The notes beneath the pieces were generated by a model. The model was not told where the DNA came from and did no database searches. It was given only the letters and a program-made list of their open reading frames with translations. A program made the position numbers and the translations under genes. A stretch of 64,000 nucleotides of DNA from Candidatus Pseudoruminococcus merdavium. GTDB lineage: Bacteria; Bacillota; Clostridia; Oscillospirales; Ruminococcaceae. Below, piece after piece: positions 1 to 64,000 of the stretch (position 1 is the first letter of the stretch; every line of letters starts with the position of its first letter). The stretch spans positions 1 through 64,000 of the forward strand of contig CAJFSS010000007.1 in assembly GCA_904419745.1 (NCBI GenBank), read 5' to 3'.

Positions 1-267
1 TACAAATGGTTCGTCCATTCACATAGAGGTTTCTTATTTCCCGTTCACTTGGCATAGGTTAGTATTTTCGTAATACTTCTTTATGCTCCTCTGCCATTCT
101 CGAAGGAGGTTTTATTGTCCTGTTCTCCTCCGAGAACATATGCTTTTTCTAAAGGCAGCGCTTTAGAAATGTTTTACATTAATATAATTTCATATTCTAC
201 TTAAATTGTCAATAGTTTTTTAGTTTTGTGACCAAAAATCTATGTTAAAAACAGCTGTCTTATGAAA

Positions 268-309
268 ATCATAACAGGGTGGAGGGAATTCCCTCCACCC
301 TGTTATGAT
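268..309. terminator. A 42 bp perfect palindrome, atcataacagggtggagggaattccctccaccctgttatgat, lying just downstream of msrA on the minus strand. Probably a bidirectional terminator or structural hairpin.
   Basis: Read directly from the sequence: the reverse complement of 268..309 equals itself. It sits 20 bp after the msrA stop codon. Confidence 0.6.
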
Positions 310-328
310 GATACGCACACGCAATCTC

Positions 329-850
329 TTATTTTTCTCCCTTGGGTTTCACCTGCTTGACCTGTTCCAGTTTAGCAGGGGCAATGTGGCAGTATCCGCC
401 GGGGTTTTTATCCAGATACTTCTGATGGTATTCTTCTGCACGGGAAAAATTTTCAAGCGGTTTTGCCTCCACAGCCACCGGCTTGTCACAGCGCGCCTGA
501 AGACCGCAAAGGGACTGCCGAATAACTGGAAAATCTTTTTCTTCTACATAGTAAATACCGGTACGGTATTGACTTCCAATATCCCCTCCCTGCCGATTGA
601 TTGAAGTTGGATTGATAGCATCATAATACAGTTCCAATAATTCCGCAAGGGATACTTGCTGTGCGTCATAAATGACATGCACGGTTTCTGCATGTCCGGT
701 TCCACAGTTGCAAACTTCTTGATAAGTGGGATTTTGCGTGCTCCCATTGGCATATCCGACTTCTGTTTCCAAAACACCTTGCACATTATCTAAATATTTC
801 TGCGTACCCCAAAAACAGCCGCCCGCAAGATATATTTCGCGTTTTTTCAT
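329..850 (-). CDS. msrA: peptide-methionine (S)-S-oxide reductase MsrA
   Basis: 173 aa with the GCFWG catalytic motif near the N-terminus (MKKREIYLAGGCFWGTQKYL...). The whole protein looks like MsrA. Confidence 0.9.
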   Translation of the reverse strand: MKKREIYLAGGCFWGTQKYLDNVQGVLETEVGYANGSTQNPTYQEVCNCGTGHAETVHVIYDAQQVSLAELLELYYDAINPTSINRQGGDIGSQYRTGIYYVEEKDFPVIRQSLCGLQARCDKPVAVEAKPLENFSRAEEYHQKYLDKNPGGYCHIAPAKLEQVKQVKPKGEK

Positions 851-956
851 TTTGTTTTCTCTCCTGTCCTTTTATCATTGCTCTGTAAAGTATGGCAGTT
901 TACTAATTAGTATTTGTATTATATCACAAAATCCGCCCGCTATCTATCTGGGCAGA

Positions 957-985
957 TTGACAAAACCCTTTCTCCCATGTAAAAT
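957..985 (+). promoter_or_regulatory. sigma-A-type promoter for feoAB: TTGACA, a 17 bp spacer, then TAAAAT
   Basis: TTGACA at 957..962 and TAAAAT at 980..985, about 90 bp upstream of the feoA start codon. Confidence 0.5.
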
Positions 986-1031
986 GATAGCTGTGGATAA
1001 CATTTTGTCCACCTTCTTTTTTACAATTAAT

Positions 1032-1047
1032 GTTAGTCTAAACTAAC
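1032..1047. promoter_or_regulatory. Candidate operator, the inverted repeat GTTAG-TCTAAA-CTAAC, in the feoAB 5' UTR
   Basis: Perfect 5 bp inverted repeat with a 6 bp spacer, lying between the predicted promoter and the feoA start codon. The same motif is found at 33773..33788, and with one mismatch at 29519..29534. Confidence 0.45.
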
Positions 1048-1074
1048 AAAAGAGTGTGGAAGGGGAAACATCAA

Positions 1075-1308
1075 ATGACACTGGACCAAATCAAGCCGGG
1101 AGAATCCGGGACGATTACCCAAGTAGCAGGGGAAGGACTTTTGCGCCGCCGTCTGCTTGATATGGGGCTTACTCCTAAAACCCGAGTGTCCGTACGCAAA
1201 GTCGCTCCAATGGGAGATCCCATTGAACTGATGCTGCGCGGGTATGTGTTGACAATTCGCAAGGAGGAAGCTGCCAAAATTACCGTAAGAAAGGAGACAT
1301 CCCGATGA
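1075..1308 (+). CDS. feoA: ferrous iron transport protein A (FeoA)
   Basis: 77 aa with an FeoA/SH3-like fold pattern (MTLDQIKPGESGTITQVAGEG...RLLDMGLTPKTRVSV...). Ribosome-binding site GGAAGGGGAAAC. The stop overlaps the feoB start as ATGA. Confidence 0.85.
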   Translation: MTLDQIKPGESGTITQVAGEGLLRRRLLDMGLTPKTRVSVRKVAPMGDPIELMLRGYVLTIRKEEAAKITVRKETSR

Positions 1309-3410
1309 GCAGTCCCACAATTACATCGCAGACACATGCTTCCCAGGAAGCGGGGAAACATCGCCGCCATACAACAGAGCTTTTGCAGAAAAATCTTCTC
1401 TTTGCACTGGCGGGAAACCAAAACTCTGGAAAAACCACTTTATTCAATGCTCTAACCGGGAGCAATCAGCATGTGGGCAACTTCCCCGGCGTTACGGTAG
1501 AACGAAAAGACGGTGCGATGAAGGGGCACAGAGAGGCGGTTGTCGTTGACTTGCCGGGGATTTACTCGCTTTCCCCCTATACCTCAGAGGAAATTGTTAC
1601 CAGAGATTTCTTAATTAAAGATCACCCGGATGCCATTATCAACATCGTGGATGCCACCAATATTGAGAGAAATCTCTATTTAAGCCTTCAGCTCATGGAA
1701 CTTTCCATTCCCATGGTGATTGCGCTGAACATGATGGATGAAGTCCGTGCCAGCGGAAACTCCATTGATGTACAAAAACTTTCGGAACTGCTTGGCATCC
1801 CGGTTGTCCCCATCTCAGCAAGCAAAGGGGAAGGCATTGATGAACTCACCGAAATTGCCCTGCGTACAGCCAGACAGGGAATCCCGCCCAAAAAGATGGA
1901 TTTCTGCACGGGGGAAGTTCATAAGGCCATCCATGCCATTGCGCATGTTATTGAAGAACAAGCCCAGGAATACGGTTATCCCCTGCGTTTTGCTGCCACG
2001 AAACTGGTGGAAGGGGATGAACCGACCATGCAGGCGCTGCACGTCACAGAAAATCAACGGGATATTCTGGGACATGTCATTGATGATATGGAAGCCGCGC
2101 TGGATACCGATCGAGAGGCTGCCCTGGCGGATATGCGCTACAATTTTATCGAAAACCTCTGTGCCAAATGTGTGGTCAAACGACATGAAACACATGAACA
2201 GGTGCGCAGTGAAAAAATAGATAGGATTTTAACCCACAAATACCTGGGCATCCCCATTTTCTTTGTCATTATGCTGGTAGTGTTTTGGCTCACATTCGGT
2301 GTAGTGGGGAGTTTCCTCAGCGGCCTGTTTGAATCCGGAGTGAACTTCCTTGTGGACAGTCTTTCCTCTCTGCTTACTCATATTGGCGTCAGCGATTGGA
2401 TGCATTCGCTGGTTATTGATGGAATCTGTGCCGGCGTGGGGAGTGTGCTCTCCTTCTTGCCAGTCATTGTCCTGTTGTTTTTCTTCCTATCCCTGCTCGA
2501 AGACAGCGGATATATGGCACGTGTAGCATTTGTCATGGATAAACTGTTGAGAAAAATTGGACTTTCCGGACGTTCCTTTGTTCCCATGCTCATCGGATTT
2601 GGCTGCAGTGTCCCTGCTATTATGGCAACCCGTACCCTTTCCAGCGAGCGTGACCGGAAAATGACGATTGTGCTCACCCCTTTTATGTCATGCAGCGCAA
2701 AACTTCCCATTTATGGGATGTTTACTATGGCGTTTTTTCCAAATCATGCTGGTATTGTTATGATCTCCGTATATATTATTGGGATTATAGTGGCAATCCT
2801 TTCCGGGCTTTTGCTCAAAAACACAGTTTTCCGTGGAAAGCCTGTCCCCTTTGTCATGGAACTCCCCGCTTATAGAATCCCATCTGCCAAAAGTGTTTTG
2901 CTCCACATGTGGGAAAAAGCGAAAGACTTTATCCGCAAAGCATTTACCATCATTTTTCTCGCTTCCATGGTTATCTGGTTTTTGCAGAGTTTTGACTGGT
3001 CGTTTAACCTGGTAACTGATAATACTACCAGCATGCTCGCTTCCATTGGCAAATTCATTGCCCCTATCTTTACTCCACTTGGCTTTGCAGATTGGCGTGC
3101 ATCCACCGCACTGATTACTGGAATTACAGCAAAAGAAACCGTTGTCAGCACCTTTACCGTTTTGACCGGTGCTTCCACTAACGCTGAACTTACCACCATG
3201 TTGCACATGGTATTCCCTTCTACACTGACTGCTTTCTCTTTCCTGGTATTCACAGTGCTGTACATGCCCTGTATTGCAGCATTTGCTGCTTCCCGGAGAG
3301 AACTCGGTTCTATGAAGAGTGCTCTTGGCACCGCATTGTTCCAAACTTCCATGGCTTATCTGGTTTCCCTTGTGATCTTCCAAGTTGGAAGGTTGATTCT
3401 GGGAATATGA
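1305..3410 (+). CDS. feoB: ferrous iron transport protein B (FeoB)
   Basis: 701 aa. N-terminal G-domain with the G1 motif GNQNSGKTTLFNALTG, followed by a polytopic membrane domain typical of FeoB. Confidence 0.95.
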   Translation: MSSPTITSQTHASQEAGKHRRHTTELLQKNLLFALAGNQNSGKTTLFNALTGSNQHVGNFPGVTVERKDGAMKGHREAVVVDLPGIYSLSPYTSEEIVTRDFLIKDHPDAIINIVDATNIERNLYLSLQLMELSIPMVIALNMMDEVRASGNSIDVQKLSELLGIPVVPISASKGEGIDELTEIALRTARQGIPPKKMDFCTGEVHKAIHAIAHVIEEQAQEYGYPLRFAATKLVEGDEPTMQALHVTENQRDILGHVIDDMEAALDTDREAALADMRYNFIENLCAKCVVKRHETHEQVRSEKIDRILTHKYLGIPIFFVIMLVVFWLTFGVVGSFLSGLFESGVNFLVDSLSSLLTHIGVSDWMHSLVIDGICAGVGSVLSFLPVIVLLFFFLSLLEDSGYMARVAFVMDKLLRKIGLSGRSFVPMLIGFGCSVPAIMATRTLSSERDRKMTIVLTPFMSCSAKLPIYGMFTMAFFPNHAGIVMISVYIIGIIVAILSGLLLKNTVFRGKPVPFVMELPAYRIPSAKSVLLHMWEKAKDFIRKAFTIIFLASMVIWFLQSFDWSFNLVTDNTTSMLASIGKFIAPIFTPLGFADWRASTALITGITAKETVVSTFTVLTGASTNAELTTMLHMVFPSTLTAFSFLVFTVLYMPCIAAFAASRRELGSMKSALGTALFQTSMAYLVSLVIFQVGRLILGI

Positions 3411-3425
3411 GGAGGGAGAAATAAA

Positions 3426-3632
3426 GTGAATCTGGCAGATTTTTTTCTCCTTATTTTGCTGCTGTCCGCTGTTGCCGCGGTCCTGTTCTTCCAACGGAAA
3501 GGTAGGCATTCCAGCGGCTGTACGGGATGTTCCGGATGCAGTGGATGTTCCGCAAAGCACGGCATCCACTGTAAAAAAGTGCCTTCTCCCCAAAAAACGG
3601 GAAAGCCTTTTCAAAACGCTTCCCGGCAGTAA
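3426..3632 (+). CDS. FeoB-associated Cys-rich small membrane protein
   Basis: 68 aa: an N-terminal transmembrane helix followed by GCTGCSGCSGCS. It lies immediately downstream of feoB, matching the 'FeoB-associated Cys-rich membrane protein' family architecture. The true C-terminus may be earlier than this stop. Confidence 0.6.
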   Translation: MNLADFFLLILLLSAVAAVLFFQRKGRHSSGCTGCSGCSGCSAKHGIHCKKVPSPQKTGKPFQNASRQ

Positions 3633-3649
3633 CTGCAATGCTGAAAAGA

Positions 3650-3696
3650 AGACAACCCCTCAGCCTGACTTGAAGAAGCTGAGGGGTTGCTTTTTG
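3650..3696. terminator. Bidirectional intrinsic terminator: hairpin aacccctcagc...gctgaggggtt followed by GCTTTTT
   Basis: An 11 bp stem with a T-run. It lies between the convergent feoB-associated gene (+) and a lipoprotein gene (-). Confidence 0.8.
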
Positions 3697-4428
3697 CTAT
3701 GATAAAGCTTTCAGATTCGTATTCAAAAAATCTTCTGTCTGTTTCTCTTGGCCTTCAATATAAGTGAAAATAAATGCGGTCATCAGCTGCCCTTGTTTGC
3801 GCAAAATGTAGTCCTGGCAGAGATGCCTTCCACCATCCAATTCTAAAGCCGTCACCTTGAACGGCAACACCAAATACTCTTTCCCATGTAGCTGAATGGA
3901 GTAGGTAGCCCCCGCTTGATACCCAAGATCACTGAGCTGTTCCATCTGTCCTTTGAGGACTTGAGCATACTCTTCTTCTGAAAGATTGGAAGCCCCTTTT
4001 GTCAAACCCAAATTCTCCACCGCCAACTGAAACCCGTTCGTACCGTCCTCACTGGTGGTCAGGAAATCATTCACAGATTTTTCGCGGGAGTAATCGTAAT
4101 TTTTCTTCTGTTCTTCTGTGAGTGCAGCATATCCCGCGTCCATGGTCTCCATAATTTCCTCATCTGTTGCAGCAGTCCAGCCCTCCGGCATGGTATAGAC
4201 AAATCCCAGGGATTCATTGGTATAGGTATTCCCCTCCCAGGTTCCTCTATGATATACTACCGATTCAGAACCAGAGGAATTCTCCTGCTGCTCCTGTGGC
4301 ACTAACGCCCCACTGCTGACAGGTTCGGAGGAAAAATCCTCCTCGCTTTTGGAGCCGCATCCACTAAGCATTGTCAGCGAAAAAAAAGCAGCCATTAAAA
4401 ATAGGACGATTCGTTTTCCCTTTTTCAT
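3697..4428 (-). CDS. lipoprotein of unknown function (copy 1 of a tandem paralog pair)
   Basis: 243 aa with a signal peptide and the lipobox LSGC (MKKGKRIVLFLMAAFFSLTMLSGCGSK). It shares a block with the ORF at 4493..5149: RGTWEGNxYTNExLxFxYTMPxGWTAxxDxxxMxxxxxGYAALTEEQKKxYDYSxxKxVxDF. Confidence 0.75.
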   Translation of the reverse strand: MKKGKRIVLFLMAAFFSLTMLSGCGSKSEEDFSSEPVSSGALVPQEQQENSSGSESVVYHRGTWEGNTYTNESLGFVYTMPEGWTAATDEEIMETMDAGYAALTEEQKKNYDYSREKSVNDFLTTSEDGTNGFQLAVENLGLTKGASNLSEEEYAQVLKGQMEQLSDLGYQAGATYSIQLHGKEYLVLPFKVTALELDGGRHLCQDYILRKQGQLMTAFIFTYIEGQEKQTEDFLNTNLKALS

Positions 4429-4492
4429 TTTTCATTCTATTCCTTTCCATATCCTCTTCCTATTGCCCCTTGGTTTTTTCAGAAATCATCCG

Positions 4493-5149
4493 TCATAATT
4501 TCCCACCGGTTTCCTGTTGTAAAGGCTGTAAGCTCTCAGACAGCATCTGCTCAAAGTCATCCTGTTCACTTTCCAAAAAGACCCCGGTAAAAATGGCCAT
4601 TAGCTTGCCTGCCTTATGGATATAATAATTCTGGCATGGGCGTTCGCCATCCACGGTCGGGGTTTCCACCACCACCGGCAGTACCAGAAAGGCACAATCA
4701 TAGAGCTCCGTAGTATATGGCTCTCCGACCGTATAGGTCATACTGGTGATCTTTTGCAGCTGCTCCCTGAGCGACTGTGCATATTCCACTTCTTTCATCG
4801 AACTGGCCCCCGCTGTCATGGAGAGATTTTCCACCATCAGCTGAAGACTGGACATCCCATTTTCTTCAGAAACCATAAAATCATAAACAGTCTTGTTTTT
4901 GGAGTAATCATAGTCTTTTTTCTGTTCTTCTGTCAACGCCGCATAGCCACTGCTAATCAAATCCATCAGTGCATCATCCGATTTTGCCGTCCAACCATCC
5001 GGCATAGTATAGGTAAAACACAAGGTTTCATTTGTATAGAGATTCCCTTCCCAAGTTCCTCTAGTGTAGACGGTTTTAGATGTGCAACTGGAACAACAAA
5101 AGAGTACCATCAATACAGCGGCAAAAGAAATTAACTGTTTCATATACAC
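4493..5149 (-). CDS. lipoprotein of unknown function (copy 2 of the tandem pair)
   Basis: 218 aa with a signal peptide and a Cys-containing lipobox-like end (...LFCCSSCTSK). Clear homology to 3697..4428 over the mature domain. Confidence 0.75.
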   Translation of the reverse strand: MYMKQLISFAAVLMVLFCCSSCTSKTVYTRGTWEGNLYTNETLCFTYTMPDGWTAKSDDALMDLISSGYAALTEEQKKDYDYSKNKTVYDFMVSEENGMSSLQLMVENLSMTAGASSMKEVEYAQSLREQLQKITSMTYTVGEPYTTELYDCAFLVLPVVVETPTVDGERPCQNYYIHKAGKLMAIFTGVFLESEQDDFEQMLSESLQPLQQETGGKL

Positions 5150-5241
5150 TCCTTTTTAAGAAAGTAGACTGTTTTTATGATAGCACGGAATGGGAAAGGC
5201 TGCAACCTTTCTGACCAGGATCGATTTTCTTCGACTTCTTT

Positions 5242-5772
5242 TTAAATTCCCATACTTTCCGTCATTTCATATGCTTTTTGAAGATAAACTGTTACCTGAG
5301 CAGGTGTTTTTAGAACAAGGGTTTTTTGTGGATACTGTCTCCGTATTTTCAAAAAAGCCTCCCGTTTTTTCTTGTTTCTTCCCCTGAAAAGAACCCAGTG
5401 GACAAATTCCATATCCAGTTTTTCTTCACATCCTTCCGCCATACTTTCTCTTACATTTCCCCTGTTTTGTCGATAGCGCTTCCACACTCGGTACAAACAG
5501 CGCAACCTGCCAAAAGGAAGCAATAGAATTTGATCCGCTTGTTCCAAGAGCTCAAGCTGATAAAAACCGGAGTAATTCCCATCTATCACCCAATCCGGTT
5601 GGCTCATAAACTCGGCAACCATCTCCTTTGCCTGTTCTCGTGGACGTATTTTCCATCCCGGAAGAAACTGCACTGCGTCCAGATGAAGTACCGGAATCTG
5701 ATATAGCTTTCCAAGCTGTGCAGCCAAAGTGGATTTTCCCGCCCCGCTGTATCCAAGTACTGCAATTTTCAT
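5242..5772 (-). CDS. P-loop NTPase, topology-modulation / adenylate-kinase-like AAA ATPase
   Basis: 176 aa with a Walker A motif, GYSGAGKSTLA. Ribosome-binding site AAGGAGGAAAGAAG. Confidence 0.7.
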   Translation of the reverse strand: MKIAVLGYSGAGKSTLAAQLGKLYQIPVLHLDAVQFLPGWKIRPREQAKEMVAEFMSQPDWVIDGNYSGFYQLELLEQADQILLLPFGRLRCLYRVWKRYRQNRGNVRESMAEGCEEKLDMEFVHWVLFRGRNKKKREAFLKIRRQYPQKTLVLKTPAQVTVYLQKAYEMTESMGI

Positions 5773-5851
5773 CTTCTTTCCTCCTTATCTGTAAACCAAC
5801 AGCCCCCACGCCAATTGCATGGGGGCTGTTTCTTAGCATATCATCCAATGC

Positions 5852-7270
5852 TTATTCTTTCAAGTCCTGTTCCTTTTTTTCGTTCTCCTGAACTTCTTCT
5901 TTTTCAGGGGTTTCTTTCTGTTTTCCAAGATATTCCGGAAGCTCCATTCCCGCCATCTCAAACATTTCCTTCATTGGAGGGACGGATTTCATCATACTGG
6001 AAAGGAAGTTTGAAGTAGTGGAAGAACCGTCTTTTCCATTCATACTGTCCCAGACAGTGACTTTGTCGATCTTCAGGTTCTTCACCGCATCCACCTGTAC
6101 TCGTGTAAGTTCTTCCAGTTTATCAGCAATCATCAGCTTCATCGCATCATTTGGATTACCTCCCGTTGCAGCGACAATCTGCGCAAGACCAGCCGCCTGA
6201 CGGGTCAGACGTTCCTGAACACCACGAGCTTCTGCTTCCATTTTCGCATAGATAGCGTCCGCTTCACCCTGTGCACGTCTGCGAATCTGTTCTGCTTCCG
6301 CTTCTGCTTCCAGCTCGACTTTTCTTTTTTCAATTTCCGTTTTAACAATGACGTCCGCTTCCAAAGCAGCCTGTTCACGGGCATATCTTGCCTGCTCCGC
6401 CTCTTTTTCTGCGGCGTAGGCTTCTTCCAGTGCCTTTGCGGACTGAATTTTTTCCGCCGCAGTTGCACGGCGCTTTGCATCGGACTGGCGCTCAATCAAA
6501 GTTGCGTTGGATTCTGCAATCTTCGCCTTGGATTCGTTTTCACCCTTGATAGCTTCGGAATCCGCAAAGGACACCTGAATACGCTGCTCTCTTCTCGCAT
6601 TTGCTTCACCAATAGCGCCAGAGCGGTCCGCTTCGGCCACCGAGATTTTTGCATCGTTAATGGCTTTTGCCGCCGCTTCTTTTCCCAGTGCGGCAATATA
6701 CCCAGACTCGTCAGAGATGTCCGTCACGTTGACGTTGATCAAACGCAGACCGATTTTTTTCAGTTCTGTTTCCACGTTACTGGAAACAGCGGCAAGGAAC
6801 TTATCGCGATCGGTGTTGATTTCCTCAATTTCCATAGTTGCAATCACCAGACGCAGCTGTCCAAAGATGATATCTTTTGCAAGTTCCTGTATTTCGTCAA
6901 GTTTTAACCCAAGCAGGCGTTCTGCTGCATTTTGCATCACACCCGGCTCCACAGAAATTCCCACCGTAAACCGGGATGGGACGTCAATTCGGATATTCTG
7001 CTTGGACAGTGCGTTTTTCAAATCGACTGAGATGGAAATCGGCGTCAGATCCAGAAATTCGTAGGATTGGATGACCGGAACAATAAACGCCGCGCCGCCG
7101 TGGATACATTTTGCGCTTCTGGATGTACCGTCCTTATTGGAACCCACTCGCCCGTATACGACAAGAATTTTATCGGACGGACACCGTTTATAACGGGAAA
7201 GGATGACAAGCAGGGTTGTCAAAAGCAATACCGCCACCACACTGATTAAAATAACTAGGATTGGATCCAT
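5852..7270 (-). CDS. flotillin / SPFH (band 7) family protein
   Basis: 472 aa: N-terminal membrane anchor, an SPFH domain, then a long Ala/Glu-rich coiled-coil (EAEAEAEQIRRRAQGEADA...) typical of FloT/YuaG-like flotillins. It overlaps the upstream nfeD stop. Confidence 0.9.
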   Translation of the reverse strand: MDPILVILISVVAVLLLTTLLVILSRYKRCPSDKILVVYGRVGSNKDGTSRSAKCIHGGAAFIVPVIQSYEFLDLTPISISVDLKNALSKQNIRIDVPSRFTVGISVEPGVMQNAAERLLGLKLDEIQELAKDIIFGQLRLVIATMEIEEINTDRDKFLAAVSSNVETELKKIGLRLINVNVTDISDESGYIAALGKEAAAKAINDAKISVAEADRSGAIGEANARREQRIQVSFADSEAIKGENESKAKIAESNATLIERQSDAKRRATAAEKIQSAKALEEAYAAEKEAEQARYAREQAALEADVIVKTEIEKRKVELEAEAEAEQIRRRAQGEADAIYAKMEAEARGVQERLTRQAAGLAQIVAATGGNPNDAMKLMIADKLEELTRVQVDAVKNLKIDKVTVWDSMNGKDGSSTTSNFLSSMMKSVPPMKEMFEMAGMELPEYLGKQKETPEKEEVQENEKKEQDLKE

Positions 7271-7953
7271 TTTGAAATACCTCCCTTAGATTCTTCCGGT
7301 GCCTGTTCCACCGGCTCCACTAATACTGTGTCCTCGTCCACAAGATCGCAGATTCGGACAAATGCCCCTGTTGGAATGAACTGTTTCGATGTGCCCGCTG
7401 CATCAAGTTCCACCAGCCTTTCCTGCAACATCACTGTTATTTTTCCCTGCCCTTTTCCGGCAGGCGGTATGGCTAGATAGACCTTTGCAAGTTTTCCTAC
7501 CGCATTTACAGGCTCCAGGTTTCCCTTATCCTGTAGCTGGTAAGCACCCCTCATCAGTAGGGCGATTCCCACCAGGGCCACATTACCTGCAACAAAGGCA
7601 AGCAACACGGCAAAAAAATTGCCAATATACTTGCTCAACAACAGGCCGGTCCAGCCCCCTACGGCAAAAAAAGCGACAATACCACGCACGGTAAACAGCC
7701 GCAGACCATCATGCGCATCCGTATTATGGGATGCTCCTTCTCCTTCCAAATGGCTATCCGGTATGTCCGAATGTCCATCGGAATCCAGGTCTGACCCATC
7801 AGCTGAATCCAGCTCTGGACTGTCTGCATCCGTACCAAACCCCAATCCAAGTAACAGCAATCCTGTCTGGATGAGCATTACCACGGTAGCAGCAATCGCA
7901 ATACAGGCAAATATCTGCTGGACAATTGTCAGGCTGTACCACCATTCCAACAT
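7255..7953 (-). CDS. NfeD-family membrane protein, the flotillin-associated partner
   Basis: 232 aa with multiple transmembrane helices and a C-terminal OB-fold-like segment (GKITVMLQERLVELDAAG...). The conserved NfeD-flotillin pairing supports the call. Confidence 0.8.
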   Translation of the reverse strand: MLEWWYSLTIVQQIFACIAIAATVVMLIQTGLLLLGLGFGTDADSPELDSADGSDLDSDGHSDIPDSHLEGEGASHNTDAHDGLRLFTVRGIVAFFAVGGWTGLLLSKYIGNFFAVLLAFVAGNVALVGIALLMRGAYQLQDKGNLEPVNAVGKLAKVYLAIPPAGKGQGKITVMLQERLVELDAAGTSKQFIPTGAFVRICDLVDEDTVLVEPVEQAPEESKGGISKWIQS

Positions 7954-8540
7954 TCAGATTCCCCCTTTCCAAGTACGGATGGGGGTGTTTCCAGTACCTG
8001 ACTGTATAGCCCATCCGCCTTTTTTTTAATAATGGAGGCGGCATAGTAAATTAAAATCACATGAATTCCGTCCATCAGCCGCCGTCTAGCTCCCGGCCAG
8101 GGTTCCTGGTAATCGGAAATTTCCTTCTCCACTAGGGCAAAAAATTCTTCTTCCGACAGGACCTCTTCAAAACTCACCTTGTCTAAAATCGAACACAGGT
8201 AACAATAGAGATCCGATTCGCTGACAATATTGTCCGATGCATCCTCCGTCCTGCCGTTGATAAAAGTAAGCAGAACGCTGATATGGTCTAGTTTCATGAC
8301 ATCCCGCAGCATATTGATAATCATAATACGCGCCAGATGATCCATGCTGTAGCGTTTTTCTACCGGTCGTGCAACCCACCCCCGGTTAATCCAGTTTTGA
8401 ATTGCCGGAGTATCAAGCCCGGTAATCTCACGCACCTGTGCAAGCATCAAACCCTTTGTCACTGCGAAAATAGAAAACAAAAAGCTCCTTGCATCCTGGC
8501 CGTTTCGTTCGATGACGGTTCCCGGAAAATAGGATTTCAT
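7929..8540 (-). CDS. HTH-containing protein, MerR-like helix-turn-helix, possibly DUF1836 family. First gene of the flotillin operon.
   Basis: HTH segment LMLAQVREITGLDTPAIQNWINRGWV. The start was set at the ATG preceded by AAAGGAGGGAAGG (8540). The ORF track's upstream extension has no ribosome-binding site. Confidence 0.55.
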   Translation of the reverse strand: MKSYFPGTVIERNGQDARSFLFSIFAVTKGLMLAQVREITGLDTPAIQNWINRGWVARPVEKRYSMDHLARIMIINMLRDVMKLDHISVLLTFINGRTEDASDNIVSESDLYCYLCSILDKVSFEEVLSEEEFFALVEKEISDYQEPWPGARRRLMDGIHVILIYYAASIIKKKADGLYSQVLETPPSVLGKGESECWNGGTA

Positions 8541-8904
8541 ACTGCCTTCCCTCCTTTGTTTTCCATTATATATCACATTCATTTGAATGTAAAATACAGT
8601 CTAACGATTATTATTTGCAATTAAAAGAATTTGATTCAACGGAAATACAATCAAGCACTCAATCTCCTGTTTACTCATTATTTCGCTTATTTTCTCTTGT
8701 TTTCTTAAAAAACATAAAAAATACTTTCCAGTTTTTTAAAGACTGTCTAACCAACTTCCCCTTTGCTTTTATAAAAAGCCATCGGTATCTTTTTGAAATT
8801 TTTATTCTGAATTGTAATCATTATCTATTATACCGTTACAAATAGAAAAGAGAAAGAAAAAAGCGGAAAATTACTCAAAAATTTTCGTAATCCAAAATTA
8901 GCAG

Positions 8905-8940
8905 AAAAAAACGGAAAGGAAAATCCTTTCCGTTTTTATA
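8905..8940. terminator. Intrinsic terminator downstream of clpX: acggaaagg-aaaat-cctttccgt followed by TTTTT
   Basis: A 9 bp perfect stem flanked by an A-run and a T-run. It lies 7 bp after the clpX stop. Confidence 0.8.
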
Positions 8941-8946
8941 ACTCTA

Positions 8947-10209
8947 CTATTTTTTCAATTCCAGAATCGGAGATTCTTTTCCCTCCACGCAAGCAGGGGT
9001 AATCGTAACTTTGGCGACTTCCTCCTGAGAAGGAACATCAAACATGATTTCATTGAGGATTTCCTCCATAATAGAACGAAGGCCACGGGCGCCTGTTTTG
9101 CGCTCAATTGCCTTGCGCGCTACCATCCGAAGCGCTTCTGGCTCAAACTCCAGTTCCACCCCATCCAATCCAAGCAGCTTCTTATACTGTTTGAGGATGG
9201 CGTTTTTCGGCTGGGTCAATACCTTTACTAGGGCGTCTTCATCCAAATCCTCCAGAGTAGTAATCACCGGAAGACGGCCGACCAGCTCGGGAATTAAACC
9301 ATATTTGACAAGATCGTGCGGTGTGATTTCCTTAAGCGTCTTTGCCTGGGAGAGTTCTTCTTTACTGCGTACTTTGGCGCCAAAGCCAAGCGCACCGGAA
9401 TCCATCCGTTTTCCGATGACCTTTTCAATCCCGGCAAATGCGCCACCACAGATAAACAGGATGTTTGTCGTATCAATCTGGATAAACTCCTGCTGGGGAT
9501 GCTTTCTTCCTCCGGTCGGCGGAACATTGGAAACCGTTCCCTCCAAGATTTTCAGCAGGGCCTGCTGGACTCCTTCCCCGCTGACGTCGCGGGTGATGGA
9601 GGTGCTCTCCGATTTCCGGGAGATCTTGTCAATCTCATCGATATAGATAATACCGCGTTCCGCCTTCTCCACATCATAGTCGGCCGCCTGAATCAGGCGT
9701 AGAAGGATGTTTTCCACATCCTCACCGACATAACCTGCTTCTGTTAACGTAGTCGCATCGGCAATGGCAAAGGGGACTCCCAAAATCTTGGCGAGTGTCT
9801 GCGCAATAAAAGTCTTACCAACACCAGTCGGACCGACAAGCAGCACATTACTTTTTTGGATTTCCACATCGTCCTCATCCGGGGCGTTCATAATGCGCTT
9901 GTAGTGGTTGTAGACTGCAACAGAAAGCGCACGCTTTGCATCGTCCTGTCCGATAACATACTGATCCAGCTTTTCCTTAATTTCACGGGGTTTGAGTACC
10001 TGCATGTCGCCGTCATCCCCCTGCCCCATCCCAGAATGGTAATGGGAATCCTGTGCCAGAAGATTTTCTTCTTCCAGAATACTGTAGCATAGCTGGACAC
10101 ACTCGTCACAGATATACACACCCGGGCCGGCAATGAATTTTTTTGCTTCGTCCTGCGGCTTCCCGCAGAACGAACAGCGCACCGGCTTATTTTCATCATT
10201 TTTTATCAT
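8947..10209 (-). CDS. clpX: ATP-dependent Clp protease ATP-binding subunit ClpX
   Basis: N-terminal zinc-binding CSFCGK...CDEC, Walker [11 protein letters not shown], and ClpX length. An ATG at 10209 is preferred over the GTG at 10215. Confidence 0.95.
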
Positions 10210-10239
10210 TTGCACACCAACTTATCTGGTTGTCTTTTC

Positions 10240-10824
10240 TTACCGTGAAGTAATTACTTTATCAATCAGGCCGTATTCCAGGGCCTGCTGCGCGGTCATA
10301 AAATTATCGCGCTCGGTATCCCGGTTGATGGTCTCCACTGGCTGTCCGGTGTATTCGGAAAGCATCTTATTGAGTTTCTCGCGGGTATGCACAATGTGAT
10401 CCGCATGGATTTTAATATCCGTCGCCTGTCCCTGGAGCCCACCGAGTAGCGGCTGGTGAATTAAGATTTCACTGTTTGGCAGCGCAAAACGCTTGCCCTT
10501 AGTACCGGAAGTCAACAGGAAAGAACCCATGGATGCCGCAAGCCCTACACAGATGGTAGAAACATCGCATTTGATATATTTCATGGTATCGTGGATCGCC
10601 ATTCCCGCGGTGATAGAACCGCCCGGGCTGTTGATATACAGGCTGATATCCTTTTCTGGATCCTGCCCTTCCAGGTAGAGCAACTGGGCTACCACCAAGC
10701 TCGCCGTTGCATCGTTTACTTCATCACAGAGCATGATAATCCTGTCGTTGAGCAATCTGGAAAAAATATCATAGGAGCGTTCCCCACGATCGGTTTGTTC
10801 TACTACCATTGGCACTAAGCTCAT
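10240..10824 (-). CDS. clpP: ATP-dependent Clp protease proteolytic subunit ClpP
   Basis: [25 protein letters not shown]... is the canonical ClpP N-terminus, and the catalytic Ser/His/Asp context is present. Ribosome-binding site GGAGGTG. Confidence 0.95.
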
Positions 10825-10865
10825 TTGTGTGCACCTCCACAATTTCTCAAAAGTTTCATCATAGT

Positions 10866-10899
10866 ATTTTTGTCAGGCAGAAAATCTGCCTGACAAAAA
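10866..10899. terminator. Intrinsic terminator between tig and clpP: ttgtcaggcag-aaaat-ctgcctgacaa flanked by T- and A-runs
   Basis: An 11 bp perfect stem with a T-run on one side and an A-run on the other. Confidence 0.75.
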
Positions 10900-10969
10900 A
10901 TAATTCTATGTATCAAGTTAAAACAGAGTATGAACAAGCTGAGAACAAACGAAAAACATCTTGCAGGGT

Positions 10970-12331
10970 TTATTTCTGCTCAGCGGTCTCTTCTGCTTCA
11001 GCCTTTTTCTTCGTTGTACGGCGGGTGGTCTTCTTTTTCCCATCCACAGTTTCTTTTACTTTTGCATTGTCTTTCACAAAATCGATTGCCTTGTTGACAA
11101 CAACATCCTTTTTCAAATCCTCCACTGGGATGAAGGTTTTGACTTTGTCTGCTTCCAGGCCATACTGTTCAGCCAATTTTGCATATTCCGCCTCAACTTC
11201 TTCTTCAGAAGCCTCGAGTTTTTCGTTTTCTGCAATCTTTTCCAGGGCAAGGCGAATCTTCACCTGACGCTCAGCCTGCTCACGGAAAGTCTTACGGAAG
11301 CTTTCCATCTCCATACCAGTGTACTGCAAATAGGTGTTGATATCCATACCCTGCATCTGCAAACGGTATTCGAAGTCGCCCACCATATTGTTGATGCTGT
11401 TCTCATACATTTCCTCTGGAATCTCCGCCTTGAGGTTCTCAATTACCGTGTCAATCAGCTTGTTTTCCAGATCATCCTGTGCAGCTTTATCGCTCTGCTC
11501 CTGGAGTTTCTTTTCCGTATCCTTTTTGAGCTCGTCAAGGGTATCAAACTCGCTGACATCCTTAACAAATTCATCGTCGAGTTCCGGAAGCTCACGGCTT
11601 CTCAGCTCGTGGAGTTTGCATTTGAAAACAGCCTCTTTGCCGGCAAGTTCTTTTGCATGATACTCTTCTGGGAAAGTGACATTGACATCGAACTCATCGC
11701 CGATATTGTGGCCGACAATCTGCTCCTCAAATCCCGGGATAAATTGGCCGGAACCAAGGGTTAACGGGTAGTTTTCACCTTTGCCGCCTTCAAACGCCTT
11801 GCCATCGACAAAACCTTCAAAATCGATCATAGCGCTGTCGCCGTTTTCTGCAGCTCTGTCTTCTACTGTAATAATTCTGGCATTTCTCTCACGGAGTCTT
11901 TCAATGGCCTCGTTGACCTCTTCTTCCGTGACCTTGTGCAAATCCTTGGTAGCCTCAATGCCTTTGTAGTTTTCCACTTCCACATCTTCCGGCTTTACAA
12001 CGACGTTTGCTTTGAACGTATAGCCGTCTTTGCTGATTTCCGTGATCTCTACTTGCGCTTCTGCAACAGGAGTGATGCCGGCAGCTTCGATTGCCTGTGC
12101 ATATGCATCCGGGTAAGACATATTGACAGCGTCCTCAAAGAACACACTCTCGCCATAGAGTTTCTCAATGAGATGGCGCGGAGCTTTTCCCTTTCTAAAA
12201 CCAGGGACAGTCATTTTTGGCGCGTTTTTCTTAAATGCTTTGGTAAGAGCTTCTTCAAACTGCTCTTTCTCTACTTTTACTTCCAATTCATAATGATTGG
12301 TTTCGGTTTTGTTCGCTGAGACTAAACTCAT
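10970..12331 (-). CDS. tig: trigger factor (peptidyl-prolyl isomerase Tig)
   Basis: FKBP-like PPIase core plus the ribosome-binding N-terminal motif (GFRKGKAPRHLIEK). Conserved tig-clpP-clpX gene order. The start at 12331 has the ribosome-binding site AGGAGGA. Confidence 0.95.
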   Translation of the reverse strand: MSLVSANKTETNHYELEVKVEKEQFEEALTKAFKKNAPKMTVPGFRKGKAPRHLIEKLYGESVFFEDAVNMSYPDAYAQAIEAAGITPVAEAQVEITEISKDGYTFKANVVVKPEDVEVENYKGIEATKDLHKVTEEEVNEAIERLRERNARIITVEDRAAENGDSAMIDFEGFVDGKAFEGGKGENYPLTLGSGQFIPGFEEQIVGHNIGDEFDVNVTFPEEYHAKELAGKEAVFKCKLHELRSRELPELDDEFVKDVSEFDTLDELKKDTEKKLQEQSDKAAQDDLENKLIDTVIENLKAEIPEEMYENSINNMVGDFEYRLQMQGMDINTYLQYTGMEMESFRKTFREQAERQVKIRLALEKIAENEKLEASEEEVEAEYAKLAEQYGLEADKVKTFIPVEDLKKDVVVNKAIDFVKDNAKVKETVDGKKKTTRRTTKKKAEAEETAEQK

Positions 12332-12418
12332 GTTGACATCCTCCTGTTTTGAAAACAATCTATCCTGGCTATTATAGCACAGAGTTTCTTAAAATTCCAC
12401 CATTTTTTTCAATCCATA

Positions 12419-13126
12419 CTATCTGTCGCTATTTTCCCCTGACGGCACCAGAATTGGGGTGAATTTCAGGTAATCTGCGGAAACAAGCCGGAAATGAATT
12501 CCTCCATATTCCCCCTGAAAAGCATACTGCGCGCCGGAGCCGTGAATATGCCCGTAAAAACAGCGTTTTACACCATAGCGGCGCATCACTTCCAGCATTT
12601 CCTCACAGCAGTTGTTCTGGTAAACCGGAGGATAATGGAGAAAGGCCACCGGTTCTTTTCCGGTTTTAGCGCCCTCTTTCAAAGATGTTTCCAGCCTGCC
12701 GACTTCCCGCAGGTATACTTTGTGGTTGTGTTCTTCTTCACTGTCAAGCATCCAGCCCCGGGAACCGCAGACAGCAATTTCTCCTGTCTCAGCGCAGTTA
12801 TTATGAATGATTTTCAGGCTGTTTAATCCGTTTTGCTCAAAAAAACGGCTCATTTTTGATGCAGTGGAAAACCAGTAGTCGTGGTTACCCTTAATAATCA
12901 GCTTGTGCCCGGGCAGTGCATCCAAAAACCGGAAATCTACCAGCGCCTGTTCCATGGACATACCCCAGGAGATATCCCCTGCAAGCACGACGGTATCCTC
13001 AGGATCTATCAGTCTTTCCCAGTTTTCCTGAATCCGTTCGACATAGTTTTCCCACCCCGAAAAAATATCCATTGGTTTCGTCCCATCCAGGGACAGGTGT
13101 AAATCCGCAATGGTAAAGACTTTCAA
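12419..13126 (-). CDS. metallophosphoesterase (calcineurin-like phosphoesterase)
   Basis: Motifs DLHLS, GDISWG and GNHDYW. TTG start with the ribosome-binding site GAGGGG. Confidence 0.8.
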   Translation of the reverse strand: MKVFTIADLHLSLDGTKPMDIFSGWENYVERIQENWERLIDPEDTVVLAGDISWGMSMEQALVDFRFLDALPGHKLIIKGNHDYWFSTASKMSRFFEQNGLNSLKIIHNNCAETGEIAVCGSRGWMLDSEEEHNHKVYLREVGRLETSLKEGAKTGKEPVAFLHYPPVYQNNCCEEMLEVMRRYGVKRCFYGHIHGSGAQYAFQGEYGGIHFRLVSADYLKFTPILVPSGENSDR

Positions 13127-13157
13127 CCCTTCCCCTCACTTTCCAAAAAACTGCCGG

Positions 13158-14078
13158 TTATTTGACATTCCGAACGAAAAATTCGTAGGCATTGTCGTAG
13201 AAAATCTTATGAACTAGCTTTTCCGGATAATTTTTACGCAACATGGCGTTTGCAAGGTTTTCCACCTTTTCAATAGAATCCAGATTCGGTTCAATTTCCG
13301 CGCCGTCAAAATCACTTCCCATTGCGAGGATATCTTCCCCGCCCAGGGAAAGAAAGTGATCCGCATGGCCTACCAAATCGTCGATGGTTCCATATTTGCT
13401 GATGAACCCTTTATAAAAATTCAAACCCACCAGACCGCCCCGCTCCCGGATGAGTGCAAACTGGTCATCCGTCAAGTTACGACGATGTGGATAAACGGCG
13501 AAAGAATTGGAATGCGTGGCAATGAAGGGCTTGGAGTAGCATTCAGCTGCCTCATAGAAAGTGCGCTCACTTGCATGAGAAACATCCAGAACCATTCCAA
13601 CGCGCTCCATCTCGCTCAAAGCGACCTTACCCAAAGCTGTCAACCCTTGGTTTGACATTGCACCGCCCGCCAACAGCGTGGGGTTGTTCCAGGTAAGCGA
13701 GGCAATCCGCACTCCTGCTTTATAGTAGCGTTCAATGGTAGACATGTCGTCCCCAAACGCACGCCCATTTTCTATGGAGAGCACCGCAGCAAACCGACCT
13801 GACTGTGCCGCCTGTTCTATATCTTCTCCATTGGTACACTTGACCACCAGGTCTTTATTGATCTCCATCTGTTCATGGAAATATGCAAGATACTCCGTTA
13901 CATAGTCCAGCGCCTGATTTGCCTCCACCGTATCCGGGACATAAACGGCATAGGTCTGGCACCATTTGTTCAAACATCTGCCCTTTTCCAGAGAAATATG
14001 CATGGAATTTTTACGCAGCCCCTCCATTTTCCGGTGTGCAAAAACAATGGTGTCACAGTGCAAATCAAAAAAATTCAT
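13158..14078 (-). CDS. membrane dipeptidase (peptidase family M19)
   Basis: N-terminal DLHCD motif and M19 dipeptidase architecture. The start was set at MNFFDLHCD, which has the ribosome-binding site GGAGGGA. Confidence 0.85.
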   Translation of the reverse strand: MNFFDLHCDTIVFAHRKMEGLRKNSMHISLEKGRCLNKWCQTYAVYVPDTVEANQALDYVTEYLAYFHEQMEINKDLVVKCTNGEDIEQAAQSGRFAAVLSIENGRAFGDDMSTIERYYKAGVRIASLTWNNPTLLAGGAMSNQGLTALGKVALSEMERVGMVLDVSHASERTFYEAAECYSKPFIATHSNSFAVYPHRRNLTDDQFALIRERGGLVGLNFYKGFISKYGTIDDLVGHADHFLSLGGEDILAMGSDFDGAEIEPNLDSIEKVENLANAMLRKNYPEKLVHKIFYDNAYEFFVRNVK

Positions 14079-14155
14079 CAAATCCCTCCTACCCTGCTTT
14101 TCTATGTGTAATTTATCTTTATTACGCAAAAGGCCTCTGCATGCACAGTCCTTTT

Positions 14156-14524
14156 TCATCCCGCGTCAAAGGCATTTTTTAGATAATGCATCTGCTTTAC
14201 GGCAAAAATCTCTCCCGGATATAAAACAACCTCTGCCACATCAAAGCGGGGCGTCAGCGCTGGCCGCTCCTGTTTCAGATACTCTTGCGCACAGCGGATC
14301 AGGCGCTCCCGTTTTGTCTTTGTAACTGCCTCTCTGGGAGCATAAAGAGAGTTCGCCCTCCTCGCCTTGACTTCCACAAAGGCTAGGCAGTTCCCATCCT
14401 TGACAATCAGATCAATCTCTCCGCCGCGGATGGTAAAATTGCGCCGCAGGATTTCGCAGCCACGCTGCACAAGATAGCGGGCGACATATTCCTCCGCCGC
14501 TCTCCCACGGCCGACCGACTTCAC
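14156..14524 (-). CDS. yraN: YraN family protein (UPF0102, predicted endonuclease)
   Basis: 122 aa, [21 protein letters not shown]...EIDLI..., the classic UPF0102 pattern. The GTG start overlaps the rnhB stop as GTGA. Confidence 0.85.
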
Positions 14525-15132
14525 TTAGATTCCCCCAGGTATTTTTTCAGAAAGCTTCTGCGGTGGACTTCACTCACGCCATATTCATCCAGCCGTTCAT
14601 AGTGGAGTTTTGTCCCGTATCCCTTGTGCTTTGCAAAGGCATATTGCGGATACTTTTCATCTAACTCCAGCATGTAGCGATCCCGGCTGACTTTGGCAAG
14701 GATTGAAGCGGCGGCAATGGAGGCCGACGTCCCATCCCCTTTTACCACAAGTTTCGTATCACACCCAAGGCCAGGATCACGGTTACCATCCACCAATGCA
14801 AGTGCGGCGGGGCGATCCATTCCCTGATAGGCGCGCCGCATCGCAAGGAAGGTTGCCTGCAAAATATTGAGCGTATCGATCTCCTGTTCGCTAGCACTGG
14901 CCACCGAATAGGCAAGCGCCTTTTCGGTAATCTCTGTAAAGAGCGCCTCCCGGCGCTTTTCTGTTAGCTTTTTAGAGTCGTTAAGCCCTTCAATTGGGCG
15001 TTCCGGATCGAGAATCACACAGGCGGCAAATACCGGGCCGGCCAGAGGCCCCCTGCCCGCCTCGTCAATCCCGCATAAACAAGAAATCCCCTGTGCACGC
15101 AAAGCAGCGTCAAATTCGTCAAGTCTGCTCAT
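14521..15132 (-). CDS. rnhB: ribonuclease HII
   Basis: [14 protein letters not shown] active-site motif. The start is at MSRLDEF, which has the ribosome-binding site GGAGGAG. Confidence 0.95.
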
Positions 15133-16039
15133 GGATATTCTCCTCCGGTGGCCGTTCCAGGGTGATGCGTCCAATTTTTCCGCTGCGGAATTCATCAAGC
15201 AGCATAATCGCCGCACGGTCGACGTCAATCTCCCCGCCGGAGATCAGCATTCCGCGTTTTTTTCCAATCTGCTCGAGCAGCGCGTAAGGGGAAATCTCCA
15301 CTAGATCCCCTTCCAGTTTGTAGCGTGCCTTGAGCAGATTCGGGTATTCGCGCTGCAACACCATCAGCAGGCGCATAGCGAGCATGGTCAAATCCAGTAT
15401 ATCATCCTTGACCGCACCGGTGAAGGCCAGGTTTTCCCCAGCCAATCTGTCCTCAAATTTTGGCCAGAGGACGCCCGGCATATCCAGCAAATCCAGATTT
15501 TCGTCAATCTTCACCCACTGCTTGCCACGTGTGACGCCCGGGCGATCTTCTACTTTCGCCCTCTTGGATTTTGCCATGCGGTTGATAAAAGAGGATTTTC
15601 CCACATTGGGGACGCCCACCACCATCATGGAAAGCTTGGCAGTCATGCCCTTTGCCCTGCGTTTGGCAATCACCTCGTCGAGCGTACGGTATACAGTTGG
15701 AAGAAGTTGGTTTAACCCCGCCCCATTTTTGCAATCCACAGCAAGCGCGGGAATCCCTTTTGCCTTGTAATAGGAAAGCCATTGGACAGTTACTTCCCTA
15801 TCTGCGGAATCGCTCTTGTTGAGCAGGATGATCCGCGGCTTTTTGCCCACAATCCGATCGATTTCTGGATTACGGCTGCTCTGGGGAATCCGGGCGTCTG
15901 TGATCTCTACAACAATATCCACATATTTCAGGTTTTCCTGCATCAGGCGGCGTGTTTTCGCCATATGGCCTGGAAACCACTGAATCATCGGCACGTCGCT
16001 GACTGGAGCGTCGTAATTTATCATCAGTTCCTCATCCAT
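15119..16039 (-). CDS. rbgA: ribosome biogenesis GTPase A (RbgA/YlqF)
   Basis: QWFPGHMAK signature and a circularly permuted GTPase. Ribosome-binding site AGGAGGGGAGAAC. Conserved lepB-rbgA-rnhB gene order. Confidence 0.9.
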
Positions 16040-16050
16040 GTTCTCCCCTC

Positions 16051-16602
16051 CTATTTACCGGAAAACATCTGGTACACCACGGTGCCCAGGACATAGCGTT
16101 CATCAATCTGTCCGATCTCAGAAAAACGGCTGTCCAGCGAATGATTGCGGTTGTCCCCCAGCACAAAGACCTTTCCTTCTTCCACGGTCAGTGGGAACTG
16201 CATGTCTCCACTCTTCATGGGGCGAGCATCTAAGTGCGCATAGGGCTCCGCGACAGCCTGCCCGTCCACATAGAGTTGTCCTGTCTGAAAATCGAAATCC
16301 ACTACCTGTCCTTCGGTAGCAACCACGCGCTTGATGATCGGCTCGTTGCGGGAATTGGGTTTAGTAATGACAACCACATCCCCTGCTTTTGGGGATTGTC
16401 CTAACAGCGCATTGTAGGTAGAAATTATCAGGTTATCCTTATCATGTAGGGTCGGATACATAGAAGTCCCGCTGACATAGACCGGCCTGCCAACAAAGAC
16501 AAACAGGATTGCCACTGCAATAATGGCAAACGCAAAGATTTCGATATGCTCAAAAATATCAAAGGGTTCTTTGGCGGTTTGCAATTTTGGTTCTTTTTCC
16601 AT
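16051..16602 (-). CDS. lepB: signal peptidase I
   Basis: Catalytic Ser motif GTSMYPTL and Lys-box VLGDNRNHSLDSR. Confidence 0.9.
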   Translation of the reverse strand: MEKEPKLQTAKEPFDIFEHIEIFAFAIIAVAILFVFVGRPVYVSGTSMYPTLHDKDNLIISTYNALLGQSPKAGDVVVITKPNSRNEPIIKRVVATEGQVVDFDFQTGQLYVDGQAVAEPYAHLDARPMKSGDMQFPLTVEEGKVFVLGDNRNHSLDSRFSEIGQIDERYVLGTVVYQMFSGK

Positions 16603-16719
16603 ATGGCATATCTTCCTTTCCCAGGGAATTATGCAGGGAGCAGATTTCTCCTGCGGCAAAAACATTGTGATAGCAAAAAAAGGGACATGATTGTCCCTTT
16701 TTCTGTGTGCATTTTGAAA

Positions 16720-17064
16720 TTAGCGAATTGCCTCTTTGACCTTGGCAGCTTTACCCACTCTGTCTCTGAGATAATAGAGTTTGCTTCTGCGGACACGGCC
16801 TTTACGGATGGTCTCGACTTTTTCAATGTTCGGGGAATGGATCGGGAAAACCCTTTCCACGCCGACGCCGTAAGAAACGCGGCGGACGGTGAAGGTTTCA
16901 GAGATACCACCGTGCTTTCTTGCGATAACCGTTCCCTCGAAAGCCTGGATTCTCTCTCTTTCTCCCTCTTTGATTTTGACATGTACCCGGACAGTATCGC
17001 CGACTTTGACCTCCGGCAGTTCTGCTTTCAGGCAGCTTTCAGACATGTGTTTGAGTGCATCCAT
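16720..17064 (-). CDS. rplS: 50S ribosomal protein L19
   Basis: 114 aa with strong identity to bacterial L19 ([23 protein letters not shown]...[20 protein letters not shown]). Confidence 0.97.
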
Positions 17065-17250
17065 TTCTAATTTCCTCCTGTTTTTCAGACGTTCATTCCC
17101 GGATATTCCCGGCAGAGGACCGCCCGCTTTGATTGTCGTGACCCTTTAAAAAGAGTCTGGCATCAAACCCCTGTACGCCCAAAAGGGCGCAGCAGGCCTA
17201 ATTAAATGCGAAAATATGATACCACAGGACGCTTTAAATTGCAAGCAAAA

Positions 17251-17904
17251 TCAGCAAAACGGTTCAAAATCGGCAGTATAGACAGCCGTACGGGAGACAG
17301 ACACCCTATCGAGCGGGCAGTTTGCATATTCCGCAAACGCACCGAGCAGGAGCATGGGGTTGACAGTCTTTTCATTGCCAGAGGGCAGCAGCACGGTCAG
17401 TTGCAACGCCCCACCCGATTCCTCCACTGTCTCTAAATTGATATCTGGACGCAGATCCACCTGCTTTTCTCCTCGCTTAGATTTTTTCATCACCAAAATC
17501 TGCGGCTGTGCAAAAAAGCGTTCAAACACCTCTTTGGACTGCGCACAGCCCGAAAGCCGGACGTCCAACACATACCGAGAATAAGCGATCATATTCGCCT
17601 TTTTTACCGGCTCGGCGCATTTTGTCACAAAAATCCCTTCCGGGAGGACGCGGTTTAACCGCTCTTTTATCTCCTCATAGGGCATCGGCTGCGTCAGGCG
17701 GATGTCCATCGTCTCGCACAGACTCTCAAACCCAAGCGAAATCGGCAGTGCAAAGGTCATATAGACGTGGGGATTAAACCCCTCCGTGTACCATACCGGA
17801 ATTCCGGCCCGGCGAAGCGCGCGTTTCATACAGCGGGTCATGTCCAGATGGGAGATGTATTTCCCTCTCCCGGTCTTTTGATAAAACACTCTAACAGTTT
17901 CCAA
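17251..17904 (-). CDS. TIGR03936-family radical SAM-associated protein (DUF2344)
   Basis: 217 aa starting METVRVFYQKTGRGKYISHLDMTRCMKRALRRAGIPVWYTEGFNPH. It overlaps the upstream TIGR03960-type radical SAM gene. Confidence 0.75.
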   Translation of the reverse strand: METVRVFYQKTGRGKYISHLDMTRCMKRALRRAGIPVWYTEGFNPHVYMTFALPISLGFESLCETMDIRLTQPMPYEEIKERLNRVLPEGIFVTKCAEPVKKANMIAYSRYVLDVRLSGCAQSKEVFERFFAQPQILVMKKSKRGEKQVDLRPDINLETVEESGGALQLTVLLPSGNEKTVNPMLLLGAFAEYANCPLDRVSVSRTAVYTADFEPFC

Positions 17905-19738
17905 AACAGGGTCCTCCCATCAGGCGGTTTGCGCCGCAGCCTGCGCACTGCTGGCGACAGTGCGGCGTCGTCTTGCTGGCGTAGGCTTTTTCGCGTTCTT
18001 TCCACAAAAAGGATTTGTCCACCGCGTAATCCAGGTGATCCCAAGGGAAAATCTCGTCTTTTTCACGTACCCTGGCGGCATAGAAATCCGGGTCTAACCC
18101 GCATTCTTTGATGGTCTCCACCCAGGTATCATAGCGATAATATTCGTCCCAACCGTCAAATTTGCATCCCTTTTTCCACGCCCGGTAGAGCACCTCTCCC
18201 AGGCGTCGGTCACCGCGGGCAAATACCGCCTCAATCCGACTGACTTTCATGTCGTGGTACTTGGCGTTAATTTTCTTAGTACGAATACTGGAAACCAGGT
18301 GATGCTGTTTTTCGAGTACCGTCTCAAAGGTATCCTGCGCGTCCCATTGGAACGGAGTAAATGGTTTGGGCACAAAAGTAGAGGCACTAACCGTCACTGT
18401 GACGCCTTTGCCCTTTGGACGGTTCGGCATATGGTAAAAGGTATCGACGACCTTCTGAGCAAGTTCTGCGATCCCGGCGACGTCTTCCATCGTCTCCGTC
18501 GGCAAGCCGATCATAAAGTAAAGTTTCATCGCCGTATACCCGCCCTGAAAAGCCGTCAACGCGGTGTCGAGCACTTCTTCTTCGGTGACATTTTTGTTGA
18601 TGGCGTCGCGCAAGCGCTGGGTTCCCGCCTCCGGAGCAAAAGTCAGACCGCTCTTTCGCACCCGTTTGATTTTTTCCAGCAGGCTTTCAGAGAAATTATC
18701 CACCCGTAGCGATGGAAGCGAAAGATTGACCCTTCCCTTCTCCGACCAGGACAGCAAGGTGTCCATCAGTTCCTCCAGCTTAGAGTAGTCGCTTGTGGAC
18801 AGTGAGGACAGGGAGATCTCATCATAGCCCGTGGTGTCGCACAGGCTTTTACAGTCACGGTCAATGGTGCCCGGTTTCTTTTCCCGCAGCGGCCGGTAGA
18901 TAAATCCCGCCTGGCAGAACCGGCATCCGCGGATACATCCGCGCAGTACTTCCACCATAGCGCGATCATGGACTACTTCAATGTTGGGGACAATGAAACT
19001 TTCCGGCGTAAAGACCTTGTCGAAATCCCGGATAATGCGCTTTTTCACAACGGCAGGGGCCTCAGGGTCGTTGATAACCTCCCTGATTGTACCGTCCTCA
19101 TGGTACTGTACCTGGTACAGAGAGGGAACATAGACGCCTTCTATCTTTGCGGCACGCTTTAAAAACTCCGCTTTGGAAAATCCCTCCCGTTTTGCCACGG
19201 AATATGCTTCCAGCAGCTCCAGCATGACTTCTTCTCCTTCGCCGAGCATGAACAGGTCTATAAAATCCGCCAGAGGTTCCGGGTTGCAGGCGCAGGGGCC
19301 TCCCGCCACGACCAGCGGAGCAAGAGAATCGCGCTCGCATGCCCGCACCGGGATTTTCGCCAGATCCAGCATGTTGAGCACATTGGTATAGGACATCTCA
19401 TATTGCAGCGTAAAACCGACGATGTCAAAGTTTGCCACCGGCTCCAGGTTTTCCAGCGTATATAGAGGAATGCCATGCGCCCTCATCTGTTCTTCCATGT
19501 CCACCCAAGGGGCAAAAACCCGCTCGCAGCACATGTTGTCCTGTGCGTTGATGAGAGAATAAAGGATCTTCATGCCCAGATGGGACATGCCAACTTCATA
19601 GGTATCTGGGAAGCAAAAGGCGAATTTTACATCCATTTTGGAAAGATCCTTCTTGACGCTGTTGACCTCTCCGCCGATGTAACGCCCCGGCTTTTGCACC
19701 TGCATTAAAATCTGTTCGAGCTGTTGTGAAATATCCAT
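17891..19738 (-). CDS. TIGR03960-family B12-binding-domain radical SAM protein
   Basis: 615 aa with a radical SAM Cys cluster CIRGCRFCQAG and an N-terminal B12-binding-like domain. It is the partner of the TIGR03936 gene. Confidence 0.8.
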   Translation of the reverse strand: MDISQQLEQILMQVQKPGRYIGGEVNSVKKDLSKMDVKFAFCFPDTYEVGMSHLGMKILYSLINAQDNMCCERVFAPWVDMEEQMRAHGIPLYTLENLEPVANFDIVGFTLQYEMSYTNVLNMLDLAKIPVRACERDSLAPLVVAGGPCACNPEPLADFIDLFMLGEGEEVMLELLEAYSVAKREGFSKAEFLKRAAKIEGVYVPSLYQVQYHEDGTIREVINDPEAPAVVKKRIIRDFDKVFTPESFIVPNIEVVHDRAMVEVLRGCIRGCRFCQAGFIYRPLREKKPGTIDRDCKSLCDTTGYDEISLSSLSTSDYSKLEELMDTLLSWSEKGRVNLSLPSLRVDNFSESLLEKIKRVRKSGLTFAPEAGTQRLRDAINKNVTEEEVLDTALTAFQGGYTAMKLYFMIGLPTETMEDVAGIAELAQKVVDTFYHMPNRPKGKGVTVTVSASTFVPKPFTPFQWDAQDTFETVLEKQHHLVSSIRTKKINAKYHDMKVSRIEAVFARGDRRLGEVLYRAWKKGCKFDGWDEYYRYDTWVETIKECGLDPDFYAARVREKDEIFPWDHLDYAVDKSFLWKEREKAYASKTTPHCRQQCAGCGANRLMGGPCFGNC

Positions 19739-20231
19739 CGTTTCGCCCCTTTATCTCGCAAAAAACAATTGTATCCTTAGTTTCGGTTTTCAGGCAATCC
19801 CTGTTGAAAAGCGATCTATAAAACCAAAACGGTCGCCACATCCTTGCAAATAGTACTGGAGTCATTGGCAAACCGCATTTCAAGCGATTTGCCCTTCTAC
19901 TTTCCTGTCTGCAGAGTAAAACCGTACTTTGGGGTTATGATACCATATCTCTCCTCTTTCTGCAAATGACAAAACAGAGAAAATCCTCCTTCTATCGAAT
20001 CCTGTTCCCGCTTTCCATGTAATTTCTCCATCTCATATCAGCGGCAATTCCACAAAACTTCCGGGCTTTCGGTAGCCTCCGCTTGGTATTCCAATCCTTC
20101 CGTTCACTGCTTCGCCGTATTCTACTATAGAGAATTTCCGTCTCTGCATGGAAAATCCCCCATCCCTCTTTTTTCAGAGGAACGGGGAATGGCTTCCAAA
20201 AATACGCACAGAAGTTCCCAAATTAGCTTAA

Positions 20232-20381
20232 TCACAACACCAACCACAATGCCTGCACCGTTCGCATTGATAATACCGTAAATTTTTCTAGGTTCTCCAT
20301 CCTGCTTTTCTTTATATAAAGAGTAAATCCTGGCCCCAGAATCAACAGTCCTATGAGGAACGCCACCGCGTTATACATCAT
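20232..20381 (-). CDS. Putative 49-aa small membrane protein, translationally coupled to the P1B ATPase: MMYNAVAFLIGLLILGPGFTLYIKKSRMENLEKFTVLSMRTVQALWLVL
   Basis: Its ATG overlaps the ATPase TGA stop as ATGA. It has one clear hydrophobic helix. Short and unverified. Confidence 0.3.
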   Translation of the reverse strand: MMYNAVAFLIGLLILGPGFTLYIKKSRMENLEKFTVLSMRTVQALWLVL

Positions 20382-22249
20382 GTTCGCTTTTTCCATTTCA
20401 GTAAAAATGCAGAGTTGATGATCACGAGGACAGATCCGGTGTTGTGGACCAGTGCGCCGACTACCGGGTTTAAGACACCGGTAATCGCCAAAATAATCGC
20501 GGCAAAGTTTAGGGCCATAGAAAACGTGAGATTGCACTTAATAGTCACCATCATCCGCTTGGAAAGCGCCAGCAGATGTGGAAGTTCCTTGACCTCATCA
20601 TCCACAAGCGCAATATCCGCCGCATCCACGGCGATATCACTGCCAACGCCGCCCATCGCAATGCCGATATTCGCTTTTTTCAGTGCCGGGGCGTCGTTGA
20701 CCCCGTCCCCAATCATACAGACGGATTGTCCCTGTTTTTGACAGCTTTCAATAAAACGAAGTTTTTCTTCCGGCAGGCAGTCCGCATGTACTTCCTCAAT
20801 GGAAAGCTGCCCGGCGATGGTTTTCGCAGCACTTTCATGATCTCCTGTGAGCAGTACCGGCGAAACGTCGAGGCCAATCAGCCTGCGCACCATTTCCCCG
20901 CTTTCCGGACGCACGGTATCCGACAGTGCAAGAAATCCCGCTGGCTGCCCATCCACTGATAAATAAATGACCGTACAGCCCCGGTCATCATATAGCTTTC
21001 CGGATTCTAGTAAAGAGGGAACGGAAGTCATCCCTTCCCTGGCAAGCAGCTTGCGGTTTCCCGCAAGAATCCGTCTACCCTGCACAACTGCCGCGACGCC
21101 CTGGCCGGGGATCATCTGGAATTCCTCTGTCTGCGGGAGTTCTTTGGAGATTTCCTGTCTACAGCAGCGCACCACCGCTTTGCCCAAAGGGTGTTCGGAA
21201 CGCTGTTCCGCCGCCGCAGCGAGCAGATAGAGTTCTTCTCTTGCCAAACCCGGCAGAATGCTCTTCACCTCGACCACCTGAGGCGTCCCATAGGTCAGCG
21301 TTCCAGTCTTGTCGAACGCAATTTTAGAGACCGAGGCAAGTCGTTCCAATGCATCGCCTTCTCGTACCAGAAACCCGTGTTTGGTTGCATTTCCAATCGC
21401 CGCCATAATGGCGGTCGGTGTTGCCAGAACCAGCGCGCAGGGACAGAAGACGACCAGAATGGTCACCGCACGGATGATCTGTCCACTGAAAATCCAGGTC
21501 AAGGCAGCTGCTGTCAGTGCGATAACAACAATCCAGGTTGCCCAGCGATCCGCCAACCCGACGATTTTCGCCTTGCCCGCGTCCGCCGACTGTACCAGCC
21601 GGATCATCCTCTGGATAGAACTGTCCTCCCCGACCTTTGTTGCCCTCATATCAAAAGAGCCGAACTGATTGACCGTCCCACTGGAAACTTCATCCCCAGC
21701 ACTTTTGTCTACCGGAAGGGATTCTCCGGTCATCACCGCCTGGTTAATGGAGGTCTGTCCGGACAGGATCACCCCGTCCACCGGGATGGTTTCGCCCGGC
21801 AGCACACGGAGAATATCCCCCACGCAAACCTGCTCCGCCGGGATCACGGTTTCCTGACCTTCAGAAATCACTCTTGCCGTGCGCGGCGTCAGGTGGACAA
21901 GTTTTTCAATCCCTGCCCGCGCTTTCGCTACGGTCAAATCTTCCAGCAGCGCGCCGAGCTGCATGATAAAGGCGACTTCACCCGCAGCAAAATCCTCCCC
22001 AATAATTACCGAGGCAATCAGTGCCAGTGAAACCAGCACGTCCGCTTTGATGTCAAAGGCGGTGACAAGCCCAATCACTGCTTCCAGGATAATCGGGATT
22101 CCACACAGAATAATCGCCACCCATGCCGCATCAAATGGGAGTGGAATCAAATCTAGCATACTGACAAGCAGCGCTATTCCGGAAATCACCAGAAAGGCGA
22201 TATCCTTTTTGGTTCCTCCAATTTCAAGAAATTCTTCCAATTTTTCCAT
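20378..22249 (-). CDS. heavy-metal-translocating P1B-type ATPase lacking an N-terminal HMA domain (CPC motif)
   Basis: 623 aa. Motifs DKTGTLT, GDGVNDAPAL and the transmembrane CPC (VVFCPCALVLATP). The protein begins directly with transmembrane helices. The last helix reads HNTGS, where Cu-type ATPases have MxxSS and Zn-type have DxG. Confidence 0.85.
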   Translation of the reverse strand: MEKLEEFLEIGGTKKDIAFLVISGIALLVSMLDLIPLPFDAAWVAIILCGIPIILEAVIGLVTAFDIKADVLVSLALIASVIIGEDFAAGEVAFIMQLGALLEDLTVAKARAGIEKLVHLTPRTARVISEGQETVIPAEQVCVGDILRVLPGETIPVDGVILSGQTSINQAVMTGESLPVDKSAGDEVSSGTVNQFGSFDMRATKVGEDSSIQRMIRLVQSADAGKAKIVGLADRWATWIVVIALTAAALTWIFSGQIIRAVTILVVFCPCALVLATPTAIMAAIGNATKHGFLVREGDALERLASVSKIAFDKTGTLTYGTPQVVEVKSILPGLAREELYLLAAAAEQRSEHPLGKAVVRCCRQEISKELPQTEEFQMIPGQGVAAVVQGRRILAGNRKLLAREGMTSVPSLLESGKLYDDRGCTVIYLSVDGQPAGFLALSDTVRPESGEMVRRLIGLDVSPVLLTGDHESAAKTIAGQLSIEEVHADCLPEEKLRFIESCQKQGQSVCMIGDGVNDAPALKKANIGIAMGGVGSDIAVDAADIALVDDEVKELPHLLALSKRMMVTIKCNLTFSMALNFAAIILAITGVLNPVVGALVHNTGSVLVIINSAFLLKWKKRT

Positions 22250-22265
22250 TGGATTCCCTCCTTTT

Positions 22266-22306
22266 ATACCTATAGGGGTATATGTTTATTATACGGGTGG
22301 GGGTAT
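22266..22306. promoter_or_regulatory. Promoter (TTGACT, 18 bp spacer, TATAAT on the minus strand) with two degenerate CsoR-like boxes (ATACCTATAGGGGTAT and ATACGGGTGGGGGTAT), upstream of the HMA-less ATPase
   Basis: The half-sites ATACC and GGGTAT match the CsoR boxes upstream of csoR at 25424..25465. One box lies in the promoter spacer and the other just downstream of the -10 element. Confidence 0.45.
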
Positions 22307-22408
22307 TGATAAGTCAAGGGAAACATTTGTACAGCTAAATCCTTTGGCGAACAAAAAATCTCCCGGAACATGCAAATCGTGTCCGGGAGATTTCTTCTGG
22401 GTATCTCT

Positions 22409-25045
22409 TTATTCTGCAGTACAGCTGACCGGGGTGTACCCCGCTTCAGTGACCGCATCCATCAAAACTTTGTCATCCACCTCTTTGGAAAGGGAGACTG
22501 TCGCCTTTTTGTTCTCCAAATCCACAACCGCCTCGCTTACGCCATCGACAGCGGCAAGGGCCTTTTGTACATGTGCCTGACAATGTGCACACATCATGCC
22601 GTCTACAACCAATACTTTTTTCATAAAGATCATTCCTTTCTCATGTTCCACCGGTTGTGCACCGGTTTCAAGGGGATTATTATCTTCCACCGCCGGCAAT
22701 ACTGCCGGGATTTCAGCATGGGGATTGTGCGTATCCTGTCCCTTCTTTTTGAAAAAGCGCAGGCGCAACGCATTCGTAACAACGCAGACGGAACTCAGGC
22801 TCATCGCCGCGGAGCCAATCATCGGGCTCAATCGCAGGCCAAAAGCCGGGAACAGGGCGCCCGCCGCCACCGGAATGCCGAGGATGTTGTAAAAGAATGC
22901 CCAGAACAGGTTCATGTGGATGTTGCGCACCACCGCCCGACTGAGATCAATCGCGTTTGCCACATCATCCAGGGAATCCTTCATCAAAACCACGTCCGCG
23001 GATTCAATTGCAATGTCCGTGCCTGCGCCGATAGCAATACCAATGTCCGCACGGGTCAGGGCCGGAGCGTCGTTGATGCCGTCACCGACCATGGCAACCT
23101 TGTGACCCTGCTCCTGCAAGGCACGGATGTTGGCCTCTTTTTCCGTAGGCAGTACGTCCGAGATGGCCCGCTCAATACCGAGCTCTTTGCGGATCGCTTC
23201 CGCCGTCACCCGGTTGTCCCCGGTCAGCATGACAACATGTAATCCCATCTGAGCAAAGCGTTTGATAGCTGCACGGCTGGTATCGCGGATGGTATCCGCT
23301 ACTGCGATGATCCCCACGAGTTTTCCACCGCGTGCAAAGAGTAACGGAGTCTTGCCCTCCTGCGCCAGGCGCGCTGTCTGCGCGCGTGCCTCTTTTGAAG
23401 CACCATCTTCCGTTAGCAAATGATTTTCCTCCAAAAACGCAATATTTCCGGCAAAATATTCCTGACCGCCCACTTTTGCACGGATTCCACGTCCGGAAAC
23501 CGCTTCAAATTCCTCTGCCGCAGGCAAAGAGAGGTTTTCCAGCTTTGCACGTTCCACAACCGCCTGGGCCAGCGGATGTTCGCTGCCCATCTCCGCAGCG
23601 GCGGCTTCTTTCAAAAATTCCTGCTCGCTCAAAGTGGAATCCAGTACCACAATGTCCGTGACGGACGGGTGCCCAGAGGTGATCGTCCCGGTTTTGTCCA
23701 GGACAATCGTGTCAATGTTATGCAGATTTTCCAAACTCTCCGCAGATTTTATCAAAATTCCCATCTCCGCCGCCTTTCCGGTTCCGACCATGATGGCGAC
23801 GGGTGTGGCAAGCCCCAGTGCGCAAGGGCAGGAGATGACCAGTACAGCAATGGCATTGGACAGGGCAAATTCAAACCCCTGACCGGCAAGCATCCAAATC
23901 ACCGCGGTTAAAATCGCAATCCCAATGACGACCGGGACAAAAATCCCGCTAACACGGTCTGCCAGGCGCGCAATCGGTGCTTTGGAGTTGCCCGCTTCGT
24001 CCACAAGGCGGATGATCTGTGCCAGCGTGGTATCTTCTCCGACTTTGGACGCTTGAAAACGGAAGGTACCGTTTTTATTGATAGTTGCAGAGATTACCGT
24101 ATCCCCGGCTTTTTTCTCCACAGGGATACTCTCTCCGGTAATCGCCGCCTGATCCACATATCCGTGACCTTCAGTAACAACACCGTCCACTGGAATTCCT
24201 TCTCCTGGACGGATTACCAGGATATCCCCGGCGACGACCTGCTCCGCGGGGATGATCTGTTCTTCTCCGTTTCGGAGGACAACCGCTGTTTTGGGAGCAA
24301 GATCCACCAGCTTGCCGAGCGCATCCGAAGTTTTGGATTTGGAACGTGCTTCAAGATATTTTCCAACCGTAACCAGCGTCAGGATCATGGCCGCGGATTC
24401 AAAATACAGTGCATGGGCGTATTCGTGGACGACCGCCATGTCTCCGTGTCCAAACCCATAAGCCATGCGAAACATGGCGAACAACCCATAAACCAGGGAC
24501 GCCCCGGAACCGATTGCCACCAGCGAATCCATGTTGGGGGCACGGTGGAACAGGGATTTCAGACCATTTTGAAAAAAGTGCCGGTTGATAAACAGGATGG
24601 GCACTGTAATGATCAGCTGCAAAAGGGCGTTGACAAGCGTGTTCTCCATGCCAACCAAAAAGGATGGCATCGGCAGGTTCATCATGCCTCCCATCGCAAC
24701 ATACATCAGGGGGATCAGCAGGATAATGGAGGCCACAAGCCGGTGTTTCATGCTTTTCTGGCTTTCTTCCGCCTGTTCCTTTCTCATCTGCCATTCGCTA
24801 CGGAATCCCCCTTCTTTTGCCCGTGCCTGGTGTTCCAGAGAAGATGCGCCGTAACCGATTTCCCTGACCGCACCGATAATGCTCTGCGGATCAAGAGCGG
24901 ATTCATCATAGGTCACCGTCATCTGGTTGGCAAGCAGGCTGACGTTGACGTCTTCAACCCCATCGAGTTTTTGTACACACCGGGTAACATTGGCCTGACA
25001 GGCCGCACAGGTCATCCCGGTCACATTATACTTTTCTGTTTTCAA
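22409..25045 (-). CDS. copA: copper-translocating P-type ATPase CopA with an in-frame C-terminal CopZ-like HMA domain
   Basis: 878 aa. N-terminal HMA domain GMTCAACQ, transmembrane CPC, and the Cu-type signatures YN...MSLSS in the last helices. After the last helix comes a linker of about 40 aa and a 71-aa HMA domain (MKKVLVVDGMMCAHCQAH...) with no stop codon in between. Confidence 0.85.
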   Translation of the reverse strand: MKTEKYNVTGMTCAACQANVTRCVQKLDGVEDVNVSLLANQMTVTYDESALDPQSIIGAVREIGYGASSLEHQARAKEGGFRSEWQMRKEQAEESQKSMKHRLVASIILLIPLMYVAMGGMMNLPMPSFLVGMENTLVNALLQLIITVPILFINRHFFQNGLKSLFHRAPNMDSLVAIGSGASLVYGLFAMFRMAYGFGHGDMAVVHEYAHALYFESAAMILTLVTVGKYLEARSKSKTSDALGKLVDLAPKTAVVLRNGEEQIIPAEQVVAGDILVIRPGEGIPVDGVVTEGHGYVDQAAITGESIPVEKKAGDTVISATINKNGTFRFQASKVGEDTTLAQIIRLVDEAGNSKAPIARLADRVSGIFVPVVIGIAILTAVIWMLAGQGFEFALSNAIAVLVISCPCALGLATPVAIMVGTGKAAEMGILIKSAESLENLHNIDTIVLDKTGTITSGHPSVTDIVVLDSTLSEQEFLKEAAAAEMGSEHPLAQAVVERAKLENLSLPAAEEFEAVSGRGIRAKVGGQEYFAGNIAFLEENHLLTEDGASKEARAQTARLAQEGKTPLLFARGGKLVGIIAVADTIRDTSRAAIKRFAQMGLHVVMLTGDNRVTAEAIRKELGIERAISDVLPTEKEANIRALQEQGHKVAMVGDGINDAPALTRADIGIAIGAGTDIAIESADVVLMKDSLDDVANAIDLSRAVVRNIHMNLFWAFFYNILGIPVAAGALFPAFGLRLSPMIGSAAMSLSSVCVVTNALRLRFFKKKGQDTHNPHAEIPAVLPAVEDNNPLETGAQPVEHEKGMIFMKKVLVVDGMMCAHCQAHVQKALAAVDGVSEAVVDLENKKATVSLSKEVDDKVLMDAVTEAGYTPVSCTAE

Positions 25046-25060
25046 AAGAGATCCTCCCCT

Positions 25061-25402
25061 CTATTTAAGCCTTTTTATCAGTTCCACGGCTTCCTCAATC
25101 ACCTGGGTATTCCCTTTCTGCACTTCCTCAACCACACAGGTTTCCAGGTGACTCTGCAAAACCAGATACCCAAAGGATTGAAGCGCGCTTTCCACTGCGG
25201 CAACCTGCATCAGGATATCCCCACAATAGCGGTTATCATCCAGCATTTTACTGATACCGCCAAGCTGCCCGACCATCCGTTTGATACGGTTTTGCAGCAG
25301 GGTCAGTTCCCTTCCACTGCGGGGCGTCGCCTTGTGGTGACAGGGACATTCGCGCTGCTGCCCGGGGGCATTTGTCTTCTTTTCCTGTTTTTCCATCTGC
25401 AA
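25061..25402 (-). CDS. csoR: CsoR-family metal-sensing transcriptional repressor
   Basis: 113 aa with a CsoR/RcnR helical-bundle pattern (C-H-C metal ligands; ...YCGDILMQVAAVESAL...). Encoded directly upstream of copA. Confidence 0.85.
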   Translation of the reverse strand: MQMEKQEKKTNAPGQQRECPCHHKATPRSGRELTLLQNRIKRMVGQLGGISKMLDDNRYCGDILMQVAAVESALQSFGYLVLQSHLETCVVEEVQKGNTQVIEEAVELIKRLK

Positions 25403-25423
25403 GCCTCCTCAAAATACCCGATA

Positions 25424-25465
25424 GGGGTATTTCGTTTTCTCTATTATAATACCCCCTATGGGTAT
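25424..25465. promoter_or_regulatory. Two canonical CsoR operators, ATACCC-GATAG-GGGTAT and ATACCC-CCTAT-GGGTAT, flanking a TATAAT -10 element upstream of csoR-copA
   Basis: Both boxes are perfect 6-N5-6 inverted repeats and match the known GC-rich CsoR operator architecture. They lie 22 and 47 bp upstream of the csoR start. Confidence 0.7.
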
Positions 25466-25770
25466 TTTCAACCCCCTTTTGAAAAAAACTTTACTTTTTT
25501 ACTGGGAATTCCTTTTTCTTCTTTCTTCTCCACCTGATTGCCATAGATTGAGTATGGGAGATTTTTTAGCCCATTTTTTAAAGGGATACACATACCAAAA
25601 TCTTATAATCAGCACCATTTGACAGGTAAAACCTTTCCAGTTATGATGATGACAGATAAAAATCAAAAAAAGAGGGATTTTTGTGAAAGAGATGCGCAGA
25701 AAAAGGGCAATTGCTACCCGTTTGGGAATACTGTGTGGAGGTGAAAGCTAATTCAAAAGGAGAATCTATT

Positions 25771-26460
25771 ATGAATCATATTCCAAACCCAGATGTCGTT
25801 TTCCCAAACGAATATGGAACTACCTGTTTTCTGAAAAACGTAATTACCGCCCCGAATATTATCGTTGGGGACTATACCTATTATGACGACCCAGTAGATC
25901 CAACCGGATTCGAACACAATAATGTCCTGTTCAACTGGCCGGAATTTGGAGATCGTCTCATAATTGGGAAATTCTGTGCCATTGCAAGCGGGGTACAGTT
26001 TATTATGGGGAGTGCAAACCATCGGATGAACAGTATCAGCACCTATCCCTTCCACGTCTTTGGCGGAATATGGGAAGAAAATACCCCTCCCCATCTCTCC
26101 CAGCTCCCCTTTAAAGGGGATACAGTCATCGGAAATGACGTCTGGATTGGACGGGAAAGCGTGATTTTACCCGGCGTCCATGTAGGCGACGGGGCTATCA
26201 TCGCCGCAAATTCCGTGGTTTCCAAAGATATAGAGCCATATACTCTTGTGGGCGGAAATCCGGCGAAACCAATCCGGAAGCGCTTTGATGAAGAACTGGT
26301 TTCCATGCTCCTTACTCTGCGTTGGTGGGACTTTCCCCCGGAAAAACTGGCCGATTTCCTGCCTTTCCTGTGTGACAGTGATCTTTCCAAAGTAAAAACC
26401 ATCATTGAAAACCTGATCAATCAATCTTCCGTAGAACCTAATTCTACAAAGCTGCTGTAA
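25771..26460 (+). CDS. vat: Vat-family streptogramin A O-acetyltransferase (xenobiotic acetyltransferase with hexapeptide repeats)
   Basis: 229 aa starting at MNHIPNP, with the ribosome-binding site AAAGGAGAA. Strong resemblance to Vat(D)/Vat(B), including GDYTYYD, IGKFCAIASGV...GSANHRM, GNDVWIGRESVILPGVHVGDGAIIAANSVV and LVGGNPAKPIRKRF. Confidence 0.85.
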   Translation: MNHIPNPDVVFPNEYGTTCFLKNVITAPNIIVGDYTYYDDPVDPTGFEHNNVLFNWPEFGDRLIIGKFCAIASGVQFIMGSANHRMNSISTYPFHVFGGIWEENTPPHLSQLPFKGDTVIGNDVWIGRESVILPGVHVGDGAIIAANSVVSKDIEPYTLVGGNPAKPIRKRFDEELVSMLLTLRWWDFPPEKLADFLPFLCDSDLSKVKTIIENLINQSSVEPNSTKLL

Positions 26461-26548
26461 AATTTCCAGAAAAGGACTGCAACCCCAGCAGAAATCGTTA
26501 CAAATATTGGCTTTTTTAAATAATAAAACATATGGCAAGCCAAAAATC

Positions 26549-26592
26549 AAAATTTCCCCTTCCAGCAGTAGTACTGGAAGGGGAAATTTTGA
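26549..26592. terminator. Bidirectional terminator: a 16 bp perfect stem, aaatttccccttccag...ctggaaggggaaattt
   Basis: A long perfect hairpin with flanking A- and T-runs, lying between the convergent vat (+) and the SCA-type ATPase (-). Confidence 0.85.
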
Positions 26593-26598
26593 TCCCAT

Positions 26599-28710
26599 TT
26601 ACAGGATTCGTTGCTGTTTCAACTTTTCCTTCGCATCTTTATGCAGCAGGTTTTCCATACTTTTTAAGCTGATGGCAAGCGTTGAGGCATTGTGCAACAA
26701 GGCAGATGTAGTGGGTTGTATCATTCCACCAACCCCCAGGGCAATCAATGTCCCGTTAATTGCCAAAATGGATTTATAATTTCGGTCGATCCGGCGCATC
26801 ATAGCGGTACTCAGCCGTCGTAGCGTGAGTAACTCCCGTAAATTGTCCGCCCCGATCGTGATATCGGCAATTTCCCGTGCAATCTCCGCCCCATCGCTGA
26901 TGGCGATTCCAACGTCTGCCGCGGACAGCGCCGGAGAATCATTGATCCCGTCCCCAATCATGACAACTCCGCTGCCCCGCTCCCGCTCTTTCAGGACAAA
27001 GTTTGCCTTATCTTCCGGCAGGACTTCAGAATAATATTCGTCCACGCCAACTCTTGCCGCAATAGCCGAAGCCGTGCGCTCGCTATCCCCTGTCATCATG
27101 ACTATTTTCCGGAACCCCTCCGTCTTCAGTTGCGCGATGACTTCAATTGCTTCTTCCCTTAGAGGGTCTTCAATCAGGATCACCGCTGCAAGTTCTCCAT
27201 CCATAGCCAGATAAAGATGGGAAAACTCTGTCGGAAGCCGCTCAAAGCGTTCCTGATATTCCTCCCGTATCTTACAGCCTTCATCTTCAAAAACAAAATG
27301 ATGGCTCCCGATAATAACCCGTTTGTCCCCGATGTAGGAAGTAATACCGTGCGCGACAATATAATCCACTTTGGAGTGCATTTCCTCATGCTCTAAATGC
27401 TGTTGCTGCGCCGCACGCACCACCGCTTTGGCCATGGAATGCGGAAAATGTTCTTCCAGGCAGGCCGCCACTCTCAGCATCTCTTGTGCGTTAAAATCCC
27501 CGAACGGCACGACCTCTTTTACGGTAGGCTGCGCCTTTGTAAGCGTCCCGGTTTTATCAAAGACGATGGTGGACGCGCAAGACAATGCCTCCAGATACTT
27601 TCCGCCTTTGACAGTAATATGATGGGCACTTGCTTCCCGGATAGCGGAAAGCACTGTAATTGGCATAGCAAGCTTTAGCGCGCAGGAAAAATCCACCATC
27701 AGGACAGACAGTGCCTTTGTCAGATTGCGTGTAAACAGCCCGACTAAGAGCGTCCCAAGAAAAGTATAGGGCACCAGACGATCTGCCAAGTGCTCAGCTT
27801 TCCCCTCCACGGCGGACTTAAGTTTTTCCGATTCCTCAATCATGGTGATAATTTTTTCATAGCGGGTCGAACCAGAGACCTCTTTGACCCGGATGGTAAG
27901 CTCTCCTTCTTCTACGACCGTACCCGCATAGGCATAGCTGTCCACTTCTTTTTTCACCGGAAGGCTTTCGCCAGTCAGAGAAGCCTGATTAACCATCGCC
28001 TCTCCTCCTACCACAAGCCCGTCAAAGGGGATCAGATTGCCCATATGGACTACCACTTCATCGGCGGGCTGTATTTCCGAGGCGTCTACCAGGATTTCCT
28101 GTCCCTCCCGCTTAAGCCAGACCTTGCCCACATTTAAGGACATACTGCGTGCCAGATCCCCGACGGATTTCTTATGCGTCCATTCTTCCAGAATTTCTCC
28201 AATTCCAAGCAGGAACATCACAGAACTAGCCGTACGGAAGTCTCCGCGCACAATGGAAATTCCAATTGCCGTTGCATCCAACACAGGGACTTCCAGTTTC
28301 TTTTTGCACAGACACTGAAAACCATGGCGGAGATATTTGAGAGATTTAAACACAATATACCCTGCCCGGACCGGAGTGGGCAGGAACTTGGTAAACAGGT
28401 GCAAAACCGCTTTCCCGATCAGCTTTTCCCGGTATTTGGCATTCAGTCTACGCCCGGAACTTTCCAACACCGCCTGTGGCACGTCCACTTTTTCATACCG
28501 GAACCCTTTCAGGGCAATTATCAGCTGTTCCCGGCTTCCGGTATAAAAAATCGCTGCATCCGCTGTCTGTTCGTAAACTTTCGCCTTGGTGACATAGCTG
28601 AGGCTTTCCAGAAAATAAAGCAGGGTATCCGCCTGTTCAAAAGACATCTTCGCCTGTACCATATGAATACGGATACGCCCGGACATCTCATGTTTGATAA
28701 CAAATTTCAC
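26599..28710 (-). CDS. P1B-type ATPase with an 'SCA' transmembrane motif (P1B-6-like, substrate uncharacterised)
   Basis: 703 aa. Motifs DKTGTLT and GDGINDSPAL. The transmembrane helix carries SCA (MVDFSCALKLAMP) where CPC is usual. The N-terminal domain has a ferredoxin-like fold but lacks CxxC. Confidence 0.85.
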   Translation of the reverse strand: MKFVIKHEMSGRIRIHMVQAKMSFEQADTLLYFLESLSYVTKAKVYEQTADAAIFYTGSREQLIIALKGFRYEKVDVPQAVLESSGRRLNAKYREKLIGKAVLHLFTKFLPTPVRAGYIVFKSLKYLRHGFQCLCKKKLEVPVLDATAIGISIVRGDFRTASSVMFLLGIGEILEEWTHKKSVGDLARSMSLNVGKVWLKREGQEILVDASEIQPADEVVVHMGNLIPFDGLVVGGEAMVNQASLTGESLPVKKEVDSYAYAGTVVEEGELTIRVKEVSGSTRYEKIITMIEESEKLKSAVEGKAEHLADRLVPYTFLGTLLVGLFTRNLTKALSVLMVDFSCALKLAMPITVLSAIREASAHHITVKGGKYLEALSCASTIVFDKTGTLTKAQPTVKEVVPFGDFNAQEMLRVAACLEEHFPHSMAKAVVRAAQQQHLEHEEMHSKVDYIVAHGITSYIGDKRVIIGSHHFVFEDEGCKIREEYQERFERLPTEFSHLYLAMDGELAAVILIEDPLREEAIEVIAQLKTEGFRKIVMMTGDSERTASAIAARVGVDEYYSEVLPEDKANFVLKERERGSGVVMIGDGINDSPALSAADVGIAISDGAEIAREIADITIGADNLRELLTLRRLSTAMMRRIDRNYKSILAINGTLIALGVGGMIQPTTSALLHNASTLAISLKSMENLLHKDAKEKLKQQRIL

Positions 28711-28814
28711 TTAAGATTCCTCCACTGGTTAGACGTCCTGCTGGAAAATAATTTTCCTCCAGCAGGAAAACGGGGCCTTGCCTTCCCCACAGGCTAGCCC
28801 CGAAACCATCATTC

Positions 28815-29093
28815 TTATTCTGCCTCGTTGTCGTTTTCTTCAACAATCCTTGCCGCTTCCTCAGCAGCTCTTTTCTCATTGACTTGCTTAGCTTCCGCAA
28901 AGATATCCTCTGCATTTTCCTGAATAGTGGTAGCGGTTTTCATCACGGATTCCTTTGCACGCAGAGCGGCTGCGGTACACTGGACGTATGCTTTCTTTGC
29001 ATCTTTGCTGGAAAGAAGTTTGATTCCAGCCGTACCAAACAGAACGCCTCCTAAAAACAAACCTACATTTTTCATTGTGCCAATTTTAAACAT
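28815..29093 (-). CDS. YtxH-like small protein: an N-terminal hydrophobic helix followed by a coiled-coil
   Basis: 92 aa starting at MFKIGTMKNVGLFLGGVLFGTAGIKLL, with the ribosome-binding site AAGGAGGAGA. Lies upstream of the SCA ATPase on the same strand. Confidence 0.55.
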   Translation of the reverse strand: MFKIGTMKNVGLFLGGVLFGTAGIKLLSSKDAKKAYVQCTAAALRAKESVMKTATTIQENAEDIFAEAKQVNEKRAAEEAARIVEENDNEAE

Positions 29094-29273
29094 TATGGTC
29101 TCCTCCTTTATTTGTGTCTGTAACCGGTATAAAAAAGCATGATGAAACATACTAGTGCCGCAAAGGCCCAAAAACGGTGCCGTTTCATGTCTCCAATTCC
29201 TCCCTTATTCAAGGATGTTCTCGGTACTCCGTGATTTTCCTGCGCCTTGGATTGTGTACAACAGGATCAAGGG

Positions 29274-29483
29274 CTAGACGAGTATTTTACCGGCCATTTC
29301 CCTGCTGATGGCAACCCGGGAGTTTTTTATGTTTACTATCAAGTTACCGCCGAGTGTAGAAACTACCGTAACTCTCGCCCCAACAACAAAACCGATATCC
29401 TGTAAATGGGATTTCAATCCCTCAGAGCCTCCCACTTTCTTAATAACCTGTTCGATCCCTGCAGGAGCCAGTGTCAACGGCAT
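29274..29483 (-). CDS. free-standing FeoA-family (SH3-like) protein
   Basis: 69 aa with the FeoA domain pattern: MPLTLAPAGIEQVIKKVGG...LQDIGFVVGARVTVV...IVNIKNSRVAISREMAGKILV. Confidence 0.75.
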   Translation of the reverse strand: MPLTLAPAGIEQVIKKVGGSEGLKSHLQDIGFVVGARVTVVSTLGGNLIVNIKNSRVAISREMAGKILV

Positions 29484-29518
29484 ATTTCCTCATCTCCTGT
29501 CCTCATCACCGCCCAAAA

Positions 29519-29534
29519 GTTATCTATAGCTAAC
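29519..29534. promoter_or_regulatory. Candidate operator GTTAT-CTATAG-CTAAC upstream of the feoA-like gene, one mismatch from the GTTAG-N6-CTAAC motif
   Basis: It lies inside a larger palindrome AAAGTTATCTATAGCTAACTTT, 36 to 51 bp upstream of the start codon. There is an extra GTTAG half-site at 29548..29552. Confidence 0.4.
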
Positions 29535-29680
29535 TTTTGGTTCTAAAGTTAGTCTTGCACAACCACTTGCGCTATTATATCACCGTTCAAAAAACTTGTC
29601 AATGCAGAGAAAATATCCTCAAAACTCTGTTTTTTAGTCAGATATTATATGCAGTATAAACAATTTTCGTCTTAGAGTTT

Positions 29681-31396
29681 TTATTTCTTTATAGTTTTAG
29701 AACATTCTTGGACTGTCTCCTCTATGGCAGTACCGTTTTCCAAACGGATAATCCGATTGCAACCGGTCAGGGTGGACATTCTATGGGAAATAATTAAAAG
29801 CGTTTTATCCGGATATTCTTCCCGCAAGGTTTTGAGCAACTCTTTTTCGTGGAGGACATCTAAACTGCTGGTCGGTTCGTCCATAACAACCACGTCGGGA
29901 TCCACCAGCATAACTCTGGCAATACCGACTCTTTGGCGTTCGCCTCCGGAGAGCCTTGCTCCCATCTGCCCCATCTGGGTCTGATAGCCATCCGGCAGCG
30001 TGGAAATGAAATCATGCAGGCCGGCTCTTCTGGCGGCATTGCGAATTTCCTTCATCGAAGCCTCCGGTTTACCAAGCGCGATATTTTCCGCAATGGTTCC
30101 ATTAAAAAGAAACGTATCCTGTTCCAGTACTGCTATTCTGCGGTGCAATTCCTGGAGGGAGAGTTGTTGTACAGGGATTCCGTTCATTTTTATGGAACCG
30201 CTCACCGGGTTCCAAAACCTCAGCAATAAACGGAAAACCGTTGATTTTCCCACACCGCTTTCCCCAACAATTCCAACCTTATCTCCACGTTTAATTACAA
30301 GGTTCATCCTTTTCAGGATATCCTTACTGTTTTCCGCATAGTGAAACGACACATTTTCAAACGAAATGCTCTCAATTGGGCCAAGTGTTCTCGGATGTTC
30401 TGTCTCTGTAATTTCAGGCCTGGTATCTTCAATGATAAATAACCGTTCTGCAGCGGCAAATGCTTCCAGCAAGCTGGAAACCACCATAGTCAATGAAAAA
30501 GTAGAGGAAAAGGACGCCACGGCAACAAACGAGATAACAACAGTCCCCACTGGATTTTGCGAACCCGAACCGGCTAGATAGGTGGCCACCGCCAAAATCA
30601 GGATGCGGGCAAGATACACAAAAAAGGTCGGCGTAGAGGAAACCGTCTGCCGGTGCAGGGTCAGACCATGTGCCGCACGATTGACCTTTTTATTCTGTTC
30701 CTGTACTCTTGCAAGCTGATCGTGTCCATACCCAAAAATCTGGATATCCTTAATTCCATAGACGCTTTCCAGAACAAGCGACTTGATTTCCCCAAGGCGC
30801 GTCCGGTAACGCATCCCAATAGGTCTGCCCGCTTTCATAGCAATCAGAGGAAGCACGATACTGATAATTAGATAAATTGGAAGCAAAACTGCTGCATACA
30901 ATGGATGGAAAAAAAGCGCCAAGCCCAGTGTGACACAGGGTAGCAGGATAACGGTAAACATTGGGCCAATAGTATGAGCGAAAAAATACTCAATCGTCTC
31001 AATATCCGAAACTGCAACATTCAGGATATCTCCTTTTTTCCTGTCCATCAGGCAGGCTGGCGCAAGTTTGCGGATAGTTTCAAACAGGTGGATTCGCATG
31101 CTGGCAAGTAACTTATAGGCGCCCGCATGAGAGGCCACGCCTTCCAAATATCGGCAGATAACAATCATAAGTCCGCAGACCACCATCAGAATTCCAAACA
31201 GGATGGGAGAACCGGAAGTGAGTTTTCCCGCACAGGACAGGATTAACAGTGCGCCAAATCCCATCAAACCCATATGCGACAGGTTTCCAAAAACACTCGC
31301 CAAAGTGGAAACAGTCAAATACCCTTTGACTGGGGAAGCAATTTTTAAAAGCCGTCCTACCATTTCCCGAATGGAATATTGGAATTTCTGTCTCAT
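29681..31396 (-). CDS. ABC exporter, fused permease and ATPase half-transporter (subunit 2 of a heterodimer)
   Basis: 571 aa. An N-terminal domain with six transmembrane helices, then Walker A GESGVGKST, the signature LSGGERQRV and Walker B VVMDEPTS. Confidence 0.85.
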   Translation of the reverse strand: MRQKFQYSIREMVGRLLKIASPVKGYLTVSTLASVFGNLSHMGLMGFGALLILSCAGKLTSGSPILFGILMVVCGLMIVICRYLEGVASHAGAYKLLASMRIHLFETIRKLAPACLMDRKKGDILNVAVSDIETIEYFFAHTIGPMFTVILLPCVTLGLALFFHPLYAAVLLPIYLIISIVLPLIAMKAGRPIGMRYRTRLGEIKSLVLESVYGIKDIQIFGYGHDQLARVQEQNKKVNRAAHGLTLHRQTVSSTPTFFVYLARILILAVATYLAGSGSQNPVGTVVISFVAVASFSSTFSLTMVVSSLLEAFAAAERLFIIEDTRPEITETEHPRTLGPIESISFENVSFHYAENSKDILKRMNLVIKRGDKVGIVGESGVGKSTVFRLLLRFWNPVSGSIKMNGIPVQQLSLQELHRRIAVLEQDTFLFNGTIAENIALGKPEASMKEIRNAARRAGLHDFISTLPDGYQTQMGQMGARLSGGERQRVGIARVMLVDPDVVVMDEPTSSLDVLHEKELLKTLREEYPDKTLLIISHRMSTLTGCNRIIRLENGTAIEETVQECSKTIKK

Positions 31397-33150
31397 TTCT
31401 CTTCACCTACTTCCCTGTGTTCTTCCAGATTAGCCTGTTCCGTTACCAATTGGTAATACAAGCCATGGTTTTGCATTAAATCTTCGTGCCGGCCGCTTTC
31501 AGAAATTTTTCCGCCCGACAGGACATAAATACAGTCCGCATTCTGAATCGTGGACAGCCTGTGTGAAATGATGATAAGCGTCCTTGTCATGGCAAGCCTG
31601 TCCACACAACTCCAGATTTCCTGCTCACTCTGGATATCCACACTGGAAGTTGCCTCGTCAAAAATAATATATTCCGCCTTGCAGAGCAGGGCGCGGGCAA
31701 TTCCGATCTTTTGGCGTTGCCCTCCGGAAAGTTTTCCCCCGCTGTCTCCGACATCGGTATCAAGACCATCCGGCAGTGTATCCACCCAGTTTTTTAACCG
31801 TACCTGTTGCAGTGCCTCCAGCATTTCTTCTTTGGTGGCATCCTTTTTAGCTATCCTCAGGTTGTCCGCAATTGTGCCGGAGAAAATACTGACGCTCTGG
31901 GGAACCATAATAATCCGTTTCCTAAGCTGTTCTGGGGTAAAACTGTAATAATCTTTTCCTTCGAGTGTGATGCGCCCATTCGATGGGTCAAAAAAACGCA
32001 TCAAAAGCCCCGCGATAGTGCTTTTTCCACAGCCGGATAATCCGGCAAGAGCGGTTACCTTTCCTTTCGGGATGGTCAGGGAAACATCGGTTATCGCGGC
32101 GTTACGCCCTGTATAAGAATGTGAAACATGTTCCATTCGGATTCCTTCATAGACATCCTTGTCTATTGGCAAGGCGGGATCATAAGGGCGAGAGGTATCG
32201 ATATCAAGCAGATTTTCCACTTTTTCTGCTGCTGATACCCCGCTGAGCGCAGTATGGGTCGCATTCATCAGTTGGCGCACCGAGTCAAAAAAGCTATAAG
32301 AGAGCAGCAAAATCATCAGAGCAGAGGTAAAGAGAATGTCCCCCTGCAAAAGTCCCGCACTGACAATTCCCATCGCAATCAGGATGGAACAGTAAATCAT
32401 ACCATCCGTGAGCAGGAAGGATGAAAAATTCACCTTCATAACATCCATGATTTTCCGGTTAAAAGCATCTGCCTTTTTGCTAAGAACTTTAGTCCGTTCA
32501 CCGTCCTGTTCATAGAGTTTAAAAGTCGTCAATCCCTGTACGCTTTCCAAATAGTAGCCAGTTAAATCCTCCATGGAGTTCCAGTATTCGGTTTTTAGCG
32601 TTTCAATTTTAGAACGGAAAATATTGTTGATAGGAAGCAGAACAAATGATACGGCAAACAGCAGAATTGCCACTGACAAAGAAGAGTTCTTTAATTGAAA
32701 AAACAGGTAAATGGGAGCGCACATGCAATAAATCAACCCCGGAAGGTATTGACTATAATAGGTCTGCATGGATTCCACCCCATCCACAGAGGATGTTATC
32801 GCAGAAACAGGCCCGATTCTCTCAATGTTCCCGGCATCCAGCTCCAGTACCTTGGAAAAAATTTTTGTACGCAGGGCAGTCCGTGCCTTTGCAGTACAGC
32901 GGTACTCCAACTCACCGCGTAATAGTTCAGAACAGAATGTAACTGCTGCAATCACGAGCGCGGACAGAATAGCAGAACCGGCTGTTTCTATTGTTACGGA
33001 TGGGGAATCAATATTTCCAAGGAATCCGGAAATGGTTTTTGCAAACGCTGTAATTCCAATTAATGTAACCAGTTTGACAATAACAATAGCAAAAATCCAT
33101 CCCCACAGCCCTTTTGCCAGCCGCAAGAGTGTTTTGTTAAGTAAAAGCAT
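31393..33150 (-). CDS. ABC exporter, fused permease and ATPase half-transporter (subunit 1)
   Basis: 585 aa. Walker A GLSGCGKST, signature LSGGQRQK, Walker B IIFDEATS. Its stop overlaps the start of the downstream paralog. Confidence 0.85.
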   Translation of the reverse strand: MLLLNKTLLRLAKGLWGWIFAIVIVKLVTLIGITAFAKTISGFLGNIDSPSVTIETAGSAILSALVIAAVTFCSELLRGELEYRCTAKARTALRTKIFSKVLELDAGNIERIGPVSAITSSVDGVESMQTYYSQYLPGLIYCMCAPIYLFFQLKNSSLSVAILLFAVSFVLLPINNIFRSKIETLKTEYWNSMEDLTGYYLESVQGLTTFKLYEQDGERTKVLSKKADAFNRKIMDVMKVNFSSFLLTDGMIYCSILIAMGIVSAGLLQGDILFTSALMILLLSYSFFDSVRQLMNATHTALSGVSAAEKVENLLDIDTSRPYDPALPIDKDVYEGIRMEHVSHSYTGRNAAITDVSLTIPKGKVTALAGLSGCGKSTIAGLLMRFFDPSNGRITLEGKDYYSFTPEQLRKRIIMVPQSVSIFSGTIADNLRIAKKDATKEEMLEALQQVRLKNWVDTLPDGLDTDVGDSGGKLSGGQRQKIGIARALLCKAEYIIFDEATSSVDIQSEQEIWSCVDRLAMTRTLIIISHRLSTIQNADCIYVLSGGKISESGRHEDLMQNHGLYYQLVTEQANLEEHREVGEEK

Positions 33151-33327
33151 ATAATTTTCCCCCTGTCTGTTTTTTCAGTAAAAGCGTTCCCCTGTATCCC
33201 GATACAATTTTCTTTCTGCCACAGGGAAAAGCGGGAAGCAAACCGCTGCACCGTCTTTCAATTTTCAATATTGACCCATGATGTCCTAGGCCCATCCTAA
33301 TTACTTTCACAAACGGACCACAGGATA

Positions 33328-33723
33328 CTAGGTATTTTGCTCTGACGGGCCGACTCCATTTTTCAGAAAATATTGTTTCAGCGCTTCAAAGCTCTCCGCA
33401 CTAAGGGCATGCTCCATCCGACAGGCGTCCTTCATGGCAATATCCTTGTCTACACCTAGGCTGCACAGGACATCGGAAAACAGAAGATGCCTCTCATAAA
33501 TGGTTTCCGCCAGTGTCCTTCCCTGTTTCGTGAGGGAAATCTCATGGTTCTCTCCCATCTGAATATATCCACCGTTTCTCAGGTTTTTCATCGCTACGCT
33601 GACGCTCGCTTTAGAGACATTCAGTTGCGCCGCAATATCCACCGAGCGTACTGCGGCGCCGGTACGGTTTTGTAAAATCAAAATCATTTCCAGATAATCT
33701 TCACCGGACTCCATAATTTTCAT
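33328..33723 (-). CDS. MntR/DtxR-family metal-dependent transcriptional regulator (no C-terminal SH3 domain)
   Basis: 131 aa. It aligns with B. subtilis MntR across the HTH and the dimerisation/metal-binding domain (SGEDYLEMIL..., ...ERHLLFSDVL..., ...MEHALS...). Confidence 0.8.
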   Translation of the reverse strand: MKIMESGEDYLEMILILQNRTGAAVRSVDIAAQLNVSKASVSVAMKNLRNGGYIQMGENHEISLTKQGRTLAETIYERHLLFSDVLCSLGVDKDIAMKDACRMEHALSAESFEALKQYFLKNGVGPSEQNT

Positions 33724-33772
33724 GTTTTGCCTCCCTTCATAAATTCTATATTATTTGTCTTATTCGCCCTCG

Positions 33773-33788
33773 GTTAGATACAGCTAAC
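33773..33788. promoter_or_regulatory. Candidate autoregulatory operator GTTAG-ATACAG-CTAAC upstream of the MntR-like gene
   Basis: Perfect 5-6-5 inverted repeat, 50 to 65 bp upstream of the regulator start codon. It overlaps the likely -35 region, and a TAATAT -10 element lies downstream. Confidence 0.45.
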
Positions 33789-34006
33789 TACAAGAGAAAA
33801 AATACAGGAATTCCCCACAAATTGTCGGAAAAATCCAATTAAATAATATTTTACTATAATCTCTCTTTTCGGTCAAGTCAGTTTGCTTTCCCTCTAAAGA
33901 CTTCAGCCGGTAGCAGAAGATGATAGACAATCCTCTGGTTCCTATATCACCTTTTCTTTCATTTTCCTTTATTTTTTATCACAAAAATTGAACAACTCCT
34001 GAAGAG

Positions 34007-34042
34007 ACAAAAAAGCAGCTGGCATTGTTTTGCCAGCTGCTT
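34007..34042 (-). terminator. Intrinsic terminator of thiW: GCAGCTGGCA-ttgttt-TGCCAGCTGC followed by a T-run on the minus strand
   Basis: A 10 bp perfect stem, 19 bp after the thiW stop, followed by a U-run in the transcript. Confidence 0.8.
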
Positions 34043-34060
34043 TCTGTGCGCTTTCTCCTT

Positions 34061-34567
34061 TTATCGTCCGGAAGGAGACGGAACCAGACGGTCAAGGACA
34101 TGAGTCTTTTTCAGGGCATACAAAATAGCGATAGAAATTGTTGACCCCCCAACAGTACTTACCATAAATGGAATGACATAGGCAAACAGTGCAGTCTCCT
34201 GTGTCATGACAAAAGCAGCAATGGGATATGCCGCCAATGCGCCAAGGAATCCCGTGCCGATAACCTCTCCCAAATAGGCAAGAGGAAGGCGCTTAGTATA
34301 GCGGTACAGCATGCCACAGCAAAACGCACCGACCATACTTCCAGGGAACGCAAGCAAGCTCCCGGTACTCGTCATTACACGGATAAGCGAGGTCACAAAC
34401 GCCATCCCCAATGCATACCACGGCCCCAAAATCACGCCTGCCAGGACGTTCACCATATGCTGAATGGGAAAACACTTGGAAGCCCCAACCGGAATATAAA
34501 ATGCTGAGCATACCACACCCAGCGCAATCAGGATTCCTGCCATTGTCAGTTTTTTTGTCTTACTCAT
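34061..34567 (-). CDS. thiW: ECF-transporter S component ThiW (thiazole/thiamine-precursor transporter)
   Basis: 168 aa small polytopic membrane protein (MSKTKKLTMAGILIALGVV...) immediately downstream of a TPP riboswitch. Confidence 0.7.
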   Translation of the reverse strand: MSKTKKLTMAGILIALGVVCSAFYIPVGASKCFPIQHMVNVLAGVILGPWYALGMAFVTSLIRVMTSTGSLLAFPGSMVGAFCCGMLYRYTKRLPLAYLGEVIGTGFLGALAAYPIAAFVMTQETALFAYVIPFMVSTVGGSTISIAILYALKKTHVLDRLVPSPSGR

Positions 34568-34599
34568 TTCTCATCACTCCAATTAAAAATGGGATACGC

Positions 34600-34735
34600 C
34601 CACCTCAGGCGCACCCCATAACAGTGACGAGAAAAGATTCCCAGCACAAAACTGATGTCCCTACGTTGGCATTATCCAAATCAGGTTATGGGTCGAAACT
34701 TCCAGTTTCCTCTCAGCCTGTCTCACAAGCTCCCC
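34600..34735 (-). promoter_or_regulatory. TPP (THI-box) riboswitch
   Basis: The minus-strand transcript contains GGCTGAGAGG...ACCCATAACCTGATTTGGATAATGCCAACGTAGGGA, matching the conserved THI-element cores CUGAGA and ACCUGAUCUGGAUAAUGCCAGCG. It lies 5' of thiW. Confidence 0.8.
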
Positions 34736-34748
34736 TTTTTCGTTTTTT

Positions 34749-34777
34749 ATCATACGCCGCTTTTTTCCACTTGTCAA
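34749..34777 (-). promoter_or_regulatory. Promoter for the riboswitch-thiW transcript: TTGACA, a 17 bp spacer, then TATGAT
   Basis: Consensus -35 and near-consensus -10 elements on the minus strand, just upstream of the THI element. Confidence 0.6.
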
Positions 34778-35505
34778 GCGTCTTGTGTCAAAAAAGGAAC
34801 AATTTTTGCAAGAGTTTCCTGCGCAAGTCCTGCCCGCAACAGATATTCCCCTGCCCCTCCATAAACCTGTTTAAGGTGGATGAGTGTCTGTTCCATGGTG
34901 TGGGGAGCGGCTTCAAAAATATATTTGGGCAAATGAACGCCTACATTTTGCAGCAGTTCTTGCTGTCTTCTTCCGGGTTCCAACATGTATTCCTGTGTAG
35001 CGGAATAATCCTTGATAATCCACTCTTCCCCCACCCCAGCAAGCGAGAGCAGGAGCATGGAGACAAGCCCGGTACGGTCTTTCCCCGCAGTACAATGGAA
35101 TAGGACACATTCCCCCGTATATTCCGCCATTTTTTCAAAAATACGGACAAAGGTCTTCCCGCTTCCATCCAGAAGATCCCGGTACATCTGTTCCATTGAG
35201 GAAGGAAGCGAAGTTCCGGCAAGCAGATCCGAATGAATATGATCAAGCAGGGGAAAATTTTGGTATTCTATTCCACTTGGAATAAGATATCCACCTTCCT
35301 CCGCCTCTTTGGAAGCCCTTAAATCAACAACACAGCGAACCCCATATTCCCACAGGGTATTCCAATCGCCTTTGGTCAAGCGCAGCAAGCTGTCGCTACG
35401 CAAATAGCGGTGGGATGCTGTTACTCTCCCATCTTTTGTGGGATATCCACCCAAATCCCTTGTATTATGGCTCCCCTTTAGCGGGAGCGGCAGAGAAATA
35501 TTCAT
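34774..35505 (-). CDS. protein tyrosine/serine phosphatase (Y_phosphatase3-like, CX5R active site)
   Basis: 243 aa with the active-site motif HCTAGKDRTG. Confidence 0.8.
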   Translation of the reverse strand: MNISLPLPLKGSHNTRDLGGYPTKDGRVTASHRYLRSDSLLRLTKGDWNTLWEYGVRCVVDLRASKEAEEGGYLIPSGIEYQNFPLLDHIHSDLLAGTSLPSSMEQMYRDLLDGSGKTFVRIFEKMAEYTGECVLFHCTAGKDRTGLVSMLLLSLAGVGEEWIIKDYSATQEYMLEPGRRQQELLQNVGVHLPKYIFEAAPHTMEQTLIHLKQVYGGAGEYLLRAGLAQETLAKIVPFLTQDA

Positions 35506-35659
35506 CGGCTAGCTCCTTTTCTAATTAAAAGTAGTGTTTCCTGTTTATAAAATCAGCGTAGAATTACCGGTTCCTGTCATCTAGGGCTATTCTAGCACAA
35601 AGCAGATCGCACCGCAAGGAGCATGACCACCGTGGGGATGCAACTTCCAAATATCAGGA

Positions 35660-35704
35660 CAAAACACCCCATTCCCAAGGATTTTGGGAATGAGGTGTTT
35701 TTTA
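35660..35704. terminator. Terminator downstream of hydF: ACACCCCATTCCCAA-ggatt-TTGGGAATGAGGTGT followed by TTTTTT
   Basis: A long imperfect stem with a strong T-run on the plus strand and a moderate one on the minus strand. Confidence 0.65.
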
Positions 35705-36898
35705 TTCCGGCAGGACAATCTTATCAAGAATTCCGGTCAGTTTTGCAATCAAGATTCCATAATTGGTCATCGCAACGCCCTGCGCCTGTGCGAGAGCCGC
35801 ACGGGAAAGCAGAAAACGGCGGTTAAACATACATCCACCACAGTGCACAACCAAATCATACCTCCGCAGATCGTGCGGGAAATCCGTCCCTGAGACATGC
35901 TCGACTGTGATCCCGGGCCCAATCCGTTTTCTGAGCATGGCAGGGATTTTTACCCGACCGATATCCTCTGTGAGCGGGGCGTGGGTGCAGGCCTCTGCAA
36001 TCAGGACCCGAGAGCGTTCTGTCAGGGAATCCAGCTTGTCAGCTCCCCGACGGAACACAGAGATATCACCCTTATATGCCGCAAAGAGGACGGAAAATGA
36101 AGTGAGCAATGTCCCTTTTGGTACCAGAGGATAAACCTCCTGAAATACCTGAGAATCCGTGATAATCAATTTTGGCGGTTGCTTTAAAACCTCCAGCGCT
36201 TGTGAAAGACGTTGCGGCGTGGTATTGATGGAAATACAGTCTTTTTCCAACATTTCCCGGATGGTCTGCACCTGTGGCAAAATCAACCTGCCTTTAGGCG
36301 CTTCGGAGTCCTGCGGCATGACCAGGACAACCACATCCCCTGCCTGTACCAGGTTTCCAGTAATGCTTTGCATACCGAAATCTTCTGGTATCCGGCGAAG
36401 GATCCTCTCGAGCAGCTCTCCGATCCCCTCTTTGGTTCTACTGCTTACGACAATAGGGTTCAGTCCAAGCTGTGCTTGTACTTTGGAAGCTATCTCCGGG
36501 ATATCGTCCAATTCGTCCGCTTTATTGACCACAGCTAGGAATGGAACTTTAGCTTCCTTGAGCTTGTTTGCCCATTCCTTTTCCAAAGAGAGTTCCGGTG
36601 AGGAACACACAATCAGCGCAAGATCCGCACGGGACAGGGTCTGCTCCGTCTTTTGTACGCGTAATTTTCCCAAATCCCCGCTGTCGTCAAAGCCCGCCGT
36701 ATCAATGAAAACACAGGGACCAATTCCCGGGATTTCCATCGCCTTGAAAACCGGGTCTGCGGTAGTTCCGGCATGTTCGGAAACAATGGACAATTCCTGT
36801 CCGGTAATCGCATTGAGAAGGGAGGATTTTCCCGCGTTCCTCCTGCCGTAAATCGCAATATGGAGCCTGTTTGCCTGCGGTGTGGTATTCATCTGCAA
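35702..36898 (-). CDS. hydF: [FeFe]-hydrogenase H-cluster maturation GTPase HydF
   Basis: 398 aa with the GTPase G1 motif GRRNAGKSSLLNA and a C-terminal Fe-S-binding CxH...HCGGC motif. Adjacent to hydG and hydE. Confidence 0.9.
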   Translation of the reverse strand: MQMNTTPQANRLHIAIYGRRNAGKSSLLNAITGQELSIVSEHAGTTADPVFKAMEIPGIGPCVFIDTAGFDDSGDLGKLRVQKTEQTLSRADLALIVCSSPELSLEKEWANKLKEAKVPFLAVVNKADELDDIPEIASKVQAQLGLNPIVVSSRTKEGIGELLERILRRIPEDFGMQSITGNLVQAGDVVVLVMPQDSEAPKGRLILPQVQTIREMLEKDCISINTTPQRLSQALEVLKQPPKLIITDSQVFQEVYPLVPKGTLLTSFSVLFAAYKGDISVFRRGADKLDSLTERSRVLIAEACTHAPLTEDIGRVKIPAMLRKRIGPGITVEHVSGTDFPHDLRRYDLVVHCGGCMFNRRFLLSRAALAQAQGVAMTNYGILIAKLTGILDKIVLPE

Positions 36899-36906
36899 GC
36901 CCTCCT

Positions 36907-38325
36907 TTAAAAACGGAAATCCCTCATGCCGCCATCCATATCATGTAAATGTTTGTACACAATTTCCCGCACTTTTTCATTCGGGATGGTCTCAGCTTCC
37001 CGCGCAATCATATCCAGGGCAAGCTGTTTTGTCTCCTCATCCGCATAGTCCTCAGCAAATTCTTTGAGCGTCATCAAAGCATTGGGCAAACAGCAGTTTT
37101 TGATCTGTCCCGCTTTTACCAGCGACATAAAGCGGTCACCAGTTCTGCCTTCCCGGTAGCAGGCGGTGCAGAAACTCGGCAGATATCCAAGCTTCAGCAG
37201 CCAGTTGACTACCTGGCCAAGCGTACGGTTATCACTGATTTCAAATTGGGAAGAATCTTCTTCCTCCTCTTCTGTTTCCGCATAGCCTCCGACACTGGTA
37301 CGGGAACCGCCACTAATTTGGGATACACCATATTTGAGAACCATTTCACGGGTCTTCTTGGATTCTCTTGTGGAGATAATCAGCCCTGTATATGGGACAG
37401 CAATCCGCAAAATAGCGACAATTTTCTGGAACAATTCATCGGAAATGCCGTTTTTAAATTCAGAAGCGTCAATATCGTCCGCATCTCTCAGGCGTGGAAC
37501 GCTGATTGTGTGCGGCCCGACGCCATGAACGGCTTCCAGATGTTCTGCATGCATCAGTAAACCGACAAAATCATATTTATAGAGATTTAATCCAAAAAGT
37601 ACACCACAGCCGACATCGTCTATACCGCCTTCCATGGCGCGATCCATGGCCTCGGTATGGTAATTATAGTTGTGCTTCGGGCCTGTGGGATGCAGCAGTT
37701 CATATTGTTCTTTGTTGTAAGTTTCCTGAAACAGGATATAAGTTCCAATACCTGCCTCTTTGAGTTTGCGGTAATTTTCTACTGTCGTCGCCGCAATATT
37801 AACATTGACACGGCGGATAGCTCCGTTTTTATGCTTAATGGAATAAATGGTTTTGATACTCTCCAGCACGTATTCAATTGGGCAGTTGACAGGGTCTTCT
37901 CCTGTCTCCAAAGCCAGGCGCTTATGCCCCATATCCTGTAAAGCGATGACTTCCCTACGGATTTCTTCCTGAGAAAGCTGTTTTCTCGGGATATGCTTGT
38001 TCTTTGCATGATACGGACAGTAAGTACAACCATTGACGCAGTAATTGGAAAGGTAAAGTGGAGCAAACATGACAATCCGGTTTCCATAAAACTCCTGTTT
38101 AATCTTGGACGCCTGCTCAAAAATACGTTGAAGCGCTTGTTCATCCTCACACATCAGAAGAAGCGCAGCTTCCCGATGAGTTAGTCCCTTTAACTCATCA
38201 GTTTTATCAATAATCTTATTAATCAGTGTAAGATTATCCTTGTTTTCCTCCGCCCATGCAATGGTGTCCTTAATTTCTGTATCGTCAATAAATTCGGTTG
38301 CCTTTAAAGAGTATTTGTCATACAT
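36907..38325 (-). CDS. hydG: [FeFe]-hydrogenase H-cluster radical SAM maturase HydG (tyrosine lyase)
   Basis: 472 aa. Radical SAM cluster CVNGCTYC plus a C-terminal auxiliary cluster CTACYREGRTGDRF. Confidence 0.9.
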   Translation of the reverse strand: MYDKYSLKATEFIDDTEIKDTIAWAEENKDNLTLINKIIDKTDELKGLTHREAALLLMCEDEQALQRIFEQASKIKQEFYGNRIVMFAPLYLSNYCVNGCTYCPYHAKNKHIPRKQLSQEEIRREVIALQDMGHKRLALETGEDPVNCPIEYVLESIKTIYSIKHKNGAIRRVNVNIAATTVENYRKLKEAGIGTYILFQETYNKEQYELLHPTGPKHNYNYHTEAMDRAMEGGIDDVGCGVLFGLNLYKYDFVGLLMHAEHLEAVHGVGPHTISVPRLRDADDIDASEFKNGISDELFQKIVAILRIAVPYTGLIISTRESKKTREMVLKYGVSQISGGSRTSVGGYAETEEEEEDSSQFEISDNRTLGQVVNWLLKLGYLPSFCTACYREGRTGDRFMSLVKAGQIKNCCLPNALMTLKEFAEDYADEETKQLALDMIAREAETIPNEKVREIVYKHLHDMDGGMRDFRF

Positions 38326-38349
38326 AACTTCTCGTCTTCTTTCTTTTTC

Positions 38350-39309
38350 TCAGTATGGGATTTTCCCAATTTCTCTAATTTCCTGTTCAATTTGCTTTCT
38401 GCCCGAGGCAATATCTGTCTCCTGAAATTTTGCAGGGTAAATTTGGTACAGCCGTTTAAGTTTGGCCGGGGTGACTTTCTGCATCACCACATTTGCTCCA
38501 CAGGCAAATACCAGATCTTTACAACCAGGATCGAGTACGCCAAGGGCGGTTGTGGCAGGCAGGTTTGCATTTGGCAGTAACATGCGGGCGATCGCGACTG
38601 CCCGCAGGGTCAGTTCCGCACTCCCATGTGGCGCTGTCCCCAATGGAGTATCCGGATGGGGTAAAAAGGGGCCGATTCCCGCCATATCGCATCCGATCTC
38701 TTTGAGCAAAAGCAGATCCTGAGCAACTGTTTCCAGTGTCTGTCCGGGCAACCCAATCATAAAGCCACCGCCGGTTTCAAGCCCTGCACGCTTGATAAAA
38801 CGCTGGCAATCCACCCGGTTTTTGAGGGCCGAATCCGGATGAAGGGACTGGTACAACACCGGATCGGACGTTTCATGCTTCAGCAAATAGCGATCCGCAC
38901 CACATTCTTTAAAATAGGAATAGGTCTGCTCGTCAAACTCCCCACAGGAGAGCGTCACGGCAATACCGCATGGCTTGATTTTTCGGACAATTTCTCCAAT
39001 CATTGCAGGAGTATAATAGGGATCTTCCCCGGATTGCAGCACGATCGTGCGATACCCGGCCTCCTTTGCATCCAAGGCTGTTTCTACAATCTCCTGCGGC
39101 TGCATCCGGAAACGTTCCAATGCAGAGTTATTGCGGTTTAACCCGCAATAACGGCACTGCCGGCGGCAATAGTTGGAAAACTCAAGCAGTGCCCGAATAT
39201 GTACCCTGTCTCCCACATGTTCCTGGCGAATTCTATCCGCCAGGGCAAATTCCGCTGAAAAATCCTCCTTGCCAAGTAGAGAGACAATGGTATCTTTTGT
39301 AAGGTTCAT
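38350..39309 (-). CDS. hydE: [FeFe]-hydrogenase H-cluster radical SAM maturase HydE
   Basis: 319 aa with a biotin-synthase-like radical SAM core, CRRQCRYCGL, in the hydE-hydG-hydF context. Confidence 0.8.
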   Translation of the reverse strand: MNLTKDTIVSLLGKEDFSAEFALADRIRQEHVGDRVHIRALLEFSNYCRRQCRYCGLNRNNSALERFRMQPQEIVETALDAKEAGYRTIVLQSGEDPYYTPAMIGEIVRKIKPCGIAVTLSCGEFDEQTYSYFKECGADRYLLKHETSDPVLYQSLHPDSALKNRVDCQRFIKRAGLETGGGFMIGLPGQTLETVAQDLLLLKEIGCDMAGIGPFLPHPDTPLGTAPHGSAELTLRAVAIARMLLPNANLPATTALGVLDPGCKDLVFACGANVVMQKVTPAKLKRLYQIYPAKFQETDIASGRKQIEQEIREIGKIPY

Positions 39310-39569
39310 GCATTTTCTCCCGCCTTTTGATATACTGTTTTAACATTGATTCCCTCAACCATGCCAAGTTTTCCAGACATGGCGCTGATAGTATCATTGG
39401 GAGCATCAACTACCACGCAGATAATGCTGACGCCCCTGTCCCGGTAGGGAATGCCCATCCTACCCACAATGCAGGAAGAAAATTCATGTAAAATAGAGTT
39501 GATTTTTTCCGCCGCTTCCGGATTCTCCACAATAATGCCAATCAGAGCAATTCGTTTTCCCAGAACAAT
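39306..39569 (-). CDS. TM1266-family putative iron-only hydrogenase system regulator
   Basis: KRIALIGIIVENPEAAEKINSILHEFSSCIVGRMGIPYRDRGVSIICVVVD... matches the roughly 85-aa TM1266 family. It has no in-frame ATG, so the start is probably a non-canonical codon (CTG, GTT or ATT) after the ribosome-binding site GGAAAGGGGGAA. The ORF track's TTG at 39617 sits right after a terminator and is unlikely to be real. Confidence 0.6.
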   Translation of the reverse strand: MVLGKRIALIGIIVENPEAAEKINSILHEFSSCIVGRMGIPYRDRGVSIICVVVDAPNDTISAMSGKLGMVEGINVKTVYQKAGENA

Positions 39570-39613
39570 TCCCCCTTTCCAAAAAAACTTATACCAGAAG
39601 CTCCTGTAAGACA

Positions 39614-39648
39614 ACAAAAAAGCCGTGCCCCTTGTGAAAAGGCACAGC
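39614..39648 (-). terminator. Terminator separating the histidine kinase gene from the hyd maturase operon: GTGCC-ttttcacaag-GGCAC, then GGCTTTTTT in the transcript
   Basis: A hairpin followed by a run of six U on the minus-strand transcript. Confidence 0.6.
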
Positions 39649-39875
39649 TTAAAAATTCCATAGGCAAAAATGCCAAATGAACCGAATCTTAGCCGTCTTT
39701 CCCTTCAGGTGTCCCTTGTCAGTCAGAACGCTTGCTCTCTGGATTGTTCCCGTTTGCAGTTGGACGCATCCTTCCACTTACGGTTGTTTTTATTTTAACA
39801 GGCCAGCTTTCCTTTGTCAATCAGATGGAAATCCTGAATGGGAAATGATTCGGGAAATATTTGCGTTTTATCATA

Positions 39876-41354
39876 TCAACGGCCACCACCTGTATGTGTT
39901 GATTCTTGTGAACAAACCAGATGAAAATATATGTCCCTTTTTGTATCCAGCACAACCTCAAACTTTCCGGAAAAACGGAGTGTAATACATTTGCTAAACT
40001 CCCCTACTGTCCCATCAAATTCTGAAATCTTCATTGTAATGCCATTTGCCTGTAAAATTTCAAGCATATTGGCAATGCCTTCGCCTGTGCCTCCAGTAGT
40101 AAGCCCGCGTTCTCCAAAGTTTTCGAGTATAAAAGCTGGAAAAGGTTCTCCTGTATCATAAACATCGATTTCATAATATCCATCATCGGTAATTCCCATA
40201 TTGATCTCGACCGCTTCATCAAAGCGGATCTTTTTCCGCAGAATAGCGCGAAAAGCATTTGTCAGCAGATCTCCAAGCAATTCTTCTAACTTTAACTGCG
40301 GAATCAAGTGCCTTCGGAATAAATGCTGAGGGGAATCAAATACTCTTACATCAAAACTAATATCTTCCTTGTGAGCCCGTTCATAGTACTGTTCAAGCAG
40401 CGCATCCACAAATATAACTCCGGTTTTCGCCAGCGTGCTTGCCTGGAGAAATTCCCTCCTGCTCTCCTCCATCTGCTCTTCATATAATCTGTCAATTTCT
40501 TCCACAAGAGGGCGGAATTTCTCCAATATTTTAATATCCGTGGTTTTCCTTTTCAGTTCTTCTAAACTCGCGTCAAATTTCCGTTTCATTGCTGGAATAA
40601 ATTCTTTATAGTGGTGAACCTGGCTGCGTAATTTCTTGATTTCTATCAGCAATTTTTGTTTTTCTTCATTTTCTCTCCTGCGTTCCCACAACCACACAGC
40701 GAGTCCAATACAACTGACTACGGCCACTAAGATAAATGCAAGTTCTGCATGGTTTGCAGTAATAGAAGCAGGCATTACAATTACAAAATTGCATAGCATG
40801 ATAATACAGCACAGTATACTAAATGCAGTAAACCAATAGGGACGGACTTTTTTCTTTTTTTGTTTTCCCGTAATAAAACAGATTAGCAACATCTCTGCAA
40901 TATAAAACGTTTGGTTGAGCACCGCCGTCATTACCCAGTTACCCACAGGATTTATTGCATAAACAATGCCATAAGCAACCGATCCCAAAAGGATATTGGA
41001 AAACAGTGACAGAGTGTATAAATCAAAGTGCATCAAAATAGAATTTGTCATCTTTCCCCTGTGCCTGAGATGGTGGTAAATACCTGCTAAAATCATCACC
41101 AAAACTCCAACAAAGGCGACGGGGAAGACGTCTTCCAGTAGATAGGTTGCCGCAGTACATACGACAGCAATCACCAATGACTCCAACACCATTTTGGGGA
41201 TACTTCTAACAGTCCCCATGTAACTGAGAACTATAAATTGACAGGCAAAATACATGGTCATATGCTTCCACGCAAACAATAATTCAACCAAACTCAACAC
41301 TCCCCCACTTTTTCGGCATTCTCCATCATACCAGCAACACAGGGGGAAAAGCAC
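39876..41354 (-). CDS. orphan AgrC-like (HPK10 / GHKL) membrane sensor histidine kinase
   Basis: A polytopic N-terminal sensor domain, an H-box-like SQVHHYKEF, and a C-terminal GHKL ATPase with G-boxes (GERGLTTGGTGEGIANM). No response-regulator gene is adjacent. The start is uncertain; 41261 and 41255 are alternative start sites. Confidence 0.7.
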   Translation of the reverse strand: MLFPLCCWYDGECRKSGGVLSLVELLFAWKHMTMYFACQFIVLSYMGTVRSIPKMVLESLVIAVVCTAATYLLEDVFPVAFVGVLVMILAGIYHHLRHRGKMTNSILMHFDLYTLSLFSNILLGSVAYGIVYAINPVGNWVMTAVLNQTFYIAEMLLICFITGKQKKKKVRPYWFTAFSILCCIIMLCNFVIVMPASITANHAELAFILVAVVSCIGLAVWLWERRRENEEKQKLLIEIKKLRSQVHHYKEFIPAMKRKFDASLEELKRKTTDIKILEKFRPLVEEIDRLYEEQMEESRREFLQASTLAKTGVIFVDALLEQYYERAHKEDISFDVRVFDSPQHLFRRHLIPQLKLEELLGDLLTNAFRAILRKKIRFDEAVEINMGITDDGYYEIDVYDTGEPFPAFILENFGERGLTTGGTGEGIANMLEILQANGITMKISEFDGTVGEFSKCITLRFSGKFEVVLDTKRDIYFHLVCSQESTHTGGGR

Positions 41355-41735
41355 AATTAACTCTTAATTCTATATCTTTCAAAAAGAATTTCATCAAAAA
41401 GGATAACTTTTATCAGGTTACACCATTGCATTTAATCCTATTTTTACAATCTTTTATGTGACCCCGAGCCTGTTATCCTGTTTTGGAATGGGTTTTCTCC
41501 CTGTTCTATAAGAATACCGTAACACAGCAGAGAAATTTTTCCTGTTGTTTTTCGCGTATAAAAAACAGGAAATCCATTGCTTTTAAAACCAAAATGTCGA
41601 AAAACACGCAATTTTTAGTAATATCCAAACAAATATGTCGATTTTCGCGGTAAATTCCCAGACACACAAACAGCCCATTACGGCATATATTATGAGTACG
41701 GGACATATTTTCCCGAGGATACGGAGGAATGAACT

Positions 41736-42077
41736 ATGCGTTTTAATCATGACTGTGGCTGTCATTGTGGCTGTAGAGATGGCCATAAAAAAGAATGGAA
41801 CGACAACTATGAAAACCGTGGCAACTATGGAAATAATGGGATCCCTATCGGGTATCTCTATGCTCCAGTAAGCTTTTACAGCAATGCCTGTGATTCCGAT
41901 GACCACTGCGATTGCAAAAAGCACTGCGATTCTGAAAATAAATGGGATTATTGCAAAAAGCACTGCGATTCTGAAAATAAATGGGATTGCGGTAAAAAAG
42001 ACCATTCTAATGGCTGTTCCTGCGGCATTGCGTTTATTAAATGCTCAGACTGCTTTACCGACAGCTGCTGCCGCTAA
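41736..42077 (+). CDS. Cys/His/Asp-rich small protein with an internal 13-aa tandem repeat
   Basis: 113 aa, about 17 Cys and 7 His. Strong ribosome-binding site GGAGGAA. A 39 bp tandem duplication encodes CKKHCDSENKWD(Y) twice. A strong terminator follows the gene. Confidence 0.65.
   Translation: MRFNHDCGCHCGCRDGHKKEWNDNYENRGNYGNNGIPIGYLYAPVSFYSNACDSDDHCDCKKHCDSENKWDYCKKHCDSENKWDCGKKDHSNGCSCGIAFIKCSDCFTDSCCR
41911..41988 (+). repeat. 39 bp tandem direct repeat, two copies, inside the Cys-rich gene
   Basis: attgcaaaaagcactgcgattctgaaaataaatgggatt is repeated with period 39. Confidence 0.85.
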
Positions 42078-42140
42078 CGTTTGGCCGCCCGCCTTTGGGC
42101 GGTCTACTTAGACCGGACACAACCCATCCGTATCCATATG

Positions 42141-42178
42141 GTGCCGGAGACTTCTGTCTCCGGCACTTTGTGCTTTTT
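42141..42178 (+). terminator. Intrinsic terminator of the Cys-rich gene: GTGCCGGAGAC-ttct-GTCTCCGGCAC followed by TTTGTGCTTTTT
   Basis: An 11 bp perfect stem with a T-run. Confidence 0.85.
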
Positions 42179-42316
42179 AAAACATGGTCGTAGTATTTTT
42201 GAAATTTATCTGAAAAATAAGACTTTCCAGATTAGCTCACAATATAACAGAATATGCCAACAATCCAAGGAGATTTTTTACAAGTCAGAACGATTCTCTG
42301 TCAGTATATCATCAGC

Positions 42317-43936
42317 TTACCTGCCAGAGTTGGAACGATACTGGGTATGCGTTTTTCTTTTCCGGAATAATTTGTTTTGCATTCCACTCTTTAACCCTAA
42401 GATCCCCCGCGATGCGAGTAGGATGAAAAACGGCAAGTACAAAAAAAGATAACGTGAACGAGCCTCAAAAAGGAGTAAAAACAAAAACAATCCCAAAATA
42501 GACATCTGCATCACAAATTCCATCCCGATCCCCTTTTTACGGACACTAATAAAGGCATACCAGGCATTTCCGAATAAAAGAAACGCCCATATTGCATGCA
42601 GATACTGCCCATAATATTGTTGATAAAATGGGGTTTCACAATAGGTAAAATTCTGTAGCAGCCCTCGGACCCCCGTTTCTGTTTTGGGAATATCCCTATG
42701 GAAATGTCCTTCCCCGCCATAAAAGAAAGTCCCGTCTGTTGTAATCCAGATATATTTGTGATAGAGGTGTTGCAAAAAACCTGTAAAACCATAATCGGTC
42801 AAACGCTGGCGAATCACTAAGAGATTGTAAAAAATTTTTTCTTTCTTTCCTTGAATGGACTTTGTCGTATCCAAATCTTTCCCATAATAGGCGCCAAAAA
42901 GCCCTCCTTCATCATACAGGCCCATCATCATAAAATGGGTCATGGGGATTTCATTTTCATAAAAAAGCACCTGCTGGTTATAAGGACCCAGTATTTTTTC
43001 TTTTGCCAAGTTTTGTATTCCAATAACCATTCCCAAACCCAGAATGAAAGCGCCCACTGCACTGCTAAAACGAAGGAAAGCCGTTTTGTCCATTTTTCCT
43101 TTCTTTTTCAACAGCAACCAGATCCCGTATGCAATCCAGACGATCACTACCGTTGGTTTTATCCAATACCCCATTAATGTAGCGGCACCTAGGAAAAATG
43201 CCAATACTGCCTTTTTCCATAAAATCTGCTGTTCCCTGTACAGCAACAGGAAAAAGAAAATTGCAGCAGGAAACGGAAGCGCCATTGTGTCAGAGTAAGG
43301 GACTGTCAAATAGGGGGAAAGCCCTACCACAGAAATCATCAACACAAAAGACAGGTAATATCCTCTTGTGGGGAGAAGCTTTTTGCATGCAAGCATTCCG
43401 AAAACAATTCCCAGGTCCAAAAATAAGATATTAACCCCAATACAAACCGCCCAGACATTATAAATACCAAACAAATAGGCTAAATGATTCGCCGCTTTAT
43501 ATAGAAAGGCCAAAAGGATATTGTTGGGATAAGTCAAAAAATAAAAGGGGTCTCCCTCCGGATCCCCCTGCAACACAACCGTAGAACAATCCCACCCAAT
43601 TTCTGTATATGTATTCTTTGCAAACCAGAGCTGGAACAAAAACAGAAAGATAGTTCCAGCTACCATGATCGAAATTTTATGCTTGACGAAAAAAATTCTG
43701 CATTTCTTCCAGTGTGTGAGAAAAAATTCCCCTGCCCAAAGCAAAATGAAAAATAGCGCTATCCATATTAAAACCTGTACCTGGTCAATTGGCACAATTC
43801 TTCTATATTGCGAAGAGTTGAAAAACAAATTCCCGATGGACATCACCAGCAGTATAAGAACCCCCACCTCAAACAGACGCAGGCTTCCCACTCCTATCCT
43901 AGAAAACAGATGCTTATTTTTTCCCAATTTCTTCAT
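42317..43936 (-). CDS. polytopic GT-C-type membrane glycosyltransferase (GtrC-like acceptor transferase)
   Basis: About 540 aa with many transmembrane helices, encoded immediately downstream of a GtrA-GtrB-like pair. Confidence 0.6.
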   Translation of the reverse strand: MKKLGKNKHLFSRIGVGSLRLFEVGVLILLVMSIGNLFFNSSQYRRIVPIDQVQVLIWIALFFILLWAGEFFLTHWKKCRIFFVKHKISIMVAGTIFLFLFQLWFAKNTYTEIGWDCSTVVLQGDPEGDPFYFLTYPNNILLAFLYKAANHLAYLFGIYNVWAVCIGVNILFLDLGIVFGMLACKKLLPTRGYYLSFVLMISVVGLSPYLTVPYSDTMALPFPAAIFFFLLLYREQQILWKKAVLAFFLGAATLMGYWIKPTVVIVWIAYGIWLLLKKKGKMDKTAFLRFSSAVGAFILGLGMVIGIQNLAKEKILGPYNQQVLFYENEIPMTHFMMMGLYDEGGLFGAYYGKDLDTTKSIQGKKEKIFYNLLVIRQRLTDYGFTGFLQHLYHKYIWITTDGTFFYGGEGHFHRDIPKTETGVRGLLQNFTYCETPFYQQYYGQYLHAIWAFLLFGNAWYAFISVRKKGIGMEFVMQMSILGLFLFLLLFEARSRYLFLYLPFFILLASRGILGLKSGMQNKLFRKRKTHTQYRSNSGR

Positions 43937-44348
43937 CCTTTTTAAAAGCAAACAGTCGCTGGCCAAGATAATTTAATCCGGTAAACAGGCACATACCAAA
44001 CAACATGGATATTTGGTCAGTAATAGACTGTTCTAATGAAAAGCTTGACAACATCCAGTTTACTGCCGGCTGTGCAATACTATATGCAACCACATAGCAA
44101 ATCGCCACATTGAGTGCGAATTTCACTCCTGTTTTCACTACGGAATCCTTGTTCTGGAAAGTAAAATTTTTATTGAGTACAAAACTCAAAATGCTACCAA
44201 GCACATAGGAAATTGCAGAAGAACCCCAATACCCCAAATGGGCCAGATTGTACAATAAAAACATAGTAGCCGCACTAAACAGAGTATTCGCAATACCTAC
44301 CAGCATAAATTTTAAAAGCCTGTAGTCAAATAACTCCCGAATTCTCAT
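43914..44348 (-). CDS. gtrA: GtrA-family flippase-like membrane protein
   Basis: 144 aa with four transmembrane helices, matching the GtrA family pattern (LLKFMLVGIANTLFSAATMFLLYNL...). Confidence 0.8.
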   Translation of the reverse strand: MRIRELFDYRLLKFMLVGIANTLFSAATMFLLYNLAHLGYWGSSAISYVLGSILSFVLNKNFTFQNKDSVVKTGVKFALNVAICYVVAYSIAQPAVNWMLSSFSLEQSITDQISMLFGMCLFTGLNYLGQRLFAFKKDEEIGKK

Positions 44349-44351
44349 GTA

Positions 44352-45335
44352 TTACACATCCTTGTCCGTTTTTTTACTTTCCAGGTATTCCTGGATAATA
44401 AAGCGCGGACGCGCTTTGGTTTCCATATAAATTTTCCCAATATATTCGCCCACTATTCCAACGGAAACCATCAGCAGGCCTACCAGAAACCAAAGGCTTG
44501 CCATAATTCCAAATGCAAGGCTTGCCGTCCCAAGGCAGGCTTTGACAATCAGCCAGATCAACAGAACGATTCCAACCAGGGCAAGTAATATCCCCGTTGC
44601 GGTAATTATCCGGATTGGTTTGACACTCAATGAAGTAATCCCGTCCATGGCGAGAGCAAGCATTTTTTTCAATGGATATTTGCTTTCTCCTGCAAAGCGT
44701 TCATTCCGTTCAAACATCACATAATCTGTACGGTAACCAATCATAGGAATCAGTCCGCGCAAAAACAGGTTGACTTCTTTAAATTGAGCGAGCCCATGGA
44801 GGGCCCGTCTGCTCATCAAACGATAATCTGCATGGTTAAAGACAATGTCCGCTCCCATGAGATTCATCAAATGGTAAAACCCCTCTGCGGTAAACCGTTT
44901 AAAAAATGTGTCTGTTGCCCGTTTGCTACGCACACCATAGACGATATCACACCCGTCCAAATATTTATCGACCATTTCATCCATGGCGTTAATATCGTCC
45001 TGCAAGTCTGCGTCCATAGAAATCACCATGTCTGCGTCGTCCATTACTGTCATCAAGCCAGCAAGCAGGGCGTTCTGATGTCCCCGGTTCCGGCTCAGAT
45101 TAATCCCCGTAAACAATGAGTCGTTTTCATGAAATTCGCAAATCATCTTCCATGTGTGATCTTTGGAGCCATCGTTAACCAATACGACGCGGCTTTCTTT
45201 AGAGATCTTGTTCTGCTCCATAAGAAAAAGCATTTTCGATTTCAGGCGCCTTGTTGTTTCGGGCAAAACCTCCTGTTCATTATAACAGGGAATTACTACA
45301 TATAGTGTATTTTTCACTGCTGACACTCCTGACAT
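44352..45335 (-). CDS. GT2-family glycosyltransferase, GtrB / polyprenyl-phosphate sugar transferase-like
   Basis: 327 aa. An N-terminal GT-A domain (VVIPCYNEQE... DAD...) and two C-terminal transmembrane helices. Confidence 0.85.
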   Translation of the reverse strand: MSGVSAVKNTLYVVIPCYNEQEVLPETTRRLKSKMLFLMEQNKISKESRVVLVNDGSKDHTWKMICEFHENDSLFTGINLSRNRGHQNALLAGLMTVMDDADMVISMDADLQDDINAMDEMVDKYLDGCDIVYGVRSKRATDTFFKRFTAEGFYHLMNLMGADIVFNHADYRLMSRRALHGLAQFKEVNLFLRGLIPMIGYRTDYVMFERNERFAGESKYPLKKMLALAMDGITSLSVKPIRIITATGILLALVGIVLLIWLIVKACLGTASLAFGIMASLWFLVGLLMVSVGIVGEYIGKIYMETKARPRFIIQEYLESKKTDKDV

Positions 45336-45508
45336 CTTTACTATATCATATTGCCCATTTTTGCAAAACTTATCAATTGATTATAGCACGCGGGAATTGT
45401 TTTATCAATTACCAAGAAAGATAGAAGCGAATTTTCCCATGACTTCATGCATTTTCCGCAAAAATACACAATTAGGGGCACAGAAACAATTTCTGTGCCC
45501 CTCTCGCG

Positions 45509-46441
45509 CTATGCCTTTGGTGCTGTATTCCATTGAATTGTAATACAGAAATTACCCTCATCCAGGGTTGCATTCACTATATGTCCCATGTGTTCTACCA
45601 GCTTTTTGACAATACATAATCCCAAACCAGTATTCTGACCGGAACGCACTCTGTCGGCCATATAGAACCGGTCAAAAATATGTTCCATATCCTGTTGCGT
45701 CAAACCCGTAACAGGATTGCTAAACTGCGTCACCACAATATTGGCTTGCCGGTACTGCCGGATAGACAGTGCACCTTGCGCATGTTGCAGTGCGTTTTGT
45801 AAAAGGTTAGAAAAAATACGGACAACGGCATCTTTATCAGCTATTACCATTGGAAGGTCTTCCTCTAAGTCTGGATGTACTTCCAAATCCTGTTCCGAAA
45901 AAGCATTATAAAATCCAGCTATCAGCTCACAAAGCACTGCGTATAGATCCACTGGTCCCAGTGTAGTCTGATATTCCCCAGATTCCACACGGGATAAATC
46001 ATAGAAATTTGTAATGAGTGTTTGCAGGGCTTCTGAACGCTTTTCAATAATCTGCAGGTAAGAATTCCGCTCCTCTGACGTGCAGTTCGGGTCATGCAAC
46101 AACTGTAAATATCCTCGGATAGCGGTCAGAGGAGTCCGTAAATCATGTGAAATATTTGCAATTTGCCCCCTGAGCTGGCGCTCCTTATTGCGGTAGTCCG
46201 CATCTGCCGCCTGCCTTGCGTCCAGCACGGCATTGATTTGGATAAAGAGCCGCTCCAGCCCGCGATCCGGCGAGGTCAGCTGCACCCTGCCATTGGTATG
46301 GGTGACATTGATCCGGCGCAGCTGTTCTTCTGCGCTGTCGATATTTTTCTGTTTCAGCAGAAGCGCCACCACACAAATACAGAGCAGGACTGTCAGGATA
46401 ACCACTGCGGCTCCCATCATAAAATCCATTCCCCTTTCCAA
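45509..46441 (-). CDS. sensor histidine kinase (HisKA and HATPase_c)
   Basis: H-box ISHDLRTPL. N and G boxes are present. One or two transmembrane helices at the N-terminus. Confidence 0.85.
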   Translation of the reverse strand: MERGMDFMMGAAVVILTVLLCICVVALLLKQKNIDSAEEQLRRINVTHTNGRVQLTSPDRGLERLFIQINAVLDARQAADADYRNKERQLRGQIANISHDLRTPLTAIRGYLQLLHDPNCTSEERNSYLQIIEKRSEALQTLITNFYDLSRVESGEYQTTLGPVDLYAVLCELIAGFYNAFSEQDLEVHPDLEEDLPMVIADKDAVVRIFSNLLQNALQHAQGALSIRQYRQANIVVTQFSNPVTGLTQQDMEHIFDRFYMADRVRSGQNTGLGLCIVKKLVEHMGHIVNATLDEGNFCITIQWNTAPKA

Positions 46442-46483
46442 AGCCCATATCTTTTCCGGACGGGAGAGTCCCTTTTACAAAAA

Positions 46484-47272
46484 CTATTTGATCTCCTTTT
46501 TCCGGAAAACAAGATACCCGATGAGACAGGTTCCGAAAATCCAAAGCACGCCTGTCGCCCAGCTATGGGCAAACAGACCGGTGGAGAAAACGGTATCCAC
46601 TCCGGTAATATCTGCCGTTATGATACGCGTACTCCAGTCGCCGAGCACTTCCATAGGCAGCCACGCGTAGACAGAGGCAAAAAAGTCCGAAACATAAAAT
46701 TGCAGGATCTGAACCATCGGCCCGAGCAGAGCCAGAACCCCTGCATAAACAAAACTCGCGGCAGTAGAACTGCGGATGATGGAGAACAGCATGACAGCCA
46801 GGCTGATACCGGAAATCCAAATGGGAACGGCCCCGCCAAGATACGCCCAAAACCATTGCAGCACAAATCCGCTTTGCTCCGTCGACGGAGCAACCAGGAA
46901 CGCTGACAGCAGGAACACCCCTAAAATCACCGCGCCCGACAAACAGGTCACGAATATGCTGACAAGCAGTTTGCCGAAATACACCTGCCAGCGGGGAACC
47001 CCATAGGAGATGGCATTTTTTAAAGTTCCATGTTTATATTCATCGGAAAAGACAATATCCGTCGTAATAAGCATGAGATAGGTGACCGCAGGGAACATCA
47101 TCATGGCAATACTCAGCAGCCCGCCAAAATCAACCGGGTTATCAAAATGCTCGTTTGCAAAAAATGCCAGCAGGTTCACACCGGCACACAGCAGGCAACA
47201 GATCCCTGTAAAAATATAGAGATACTTGCGGTGAAAAGTTTTATATAATTCACTCTTAATATAATTAAGCAT
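46484..47272 (-). CDS. ABC-2-type transporter permease (lantibiotic or peptide immunity-like)
   Basis: 262 aa with six transmembrane helices. Overlaps the upstream ABC ATPase gene. Confidence 0.7.
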   Translation of the reverse strand: MLNYIKSELYKTFHRKYLYIFTGICCLLCAGVNLLAFFANEHFDNPVDFGGLLSIAMMMFPAVTYLMLITTDIVFSDEYKHGTLKNAISYGVPRWQVYFGKLLVSIFVTCLSGAVILGVFLLSAFLVAPSTEQSGFVLQWFWAYLGGAVPIWISGISLAVMLFSIIRSSTAASFVYAGVLALLGPMVQILQFYVSDFFASVYAWLPMEVLGDWSTRIITADITGVDTVFSTGLFAHSWATGVLWIFGTCLIGYLVFRKKEIK

Positions 47273-48197
47273 GCTGTCCGCCTCCTACCAGTGAGATAAA
47301 ATAGTCCTCCAGGTTCTCGCCCCTGGTCTCAATGGCATAGACTTCAATGCCGTTTTCCACCAAGACACGGTTAACCTGATTGGATTCCTCCAAAAACTGA
47401 TAGAGCCGGATCTGCTCCCCGTTTAGGATTTCATAAGATGTGCTGCCGAGTACACGTTCAATCACTGCAGCGGCTTTCGCGCTGTCCCCTACGGTAAACT
47501 GCAGGCATTCCCTGCATTTATCGTGGAGCTGTTCGGCTGAAATTTCCTCAATCAGCTTCCCGCCGTTGAGAAATCCATAATGCGTAGCCAGGCTGGAAAG
47601 CTCCGACAGGATATGGCTGGAGATTAAAATGGTTGTGCCCTTATCCTGGTTGAGCCGGATCAACATATTTCGGACATCCACAATTCCCATTGGGTCAAGG
47701 CCATTAACGGGTTCATCGAGCAACAGAAAATCCGGGTTGCCCATAATCGCCAGTCCTAATCCCAAGCGCTGTTTCATACCAAGGGAAAAATCTTTGAACT
47801 TTTTCTTTCCGGTTCCGGAAAGGCCGACCCGTTCCAAAGCTTCATCGGCGCGGTGTTTTCCCGCAATCCCGCGCTGAAGCCGATAATACTCCAAATTTTC
47901 TCTGGCCGTCATAAAAGGGAAAAAACTTGGAGTTTCTACCATAACTCCGGTACGGCGTCTTGCCTGCTCAAGCCCTTTTGCAGTGTCGTCCCCAAACAGG
48001 GCGATTGCCCCCATATCCGGAATGGTTTGGGAAGCAATAGCACGGATTAAAGTTGTCTTTCCCGCTCCATTTCTTCCCACTAGACCATAAATTTGTCCAC
48101 GCTCTATTGTCATACTGACATGATCAAGCGCCAAAACACTGCCATATTTTTTTGTCAGGTTTTGTGTGACCAAAACAGTTTCCGTCATATCAACCAA
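47265..48197 (-). CDS. ABC transporter ATP-binding protein
   Basis: Walker A GRNGAGKTT, signature motif, and Walker B LLLDEPVNGLD. Confidence 0.9.
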   Translation of the reverse strand: MVDMTETVLVTQNLTKKYGSVLALDHVSMTIERGQIYGLVGRNGAGKTTLIRAIASQTIPDMGAIALFGDDTAKGLEQARRRTGVMVETPSFFPFMTARENLEYYRLQRGIAGKHRADEALERVGLSGTGKKKFKDFSLGMKQRLGLGLAIMGNPDFLLLDEPVNGLDPMGIVDVRNMLIRLNQDKGTTILISSHILSELSSLATHYGFLNGGKLIEEISAEQLHDKCRECLQFTVGDSAKAAAVIERVLGSTSYEILNGEQIRLYQFLEESNQVNRVLVENGIEVYAIETRGENLEDYFISLVGGGQHA

Positions 48198-48297
48198 CCT
48201 TTCTTTCCTTTGATGTCCCTATCATAAGATACCGTGAGTAAGATATGTTCAAGAAAAATTAAAGAAAAGCTAAAGGTTACAGCGGGAAACAGAACCA

Positions 48298-48993
48298 TTA
48301 ATCCGCCATTTTAAACCCGATTCCCCAAACGGTTTTAATATACTCTTCCCCTTCATGATATTTAGCGAGTTTGGCACGCAGATTACTGATATGGACATTG
48401 ACAGTATTGTCTCCGCCAAAAAATTCCTCATTCCATACATGAGTGAAAAGGTTTTCCTTGGTAAATACTTTTTTTGGATAACTCATTAACAGTTGTAAAA
48501 TTTTAAATTCCCGGGCCGTCAGCTGCACTGGATTCCCCGCAACAGTTACAGTGACCGTCTCCGGATCTAGTACCAGGTCTTTATATTTTAATATAATATG
48601 TTCTTCCTTTTCCTGAGCAGAAAATTCCCGGTAACGGCGAAGCTGCGCCTGTACCCTGGCAAGCACTTCCCCCACGTCAAAGGGTTTGGAAATAAAATCG
48701 TCCGCGCCGCTTTTGAGTACGCCAATCCTGTCTTCCATTGCTGTTTTTGCAGAGATGACGATAACCGGAATCGTTTTATCCTTGCGGAGAGTGTCAATCA
48801 ATTCCTCACCTGTAATACCGGGAAGCATCAGATCCAGCAGCAACAAGTCATACTCCCCCTGCTCCAGGCGCAATTTTGCTTCTGTGCCAGAAAAAGCCGA
48901 AGTGACCTGATAGCCTTCCTTTTTTAAAATTGTGCATAACAGTTCATTGATGCTGTTATCATCCTCTACTACCAAAATTTGATAGGGCTGCAT
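48298..48993 (-). CDS. OmpR-family response regulator
   Basis: Receiver domain (ILVVEDD...DLLLLDLMLPG) plus a winged-helix DNA-binding domain. Start is at MQPYQ. Confidence 0.85.
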   Translation of the reverse strand: MQPYQILVVEDDNSINELLCTILKKEGYQVTSAFSGTEAKLRLEQGEYDLLLLDLMLPGITGEELIDTLRKDKTIPVIVISAKTAMEDRIGVLKSGADDFISKPFDVGEVLARVQAQLRRYREFSAQEKEEHIILKYKDLVLDPETVTVTVAGNPVQLTAREFKILQLLMSYPKKVFTKENLFTHVWNEEFFGGDNTVNVHISNLRAKLAKYHEGEEYIKTVWGIGFKMAD

Positions 48994-49016
48994 AATTCCT
49001 TCCTCCTGTCCATTTC

Positions 49017-50039
49017 TCATGCAATCAGGTTTCCAATCACCTGTCTAAATTTCGGGTAGATCCCGGTTTTATCCTTTCCAAGATGATAGTAGTTCTGACA
49101 CATGTCATAACCAGGAATCGTATTTCCTTCCACAAGTACCGGTCCACTTTCAGAAATTGCCACATCCCACCCGACATAGCGGACTTCTTTAATTTCCAAA
49201 GCGGCGCGTTTTACCATTTCCAAAGCCTTATGGAAGCAGGGGATCTGGAAACCCAAGAGCTTTGCCCCTGTATAGGGATGTACTTCATAGTATTCCCCCG
49301 TCGCATCACAAAAAGCTGGTTTACAGAGAACACCGTTTCCATCCACTGGACAATACATCCCATCACTGGAGATATTGTCAACAAAACGTTTTCCGTCTCC
49401 AATCCGGATAAGCGCATACATGATATGTATCTGTCCATCCTTGACCAAGGTAACAATTCGGATTGTATTGACTGAGGAAGCGCACAAGCTGCTCATCTTC
49501 GTATCCTGTTGGATACACTCCTCTACCAAATATTGTTTTCCAGCCATCATCATCTGATACAGGTGTCTATGATCTTGGAATTGATTCAGTTCCAGTTTTG
49601 CAATTCCTTTACCGCCAAAATTGTTCACAGTTTTCGCAAAAATCACTTCTTTTCCCATTAGAAAGTGATCAAACTCTTCAAATCCGCATTCCCGCAAATC
49701 AAGAAACTCACGGCCGATATACTCGGAAAAACGGCGATTAAATTCGCATTTGTCTACAAAAATCTGCGAAGCGTCCCGATCGTTCATTGCTCGGACAACC
49801 GAAAGATTGTCATTCATAGTCATGAATGTACGGCGTTTTTCCTTTCCTCGGACATAAGCAAAGCCAAATACCTGGTAATCCTGGTAGCCGACCCCATAGA
49901 CAACCGCACAGTAGACCATATCTAAAAAAATCAGTAAGCAAGGCTTTTGAGAATCATCATGAACTTGTCGGATAATTCTCCACATCTTTTTCAGGCTCAT
50001 GCCACGAAGCCTGTGGAAAAAAGTTTTTATCTTTTTCAT
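49017..50039 (-). CDS. sugar-transfer-associated ATP-grasp family protein
   Basis: ATP-grasp fold pattern (...FAKTVNNFGGKGIAKL...). Start is at MKKIKTF, with the ribosome-binding site AGAGGAG. The ORF track's upstream extension overlaps the oxidoreductase gamma-subunit gene and was rejected. Confidence 0.55.
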   Translation of the reverse strand: MKKIKTFFHRLRGMSLKKMWRIIRQVHDDSQKPCLLIFLDMVYCAVVYGVGYQDYQVFGFAYVRGKEKRRTFMTMNDNLSVVRAMNDRDASQIFVDKCEFNRRFSEYIGREFLDLRECGFEEFDHFLMGKEVIFAKTVNNFGGKGIAKLELNQFQDHRHLYQMMMAGKQYLVEECIQQDTKMSSLCASSVNTIRIVTLVKDGQIHIMYALIRIGDGKRFVDNISSDGMYCPVDGNGVLCKPAFCDATGEYYEVHPYTGAKLLGFQIPCFHKALEMVKRAALEIKEVRYVGWDVAISESGPVLVEGNTIPGYDMCQNYYHLGKDKTGIYPKFRQVIGNLIA

Positions 50040-50070
50040 GTCATTTTCTCCTCTTGTCTTCATTCCACAT

Positions 50071-50104
50071 AAAAAGAAAGCGTATCTCCTCAGAGATACG
50101 CTTT
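50071..50104 (-). terminator. Terminator of the 2-oxoacid oxidoreductase operon: AGCGTATCTC-ctca-GAGATACGCT followed by TTCTTTTT on the minus-strand transcript
   Basis: A 10 bp perfect stem, 40 bp after the gamma-subunit stop, followed by a U-run. Confidence 0.75.
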
Positions 50105-50143
50105 CATCATAGCATGATACGACAGAAAATTCAATTAGATGAC

Positions 50144-50680
50144 TTATAATGTCATACCGAGATCGATTGCACGGATATTGGCATCCAACAGATGTGCTTT
50201 CCTTGCAGAAACACATTTACCAATCCCTTTCTTGACGCCCTCATAGGAAGCAAACTGGGTTTCCTTAAGAACTTTACCAAGCAGGATAATATTGGCCAGG
50301 CTTTGGAGATTCTCGGAATTGGAGAGTTCCGTTGCCGGGACATAATAGACGTCTATATCTGTACGTTCGCATTTGACATCAATCAAGCTGGAATCCAAAA
50401 AGACCTTCCCACCTGCCGGGACAGCATCAATAAACTTCTGATAGCTTGGGAGGTTCATCGCAATCAGGATATTCGGATTGATGACAACCGGAGAGGCAAT
50501 CGGCTCATCTGAGATGCATACGCTACAGTTTGCCGTACCGCCTCTCATTTCAGGGCCGTAAGAAGGAAGCCAGGAAACCTGTTTGCCTTCCATCAAGCCC
50601 GTATAGGCCATGACCTTGCCCGCAAACAGAATACCCTGTCCGCCAAAGCCTGCCAAAACAATGTTTTTTGTATCAGCCAT
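50144..50680 (-). CDS. 2-oxoacid:ferredoxin oxidoreductase gamma subunit
   Basis: 178 aa with the typical gamma-subunit pattern ([12 protein letters not shown]...). Confidence 0.85.
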
Positions 50681-51432
50681 TATCTTACACCCTCCTCTGT
50701 CTTATCCTTATAGACGCCAAGCGGGTAATACGGAATCATATTCTCTCTCAGCCAGTCCAGAGCCTCTACCGGAGTAAGTCCCCAGTTGGTCGGACAGGTT
50801 GAGAGGACTTCAATGATGGAAAAGCCCTTCTTATCGATCTGAGCCTGGAAGCCCTTTTTAATGGCAGCCTTTGCTTCCCGGACATGCTGGACATTATCCA
50901 CGGTTACACGTTGAGCAAACGCAACGCCGGACAATGTGGAGAGCATCTCGCACATGCGGATCGGGAAACCGGAGTAGTTAACATCACGTCCATATGGAGT
51001 AGTCTGGGTGACCTGACCGGGCAGTGTGGTCGGCGCCATCTGTCCGCCGGTCATACCATAGATTGCATTGTTGATAAAAATGATGGTGATGTTTTCACCT
51101 CTAGTAGCTGCATGAACGGTTTCTGCGGTACCGATTGCTGCAAGGTCGCCGTCGCCCTGATAGGTAAAGACGACATTTTCCGGGAGCGCACGGCGCACAC
51201 CAGTTGCCACCGCAGGAGCACGGCCGTGCGGAGCCTCGATCATGTCACAGTTAAAATAATTATATGCCAAAACGGAACAGCCGACCGGAACGACACCGAC
51301 GGTCTTCCCCTCTACGCCGAGTTCATCAATGACCTCTGCAACCAGCCTATGTACAATGCCATGGGTACAGCCCGGGCAATAATGGGTAATGGCATCGGTC
51401 AGGGCATGTGGTTTTTGAAATACAACTGCCAT
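50680..51432 (-). CDS. 2-oxoacid:ferredoxin oxidoreductase beta subunit (TPP-binding)
   Basis: 250 aa with the TPP-binding motif GDGD (YQGDGDLAAIG) and the cysteines that hold the Fe-S cluster. Confidence 0.85.
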   Translation of the reverse strand: MAVVFQKPHALTDAITHYCPGCTHGIVHRLVAEVIDELGVEGKTVGVVPVGCSVLAYNYFNCDMIEAPHGRAPAVATGVRRALPENVVFTYQGDGDLAAIGTAETVHAATRGENITIIFINNAIYGMTGGQMAPTTLPGQVTQTTPYGRDVNYSGFPIRMCEMLSTLSGVAFAQRVTVDNVQHVREAKAAIKKGFQAQIDKKGFSIIEVLSTCPTNWGLTPVEALDWLRENMIPYYPLGVYKDKTEEGVR

Positions 51433-52493
51433 TATTCAGCACCCCCTGTGTGTTTTTTAATTGCTTCGAACACTTCTGACGGAGCCGGAATCACGCCGCC
51501 GGTTCTTCCAAAGAAGGCAACCGGTTTGCTGGAATGGATAGCCAGAGTGACGTCCTCCACCATCTGGCCCATGCTCATTTCCACGCACAGGAATTTCTTT
51601 GCGTGTTCCGCTGCTTTTTCAAAGCTTGCCTTCGGGAACGGCCACAGGGTAATCGGGCGGATAAGGCCGGCTTTGATACCAATTTCCCTTGCCTGGTTGA
51701 CTGCCGCTTTTGCAATTCTCGCAGTGGCGCCATAGGCGACCAGGACAATATCCGCATCCTCGGTCAAGTACTCTTCCGCTTTCGGCTCGTTCTTCTCAAC
51801 GATTTTATAGCGCTCAAAACGCTGATGTACCAAATCCTCGAGTTCCTGCGGGGTCAGATACAGGGAGTTGACGACGTTGTGCGCCCTCTTGTTTTCATGG
51901 CCCGTGGTTGCCCAGGACTTGTCATGCGGATGGATGACCGGATCGGTGAATTCGACCGGTTCCATCATCTGGCCCAAAACACCATCGCTGAGGATCATGG
52001 CCGGCATACGGTACTGCTCTGCCTTGTCAAAAGCCTCATAGACATAGTCCACCATTTCCTGAACGGAGGACGGAGCATAGACAAGGACATGGAAATCTCC
52101 ATGGCCGAGCGCCTTGGTTGCCTGCCAGTAATCGGACTGGGCCGGCTGGATACTGCCGAGGCCCGGGCCGCCACGCTGGACGTTGACGACTACGCAGGGA
52201 ACATCAGAGCCGGCAATATACGAAATACCCTCTGTTTTCAGGGAAATACCCGGAGAAGAAGAGGAGGTCATTGCACGCACGCCGCAGGAGGCAGCGCCGA
52301 GCACCATATTGATTGCAGCGACTTCGGATTCCGCCTGAAGGAAGGTGCCGCCGATCTTCGGCATCTTTTTGGACAAATATGCGGAAATCTCTGTCTGCGG
52401 AGTAATCGGATAACCAAAGAAATGACGGCAGCCGGCACGGATTGCCGCTTCTGCAATTGCCTCATTTCCTTTCATGAGAACTTTTTCAGCCAT
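51432..52493 (-). CDS. 2-oxoacid:ferredoxin oxidoreductase alpha subunit
   Basis: 353 aa. Start and stop codons overlap those of the delta and beta genes. Confidence 0.85.
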   Translation of the reverse strand: MAEKVLMKGNEAIAEAAIRAGCRHFFGYPITPQTEISAYLSKKMPKIGGTFLQAESEVAAINMVLGAASCGVRAMTSSSSPGISLKTEGISYIAGSDVPCVVVNVQRGGPGLGSIQPAQSDYWQATKALGHGDFHVLVYAPSSVQEMVDYVYEAFDKAEQYRMPAMILSDGVLGQMMEPVEFTDPVIHPHDKSWATTGHENKRAHNVVNSLYLTPQELEDLVHQRFERYKIVEKNEPKAEEYLTEDADIVLVAYGATARIAKAAVNQAREIGIKAGLIRPITLWPFPKASFEKAAEHAKKFLCVEMSMGQMVEDVTLAIHSSKPVAFFGRTGGVIPAPSEVFEAIKKHTGGAE

Positions 52494-52502
52494 GTTGTCT
52501 TC

Positions 52503-52709
52503 CTACCTTTCTACTGTAATCGCGACGTCCGGACACATCGTTGCGCACATTGCGCATCCGATGCACTTGTCCATATCAATGACTTCTGCCGGATGAAGGC
52601 CCTTCTCGTTGAGACGGGTCTTGGAAAGGGCGATAATTTTTTTCGGACAAGCAGTCACGCAAAGCCCGCACCCTTTGCAGCGCGATTCATTGACGGTCAT
52701 TTTGGCCAT
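52503..52709 (-). CDS. 2-oxoacid:ferredoxin oxidoreductase delta subunit (2x[4Fe-4S] ferredoxin)
   Basis: 68 aa with two CxxCxxCxxxCP motifs. Ribosome-binding site GGAGGTG. The ORF track's N-terminal extension was rejected. Confidence 0.85.
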   Translation of the reverse strand: MAKMTVNESRCKGCGLCVTACPKKIIALSKTRLNEKGLHPAEVIDMDKCIGCAMCATMCPDVAITVER

Positions 52710-52776
52710 GAAAACACCTCCACTGTTTGTTAAGAGTTCGGCAGAAAAAATTCCTGCAAAGCTCCAAATTCTTGCC

Positions 52777-53451
52777 TTATTTTTCCCAAAGAGTTTTGAC
52801 ATACCGTTTGACCGGGTACAAATGCTCCACCTGGCCGGACAAAGCTTGTGCAACATCCTCTTTCACCGCAGTCCCGAGCAGCGGAACGCCACTGAGAGAG
52901 GAAATCTCCTTGGCATAACGGATGGATTCCAACACCGTTTCCGGTCCGGTTTCCTCCGATAAATGCGAATTGTTGATAATCCCTGTGACTTTCAGCCGGG
53001 AGCTTGCTTCAATCCGGCGGAGAAGTCCGACCGCCTCCTCGACATCCGGGTCGACGTGGCGGTAACGATTTACTACATATAGCATGGAATATGCATGCTG
53101 ACTAAATAAATGGGCGTATTGTCCCAGGGCAATCGCCCCGTCGTCATCGCCGCCCACATCAAAAATCACATAGGAATCCGGCTGATTAAATGCCGAATAG
53201 ATTTTGGGATTCACCACTGGAAGATCCAAGTTGGTGTTGGCAAATTCCGGATTAATGACCTCAATTCCCTGACTGCCAAACAACTCCACAAAATCTGCGG
53301 TACGGAAATAGGGGTTCACAATATCCAAATCCACCACGACAACTTTTTCCCCTTGCGCCCGAAGATCCATTGCCAAGTTGACGCTCAAATTGGTTTTTCC
53401 GCTCCCATAATGCCCTGTCACCACAATCAGATGAGAGAGTTCCTTTATCAA
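52777..53451 (-). CDS. P-loop NTPase (MinD/ParA/CooC-like ATP-binding protein)
   Basis: 224 aa with Walker A GHYGSGKTN. Lies upstream of, and on the same strand as, the oxidoreductase genes. Confidence 0.65.
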   Translation of the reverse strand: MIKELSHLIVVTGHYGSGKTNLSVNLAMDLRAQGEKVVVVDLDIVNPYFRTADFVELFGSQGIEVINPEFANTNLDLPVVNPKIYSAFNQPDSYVIFDVGGDDDGAIALGQYAHLFSQHAYSMLYVVNRYRHVDPDVEEAVGLLRRIEASSRLKVTGIINNSHLSEETGPETVLESIRYAKEISSLSGVPLLGTAVKEDVAQALSGQVEHLYPVKRYVKTLWEK

Positions 53452-53842
53452 AAAAGTACCACCTTTCGTTGATATACAAAATGTCCTCTACTCAGGACAG
53501 TGAAAGCAGCCGCGGCTATGGCTGAACGCCATCCAATTATGGCTGCTTTATGGTTATTATAGCATTTTTATTTCCACCAGACAATTTCTAGTGTCTGGAT
53601 TTTTGCTTAAGAAAACAGACAATTTTCCAAGCGAATTTTAGATGTTTTGTATAATACCAAATGCCTCCTATCTACTTTTTGAATATTATACACAAAATGC
53701 ATTCTATAAGACCCTTCTATTTAGAAAAAATAGCCTACAAGGTTTTCCTTTCAAATACAATTTACAATAATTGTACTTTTTGAAAAAACATTTCACATAA
53801 ACGTCTTTTCCGTTTTCATGGAAAAATAAATTCGATTTTCCC

Positions 53843-53871
53843 TTGCATATTTTTATGAGATCGACTATACT
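53843..53871 (+). promoter_or_regulatory. Promoter for the T-box-serS transcript: TTGCAT, a 17 bp spacer, then TATACT
   Basis: Near-consensus -35 and -10 elements, with correct spacing, just upstream of the T-box leader. Confidence 0.55.
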
Positions 53872-53877
53872 CTAGAA

Positions 53878-54120
53878 AACAGGATCTTTCAGCTAAGACA
53901 GGAGAAGCGGCCCTTTCCTTTTGTATCAGAGAACCGGCGGTAGGTGCAAGTCGGGCAAAAGCTGGGTTTTTCCACTCCCCGAGCTGCCGGCGACGAGCCG
54001 GAGGGACGTGCCCTTTACCGCACGGATTGAGTGGCCGGAACCTGAACTTCCGGCAATTTGGGTGGCAACGCGGAATCCTTCCGTCCCAGAATGGGACAGA
54101 GGGATTTTTTATTTTTTGAT
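53878..54120 (+). promoter_or_regulatory. T-box riboswitch leader (tRNA-Ser sensing) with terminator and antiterminator
   Basis: The conserved T-box sequence AATTTGGGTGGCAACGCGG is followed by the hairpin CCTTCCGTCCCA...TGGGACAGAGGG and then ATTTTTTATTTTTT. An AGAGA motif is present in stem I. It lies immediately 5' of serS. Confidence 0.8.
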
Positions 54121-54145
54121 CTGAAAACTATAGGAGGAATCCACA

Positions 54146-55426
54146 ATGCTGGACATCAAATTTCTCCGGGCAAACCCGGATGCGGTCAAGGAAAATATTA
54201 AGCGCAAATTCCAGGATGAAAAGCTCCCACTGGTCGATGAGGTGATTGCTTTTGACGAGGAGTACCGCGCGGCAAAAACCCGCTGCGACTATCTGCGGGG
54301 ACAGCGCAATTCTATCAGCAAACAGATTGGCGGATTTATGGCAAAAGGCATGAAAGAGGAAGCGGAACAGGCAAAGGCCCAAGTTACTTCCATGGCAAAA
54401 GAACTCAGTGAACTGGAAGCACGAGAAGAAGAGCTCTCCGCACTCATCCGCGAGCGGATGCTGGTAATCCCGAACATTATCGATCCTTCCGTCCCCATCG
54501 GGAAGGACGACAGCGAGAACGTCGAAGTTGAACGCTTTGGCGAACCGGTTGTACCGGATTTTGAAATTCCCTACCATGTGGACATCATGGAACGGTTGAA
54601 TGGAATCGATCTGGACAGCGCAAGAAAGACAAGCGGAAACGGATTCTACTACCTGTGCGGAGACATCGCACGCCTGCATTCTGCCATCCTCTCCTATGCG
54701 CGCGATTTCATGATCGACCGGGGATTTACCTATTATATCCCCCCGTTTATGATTCGCGGAGACGTTGTCAACGGCGTCATGAGCTTTGCGGAAATGGAAA
54801 ACATGATGTACAAAATTGAAGGGGAAGACCTGTATCTGATTGGGACCAGCGAACACTCGATGATCGGCAAATTCATCGACACCATTCTCACCGAGGATAA
54901 GCTCCCACAGGCTCTTACCAGTTATTCCCCCTGCTTCCGCAAAGAAGTAGGTGCGCATGGCATTGAAGAACGCGGCGTCTACCGGATCCATCAGTTTGAA
55001 AAGCAGGAGATGATCGTTGTCTGCAAACCGGAAGAGAGCATGGAGTGGTTTGAAAAACTCTACCACAATACAGTCGACTTTTTCCGTTCTCTTGACATCC
55101 CGGTGCGCACCTTGGAATGCTGCTCCGGAGACCTTGCAGATTTGAAGGTCAAGAGCATCGATGTGGAAGCCTGGTCCCCCCGTCAGAAAAAGTATTTTGA
55201 AGTGGGAAGCTGCTCTAATTTAGGGGATGCACAGGCACGCCGGCTTGGTATTCGTGTGAAAAACAAGGAAAAGGGGAACTACCTCCCCCATACACTCAAC
55301 AACACGGTTGTTGCTCCCCCGCGTATGCTGATAGCTTTTCTGGAAAACAATCTCAACGCGGACGGTTCTGTCAATATCCCTGAACCCCTGCGGATGTATA
55401 TGGGCGGCAAATCCCTGATTCAATAA
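54146..55426 (+). CDS. serS: seryl-tRNA synthetase
   Basis: 426 aa with an N-terminal coiled-coil arm and class II aaRS motifs. MLDIKFLRANPDAVKENIKRK... is the canonical SerS start. Confidence 0.95.
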   Translation: MLDIKFLRANPDAVKENIKRKFQDEKLPLVDEVIAFDEEYRAAKTRCDYLRGQRNSISKQIGGFMAKGMKEEAEQAKAQVTSMAKELSELEAREEELSALIRERMLVIPNIIDPSVPIGKDDSENVEVERFGEPVVPDFEIPYHVDIMERLNGIDLDSARKTSGNGFYYLCGDIARLHSAILSYARDFMIDRGFTYYIPPFMIRGDVVNGVMSFAEMENMMYKIEGEDLYLIGTSEHSMIGKFIDTILTEDKLPQALTSYSPCFRKEVGAHGIEERGVYRIHQFEKQEMIVVCKPEESMEWFEKLYHNTVDFFRSLDIPVRTLECCSGDLADLKVKSIDVEAWSPRQKKYFEVGSCSNLGDAQARRLGIRVKNKEKGNYLPHTLNNTVVAPPRMLIAFLENNLNADGSVNIPEPLRMYMGGKSLIQ

Positions 55427-55501
55427 CTTTGGAGTCATAAAGCAGGAGGGCTTTTAAAAAGTCCTCCTGTTTTTTCAAAGTCCCGGACAAGGAGACATTA
55501 T

Positions 55502-55907
55502 ATGCAAATTTCATATAAAGAAACAAAGAACTTCTCCCCCCAAAGAACTGGAGCGGCTGTTCTTATCAGTCGGCTGGGAATCCGGCAGATATCCCCAGCG
55601 TTTATCCCGTGCCATGAAGCATTCCTCTCAAGTCATCTCCGCGTGGAACGGCGATAAGCTTGTCGGATTGGTCCGAGGACTGGACGACGGAGAAACTGTG
55701 GCGTTCTTGCACTATTTATTGGTAGACCCGGAATATCAGAAACTGCATATCGGAGGAGAACTGATGAGACGGATTTTAAAAAAATATGAGCATCATTTGT
55801 ATGTAAAAATCATTCCATCCGACCCAGCCACTATCCCTTTTTATCAAAAATTTGGATTTCAGGAGTACGACAATTACTCCGCAATGGTCATCAAGCAGTT
55901 CAAGTAA
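55502..55907 (+). pseudogene. GNAT-family N-acetyltransferase interrupted by a +1 frameshift in a C6 homopolymer (55536..55541)
   Basis: The frame beginning at ATG 55502 reads MQISYKETKNFSP. After the C6 run the reading continues in the +1 frame as PKELERLFLSVGWESGRYPQRLSRAMKHSS, which joins the 55614..55907 ORF. Removing one C restores a contiguous GNAT of about 135 aa. Confidence 0.55.
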
Positions 55908-55990
55908 TGATCTCTGGTTAACTTTACAAGAAATCACTGATAGTAAACAGAATAAAATATCAGGCGATGGGAACCCCATCGCCTGATATT

Positions 55991-56773
55991 TTATTCTTTC
56001 CATTCTATATATGCCATGACGCCATAATGGTCGCTAGCACACAATCCGGTTGTTGGTGAAATTTCTGTTCCAAATTGCTCTACCTGTTTTAAAACAACCG
56101 AGTGAATGCCATCCATTACATAAATCCTGTCTGCCGCATAGGGAATATCCGTTGTATTCTTTCTTTCCCAACGAGGATTATGGATAAAATCCAGTGTTGG
56201 CTTTAGTGGAATTCCATGAAGTACTGCATAGGCGCTGGAGAGTTCATACCAGTATGGTTTCGCTTCCATTCCATCGATGGTCTGTTCTCCAAGCAGATAC
56301 CTGTGTACGCTGGAATTCAAGCTCCCATTAAAATCTCCCAGCATAACAGAGTAGTCCGCCAACGCTGCCTGTTCATGGAGATAGCGATCAATTGCAAGAA
56401 TCTGTTCCTCTTTTCTTCGGGCGGAGTCCCAGGGAAGGTGTAGATTTAGAAAAGATATGCGTCGCCCTTGTACGCGTAGAATGATATGAAGCGCAGCAGC
56501 ATACGCATATTCTTTGCTGGTACCCAGAAAAAAGCTAAAATCAAACGGATACCTGCTCAGAATCGCCAGTCCTTCCTCCTCGTCCAAATATTTTCCATAT
56601 ACACAATAGGGGTAGTCCACTTGTCTTAAGAGATGTTTTTCATAAAAATCCGGCGTTACCTCCTGCAGCCCGATGATATCCGCACCAGTTCGGCAGACTT
56701 CATCCAAAATCTGCAAAGTTCTATTTCCTCTACCCTTATTTTCGTTCCAAACATTATAGGTAGCCCATTTCAT
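55991..56773 (-). CDS. endonuclease/exonuclease/phosphatase (EEP) family protein
   Basis: 260 aa with the EEP fold pattern (WNENKGRGNRTLQILDEVCRTGADIIGLQEV...). Confidence 0.8.
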   Translation of the reverse strand: MKWATYNVWNENKGRGNRTLQILDEVCRTGADIIGLQEVTPDFYEKHLLRQVDYPYCVYGKYLDEEEGLAILSRYPFDFSFFLGTSKEYAYAAALHIILRVQGRRISFLNLHLPWDSARRKEEQILAIDRYLHEQAALADYSVMLGDFNGSLNSSVHRYLLGEQTIDGMEAKPYWYELSSAYAVLHGIPLKPTLDFIHNPRWERKNTTDIPYAADRIYVMDGIHSVVLKQVEQFGTEISPTTGLCASDHYGVMAYIEWKE

Positions 56774-56885
56774 TTACAACTATCCTTTCTCAATGCCTGC
56801 AAACAATCCCTGTACACCGACTATAGCAAAACTTTGCTTTTTAAAACAGAGAAAAAACATTTATATTCGATTTTTATAATAAATT

Positions 56886-56910
56886 ACCCCCTGCCTTTCG
56901 GCAGGGGTAC
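56886..56910 (-). terminator. spo0A terminator hairpin: CCCCTGCC-tttc-GGCAGGGG
   Basis: An 8 bp GC-rich perfect stem about 100 bp after the spo0A stop. The downstream tail is only moderately U-rich. Confidence 0.55.
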
Positions 56911-57012
56911 CAATGGGTTACAGCGAAAGCGGATAGCCCGAAAGGCCGTCGGAAACCGGCGGCTTTTTCGGACAGGAATTGTAAGGAAGATATGGGGTTT
57001 ATAGACACGCCT

Positions 57013-57798
57013 TTAACTGATTTTCAGCTGAAGGCGGAGTCTGTCGGCAATCATTGCGATAAACTCAGAATTTGTCGGTTTTCCCTTTCCATTGTGGATG
57101 GTGTACCCGAAATAAGAATTCAGCGTATCAACATCTCCCCTGTCCCATGCAACCTCAATTGCATGCCGGATAGCACGTTCAACACGGGATGATGTGGTAT
57201 CATGCTTTTTGGCAACTGTTGGATAAAGTTGTTTTGTCACAGCATTGATAATATCATGATCTTTGATGGCAAGGATGATTGCTTCACGCAGATAATGATA
57301 CCCTTTAATATGTGCGGGAACACCGATTTGGTGGATAATATCCGTCACAAGCATTTCCAAATCCGGTTCCAGCTGTCCCTGGTCAGCTGGGCCGACACCC
57401 AGGGTTTTGTGTACAGACGGTTGATGATACCCGGACAACTGAGCAATCCGTTCGGCCATAATTTCCATATCAAACGGCTTTAAAAAATAATAAGATGCGC
57501 CACACGAAAGCATTTCATGTTCCAGCATAGGATTGTCCACACTGGACATGACTAAAAACAGTGGGATCTTTCCTCCTGCTTCCCGAATGCGTTTCATAAC
57601 CCCGATAGCATCCAGATAGGGCATAAAAACATCCATCAGAACAATATCCGGGTGCTCGGCAAGAATTGTGTCGGTGACTTTGGTTCCGTCCTTTTGTGTC
57701 ATTAACGGCTCAAATCCGTAGGATTTTAATAAATTGCAGCAGATTGCGCCAAAATCCTTGCTGTCGTCTGCGATTAATACTTTTGGCTTGTTGTCCAT
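57013..57798 (-). CDS. spo0A: sporulation transcription factor Spo0A
   Basis: A receiver domain followed by the Spo0A-specific '0A box' effector region ([21 protein letters not shown]...[17 protein letters not shown]). Start is at [12 protein letters not shown]. Confidence 0.95.
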
Positions 57799-57937
57799 GT
57801 TACTTCCCCCATTGGTAGTAGTTGTTGAGTACACGATTATATTACCATAATTTTACAGGTTATGCAAGGGGTTTCTGCCAAAAAATGTAAATTATTTTTG
57901 CAAGCCACCCCTTATTTCGCTTTACAACTCCACAAGG

Positions 57938-59155
57938 TCACTGCGTCTGCTGTTCTTCGATGATTTCCTGCGCACCATCCAGCATATTTTCAATGAAAAT
58001 GCCGTATCCACGTGTCGGATCATTGACAAAAACATGGGTAACTGCACCAACAATATGACCATTTTGGAGAATTGGGCTCCCGCTCATTCCCTGTACAATC
58101 CCACCTGTTTTTTCTAAAAGCGCAGGATCAGTCACTTTCACCACCATATTTTTGGTCTTGGCCTTTTCCGAATAACTGACCTTCTCAATTTTAATACTAT
58201 ACTTCTTTGGGGTATCGCCGTCAATAGTAGCCAGGATTTCTGCCTCGCCCTCCTGCACTTCCTGCTTGAGTGCAATTGGCATGGCCTCATGTCCGGTATA
58301 GGCTTCAAATAAAACCCCATAGATGCCGGTTTCCGTATTTTGCATCAGTCTACCAACATCCTGGGCACCGGCAAAACTGCCTCTTAATTCTCCGGGAGAA
58401 CCAGATTGTGCCTTTACCACATCATTGATGGAGACGTCCACAACTTCGCCCGTCATCAGCGGCATGATTTCCCCGGTATCCACATCACAGATAGCATGAC
58501 CAAGGCCCCCAAACACGCCGGATTGTGGACTATAAAAAGTCAAGGTGCCAATTCCCGCGGAACTGTCCCTTACCCACATGCCAGCCCGATATCCTGTATG
58601 CGAAACGGATACCACTGGGGTTAAAGTGGTCTCATAAGTCTCGTTTTTATGAATTGCAGTTATTTTCAATGGCTGGCCATTGCTGTTTTCCACCATTTCA
58701 GAAACCTGCTCGTTGGTATTGACCTGTTTTCCTTCAATCTGAGTAATTACATCGCCAACTTGAATCCCTGCCTGTTTGGCGGGATTTACTGTCCCATCCG
58801 CTGTTTCCACATCGGACATGGAAACCACCAGCACGCCCTGTGTAAACATTTTTACACCAAATGGCGTCCCACAGGGAACTACTGTTTGACGATCGACTAC
58901 ATCGACAGAAACTTTTTTTACGGGAACCATCCCAAACAGCTTGACATCAACCTGGTAACTGCCATTCGATGCCCCCCGCTGTTCGCTGCCTGTCACCGCC
59001 GAGCTTAAAAAACCAGTATTTCCAAAGGATAAAGTATCCCCTGAAAAAACACTATAATGATCTGCTAAGCTGGAACCTGTATAACCTACTGCCGCAAACG
59101 CCACTGTCGAAATTGCCAGTAAGGACGCCGCGGCTCTTTGAATCCATTTTTTCAT
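57938..59155 (-). CDS. spoIVB: SpoIVB peptidase (S55)
   Basis: A signal/anchor sequence, a PDZ domain (GIQVGDVITQIEGKQV) and an S55 peptidase domain. The spoIVB-spo0A gene order is conserved. Confidence 0.85.
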   Translation of the reverse strand: MKKWIQRAAASLLAISTVAFAAVGYTGSSLADHYSVFSGDTLSFGNTGFLSSAVTGSEQRGASNGSYQVDVKLFGMVPVKKVSVDVVDRQTVVPCGTPFGVKMFTQGVLVVSMSDVETADGTVNPAKQAGIQVGDVITQIEGKQVNTNEQVSEMVENSNGQPLKITAIHKNETYETTLTPVVSVSHTGYRAGMWVRDSSAGIGTLTFYSPQSGVFGGLGHAICDVDTGEIMPLMTGEVVDVSINDVVKAQSGSPGELRGSFAGAQDVGRLMQNTETGIYGVLFEAYTGHEAMPIALKQEVQEGEAEILATIDGDTPKKYSIKIEKVSYSEKAKTKNMVVKVTDPALLEKTGGIVQGMSGSPILQNGHIVGAVTHVFVNDPTRGYGIFIENMLDGAQEIIEEQQTQ

Positions 59156-59308
59156 TTCAATTCCTCCTGTGTAAAATGCCACACAGTTACTATGCCACGG
59201 TCGCATAGGAATTATCTCTGGAATTTGATTCGTAATTTGGAAAAAGCAATGTCACTTTTAGTAAATTATGGTATACTTTAAGAGTACTTTGCGAAGAGGT
59301 GATATGTT

Positions 59309-59674
59309 ATGAGAGTTGCTGTAGTCGGGTCGAGAAGCTGTGCAGAATTTTCTGTTTCCCAGTTGATTTCTTTTCTTCCCACTGGATGCTCTGAAATTGT
59401 CAGCGGAGGCGCCGTTGGAATTGATGCAGTTGCACAAGCGGCTGCACATGTTTTAGAAATTCCCATTAAAGTGTTTTTGCCAAAATTTGAAAAATACGGA
59501 AAAGGCGCCCCTTTAAAAAGAAATTTGGAAATTATTCAGTACAGCGATATTGTCCTGGCCTTTTGGGATATGAGATCCAATGGAACAAGACAGGTAATTG
59601 CAGAATGTATTCGCAGGCAAAAGCCGTTCCGCATAATCCCCCTTGAACCGAAATCAAAACGTAAGCAGCATTAA
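59309..59674 (+). CDS. SLOG-family (DUF2493) protein
   Basis: 121 aa with a Rossmann-like pattern starting MRVAVVGSRSC...GGAVGIDAVAQAAA. Confidence 0.6.
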   Translation: MRVAVVGSRSCAEFSVSQLISFLPTGCSEIVSGGAVGIDAVAQAAAHVLEIPIKVFLPKFEKYGKGAPLKRNLEIIQYSDIVLAFWDMRSNGTRQVIAECIRRQKPFRIIPLEPKSKRKQH

Positions 59675-59777
59675 CCGTCCGCCTTATCCGTCATATTGCT
59701 TTCCCGCCACGAATAAGCTTAAAAGGGACAACTTGATACAAGCTGTTTCACAAGTATGAAAATGGCGGTGAAGCAAA

Positions 59778-62444
59778 ATGAACAAGATTGAAAAGGAAGC
59801 CCTGCTTGGATTAACAAGTAGACAGGCAGAAAAAAATCTCAGAGAATATGGGGAAAATGTCTTGAAAGAGGGCAAAAAAATCCGTGCTGGGAAAATCCTG
59901 GCCTCCCAGTTTAAAGACGTTTTGACCATGATCCTGCTATTTTCCACAATTCTCTCCGTCATCATGGGCGAAATCACTGAAGCATTTACGATTATGGCAA
60001 TTGTTTTTTTAAATGCCTTACTCGGTTTTATGCAGGAATACAAGACCGAAAAAACAATTGCCGCACTGCGTCAAATGGCAGCTCCTACCTGTACAGTCCT
60101 GCGCGATGGGAGTCCCAAACAAATTCCTGCAAGCGAGGTCACAATTGGGGACATCATCCTGCTGGAGGAAGGGGATAAGATTCCCGCGGATGGGATTTTA
60201 TCGGAATGTTACGGACTTTGTGCAGATGAAGCCCTGCTTACAGGAGAATCCGTACCGGTTCATAAAAAGTCCTATGCCTTTGACAATTCCCCTCACGAAG
60301 CACAAAACGAAGTTTATATGGGTACAGTTGTCACAAAGGGGCGCGGAAGAATGCTCGTCACCGCTGTGGGAATGAACACCCAGATGGGAGAAATCGCTGG
60401 GATGCTCGGTTCGATTGAAGAAGAGCAAACCCCATTGCAAAAAAAGCTGGATCAGCTCGGCAAATATATTGCGATTGGCTGTCTTGTTATCTGCGCCATT
60501 GTCAGTATTACGGGAATCTTGCGCGGAGAAAATATTTTTGACATGCTGCTGACCGGCATTTCCCTCTCGGTTGCCGCCGTCCCCGAAGGACTTTCTGCCA
60601 TTGTCACCATTGTGCTTGCACTGGCTGTAGGAAGAATGGTAAAACGACAGGCATTGATCCGAAAACTCTATTCTGTCGAAACGCTTGGATGCGCAGACGT
60701 TATCTGTACGGATAAAACAGGAACTTTGACGGAAAACAAAATGACTGTAAAAAAAATAGCAGCGCTTTCCTTTACTGTTGACGTGTCCGGAAACGGATAT
60801 GATATGGAGGGCAATTTTACCAGCTCTGGAAATCCGGTCGTCCCCACCCGTTCCCCATTGATGCACACCCTGCTCAATTCTTTTGTATTGTGCAGCAACG
60901 CTACAATCTCCGAACCAAAATCTCATAAGAAGGGGAAAGGAGATCCCTCCATTGCAGGAGATCCTACGGAAATTGCCCTTGTAATTGCTGCAAAAAAGGC
61001 GGGAATCACCCGGGAAGAACTGGAACGCAGTTACCGAAAAGTGGGGGAAATCCCTTTTGATTCAGAACGCAAATGCATGTCCGTCATTTTTGCAGACCAA
61101 CAAGGCCGTATGACAATGTTCTCAAAAGGCGCCCCGGATATTCTTCTAGAAAAATGCTCCTTTACTATGATTGACGGCAAAACCGTGCCTCTCACCGCTT
61201 CTCATCGTGCGAAGATCCTTGGTCAAAACGAAGAGATGGCTAAAAAAGCATTGCGTGTGCTTGCTTTTGCATACAAATCCTGCTCCTCATCCCAGGAACA
61301 GGAGAGCGGGCTTGTCTATCTCGGATTATGCGGTATGATTGATCCACCGAGAAAAGAAGTCTTTTCCAGCGTCCGGGAATGCCGGCGCGCCGGTATCCGT
61401 CCAGTTATGATTACCGGGGACCACAAAACGACAGCGGCGGCAATTGCACAGGAAATCGGCATTCTCCGTCCAGGAGAGCAGGTCGTCTCCGGTGCACAGC
61501 TCGATGAGATGAGCGACGCCCAGCTTGCTTCCGCAGTATCCAATATCAGCGTCTTTGCACGGGTAAGTCCAAGCCACAAGCTGAGGATTGTACGCGCCTT
61601 CAAGCGAGCGGGGCATATTGTTGCCATGACAGGGGATGGTGTTAACGACGCCCCCGCCATTAAGGAAGCCGATATCGGCGTATCCATGGGACTTTCCGGA
61701 ACCGATGTCACCAAAGAAGCCTCCTCTGTAATTCTGCTGGATGATAATTTTGCCACTCTGGTGGCGGCTATTGAAGAAGGCAGGATCATTTACCGTAATA
61801 TCAGAAAATTTATCCGCTATTTGCTTTCCTGCAATATCGGGGAGGTTCTGACCATGTTTTTGGGAATGCTGATTGGACTACCGGTTGTCCTGCTCCCCAT
61901 TCATATCCTGATTGTAAATCTGGTTACGGACGGCTTACCTGCGATTGCATTGGGATTGGAGCCGGGCGACAACGATATTATGCGAGAAAAACCACGCAGG
62001 AGGGAAGATGGTATTTTCGCCGGGGGACTTGCAACCACGATTATTTTTCGCGGATGTATGATTGGTCTGACGACTCTTGCCGTGTTTGTTGCAATTTTCA
62101 AAATGACCCACAATGTAGACGCTGCACGCACTGCTTCCCTTCTGGCATTAGTGTTTACTCAGCTTATCCATGTATTTGAATGCAAGTCTGAGAAAAAATC
62201 ACTCTTCCAGATCAATCCTTTTAACAACATCAAGCTGATTTTTGCAGTCCTCATCTCTGGTACAATCGTTTTCGCAGTCGTCTATTTTCCACCTCTATCC
62301 GCGATTTTTAAAACCATTCCCCTGACTTTAACACAACTGGGCGTAACATTTGCATACATTGTGGCAGTTCCGTTTTTGGTTGCCCTGTTTTCACTCAGAA
62401 GGCGCCGTCCCAGCAAACGGTCTACAATTGAACAGGGAAAATAA
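59778..62444 (+). CDS. P2-type cation-transporting ATPase (Ca2+-ATPase family, YloB/PMR1-like)
   Basis: 888 aa. Motifs DKTGTLTEN and GDGVNDAPA. Ten-transmembrane-helix P2A/P2B architecture, with no heavy-metal motifs. Confidence 0.9.
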   Translation: MNKIEKEALLGLTSRQAEKNLREYGENVLKEGKKIRAGKILASQFKDVLTMILLFSTILSVIMGEITEAFTIMAIVFLNALLGFMQEYKTEKTIAALRQMAAPTCTVLRDGSPKQIPASEVTIGDIILLEEGDKIPADGILSECYGLCADEALLTGESVPVHKKSYAFDNSPHEAQNEVYMGTVVTKGRGRMLVTAVGMNTQMGEIAGMLGSIEEEQTPLQKKLDQLGKYIAIGCLVICAIVSITGILRGENIFDMLLTGISLSVAAVPEGLSAIVTIVLALAVGRMVKRQALIRKLYSVETLGCADVICTDKTGTLTENKMTVKKIAALSFTVDVSGNGYDMEGNFTSSGNPVVPTRSPLMHTLLNSFVLCSNATISEPKSHKKGKGDPSIAGDPTEIALVIAAKKAGITREELERSYRKVGEIPFDSERKCMSVIFADQQGRMTMFSKGAPDILLEKCSFTMIDGKTVPLTASHRAKILGQNEEMAKKALRVLAFAYKSCSSSQEQESGLVYLGLCGMIDPPRKEVFSSVRECRRAGIRPVMITGDHKTTAAAIAQEIGILRPGEQVVSGAQLDEMSDAQLASAVSNISVFARVSPSHKLRIVRAFKRAGHIVAMTGDGVNDAPAIKEADIGVSMGLSGTDVTKEASSVILLDDNFATLVAAIEEGRIIYRNIRKFIRYLLSCNIGEVLTMFLGMLIGLPVVLLPIHILIVNLVTDGLPAIALGLEPGDNDIMREKPRRREDGIFAGGLATTIIFRGCMIGLTTLAVFVAIFKMTHNVDAARTASLLALVFTQLIHVFECKSEKKSLFQINPFNNIKLIFAVLISGTIVFAVVYFPPLSAIFKTIPLTLTQLGVTFAYIVAVPFLVALFSLRRRRPSKRSTIEQGK

Positions 62445-62507
62445 ATTTCATGACCATTTCAATCCCCTTCTCAAAAACCTCAAAAAATCCTACTGCAACC
62501 AATTCAT

Positions 62508-62552
62508 AAAACATGGAGGACATCCTGATGATGGATGTCCTCCATGTTTTTT
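62508..62552. terminator. Bidirectional terminator: CATGGAGGACATCC-tgatgat-GGATGTCCTCCATG followed by TTTTTT
   Basis: A 14 bp perfect stem with a T-run, between the convergent Ca-ATPase (+) and MATE (-) genes. Confidence 0.85.
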
Positions 62553-62648
62553 AGCATAACGCAAAATTCAAATAATTCCCCGCTATCCTTTGGAAGAAAA
62601 TAAACACACAAATTCCGTTATTGCTTATGCTGGATGAAAAAGACAGTT

Positions 62649-63974
62649 TTATCGCGAGGGTTCTCTCTGTCTTTTTTTAATCATTATATAAAAAATTGCG
62701 CCGAGCACCGCCACCAGTGATTCTGTTGTGGGGAATGCGCACCATACGCCTGTTATCTTTCCAAGGAAAGATAACAGAAACGCCACAGGAATGATTACCA
62801 GAAATCCACGCAGAATAGAAATCACGTGGGCAGGTCTTGGACTCTCTGTAGAAGTAAAGTACACAGACACAATGATATTAAATCCTGCAAACGGGCATGC
62901 AATAAAATACAGGCGAAGACCCTGTGTGGCAATGTTCTGTAACATGGCATTTTGTTCGCTGTTAAATATATTCACTATTGGGGAAGCGCCAAAAAATATA
63001 CCGGAATAAATAAGAGCGGACACAATCAGCATGGTAATGATTGCATAACGCAGGATTGAATGGGCATTGGTACGGTTCCCCATTCCATAGTTGCGGCTGA
63101 CAATCGGTTGAATCCCCTGTGCAATCCCAGTATAGATGGCGATTACCACCAATGAAAGGTTCGCAATTACGCCATATGCAGCCACCCCAACATTTCCTTC
63201 CAGTTTTAGGATAATGGAATTGAATATGATCATGACAATACCGGAGGATACCTCTGTTACAAAAGACGGAACACCACTGGAAAGAATTCCAGCAAATACT
63301 CCCTCTTGTGGCCTGCATTTCACAAAATGAAACTGGTTTTTTCGGCGGATAAAATGAGGGGATAAAATCATCATACTGATAATCGGCGCCAGGCCTGTTG
63401 CAAAAACTGCACCGAAAATTCCCATCCGGCACGGAAAGATGAACACCCAGTCCAGCACCACATTAGATAGGCTGCCTCCAATCATGGCTGCCATGGAAAG
63501 CTGCGGCGCACCATCGTTACGTACAAAGCACAACAGCACATTGTTCATCAAAAACGCTGGGGAAAACAGTAAAATCACCTGTAAATAGGTTTTAGACATG
63601 TCAAAAACACTCTCATCAGCGCCAAAAGCCGAAATAATCGTATCGGACAGGAAAATACCAATGAAAACAAAAATAATTGCAAAAATAGCTGCAAGAAAGA
63701 CGGCGTTCATAAAAGTGCGGCTTGCAGCGCTATCCTCCCCCTGGCTCTTTTGGATAGAATATTTGGTTGCACCACCCATCCCGATCATAAGTCCACTTCC
63801 GTGAATAAAACTATAAATTGGGATTGCCAAATTTAAGGCAGTTAATCCATTTGCACCAAGTCCTTTTGATACAAAGAAAGTATCTGCAAGAATATAGCAG
63901 GACAGTCCAATCATCCCCATTACATTCAACGATGAATATTTGACAAAATCCTGAAAACAACTTGATTGTGACAT
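62649..63974 (-). CDS. MATE-family efflux transporter
   Basis: About 441 aa with twelve transmembrane helices and a MATE pattern. Start is at MSQSS. Confidence 0.85.
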   Translation of the reverse strand: MSQSSCFQDFVKYSSLNVMGMIGLSCYILADTFFVSKGLGANGLTALNLAIPIYSFIHGSGLMIGMGGATKYSIQKSQGEDSAASRTFMNAVFLAAIFAIIFVFIGIFLSDTIISAFGADESVFDMSKTYLQVILLFSPAFLMNNVLLCFVRNDGAPQLSMAAMIGGSLSNVVLDWVFIFPCRMGIFGAVFATGLAPIISMMILSPHFIRRKNQFHFVKCRPQEGVFAGILSSGVPSFVTEVSSGIVMIIFNSIILKLEGNVGVAAYGVIANLSLVVIAIYTGIAQGIQPIVSRNYGMGNRTNAHSILRYAIITMLIVSALIYSGIFFGASPIVNIFNSEQNAMLQNIATQGLRLYFIACPFAGFNIIVSVYFTSTESPRPAHVISILRGFLVIIPVAFLLSFLGKITGVWCAFPTTESLVAVLGAIFYIMIKKRQREPSR

Positions 63975-64000
63975 ATTCTCAAACCCTCCAAACAAAAAAA

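Follow-up and report, generated by a model that had tools for sequence, protein, structure and literature searches.

The question raised by this locus is whether a short inverted repeat, GTTAG-N6-CTAAC, places ferrous-iron uptake genes and a P-type ATPase under the control of one metalloregulator, and which metal such a regulator would sense. The window, that is, the whole stretch of 64,000 nucleotides analysed, carries on its reverse strand (33328..33723) the gene for a 131-aa metalloregulator of the DtxR family without SH3 domain (Pfam PF01325 and PF02742), and copies of the repeat lie ahead of this gene, of feoAB and of a cluster encoding a P1B-6-type ATPase. Comparison with related loci establishes GTTAG-N6-CTAAC as a real cis-element under strong conservation, associated with feo genes and with this family of regulators, and the regulator is an uncharacterised DtxR-family protein with a well-supported predicted regulon.

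A sequence-only reading of this DNA had reported three copies of the repeat, and all three are present at the coordinates that it gave. The upstream region of the regulator contains GTTAGATACAGCTAAC at 33773..33788 (GTTAG-ATACAG-CTAAC) and the feoAB leader contains GTTAGTCTAAACTAAC at 1032..1047 (GTTAG-TCTAAA-CTAAC), both perfect matches; the third copy, GTTATCTATAGCTAAC at 29519..29534, has one mismatch (GTTAG-CTATAG-ATAAC on the gene strand). An extra GTTAG half-site had also been described next to this copy. The half-site exists, and it is in fact part of a neighbouring site with two mismatches at 29548..29563 (GTTAG-TCTTGC-ACAAC; on the gene strand, GTTGT-GCAAGA-CTAAC). The same reading considered that the shared motif could hardly be due to chance, which is correct for the two exact sites (0.03 expected in 64 kb, and 0 of 100 dinucleotide shuffles gave two) but not for the one-mismatch site judged within the window. 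Copies with at most one mismatch number three against 0.72 expected, and 7 of 100 shuffles reach three. Since this is merely mildly unusual, the site at 29519..29534 is insignificant by window statistics alone and required outside support, and it is rescued by the comparative data. When a weight matrix derived from related loci was run over the window, the sites at 1032, 29519 and 33773 scored 19.3-21.4, and the next best match (rank 4, score 6.6) was the two-mismatch site at 29548..29563.

The related loci were gathered in two sets: 80 loci with homologues of the regulator (55-75% identity, from Clostridia MAGs and isolates, strains of Anaerostipes, Sellimonas and Frisingicoccus among them; 873 kb) and 80 loci picked only via the ATPase (673 kb), which makes 160 loci and 1.55 Mb. 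Exact sites amount to 102 in the regulator loci and 53 in the ATPase loci. These 155 sites compare with 0-5 for each of 29 permuted half-sites, and a chance origin of the motif is ruled out by these controls and the shuffles. Whereas about 88% of the DNA is ORF, 92 of the 102 sites in the regulator loci are intergenic. In a census of inverted repeats that covered all 5-mers and gaps of 0-12, GTTAG-6-CTAAC was top by a wide margin (35 of 80 upstream regions); outside gap 6, the same half-sites occurred in a single region at gap 2 and in another single case at gap 11, and GTTAG-N1-CTAAC (gap 1) in none of the 80. The extended consensus is R-GTTAG-YWWWWR-CTAAC-Y, and a CTAA signal is absent from the spacer of the motif from these loci. 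Tandem copies are 25-28, 34 or about 60 bp apart, start to start. Of 82 regulator genes, 38 have a site in the 300 bp upstream; exact copies are found there in about 35-38 of the 80 loci, mostly two or three in tandem, and no alternative motif was found ahead of the site-less regulator genes, which are about half of the total. The latter appear to be free of autoregulation, with sites elsewhere in the locus (e.g. L020, L022 and L024). The sequence-only reading had proposed a scan of related genomes; in these related loci, the motif is enriched between genes and recurs ahead of metal-transport genes.

Domain matches in the window bear out the gene neighbours described earlier, namely feoAB, a FeoA-like gene, a YtxH-like gene (DUF6110) and an SCA-type ATPase. 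The ferrous-iron uptake operon is encoded on the forward strand (feoA 1075..1308, feoB 1305..3410; Pfam FeoA, FeoB_N, Gate and FeoB_C) behind a predicted promoter, TTGACA-17-TAAAAT at 957..985, with 11 of 12 consensus matches. The other target cluster, on the reverse strand (26599..29483; assigned by Pfam and motifs, syntenic in the related locus L161), consists of a FeoA-like gene of the FeoA2 type with a FeoA domain (29274..29483), a DUF6110 small membrane protein identified by its domain match (28815..29093, the longest ORF starting at 29171) and the P1B-6-type ATPase (26599..28710). Its predicted promoter, TTGACA-17-TATAAT with an extended -10 TG (29574..29602, reverse strand), matches the consensus at 12 of 12 positions and is conserved in L161. 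The ATPase has the TM4 motif VDFSCALKL, in which SCA corresponds to residues 342-344, and HNAS at residues 673-676, and it lacks CxxC; the nearest Asn upstream of HNAS is 20 residues away, compared with 18 in the definition N-X18-H-N-X-(S/T). P1B-6 ATPases are defined by SCA in TM4, and they are poorly understood and of unknown substrate (PMC13460109). The regulator gene is preceded on the reverse strand by a predicted promoter TTGACC-17-TAAAAT (33848..33876), conserved in the window, L161 and L081. Directly 3' of it are two CydD/CydC-like ABC exporter genes (29681..33150, reverse strand), syntenic in L161 and L001. No promoter was predicted in the 177-bp gap between the regulator and these genes, which may, with some uncertainty, be co-transcribed with it. 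A conserved weak hairpin is also located in this gap.

If transcription is assumed to start 7 nt 3' of the -10, the window operators are placed at about +5 to +69, 3' of consensus promoters. The predicted feoAB operator would be at about +41..+56, 28 bp 5' of the feoA ATG; the two imperfect operators of the ATPase cluster at about +34..+49 (proximal, 29519..29534) and +5..+20 (distal, 29548..29563); and that of the regulator at about +54..+69, 50 bp 5' of the ATG. The last of these had been thought to overlap a -35 element, which is not supported: relative to the best-supported promoter, predicted at 33876..33848 and conserved in three species, it is situated in the leader.

The closest comparison is with L161, in which the regulator is 91% identical and the gene order is the same (thiW, regulator, two ABC genes, feoA, DUF6110, ATPase). 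The feoA2 leaders are 86% identical overall; the promoter is unchanged, both imperfect operators keep their half-sites at 20 of 20 positions, the 'mismatched' bases included, and 9 of 12 spacer positions differ (3 of 6 at 29519..29534 and 6 of 6 at 29548..29563). In the regulator leader, two operators are present in L081, only the start-proximal one in L161 and only the distal one in the window, whose site at 33773..33788 aligns with the second operator of L081. Such a pattern is one of operator turnover between species, with at least one operator retained. A possible weak second feoAB site (GATAG-CTGTGG-ATAAC at 986..1001, two mismatches, matrix score 3.2) is immediately 3' of the feoAB -10; by itself it is inseparable from chance, and its placement recalls the start-proximal operators of L161 and L081. 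The feoA2 promoter of L064 has one operator between -35 and -10, whose half-site doubles as an extended -10 (TGCTAACAT), and a second one that spans the transcription start, a layout that is typical of classical repressors.

With regard to the regulon in relatives, most often the regulator gene and a feoA2-feoA1-feoB operon diverge from a shared intergenic region that contains the sites. Each of the 34 FeoA2-type genes for which enough sequence was available has a site in the 200 bp upstream, exact in 33 cases and with a single mismatch in the other, and the FeoA-like gene linked to the ATPase in the window is of this type. Sites also recur ahead of (DUF2325)-DUF3793-flavodoxin operons, of genes for ZIP transporters and a second DtxR paralogue, of a Fur-family gene and of DUF3737, and neither mntH nor mntABC/sitABCD was seen beside sites in the 160 loci. 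As for the ATPase, exact sites occur directly ahead of the DUF6110-ATPase pair in the L105-L120 groups, and sites reach the ATPase via co-directional genes that are HMA/FeoB-associated (L081), ZIP (L094) or DUF3793-flavodoxin (L129 group). The ATPase of L081 is 77% identical to that of the window and has an exact site upstream. About 20% of the close ATPase homologues carry a site in the 1 kb upstream, and the proportion rises to about 44% when 2.7 kb are considered. Given the former proportion, and since no site was found ahead of the ATPase in L042 and L054, the ATPase would be a facultative member of the regulon. The inclusion of the FeoA-like/DUF6110/P1B-6 ATPase cluster in the regulon, as proposed earlier, is plausible (34 of 34 FeoA2 sites, L161, L081), with the reservation that the ATPase link is facultative.

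The regulator was originally described as an MntR/DtxR-family protein without SH3 domain, and Pfam, structure matches and NCBIfam scores uphold this description. PF01325 (Fe_dep_repress, N-terminal winged helix) matches residues 3-55 with 40.7 bits (cut-off 26), and PF02742 (Fe_dep_repr_C, dimerisation and metal-binding) matches residues 65-118 with 49.9 bits (cut-off 27). An SH3-like domain was not found: there is no third Pfam match in the 131 aa, and the alignments stop at about residue 120. Among solved structures, E. coli MntR (2h09) comes nearest, with 62.6 bits, and Bacillus MntR and DtxR/IdeR come next. The NCBIfam equivalogs for MntR, NF008273 and NF003025, both score below their cut-offs (95.3 against 153 and 66 against 138 bits), and the cut-off of the DtxR equivalog NF053665 is not reached (34.7 against 290 bits). 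The family exceeds 3000 clusters at E<=1e-10, annotated solely as 'metal-dependent transcriptional regulator' or 'DtxR family Mn-dependent transcriptional regulator'. No account of this Clostridia regulator or of its regulon was found in the full-text literature; RegPrecise was outside the search, and a prior computational annotation may exist. DtxR regulons of archaea have reportedly been treated by Leyn and Rodionov in 2015.

The predicted metal ligands of the window protein are D9, E12, H79, C101, E104 and H105; in DtxR numbering they are (D/N/M)10, E13, H79, C102, E105 and H106 in 81 of 81 aligned proteins. At position 10 the window protein has Asp, whereas most homologues have Asn and 4 of 80 have Met; Cys at position 102 is invariant (81/81). 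Regarding the ancillary site of DtxR (His79, Glu83, His98), H79 is kept, position 83 is Ser and the column of position 98 is Met, variable among homologues. Five of the six ligands of B. subtilis MntR (D8, E11, H77, E99, E102, H103) are kept, and E99 is replaced by Cys in every family member. The ligand set thus reads as a hybrid, in which an MntR-like N-terminal pair is combined with the Cys of DtxR in place of the Glu99 of MntR. The recognition helix reads SKASVSVAMKNLR; the protein retains Ser37 and Pro39 and has Val where IdeR has Gln43. The first two residues touch the T of CTAA in IdeR, and Gln43 reads the inner C (PMC8464063). The free inner base of the motif would fit Val in place of Gln43, and the TTAG/CTAA core would fit the retention of Ser37 and Pro39.

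On these data, there is a good probability that a SH3-less DtxR-family dimer binds separate one-dimer operators and represses feoAB, the ATPase cluster and its own gene, Fe2+ being the most likely metal. Each 16-18-bp operator, R-GTTAG-N6-CTAAC-Y, would receive one metal-loaded dimer, with a spacer that is AT-rich and otherwise unconstrained; such operators may be viewed as the one-dimer TTAG-N6-CTAA unit of the DtxR/IdeR box, used separately and often in tandem. They would be located just 3' of strong promoters, in the feoAB leader, the FeoA-like/DUF6110/P1B-6 leader (two imperfect copies) and the regulator leader. When metal is plentiful, the holo-repressor would block initiation or early elongation, and when metal is scarce the target genes would be released. 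The data themselves show the motif with its conservation, position and gene associations, and the family to which the protein belongs. From these we infer what binds the motif, in which direction the genes are regulated and which metal is sensed, the regulator being assigned to the motif by association; it is the position of the operators just 3' of strong promoters, together with the geometry of L064, that suggests repression by a metal-loaded dimer. Several observations weigh against this model. About half of the regulator genes have no upstream site, and only about 20% of the ATPase homologues have one within 1 kb. Repression from +41 to +69 calls for a roadblock mechanism, which is less usual. 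Besides, P1B ATPases are normally exporters, so that induction at metal scarcity is counter-intuitive.

The missing sites have also to be considered in relation to the binding protein, since the operator could be real and be bound by another factor, e.g. a Fur-family paralogue, with the DtxR-family gene as a mere target. The two sites ahead of a Fur-family gene in the L129 group would agree with this improbable reading, as would the regulator homologues without upstream site and the many sites in ATPase loci that have no DtxR gene in their flanks. Nevertheless, the boxes of Fur, Zur and PerR are AT-rich repeats with a 7-1-7 or 9-1-9 layout, which the motif does not resemble. TTAG/CTAA with a 6-bp gap is the one-dimer core of IdeR (PMC8464063) and is near the MntR box (PMC1698941); the contact residues agree with the motif, and the sites precede 38 of 82 regulator genes, usually divergent from feo. 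Even less credit can be given to the proposal that the inverted repeats act as RNA hairpins in 5' leaders, by attenuation or translational control, and not as DNA operators. It is true that every site in the window is in a predicted transcribed leader, that the 29519 site extends to a 9-bp stem of -7.0 kcal/mol, and that the feoA leader (986..1075) folds with -24.8 kcal/mol (z = -3.8), sequestering the ribosome-binding site. However, it is the arm sequence that is conserved, covariation is absent and single mismatches are uncompensated; other 5-mer dyads with gap 6 occur in at most 5 regions compared with 35 for GTTAG, and permuted half-sites give 0-5 sites compared with 155. The core 5-bp hairpin at the regulator site (-2.6 kcal/mol, z = 0.1) is no better than shuffled sequence, sites are found in divergent promoter regions and between -35 and -10, and the operator regions have no match among Rfam families. 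A hairpin or riboswitch was rejected on the lack of an Rfam match, the lack of covariation and the weak core hairpin.

Fe2+ is favoured as the sensed metal, with somewhat better than even chances, because of the invariant Cys, a sulfur ligand, and of a predicted regulon of feo genes and flavodoxin. The sites at 34 of 34 FeoA2 genes and the recurrent DUF3793-flavodoxin(-DUF2325) and ZIP targets agree with Fe2+, and flavodoxin operons are a classic iron-sparing response. Sulfur ligands raise the selectivity for Fe2+ (PMC10317159). On the other hand, Asp or Asn at position 10, where IdeR has Met, is MntR-like, and so is E12. According to reviews, DtxR proteins that lack SH3 do not respond to Fe2+ in vivo (PMC7762939), and the family serves only for Mn in low-GC Gram-positives (PMC10317159). 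The main rival, although unlikely, is that the same protein and operators constitute a Mn2+-responsive MntR system, in which Feo, ZIP and P1B-6 proteins handle Mn or both Mn and Fe. A connection with Mn or Zn has been made for some FeoB paralogues and for CtpC, a P1B-6-like protein of mycobacteria. Such a system would agree with the best PDB match (E. coli MntR 2h09), with the best NCBIfam models (MntR), with five of six B. subtilis MntR ligands (D9, E12, H79, E104 and H105), with an operator layout equal to that of the enterobacterial MntR box (PMC1698941) and with the use of the DtxR family for Mn in low-GC Gram-positives (PMC10317159). It is opposed by scores far under the equivalog cut-offs (95 vs 153 and 66 vs 138), by the Cys that replaces MntR Glu99 in 81 of 81 proteins, by the lack of mntH or mntABC targets in the 160 loci and by the recurrence of flavodoxin operons as targets.

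A wider and more tentative reading, which we hold to be rather less than an even chance, is that in many gut Clostridia (Oscillospiraceae, Lachnospiraceae and relatives of Ruminococcus) a SH3-less, Cys-containing DtxR protein is a Fe2+ sensor that, alone or beside Fur, governs the iron-starvation response (feoAAB, DUF3793-flavodoxin-DUF2325, ZIP) and the induction of the P1B-6 ATPase. If true, this would contradict the textbook rule that the DtxR family serves only for manganese in low-GC Gram-positives, and if Fe2+ is sensed, neither the SH3-like domain nor Met10 would be needed for iron sensing in the family. The P1B-6 (SCA) ATPase, with DUF6110 and FeoA-like or HMA partners, would be an iron-starvation-induced transporter, either a pump for Fe2+ acquisition or metallation or an exporter of competing metals, and this would be the first functional clue for the subfamily. 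Iron regulation in the dominant butyrate- and fibre-degrading gut Clostridia is largely unstudied, and the Fur paradigm of C. difficile is usually assumed. The operator is easily scanned and offers a testable regulon of feoAAB, flavodoxin with DUF3793/DUF2325, ZIP and the P1B-6 ATPase with DUF6110. Metal scarcity would thereby become the physiological context for several domains of unknown function and for P1B-6 ATPases, and the most useful lead is the link of the regulator to the P1B-6 ATPase/DUF6110 module.

Compared with known systems, the operator follows a pattern already described. The DtxR/IdeR consensus, TTAGGTTAGCCTAACCTAA, is bound by two dimers on opposite faces of the DNA (PMC7762939). 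In the IdeR-DNA structures of S. erythraea each subunit takes one CCTAA repeat, the dimers bind repeats 1+3 or 2+4 of TTAGGTTAGSCTAACCTAA, and the site of one dimer is 14 bp long (TTAGGNNNNCCTAA, i.e. TTAG-N6-CTAA) (PMC8464063). The enterobacterial MntR box, AACATAGCnnnnGCTATGTT, is CATAG-N6-CTATG (PMC1698941). As the one-dimer core of IdeR and the MntR box share this layout, 5-6-5 is the norm of the family, and the sequence-only reading was mistaken in holding that the spacing differs from IdeR/DtxR or MntR boxes and that the operator may be novel (PMC8464063, PMC1698941). The classical 19-bp IdeR box was also considered: the site at 1032..1047 fits it at 15 of 19 positions by eye, a resemblance due to the shared one-dimer unit, and it was rejected since gap 1 is never used and the spacer is without CTAA.

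The likeness to IdeR/DtxR (C. diphtheriae DtxR, M. tuberculosis and S. erythraea IdeR) covers the winged helix-turn-helix and dimerisation/metal-binding domains, the Cys102-Glu105-His106 triad, Ser37, Pro39 and TTAG-N6-CTAA per dimer, as well as the repression of iron-uptake genes, which is predicted here. By contrast, the present regulator has no SH3-like domain, its ancillary site is reduced to His79, and it has Asp in place of Met10 (most homologues have Asn, a few Met) and Val in place of Gln43. No use is made here of the 19-bp box with two overlapping dimers, the sites being separate and often in tandem, and conservation falls on the outer G/C (GTTAG/CTAAC) and not on the inner one.

E. 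coli MntR (2h09), the closest solved homologue, is also a two-domain protein; the enterobacterial operator has the identical TAG-N6-CTA core and 5-6-5 layout, and both regulators appear to be autoregulatory and to control transporters. The half-site is GTTAG here and CATAG there, the equivalent of Glu99 is an invariant Cys here, and feoAB and flavodoxin take the place of mntH or sitABCD among the predicted targets. At some promoters B. subtilis MntR, two-domain as well, occupies neighbouring sites in a cooperative manner (PMC11882963), a feature reminiscent of the tandem operators; its box sequence differs, and its multi-site arrays activate efflux genes from upstream, whereas the sites described here overlap or follow the promoter, as would be expected of a repressor. 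The Fur regulon of C. difficile includes feo genes and flavodoxin (PMC6311696), so that clostridial Fur is a functional analogue with like target types, although it belongs to an unrelated protein family and recognises an unrelated AT-rich box.

For the ATPase, SCA in TM4 and the lack of CxxC are as in P1B-6, and HN-x-S is present in TM6, with the nearest upstream Asn at 20 instead of 18 residues. M. tuberculosis CtpC is preceded by PacL1, a small protein partner (PMC13460109), and the arrangement in the window, in which a small single-TM DUF6110 protein with an Ala/Glu-rich helix is encoded ahead of the ATPase, is similar. PacL is DUF1490, however, CtpC has CPC where the window ATPase has SCA, and the induction at metal scarcity suggested here would be the opposite of that of a detoxifying exporter.

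Within the feo operons, the short intergenic stretch that separates feoA1 from feoB carries an exact copy of the GTTAG-N6-CTAAC operator, the predicted site of the DtxR-family regulator, in at least 12 loci (L009:5209, L016:5262, L018:5059, L033:4423, L037:5029, L038:3850, L047:5250, L053:5242, L064:5345, L077:2645 and L079:5339, around regulator homologues, and L146:836, chosen via the P1B-6 ATPase), where its presence might point to an internal promoter or a roadblock. At canonical promoters of feoA2, the first gene of these operons (L064:5888..5916), one half-site of the promoter-proximal operator also serves as the extended -10 element, TGCTAACAT or TGCTAATAT, and because of this double role ATTAG is the commonest one-mismatch variant of the half-site.

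In the window, the feoA leader (986..1075, + strand) contains a terminator-like hairpin at 993..1012, followed by a T-run, immediately 3' of the predicted transcription start. The full-length leader folds with -24.8 kcal/mol (z = -3.8); in this fold the ribosome-binding site is paired and the operator palindrome forms the apex, and this may add a control at the RNA level.

Several other genes recurrently follow the motif. One such target is the (DUF2325)-DUF3793-flavodoxin operon (L046:6428-7764, L020:7433-8727, L081:2449-3459 and L129:3115-4329), which assigns both of these domains of unknown function to a metal-scarcity response. ZIP-family transporter genes lie immediately 3' of operators in two unrelated loci, L001:3217-4032 (- strand) and L094:3583-4368 (+ strand), and in the latter the ZIP, DUF6110 and P1B-6 ATPase genes are all co-directional. 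A Fur-family gene is preceded by two operators in L129 (2345 and 2404), and the same arrangement is present in L126, L133, L137, L140, L149 and L153 (identical to L129), which suggests that the DtxR-type regulator and a Fur paralogue are linked by cross-regulation.

Around the regulator gene itself, the 177-bp gap that separates it from the CydDC-like ABC genes contains a short, conserved stem-loop, AGCGG-N8-CCGCT, with TTTT behind it (window, about 33215..33245, - strand; about 6480..6510 in L161, the relative with a 91%-identical regulator and the same gene order), which may be a leaky terminator. A TPP riboswitch (RF00059, 60.3 bits) is located at 34641..34746 (- strand), upstream of thiW at 34567..34061.

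The two imperfect operators at 29519..29563, in the leader of the P1B-6 ATPase cluster, differ from their counterparts in L161 (about 10150..10195) at 9 of 12 spacer positions, whereas the flanking leader is 86% identical; the spacers look to evolve faster than the adjoining non-coding DNA. A DUF6110 gene lies 5' of the ATPase gene in the window (28815..29093, - strand) and in many related loci among those chosen via the ATPase (L081-L160), and its product consists of a single N-terminal TM helix and a subsequent Ala/Glu-rich helix. In its layout, the DUF6110-P1B-6 ATPase pair is reminiscent of the M. tuberculosis PacL1-CtpC 'effluxosome' (PMC13460109).

What the first reader, a model, noticed from the sequence alone, without database searches (positions are those of the whole stretch)
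41736..42077. A Cys/His/Asp-rich 113-aa protein with a recent 39 bp tandem duplication, divergent from an orphan AgrC-like histidine kinase
The gene has a strong ribosome-binding site and a strong terminator. It encodes about 17 Cys and 7 His in 113 residues, in clusters such as CGCHCGC and CDCKKHCD. A 39 bp unit encoding CKKHCDSENKWD(Y) is repeated twice, perfectly, which suggests recent expansion or repeat-number variation. The composition fits a metal-binding storage or buffer protein (metallothionein-like), a Cys-rich spore-coat or exosporium protein, or a precursor of a Cys-crosslinked peptide. The gene is divergently transcribed from an AgrC-type GHKL kinase that has no adjacent response regulator. 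This is an unusual pairing.
Basis: seen in the sequence. Interest (0 to 1): 0.7.

Follow-up and report, generated by a model that had tools for sequence, protein, structure and literature searches.

The report
Orphan cysteine-rich probable spore-coat protein
This is a real, fast-evolving small cysteine-rich gene found only in a handful of closely related uncultured spore-forming gut Clostridia; its conserved promoter looks like a late-sporulation (sigma-K) promoter, so it is most likely a new spore-surface building block, not a metallothionein or a signalling peptide.

Summary
The ORF at 41736..42077 (+) encodes 113 aa with 17 Cys, 14 Asp and 7 His. It has a GGAGG ribosome-binding site, a strong terminator and a perfect 39-bp x2 tandem repeat. 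The repeat is polymorphic: strains 99.5-99.8% identical carry one copy (100 aa).

The protein matches nothing in Pfam, NCBIfam, PHROGs or PDB, and AlphaFold gives pLDDT 32. Searches of 5.8 and 1.84 billion proteins find relatives in about five closely related uncultured Clostridia lineages only.

The conserved parts are an N-terminal CxC, a central NG(I/V)P(I/V)GYLYAPxxF motif and a C-terminal CSC..CSDCFxDSC(C)R. The His/Cys/Asp/Lys-rich "CKKHCD" stretch is a species-specific linker; relatives have Asn/Gly-rich linkers with 0-2 His.

Upstream, all seven loci keep CACAC-N15/16-CATAnnnTA, and only the n positions vary. That is the sigma-K pattern. The window also holds spo0A and spoIVB.

Best reading (about 0.45): a late mother-cell, disulfide-crosslinked spore coat or exosporium protein. 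This is inferred from sequence only; there is no expression or localisation evidence.

The divergent orphan kinase is linked in 7/7 loci and also evolves fast, but it fails the AgrC tests. A functional link remains open.

The parts
41663..41667 (+). -35-like element CACAC. It supplies the 'AC' of sigma-K-type promoters and lies 16 nt upstream of the -10-like element.
   Evidence: An ACAC core at this position is kept in all 7 loci (five of them read CACAC) although the spacer sequence has diverged. AC is the sigma-K -35 element according to PMC3789822.
41684..41692 (+). -10-like element CATATATTA, matching the sigma-K/sigma-E pattern CATAnnnTA.
   Evidence: Across species the sequence is CATATATTA, CATATGCTA, CATATCCTA or CATACCCTA. 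Only the three 'n' positions vary.
41699..41715 (+). 5'-proximal stem-loop of the predicted mRNA (CGGGA-loop-TCCCG).
   Evidence: The stem is invariant in all loci. It is lengthened to 7-8 pairs in L006 and L008. All 5 pairs form in all 5 distinct sequences, but with no covariation.
41717..41725 (+). 5'UTR segment GGATACGGA, overlapping the first bases of the Shine-Dalgarno sequence. It is complementary to the 3'UTR segment at 42127..42135.
   Evidence: I19. L006 has TGGATATGGA paired with TCCATATCCA, a compensatory change. The formal covariation test is underpowered and not significant.
41723..41727 (+). Shine-Dalgarno sequence GGAGG, 8 nt before the ATG.
   Evidence: It is invariant in all loci.
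41736..42077 (+). CDS of the 113-aa Cys-rich protein. Conserved blocks are residues 1-13 (M-x-x-x-x-x-CxC), residues 33-50 (NNGIPIGYLYAPVSFYSN) and residues 93-113 (GCSCGIAFIKCSDCFTDSCCR). Residues 51-92 form a species-specific Cys/His/Asp/Lys-rich linker.
41911..41988 (+). Perfect 39-bp x2 tandem duplication encoding CKKHCDSENKWD(Y). It is polymorphic: most sampled strains carry one copy.
42083..42104 (+). First 3' hairpin, GGCCGCCC-loop-GGGCGGTC, immediately after the stop codon and with no T-run. It is followed by the invariant sequence TCTACTTA.
   Evidence: The stem sequence is invariant and the loop varies in the 6 loci where the 3' end is available (the exact pattern is scored in the window and in five fetched loci). 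It is unique in the window, with 0.02 matches expected by chance.
42127..42135 (+). 3'UTR segment TCCGTATCC, complementary to the 5'UTR segment at 41717..41725.
42140..42177 (+). Intrinsic terminator: a 12-bp stem with 8 G-C pairs and a 4-nt loop, followed by a T-run.
39876..41291 (-). Divergently transcribed orphan membrane histidine kinase of 471 aa, starting at TTG 41291 with ribosome-binding site GGGGGAG. It has a hydrophobic N-terminal half, an invariant QVHH(Y/F)KE(F/Y)xPA motif and N/G1/G2 boxes.
   Evidence: It lies next to the Cys-rich gene in 7 of 7 orthologous loci.
41325..41333 (-). Candidate extended -10 element (TGGTATGAT) of the kinase promoter. It sits inside an ~85-nt leader that is conserved in 5 loci.
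   Evidence: Read directly from the sequence. Conservation is shown in alignment columns 1-85. This is an inference and was not tested.

Best explanation
The gene encodes a lineage-restricted, fast-evolving, non-secreted small protein. It is probably transcribed late in sporulation in the mother cell from a sigma-K-type promoter and laid down in the outer spore layers (coat, crust or exosporium).

Proposed mechanism:
1. The conserved terminal cysteine clusters (N-terminal CxC; C-terminal CxC-x(4-6)-CxxC-x4-C) form inter- or intramolecular disulfide crosslinks, or possibly metal-bridged ones.
2. The conserved aromatic GYLYAPxxF motif mediates docking or self-association.
3. The low-complexity linkers act as spacers. 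They are Asn/Gly-rich in relatives and Cys/His/Asp/Lys-rich here. Their length changes by replication slippage; the 39-bp duplication is the latest such event.

The monocistronic mRNA carries a 5' stem-loop, a strong Shine-Dalgarno sequence and two 3' hairpins. These features are typical of stable, highly translated messages.

Shown here: the gene is real and under purifying selection, the family is very narrow, the repeat is polymorphic, the promoter footprint is conserved, the host has sporulation genes, and the gene is linked to the kinase.

Inferred only: sigma-K dependence, location on the spore, crosslinking, and the role of the UTR elements.
For: 1. Promoter footprint. All 7 loci keep an ACAC-containing -35-like element 15-16 nt upstream of CATAnnnTA. 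Only the n positions vary (TAT, TGC, TCC, CCC) and the spacer sequence diverges. This matches the sigma-K description in Clostridioides difficile and Bacillus subtilis: the -10 is shared with sigma-E, and the -35 is AC for sigma-K against ATA for sigma-E (PMC3789822).
2. Spore-former host. The window encodes Spo0A (TIGR02875, 294 bits against a cutoff of 200) and SpoIVB (TIGR02860, 423 bits against 305).
3. No N-terminal hydrophobic signal sequence. This fits synthesis in the mother-cell cytoplasm.
4. Composition and evolution resemble spore-surface proteins.
   - The family has 9-17 Cys, low-complexity linkers and internal repeats. L006 even duplicates the GYLYAP motif.
   - Divergence is fast: 35-48% identity, while the neighbouring HydE/F/G proteins are 87-96% identical.
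   - Repeat number is polymorphic within the species.
   - Cysteine-rich proteins are described as outer spore-layer building blocks in PMC6101409, PMC7333573 and PMC5434927, and CotG as a modular component of the B. subtilis spore coat in PMC9765600 (titles and abstracts listed). That coat proteins are poorly conserved between species is stated in PMC3789822.
5. Purifying selection acts on the + frame.
Against: - There is no expression, proteomic or localisation evidence; the organism is an uncultured MAG.
- A single match to AC-N16/17-CATAnnnTA is not above chance in the window: 4 observed against 4.9 expected. The promoter call rests only on conservation among about five closely related lineages.
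- There is no sequence or structural similarity to any known coat or exosporium family. AlphaFold is uninformative, with pLDDT 32.
- The tight, conserved linkage to a fast-evolving orphan kinase is not explained by a purely structural role.
- Conserved upstream repeats suggest extra regulation of unknown kind.
Confidence: 0.45

Rival explanations
1. The protein is a small metal- or redox-binding regulator that works with the divergently transcribed orphan kinase. It could modulate or serve as a ligand for a sporulation kinase, or act as a CsfB/Gin-like Zn-binding sporulation regulator. The conserved CxC...CxC-x6-CxxC-x4-C residues would form a Zn or Fe-S knuckle.
For: - The kinase and the Cys-rich gene are divergent neighbours in 7 of 7 orthologous loci, even where the outer flanks differ. 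L006 has a radical SAM enzyme, DUF2344 and ribosomal protein L19 in place of TM1266-HydEGF, and the downstream flanks differ between species.
- Both genes evolve much faster than their neighbours: kinase 55-69% and Cys-rich protein 35-48% identity, against 87-96% for HydE/F/G.
- Paralogous kinases (39-40% identity) lack the gene.
- Small Cys-rich sigma-K-controlled regulators exist: CsfB, per the abstract of PMC4383634.
- Orphan kinases feed Spo0A directly in Clostridia (general knowledge), and spo0A is present.
Against: - All the loci come from very closely related organisms (HydG 95-96% identical), so shared gene order is weak evidence.
- Asn/Gly-rich low-complexity linkers, internal motif duplication and copy-number polymorphism are unusual for a specific regulator.
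- There is no match to the Gin family or any other regulator family.
- A late mother-cell promoter would express the protein long after sporulation kinases act.
- The kinase's divergence is spread over all its domains and is not confined to the sensor half.
Confidence: 0.2
2. The protein is a metallothionein-like metal storage or buffer protein for Zn, Cu, Cd or Fe.
For: - The window allele has 15% Cys and 6% His, with CGCHCGC and CKKHCD clusters.
- The window is rich in metal-homeostasis genes: FeoB, three P1B-type ATPases and an MntR-like repressor.
- HydEFG maturases lie nearby.
Against: - The His/Cys clusters sit in the non-conserved linker. Orthologues have 0-2 His and Asn/Gly-rich linkers.
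- Aromatic residues make up about 10-12% of the protein. Classical metallothioneins have almost none (general knowledge).
- There is no hit to a metallothionein model.
- The metal genes are more than 10 kb away and are simply part of the shared gene order.
- L006 lacks the Hyd neighbourhood.
- The promoter footprint is sporulation-type, with no metal-sensor operator next to the gene.
Confidence: 0.08
3. The protein is the precursor of a secreted Cys-crosslinked peptide (a RiPP or pheromone) that is sensed by the polytopic kinase, forming an agr-like signal-receptor pair.
For: - A membrane sensor kinase lies next to a small gene.
- Both genes evolve fast, as pherotype pairs do.
- The sensor half of the kinase is somewhat more diverged than its cytoplasmic half in most comparisons.
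Against: - None of the loci has a conserved AgrB-like protein, C39-peptidase ABC exporter, radical SAM/SPASM enzyme, lanthipeptide enzyme or cyclodehydratase nearby.
- The adjacent HydE and HydG score as hydrogenase maturases, and that neighbourhood is absent in L006.
- No RiPP precursor model matches.
- There is no signal or leader sequence.
- The conserved parts are both termini plus the centre, which is not a leader/core layout.
- The kinase lacks the AgrC-type HATPase_c_5 match, and no LytTR regulator is adjacent.
Confidence: 0.06
4. The real gene is the antisense 140-aa hydrophobic ORF (41583..42005, - strand), or the region is non-coding.
For: An open antisense frame exists here and in L003.
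Against: - Differences concentrate at the third codon position of the + frame (296/238/588).
- 23 of 26 invariant residues use synonymous codons.
- Indels between species are in multiples of three.
- The ribosome-binding site and the terminator are on the + strand.
- An antisense frame free of stop codons is expected from a sense strand rich in Cys, Asn, Gly, Asp and Lys codons and poor in Leu and Ser codons.
Confidence: 0.02

Closest known systems
Cysteine-rich spore outer-layer proteins (C. difficile CdeC/CdeM, C. sporogenes CsxA, Bacillus CotY/ExsY)
   Same: Both are Cys-rich, made without a signal peptide in a spore former, controlled by mother-cell late promoters, and poorly conserved between species. 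Both have a presumed role in disulfide-stabilised assemblies (PMC6101409, PMC7333573, PMC5434927, PMC3789822).
   Different: There is no detectable sequence or profile similarity. This protein is much smaller, at 81-113 aa. It has its own motifs (GYLYAPxxF and CSDCFxDSC) and long Asn/Gly-rich or Cys/His/Asp/Lys-rich linkers. Location on the spore is untested.
CotG-like modular repeat proteins of the Bacillus spore coat
   Same: Both have a central low-complexity region built of short tandem repeats. Here the unit is 13 aa and rich in Lys, His and Asp, and it differs in copy number between strains (PMC9765600).
   Different: The repeats have a different composition, are Cys-containing, and number only 1-2 copies. 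No CotH kinase partner was seen. There is no homology.
CsfB/Gin, a small Zn-binding anti-sigma factor of sporulation
   Same: Both are small Cys-containing sporulation proteins that can be under sigma-K control (PMC4383634 abstract).
   Different: CsfB has two CxxC pairs in a compact domain and no low-complexity linkers (general knowledge). No Pfam match was found here.
Bacterial metallothioneins (SmtA/BmtA, MymT)
   Same: The window allele is high in Cys and His and has CxC and CxxC clusters.
   Different: The clusters are not conserved in orthologues. Aromatic residues are abundant. No family match was found, and the regulatory context is sporulation-type.
agr-type quorum sensing (AgrD peptide with AgrC kinase)
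   Same: Both pair a small gene with a polytopic orphan-looking sensor kinase, and both genes diverge fast.
   Different: There is no AgrB, no LytTR regulator and no HATPase_c_5 match. The genes are arranged divergently and not as an operon. The small protein lacks the AgrD architecture.

Membership tests
Cys-rich spore coat/exosporium proteins (functional class) | Encoded in an endospore-forming organism | tested here: met
   Spo0A scores 294 bits against a cutoff of 200 on TIGR02875. SpoIVB scores 423 bits against 305 on TIGR02860. Both genes are in the window.
Cys-rich spore coat/exosporium proteins (functional class) | Mother-cell (sigma-E/sigma-K) promoter | tested here: inconclusive
   The motif CACAC-N16-CATAnnnTA is present and phylogenetically footprinted in 7 loci. 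A single match is not above chance, and transcription was not measured.
Cys-rich spore coat/exosporium proteins (functional class) | Sequence homology to a characterised coat or exosporium family (CotY/Z, CdeC, CdeM, CsxA, CotG and others) | tested here: not met
   No Pfam, NCBIfam, PHROGs or PDB hit, even at E <= 1-10.
Cys-rich spore coat/exosporium proteins (functional class) | Physical presence in spore outer layers | not testable with these tools
   This needs spore proteomics or immunolocalisation in a cultured relative.
Bacterial metallothionein | Match to a metallothionein family model | tested here: not met
   No Pfam or NCBIfam hit.
Bacterial metallothionein | Metal-ligand Cys/His clusters conserved across orthologues; few aromatic residues | tested here: not met
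   The CKKHCD-type clusters lie in a linker that is absent from relatives. Family members have 0-7 His, and aromatic residues make up 10-12%.
Bacterial metallothionein | Stoichiometric metal binding | not testable with these tools
   This needs ICP-MS on recombinant protein.
AgrC-type (HPK10) histidine kinase (neighbour gene) | AgrC-type GHKL catalytic domain (Pfam HATPase_c_5) | tested here: not met
   Only the generic HATPase_c domain matches (PF02518, E = 3.5e-6). There is no PF14501 hit at E <= 0.1. The best PDB match is a FixL catalytic domain at E = 0.017.
AgrC-type (HPK10) histidine kinase (neighbour gene) | Genomic association with agrB/agrD and a LytTR response regulator | tested here: not met
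   None is present in the window or in any of the orthologous loci.
AgrC-type (HPK10) histidine kinase (neighbour gene) | Polytopic N-terminal membrane sensor followed directly by the DHp and catalytic domains | tested here: met
   The N-terminal ~215 residues are hydrophobic with multiple segments. A conserved QVHHYKEF motif is followed by N/G1/G2 boxes. This is a resemblance in architecture only.
RiPP or pheromone precursor | Conserved adjacent maturation or export genes | tested here: not met
   Across species the only conserved neighbours are the kinase and a small acidic orphan gene.
RiPP or pheromone precursor | Match to a known precursor family | tested here: not met
   NCBIfam, which includes many RiPP precursor models, gives no hit.

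The most novel reading that the evidence does not exclude
The orphan membrane kinase, the Cys-rich protein and, in most species, the small acidic protein together form a previously unknown, rapidly co-evolving sporulation signalling module. In this reading the Cys-rich protein is a redox- or metal-sensitive partner or ligand of the kinase, which feeds Spo0A or another regulator. Its translation would be gated by pairing between the 5'UTR and the 3'UTR that overlaps the Shine-Dalgarno sequence.
Probability: 0.1. Interest if true: 0.6.

Novelty: new member of a known kind. Interest (0 to 1): 0.3.

Why it matters
If the reading is right, this adds a new family to the cysteine-rich, repeat-bearing proteins that build the outermost layers of clostridial spores. 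The family is so far unannotated and is mis-called in at least one public assembly.

The case also shows in real time how such proteins evolve:
- a 13-residue unit is gained or lost between strains that are 99.7% identical;
- a core motif is duplicated in a sister species;
- overall divergence is far faster than in neighbouring genes.

This is useful for annotating uncultured gut Clostridia and for strain typing. It does not change any general concept. The one feature that goes beyond the ordinary is the conserved linkage to an equally fast-evolving orphan kinase, and it remains unexplained.

Tried and rejected
- Family and structure libraries. Pfam, NCBIfam and PHROGs scans, and a PDB profile search, of the protein and its orthologues found nothing.
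- Structure prediction. AlphaFold2 on the 7-sequence alignment gave pLDDT 32 and pTM 0.14, so no fold search was attempted.
- Protein searches. The exhaustive HMMER profile search returned only the family itself plus a spurious FN3-repeat protein, P0010.
- Contig scans. The genome contigs and metagenome-contig scans added only L003, L014 and L015.
- RNA families. Rfam on 41200..42400 gave only a chance lncRNA hit at E = 0.25.
- Promoter motif count. The sigma-K pattern occurs 4 times in the window against 4.9 in shuffles. I therefore do not use the bare match as evidence, only its conservation.
- 5'/3' UTR pairing. There is one compensatory pair, and 193 of 500 shuffles score as high. I keep it as an observation, not a claim. 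The RNA.duplexfold output was not interpretable and was ignored.
- Antisense ORF. Rejected on codon-position evidence.
- Second small gene. The acidic ~80-aa gene that follows the Cys-rich gene in relatives was sought in the window and is absent. It is also an orphan, with 6 clusters, so it gives no functional lead.
- Possible Spo0A boxes. TGTCGAA-like motifs occur upstream, but they are not statistically or phylogenetically solid enough to use.
- Link to HydEFG/TM1266. Rejected because L006 keeps the kinase and Cys-rich gene pair without that neighbourhood.

Full report
**1. The observation**

The ORF at 41736..42077 (+) exists as described and encodes MRFNHDCGCHCGC...CSDCFTDSCCR, 113 aa. It has 17 Cys, 14 Asp, 11 Asn, 11 Lys, 10 Gly and 7 His. 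A GGAGG lies 8 nt before the ATG. A 12-bp, 8-GC stem with a T-run follows at 42140..42167.

The 39-bp unit is repeated twice, perfectly, at 41911..41988 (TRF score 156). It sits inside an older, degenerate 18-nt periodicity.

The + frame is the coding one. Among six orthologues, substitutions fall 296/238/588 on codon positions 1/2/3. In 23 of 26 invariant amino-acid columns more than one codon is used, and all indels are in-frame. This rejects the 140-aa antisense ORF.

**2. How widespread it is**

No Pfam, NCBIfam, PHROGs or PDB family matches the protein or its orthologues. AlphaFold2 gives pLDDT 32.

A word-indexed search of 5.8 billion protein clusters found three clusters. An exhaustive profile search of 1.84 billion representatives found the same family plus one spurious repeat protein. 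Scans of GTDB species genomes and JGI metagenomes added one and two loci respectively.

Tracing the neighbouring kinase's orthologues uncovered two more copies that gene callers had missed or mis-framed: L006 and L008. Public data therefore contain about five species-level lineages, all uncultured Clostridia/Bacillota MAGs.

These lineages are close relatives. HydG is 95-96%, HydE 87-90% and HydF 87-88% identical between them. The Cys-rich protein, by contrast, is only 35-48% identical.

**3. What is conserved and what is not**

The alignments show three conserved blocks:
- N-terminal M-x-x-x-x-x-C-x-C;
- central N-G-(I/V)-P-(I/V)-G-Y-L-Y-A-P-x-x-F;
- C-terminal C-S-C-x(4-6)-C-S-D-C-F-x-D-S-C-(C)-R.

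Between the blocks lie low-complexity linkers. In relatives they are Asn/Gly-rich; family members have 9-17 Cys and 0-7 His.

The conspicuous CDSDDHCDCKKHCDSENKWD... stretch, which prompted the metallothionein idea, is a species-specific linker. In the L006/L015 species the GYLYAP motif itself is duplicated.

**4. The repeat is polymorphic**

The same 90% cluster holds 100-aa members that lack exactly one 13-residue unit. Five such contigs are 99.5-99.8% identical to the window over 8.3 kb and differ by a single 39-bp indel.

The one-copy allele is the commoner: 15 contigs were read for each of two variants. The two-copy allele is in the window, in L014 and in a few other contigs. One 89-aa variant ends in a frameshift inside the repeat.

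**5. Regulatory anatomy**

The intergenic DNA is poorly conserved overall. The 75 nt before the ATG, however, are almost invariant in all seven loci.

They contain CACAC, a 15-16-nt spacer of diverged sequence, and then CATATATTA, CATATGCTA, CATATCCTA or CATACCCTA. That is CATAnnnTA with only the n positions free.

Saujet et al. [quoted passage not shown] They quote a sigma-K promoter with -10 CATATAAT and -35 AC. The footprint here fits sigma-K. It does not fit the forespore sigma factors or a sigma-A -35.

A caveat applies. One match to this loose pattern is not above chance in 64 kb: 4 observed against 4.9 in shuffles. The evidence is the pattern of conservation, drawn from closely related genomes.

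The organism is equipped for sporulation. Spo0A (57013..57834) and SpoIVB (57938..59206) score above their curated cutoffs.

Downstream of the putative transcription start there is an invariant 5' stem-loop (41699..41715), which is extended in L006 and L008. After the stop codon comes an invariant-stem, variable-loop hairpin without a T-run (42083..42104). It is unique in the window. The terminator follows.

A 7-10-nt segment just 5' of, and overlapping, the Shine-Dalgarno sequence (41717..41725) is complementary to a 3'UTR segment (42127..42135). The position is the same in every locus, and L006 shows a C-G to U-A change. The formal covariation test has no power with five sequences, so this stays an observation.

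**6. The kinase**

The divergent gene most likely starts at TTG 41291 and encodes 471 aa. Its N-terminal half is hydrophobic. It has an invariant QVHH(Y/F)KE(F/Y)xPA motif and recognisable N, G1 and G2 boxes.

It matches only the generic HATPase_c domain, not the AgrC-type HATPase_c_5 domain. Its best PDB match is a FixL catalytic domain at E = 0.017. It has no adjacent response regulator, AgrB or LytTR protein. 'AgrC-like' is thus an architectural resemblance only.

The kinase family is itself tiny, with 8 clusters. The Cys-rich gene lies divergently next to the orthologous kinase in 7 of 7 loci. The pair stays together even where the outer flanks differ. Paralogous kinases (39-40% identity) lack it.

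The kinase also evolves fast (55-69% identity). Its divergence is spread over all domains and is not confined to the sensor half.

In every other species a second orphan gene follows the Cys-rich gene. It encodes an acidic ~80-aa protein. It is absent from the window.

**7. Interpretation**

The best-supported reading is a late mother-cell protein of the spore's outer layers. Five points support it:
- the sigma-K-type footprint;
- the spore-former host;
- the lack of a signal peptide;
- the Cys clusters at both ends, with an aromatic motif in the centre;
- the expandable low-complexity linkers and very fast divergence.

These match what is described for Cys-rich exosporium and coat proteins and for modular repeat coat proteins (PMC6101409, PMC7333573, PMC5434927, PMC9765600). 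They also match the poor conservation of coat proteins between species (PMC3789822). I give this reading about 0.45, because nothing here measures expression or location.

The main rival, at about 0.2, is a small metal- or redox-binding regulator that works with the kinase. It would explain the linkage, but it fits the low-complexity, slippage-prone architecture poorly.

The other readings are disfavoured for the reasons listed under rival explanations:
- metallothionein, about 0.08;
- RiPP or pheromone precursor, about 0.06;
- antisense or non-coding, about 0.02.

**8. Verdict**

The gene is real and is a new orphan family. It most likely belongs to a known kind, the fast-evolving Cys-rich spore-surface proteins.

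Interest is modest (0.3). The only feature beyond the ordinary is the conserved pairing with an equally fast-evolving orphan kinase, whose meaning is open.

Noticed in passing
L001:10628-10876, L002:1503-1742, L003:7714-7962, L006:4844-5095 (-), L007:5112-5351 (-), L015:3471-3722: A second orphan gene follows the Cys-rich gene in every other species but is absent from the window. It encodes an acidic ~80-aa protein with the conserved sequence (E/M)(Y/F)PVSSxT(E/D)CTGLIPTA...SYGxIY(D/N)IPL. It has only 6 clusters in 5.8 billion and no family match. Its upstream region in four loci carries GGATAA-N14-GGGAATACTG, faintly like a forespore-type promoter.
   Followed up: partly
window 41717-41725 and 42127-42135: A 9-nt segment of the 5'UTR that overlaps the Shine-Dalgarno sequence is perfectly complementary to a 3'UTR segment. 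The same positions pair in all loci (7-10 nt), and the L006 species shows one compensatory change. This suggests 5'/3' UTR pairing of the kind described for icaR or hbs, but the covariation test is not significant (193 of 500 shuffles score as high).
   Followed up: partly
window 42083-42104: A hairpin sits directly after the stop codon, with an invariant stem (GGCCGCCC/GGGCGGTC), a variable loop and the invariant tail TCTACTTA. It has no T-run, occurs once per locus and is more conserved than the coding sequence. Its function is unknown; it could be an mRNA-stability or processing element.
   Followed up: partly
window 41538-41649: The intergenic region holds several repeats. There is an inverted repeat TTTCCTGTTGTTT/AAAAAACAGGAAA (41538-41572). 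There are two copies of TGTYGWTTTTCGCG (41543 and 41636). There are two AAAC-AAA-ATGTCGA repeats (41586 and 41627) that contain Spo0A-box-like TGTCGAA/TGTCGAT. All are partly conserved in relatives except L002/L007, and they could be regulator binding sites.
   Followed up: partly
window 39876-41291 versus 35702-39617: The kinase (55-69% identity) and the Cys-rich protein (35-48%) evolve far faster than the adjacent HydF/HydG/HydE/TM1266 genes (79-96%) across the same genome pairs.
   Followed up: yes
L006:5272-5580 (-), L015:2987-3297: In this sister species the Cys-rich gene carries two copies of the GYLYAP motif. Public gene calls report a wrong-frame 201-223-aa ORF in its place. In L007 the gene was not called at all.
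   Followed up: yes
window 57013-59206 (-): A spoIVB-spo0A gene pair shows that the organism is an endospore former. SpoIVB scores 423 bits and Spo0A 294 bits, both above their curated cutoffs.
   Followed up: yes
window 35702-39617 (-): A complete [FeFe]-hydrogenase maturation cluster, HydF-HydG-HydE, lies here with a TM1266-like putative regulator, directly downstream of the orphan kinase on the same strand. The neighbourhood is conserved in most of the related loci but not in L006.
   Followed up: partly
window 1305-3410, 20378-28710, 33328-33723: The window is rich in metal-homeostasis genes: FeoB, three P1B-type heavy-metal ATPases (one CopA-like with CopZ-type domains at both ends) and an MntR/DtxR-like repressor. 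A Vat-like streptogramin acetyltransferase at 25711-26460 scores 275 bits, just under its cutoff of 300.
   Followed up: no
L004:6001-7407, L005:6001-7389: Paralogues of the orphan kinase (39-40% identity) sit in a different conserved context, with flavodoxin, a 68-aa ORF, a 759-aa metallophosphatase and YibE/F. There is no Cys-rich gene beside them.
   Followed up: partly
protein P0006 (ENA contig, 3.8 kb): An 89-aa allele of the Cys-rich protein ends in a frameshift inside the second repeat copy. It is either an assembly error or a slippage-generated null allele.
   Followed up: no
window 42317-45335 (-): Immediately downstream of the Cys-rich gene, and convergent with it, lies a glycosylation cluster: a TIGR03766-like/CHIM membrane glycosyltransferase (172 bits, below its cutoff of 500), GtrA and a GT2 glycosyltransferase. 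In this species the cluster occupies the place held by the acidic small gene in relatives.
   Followed up: no
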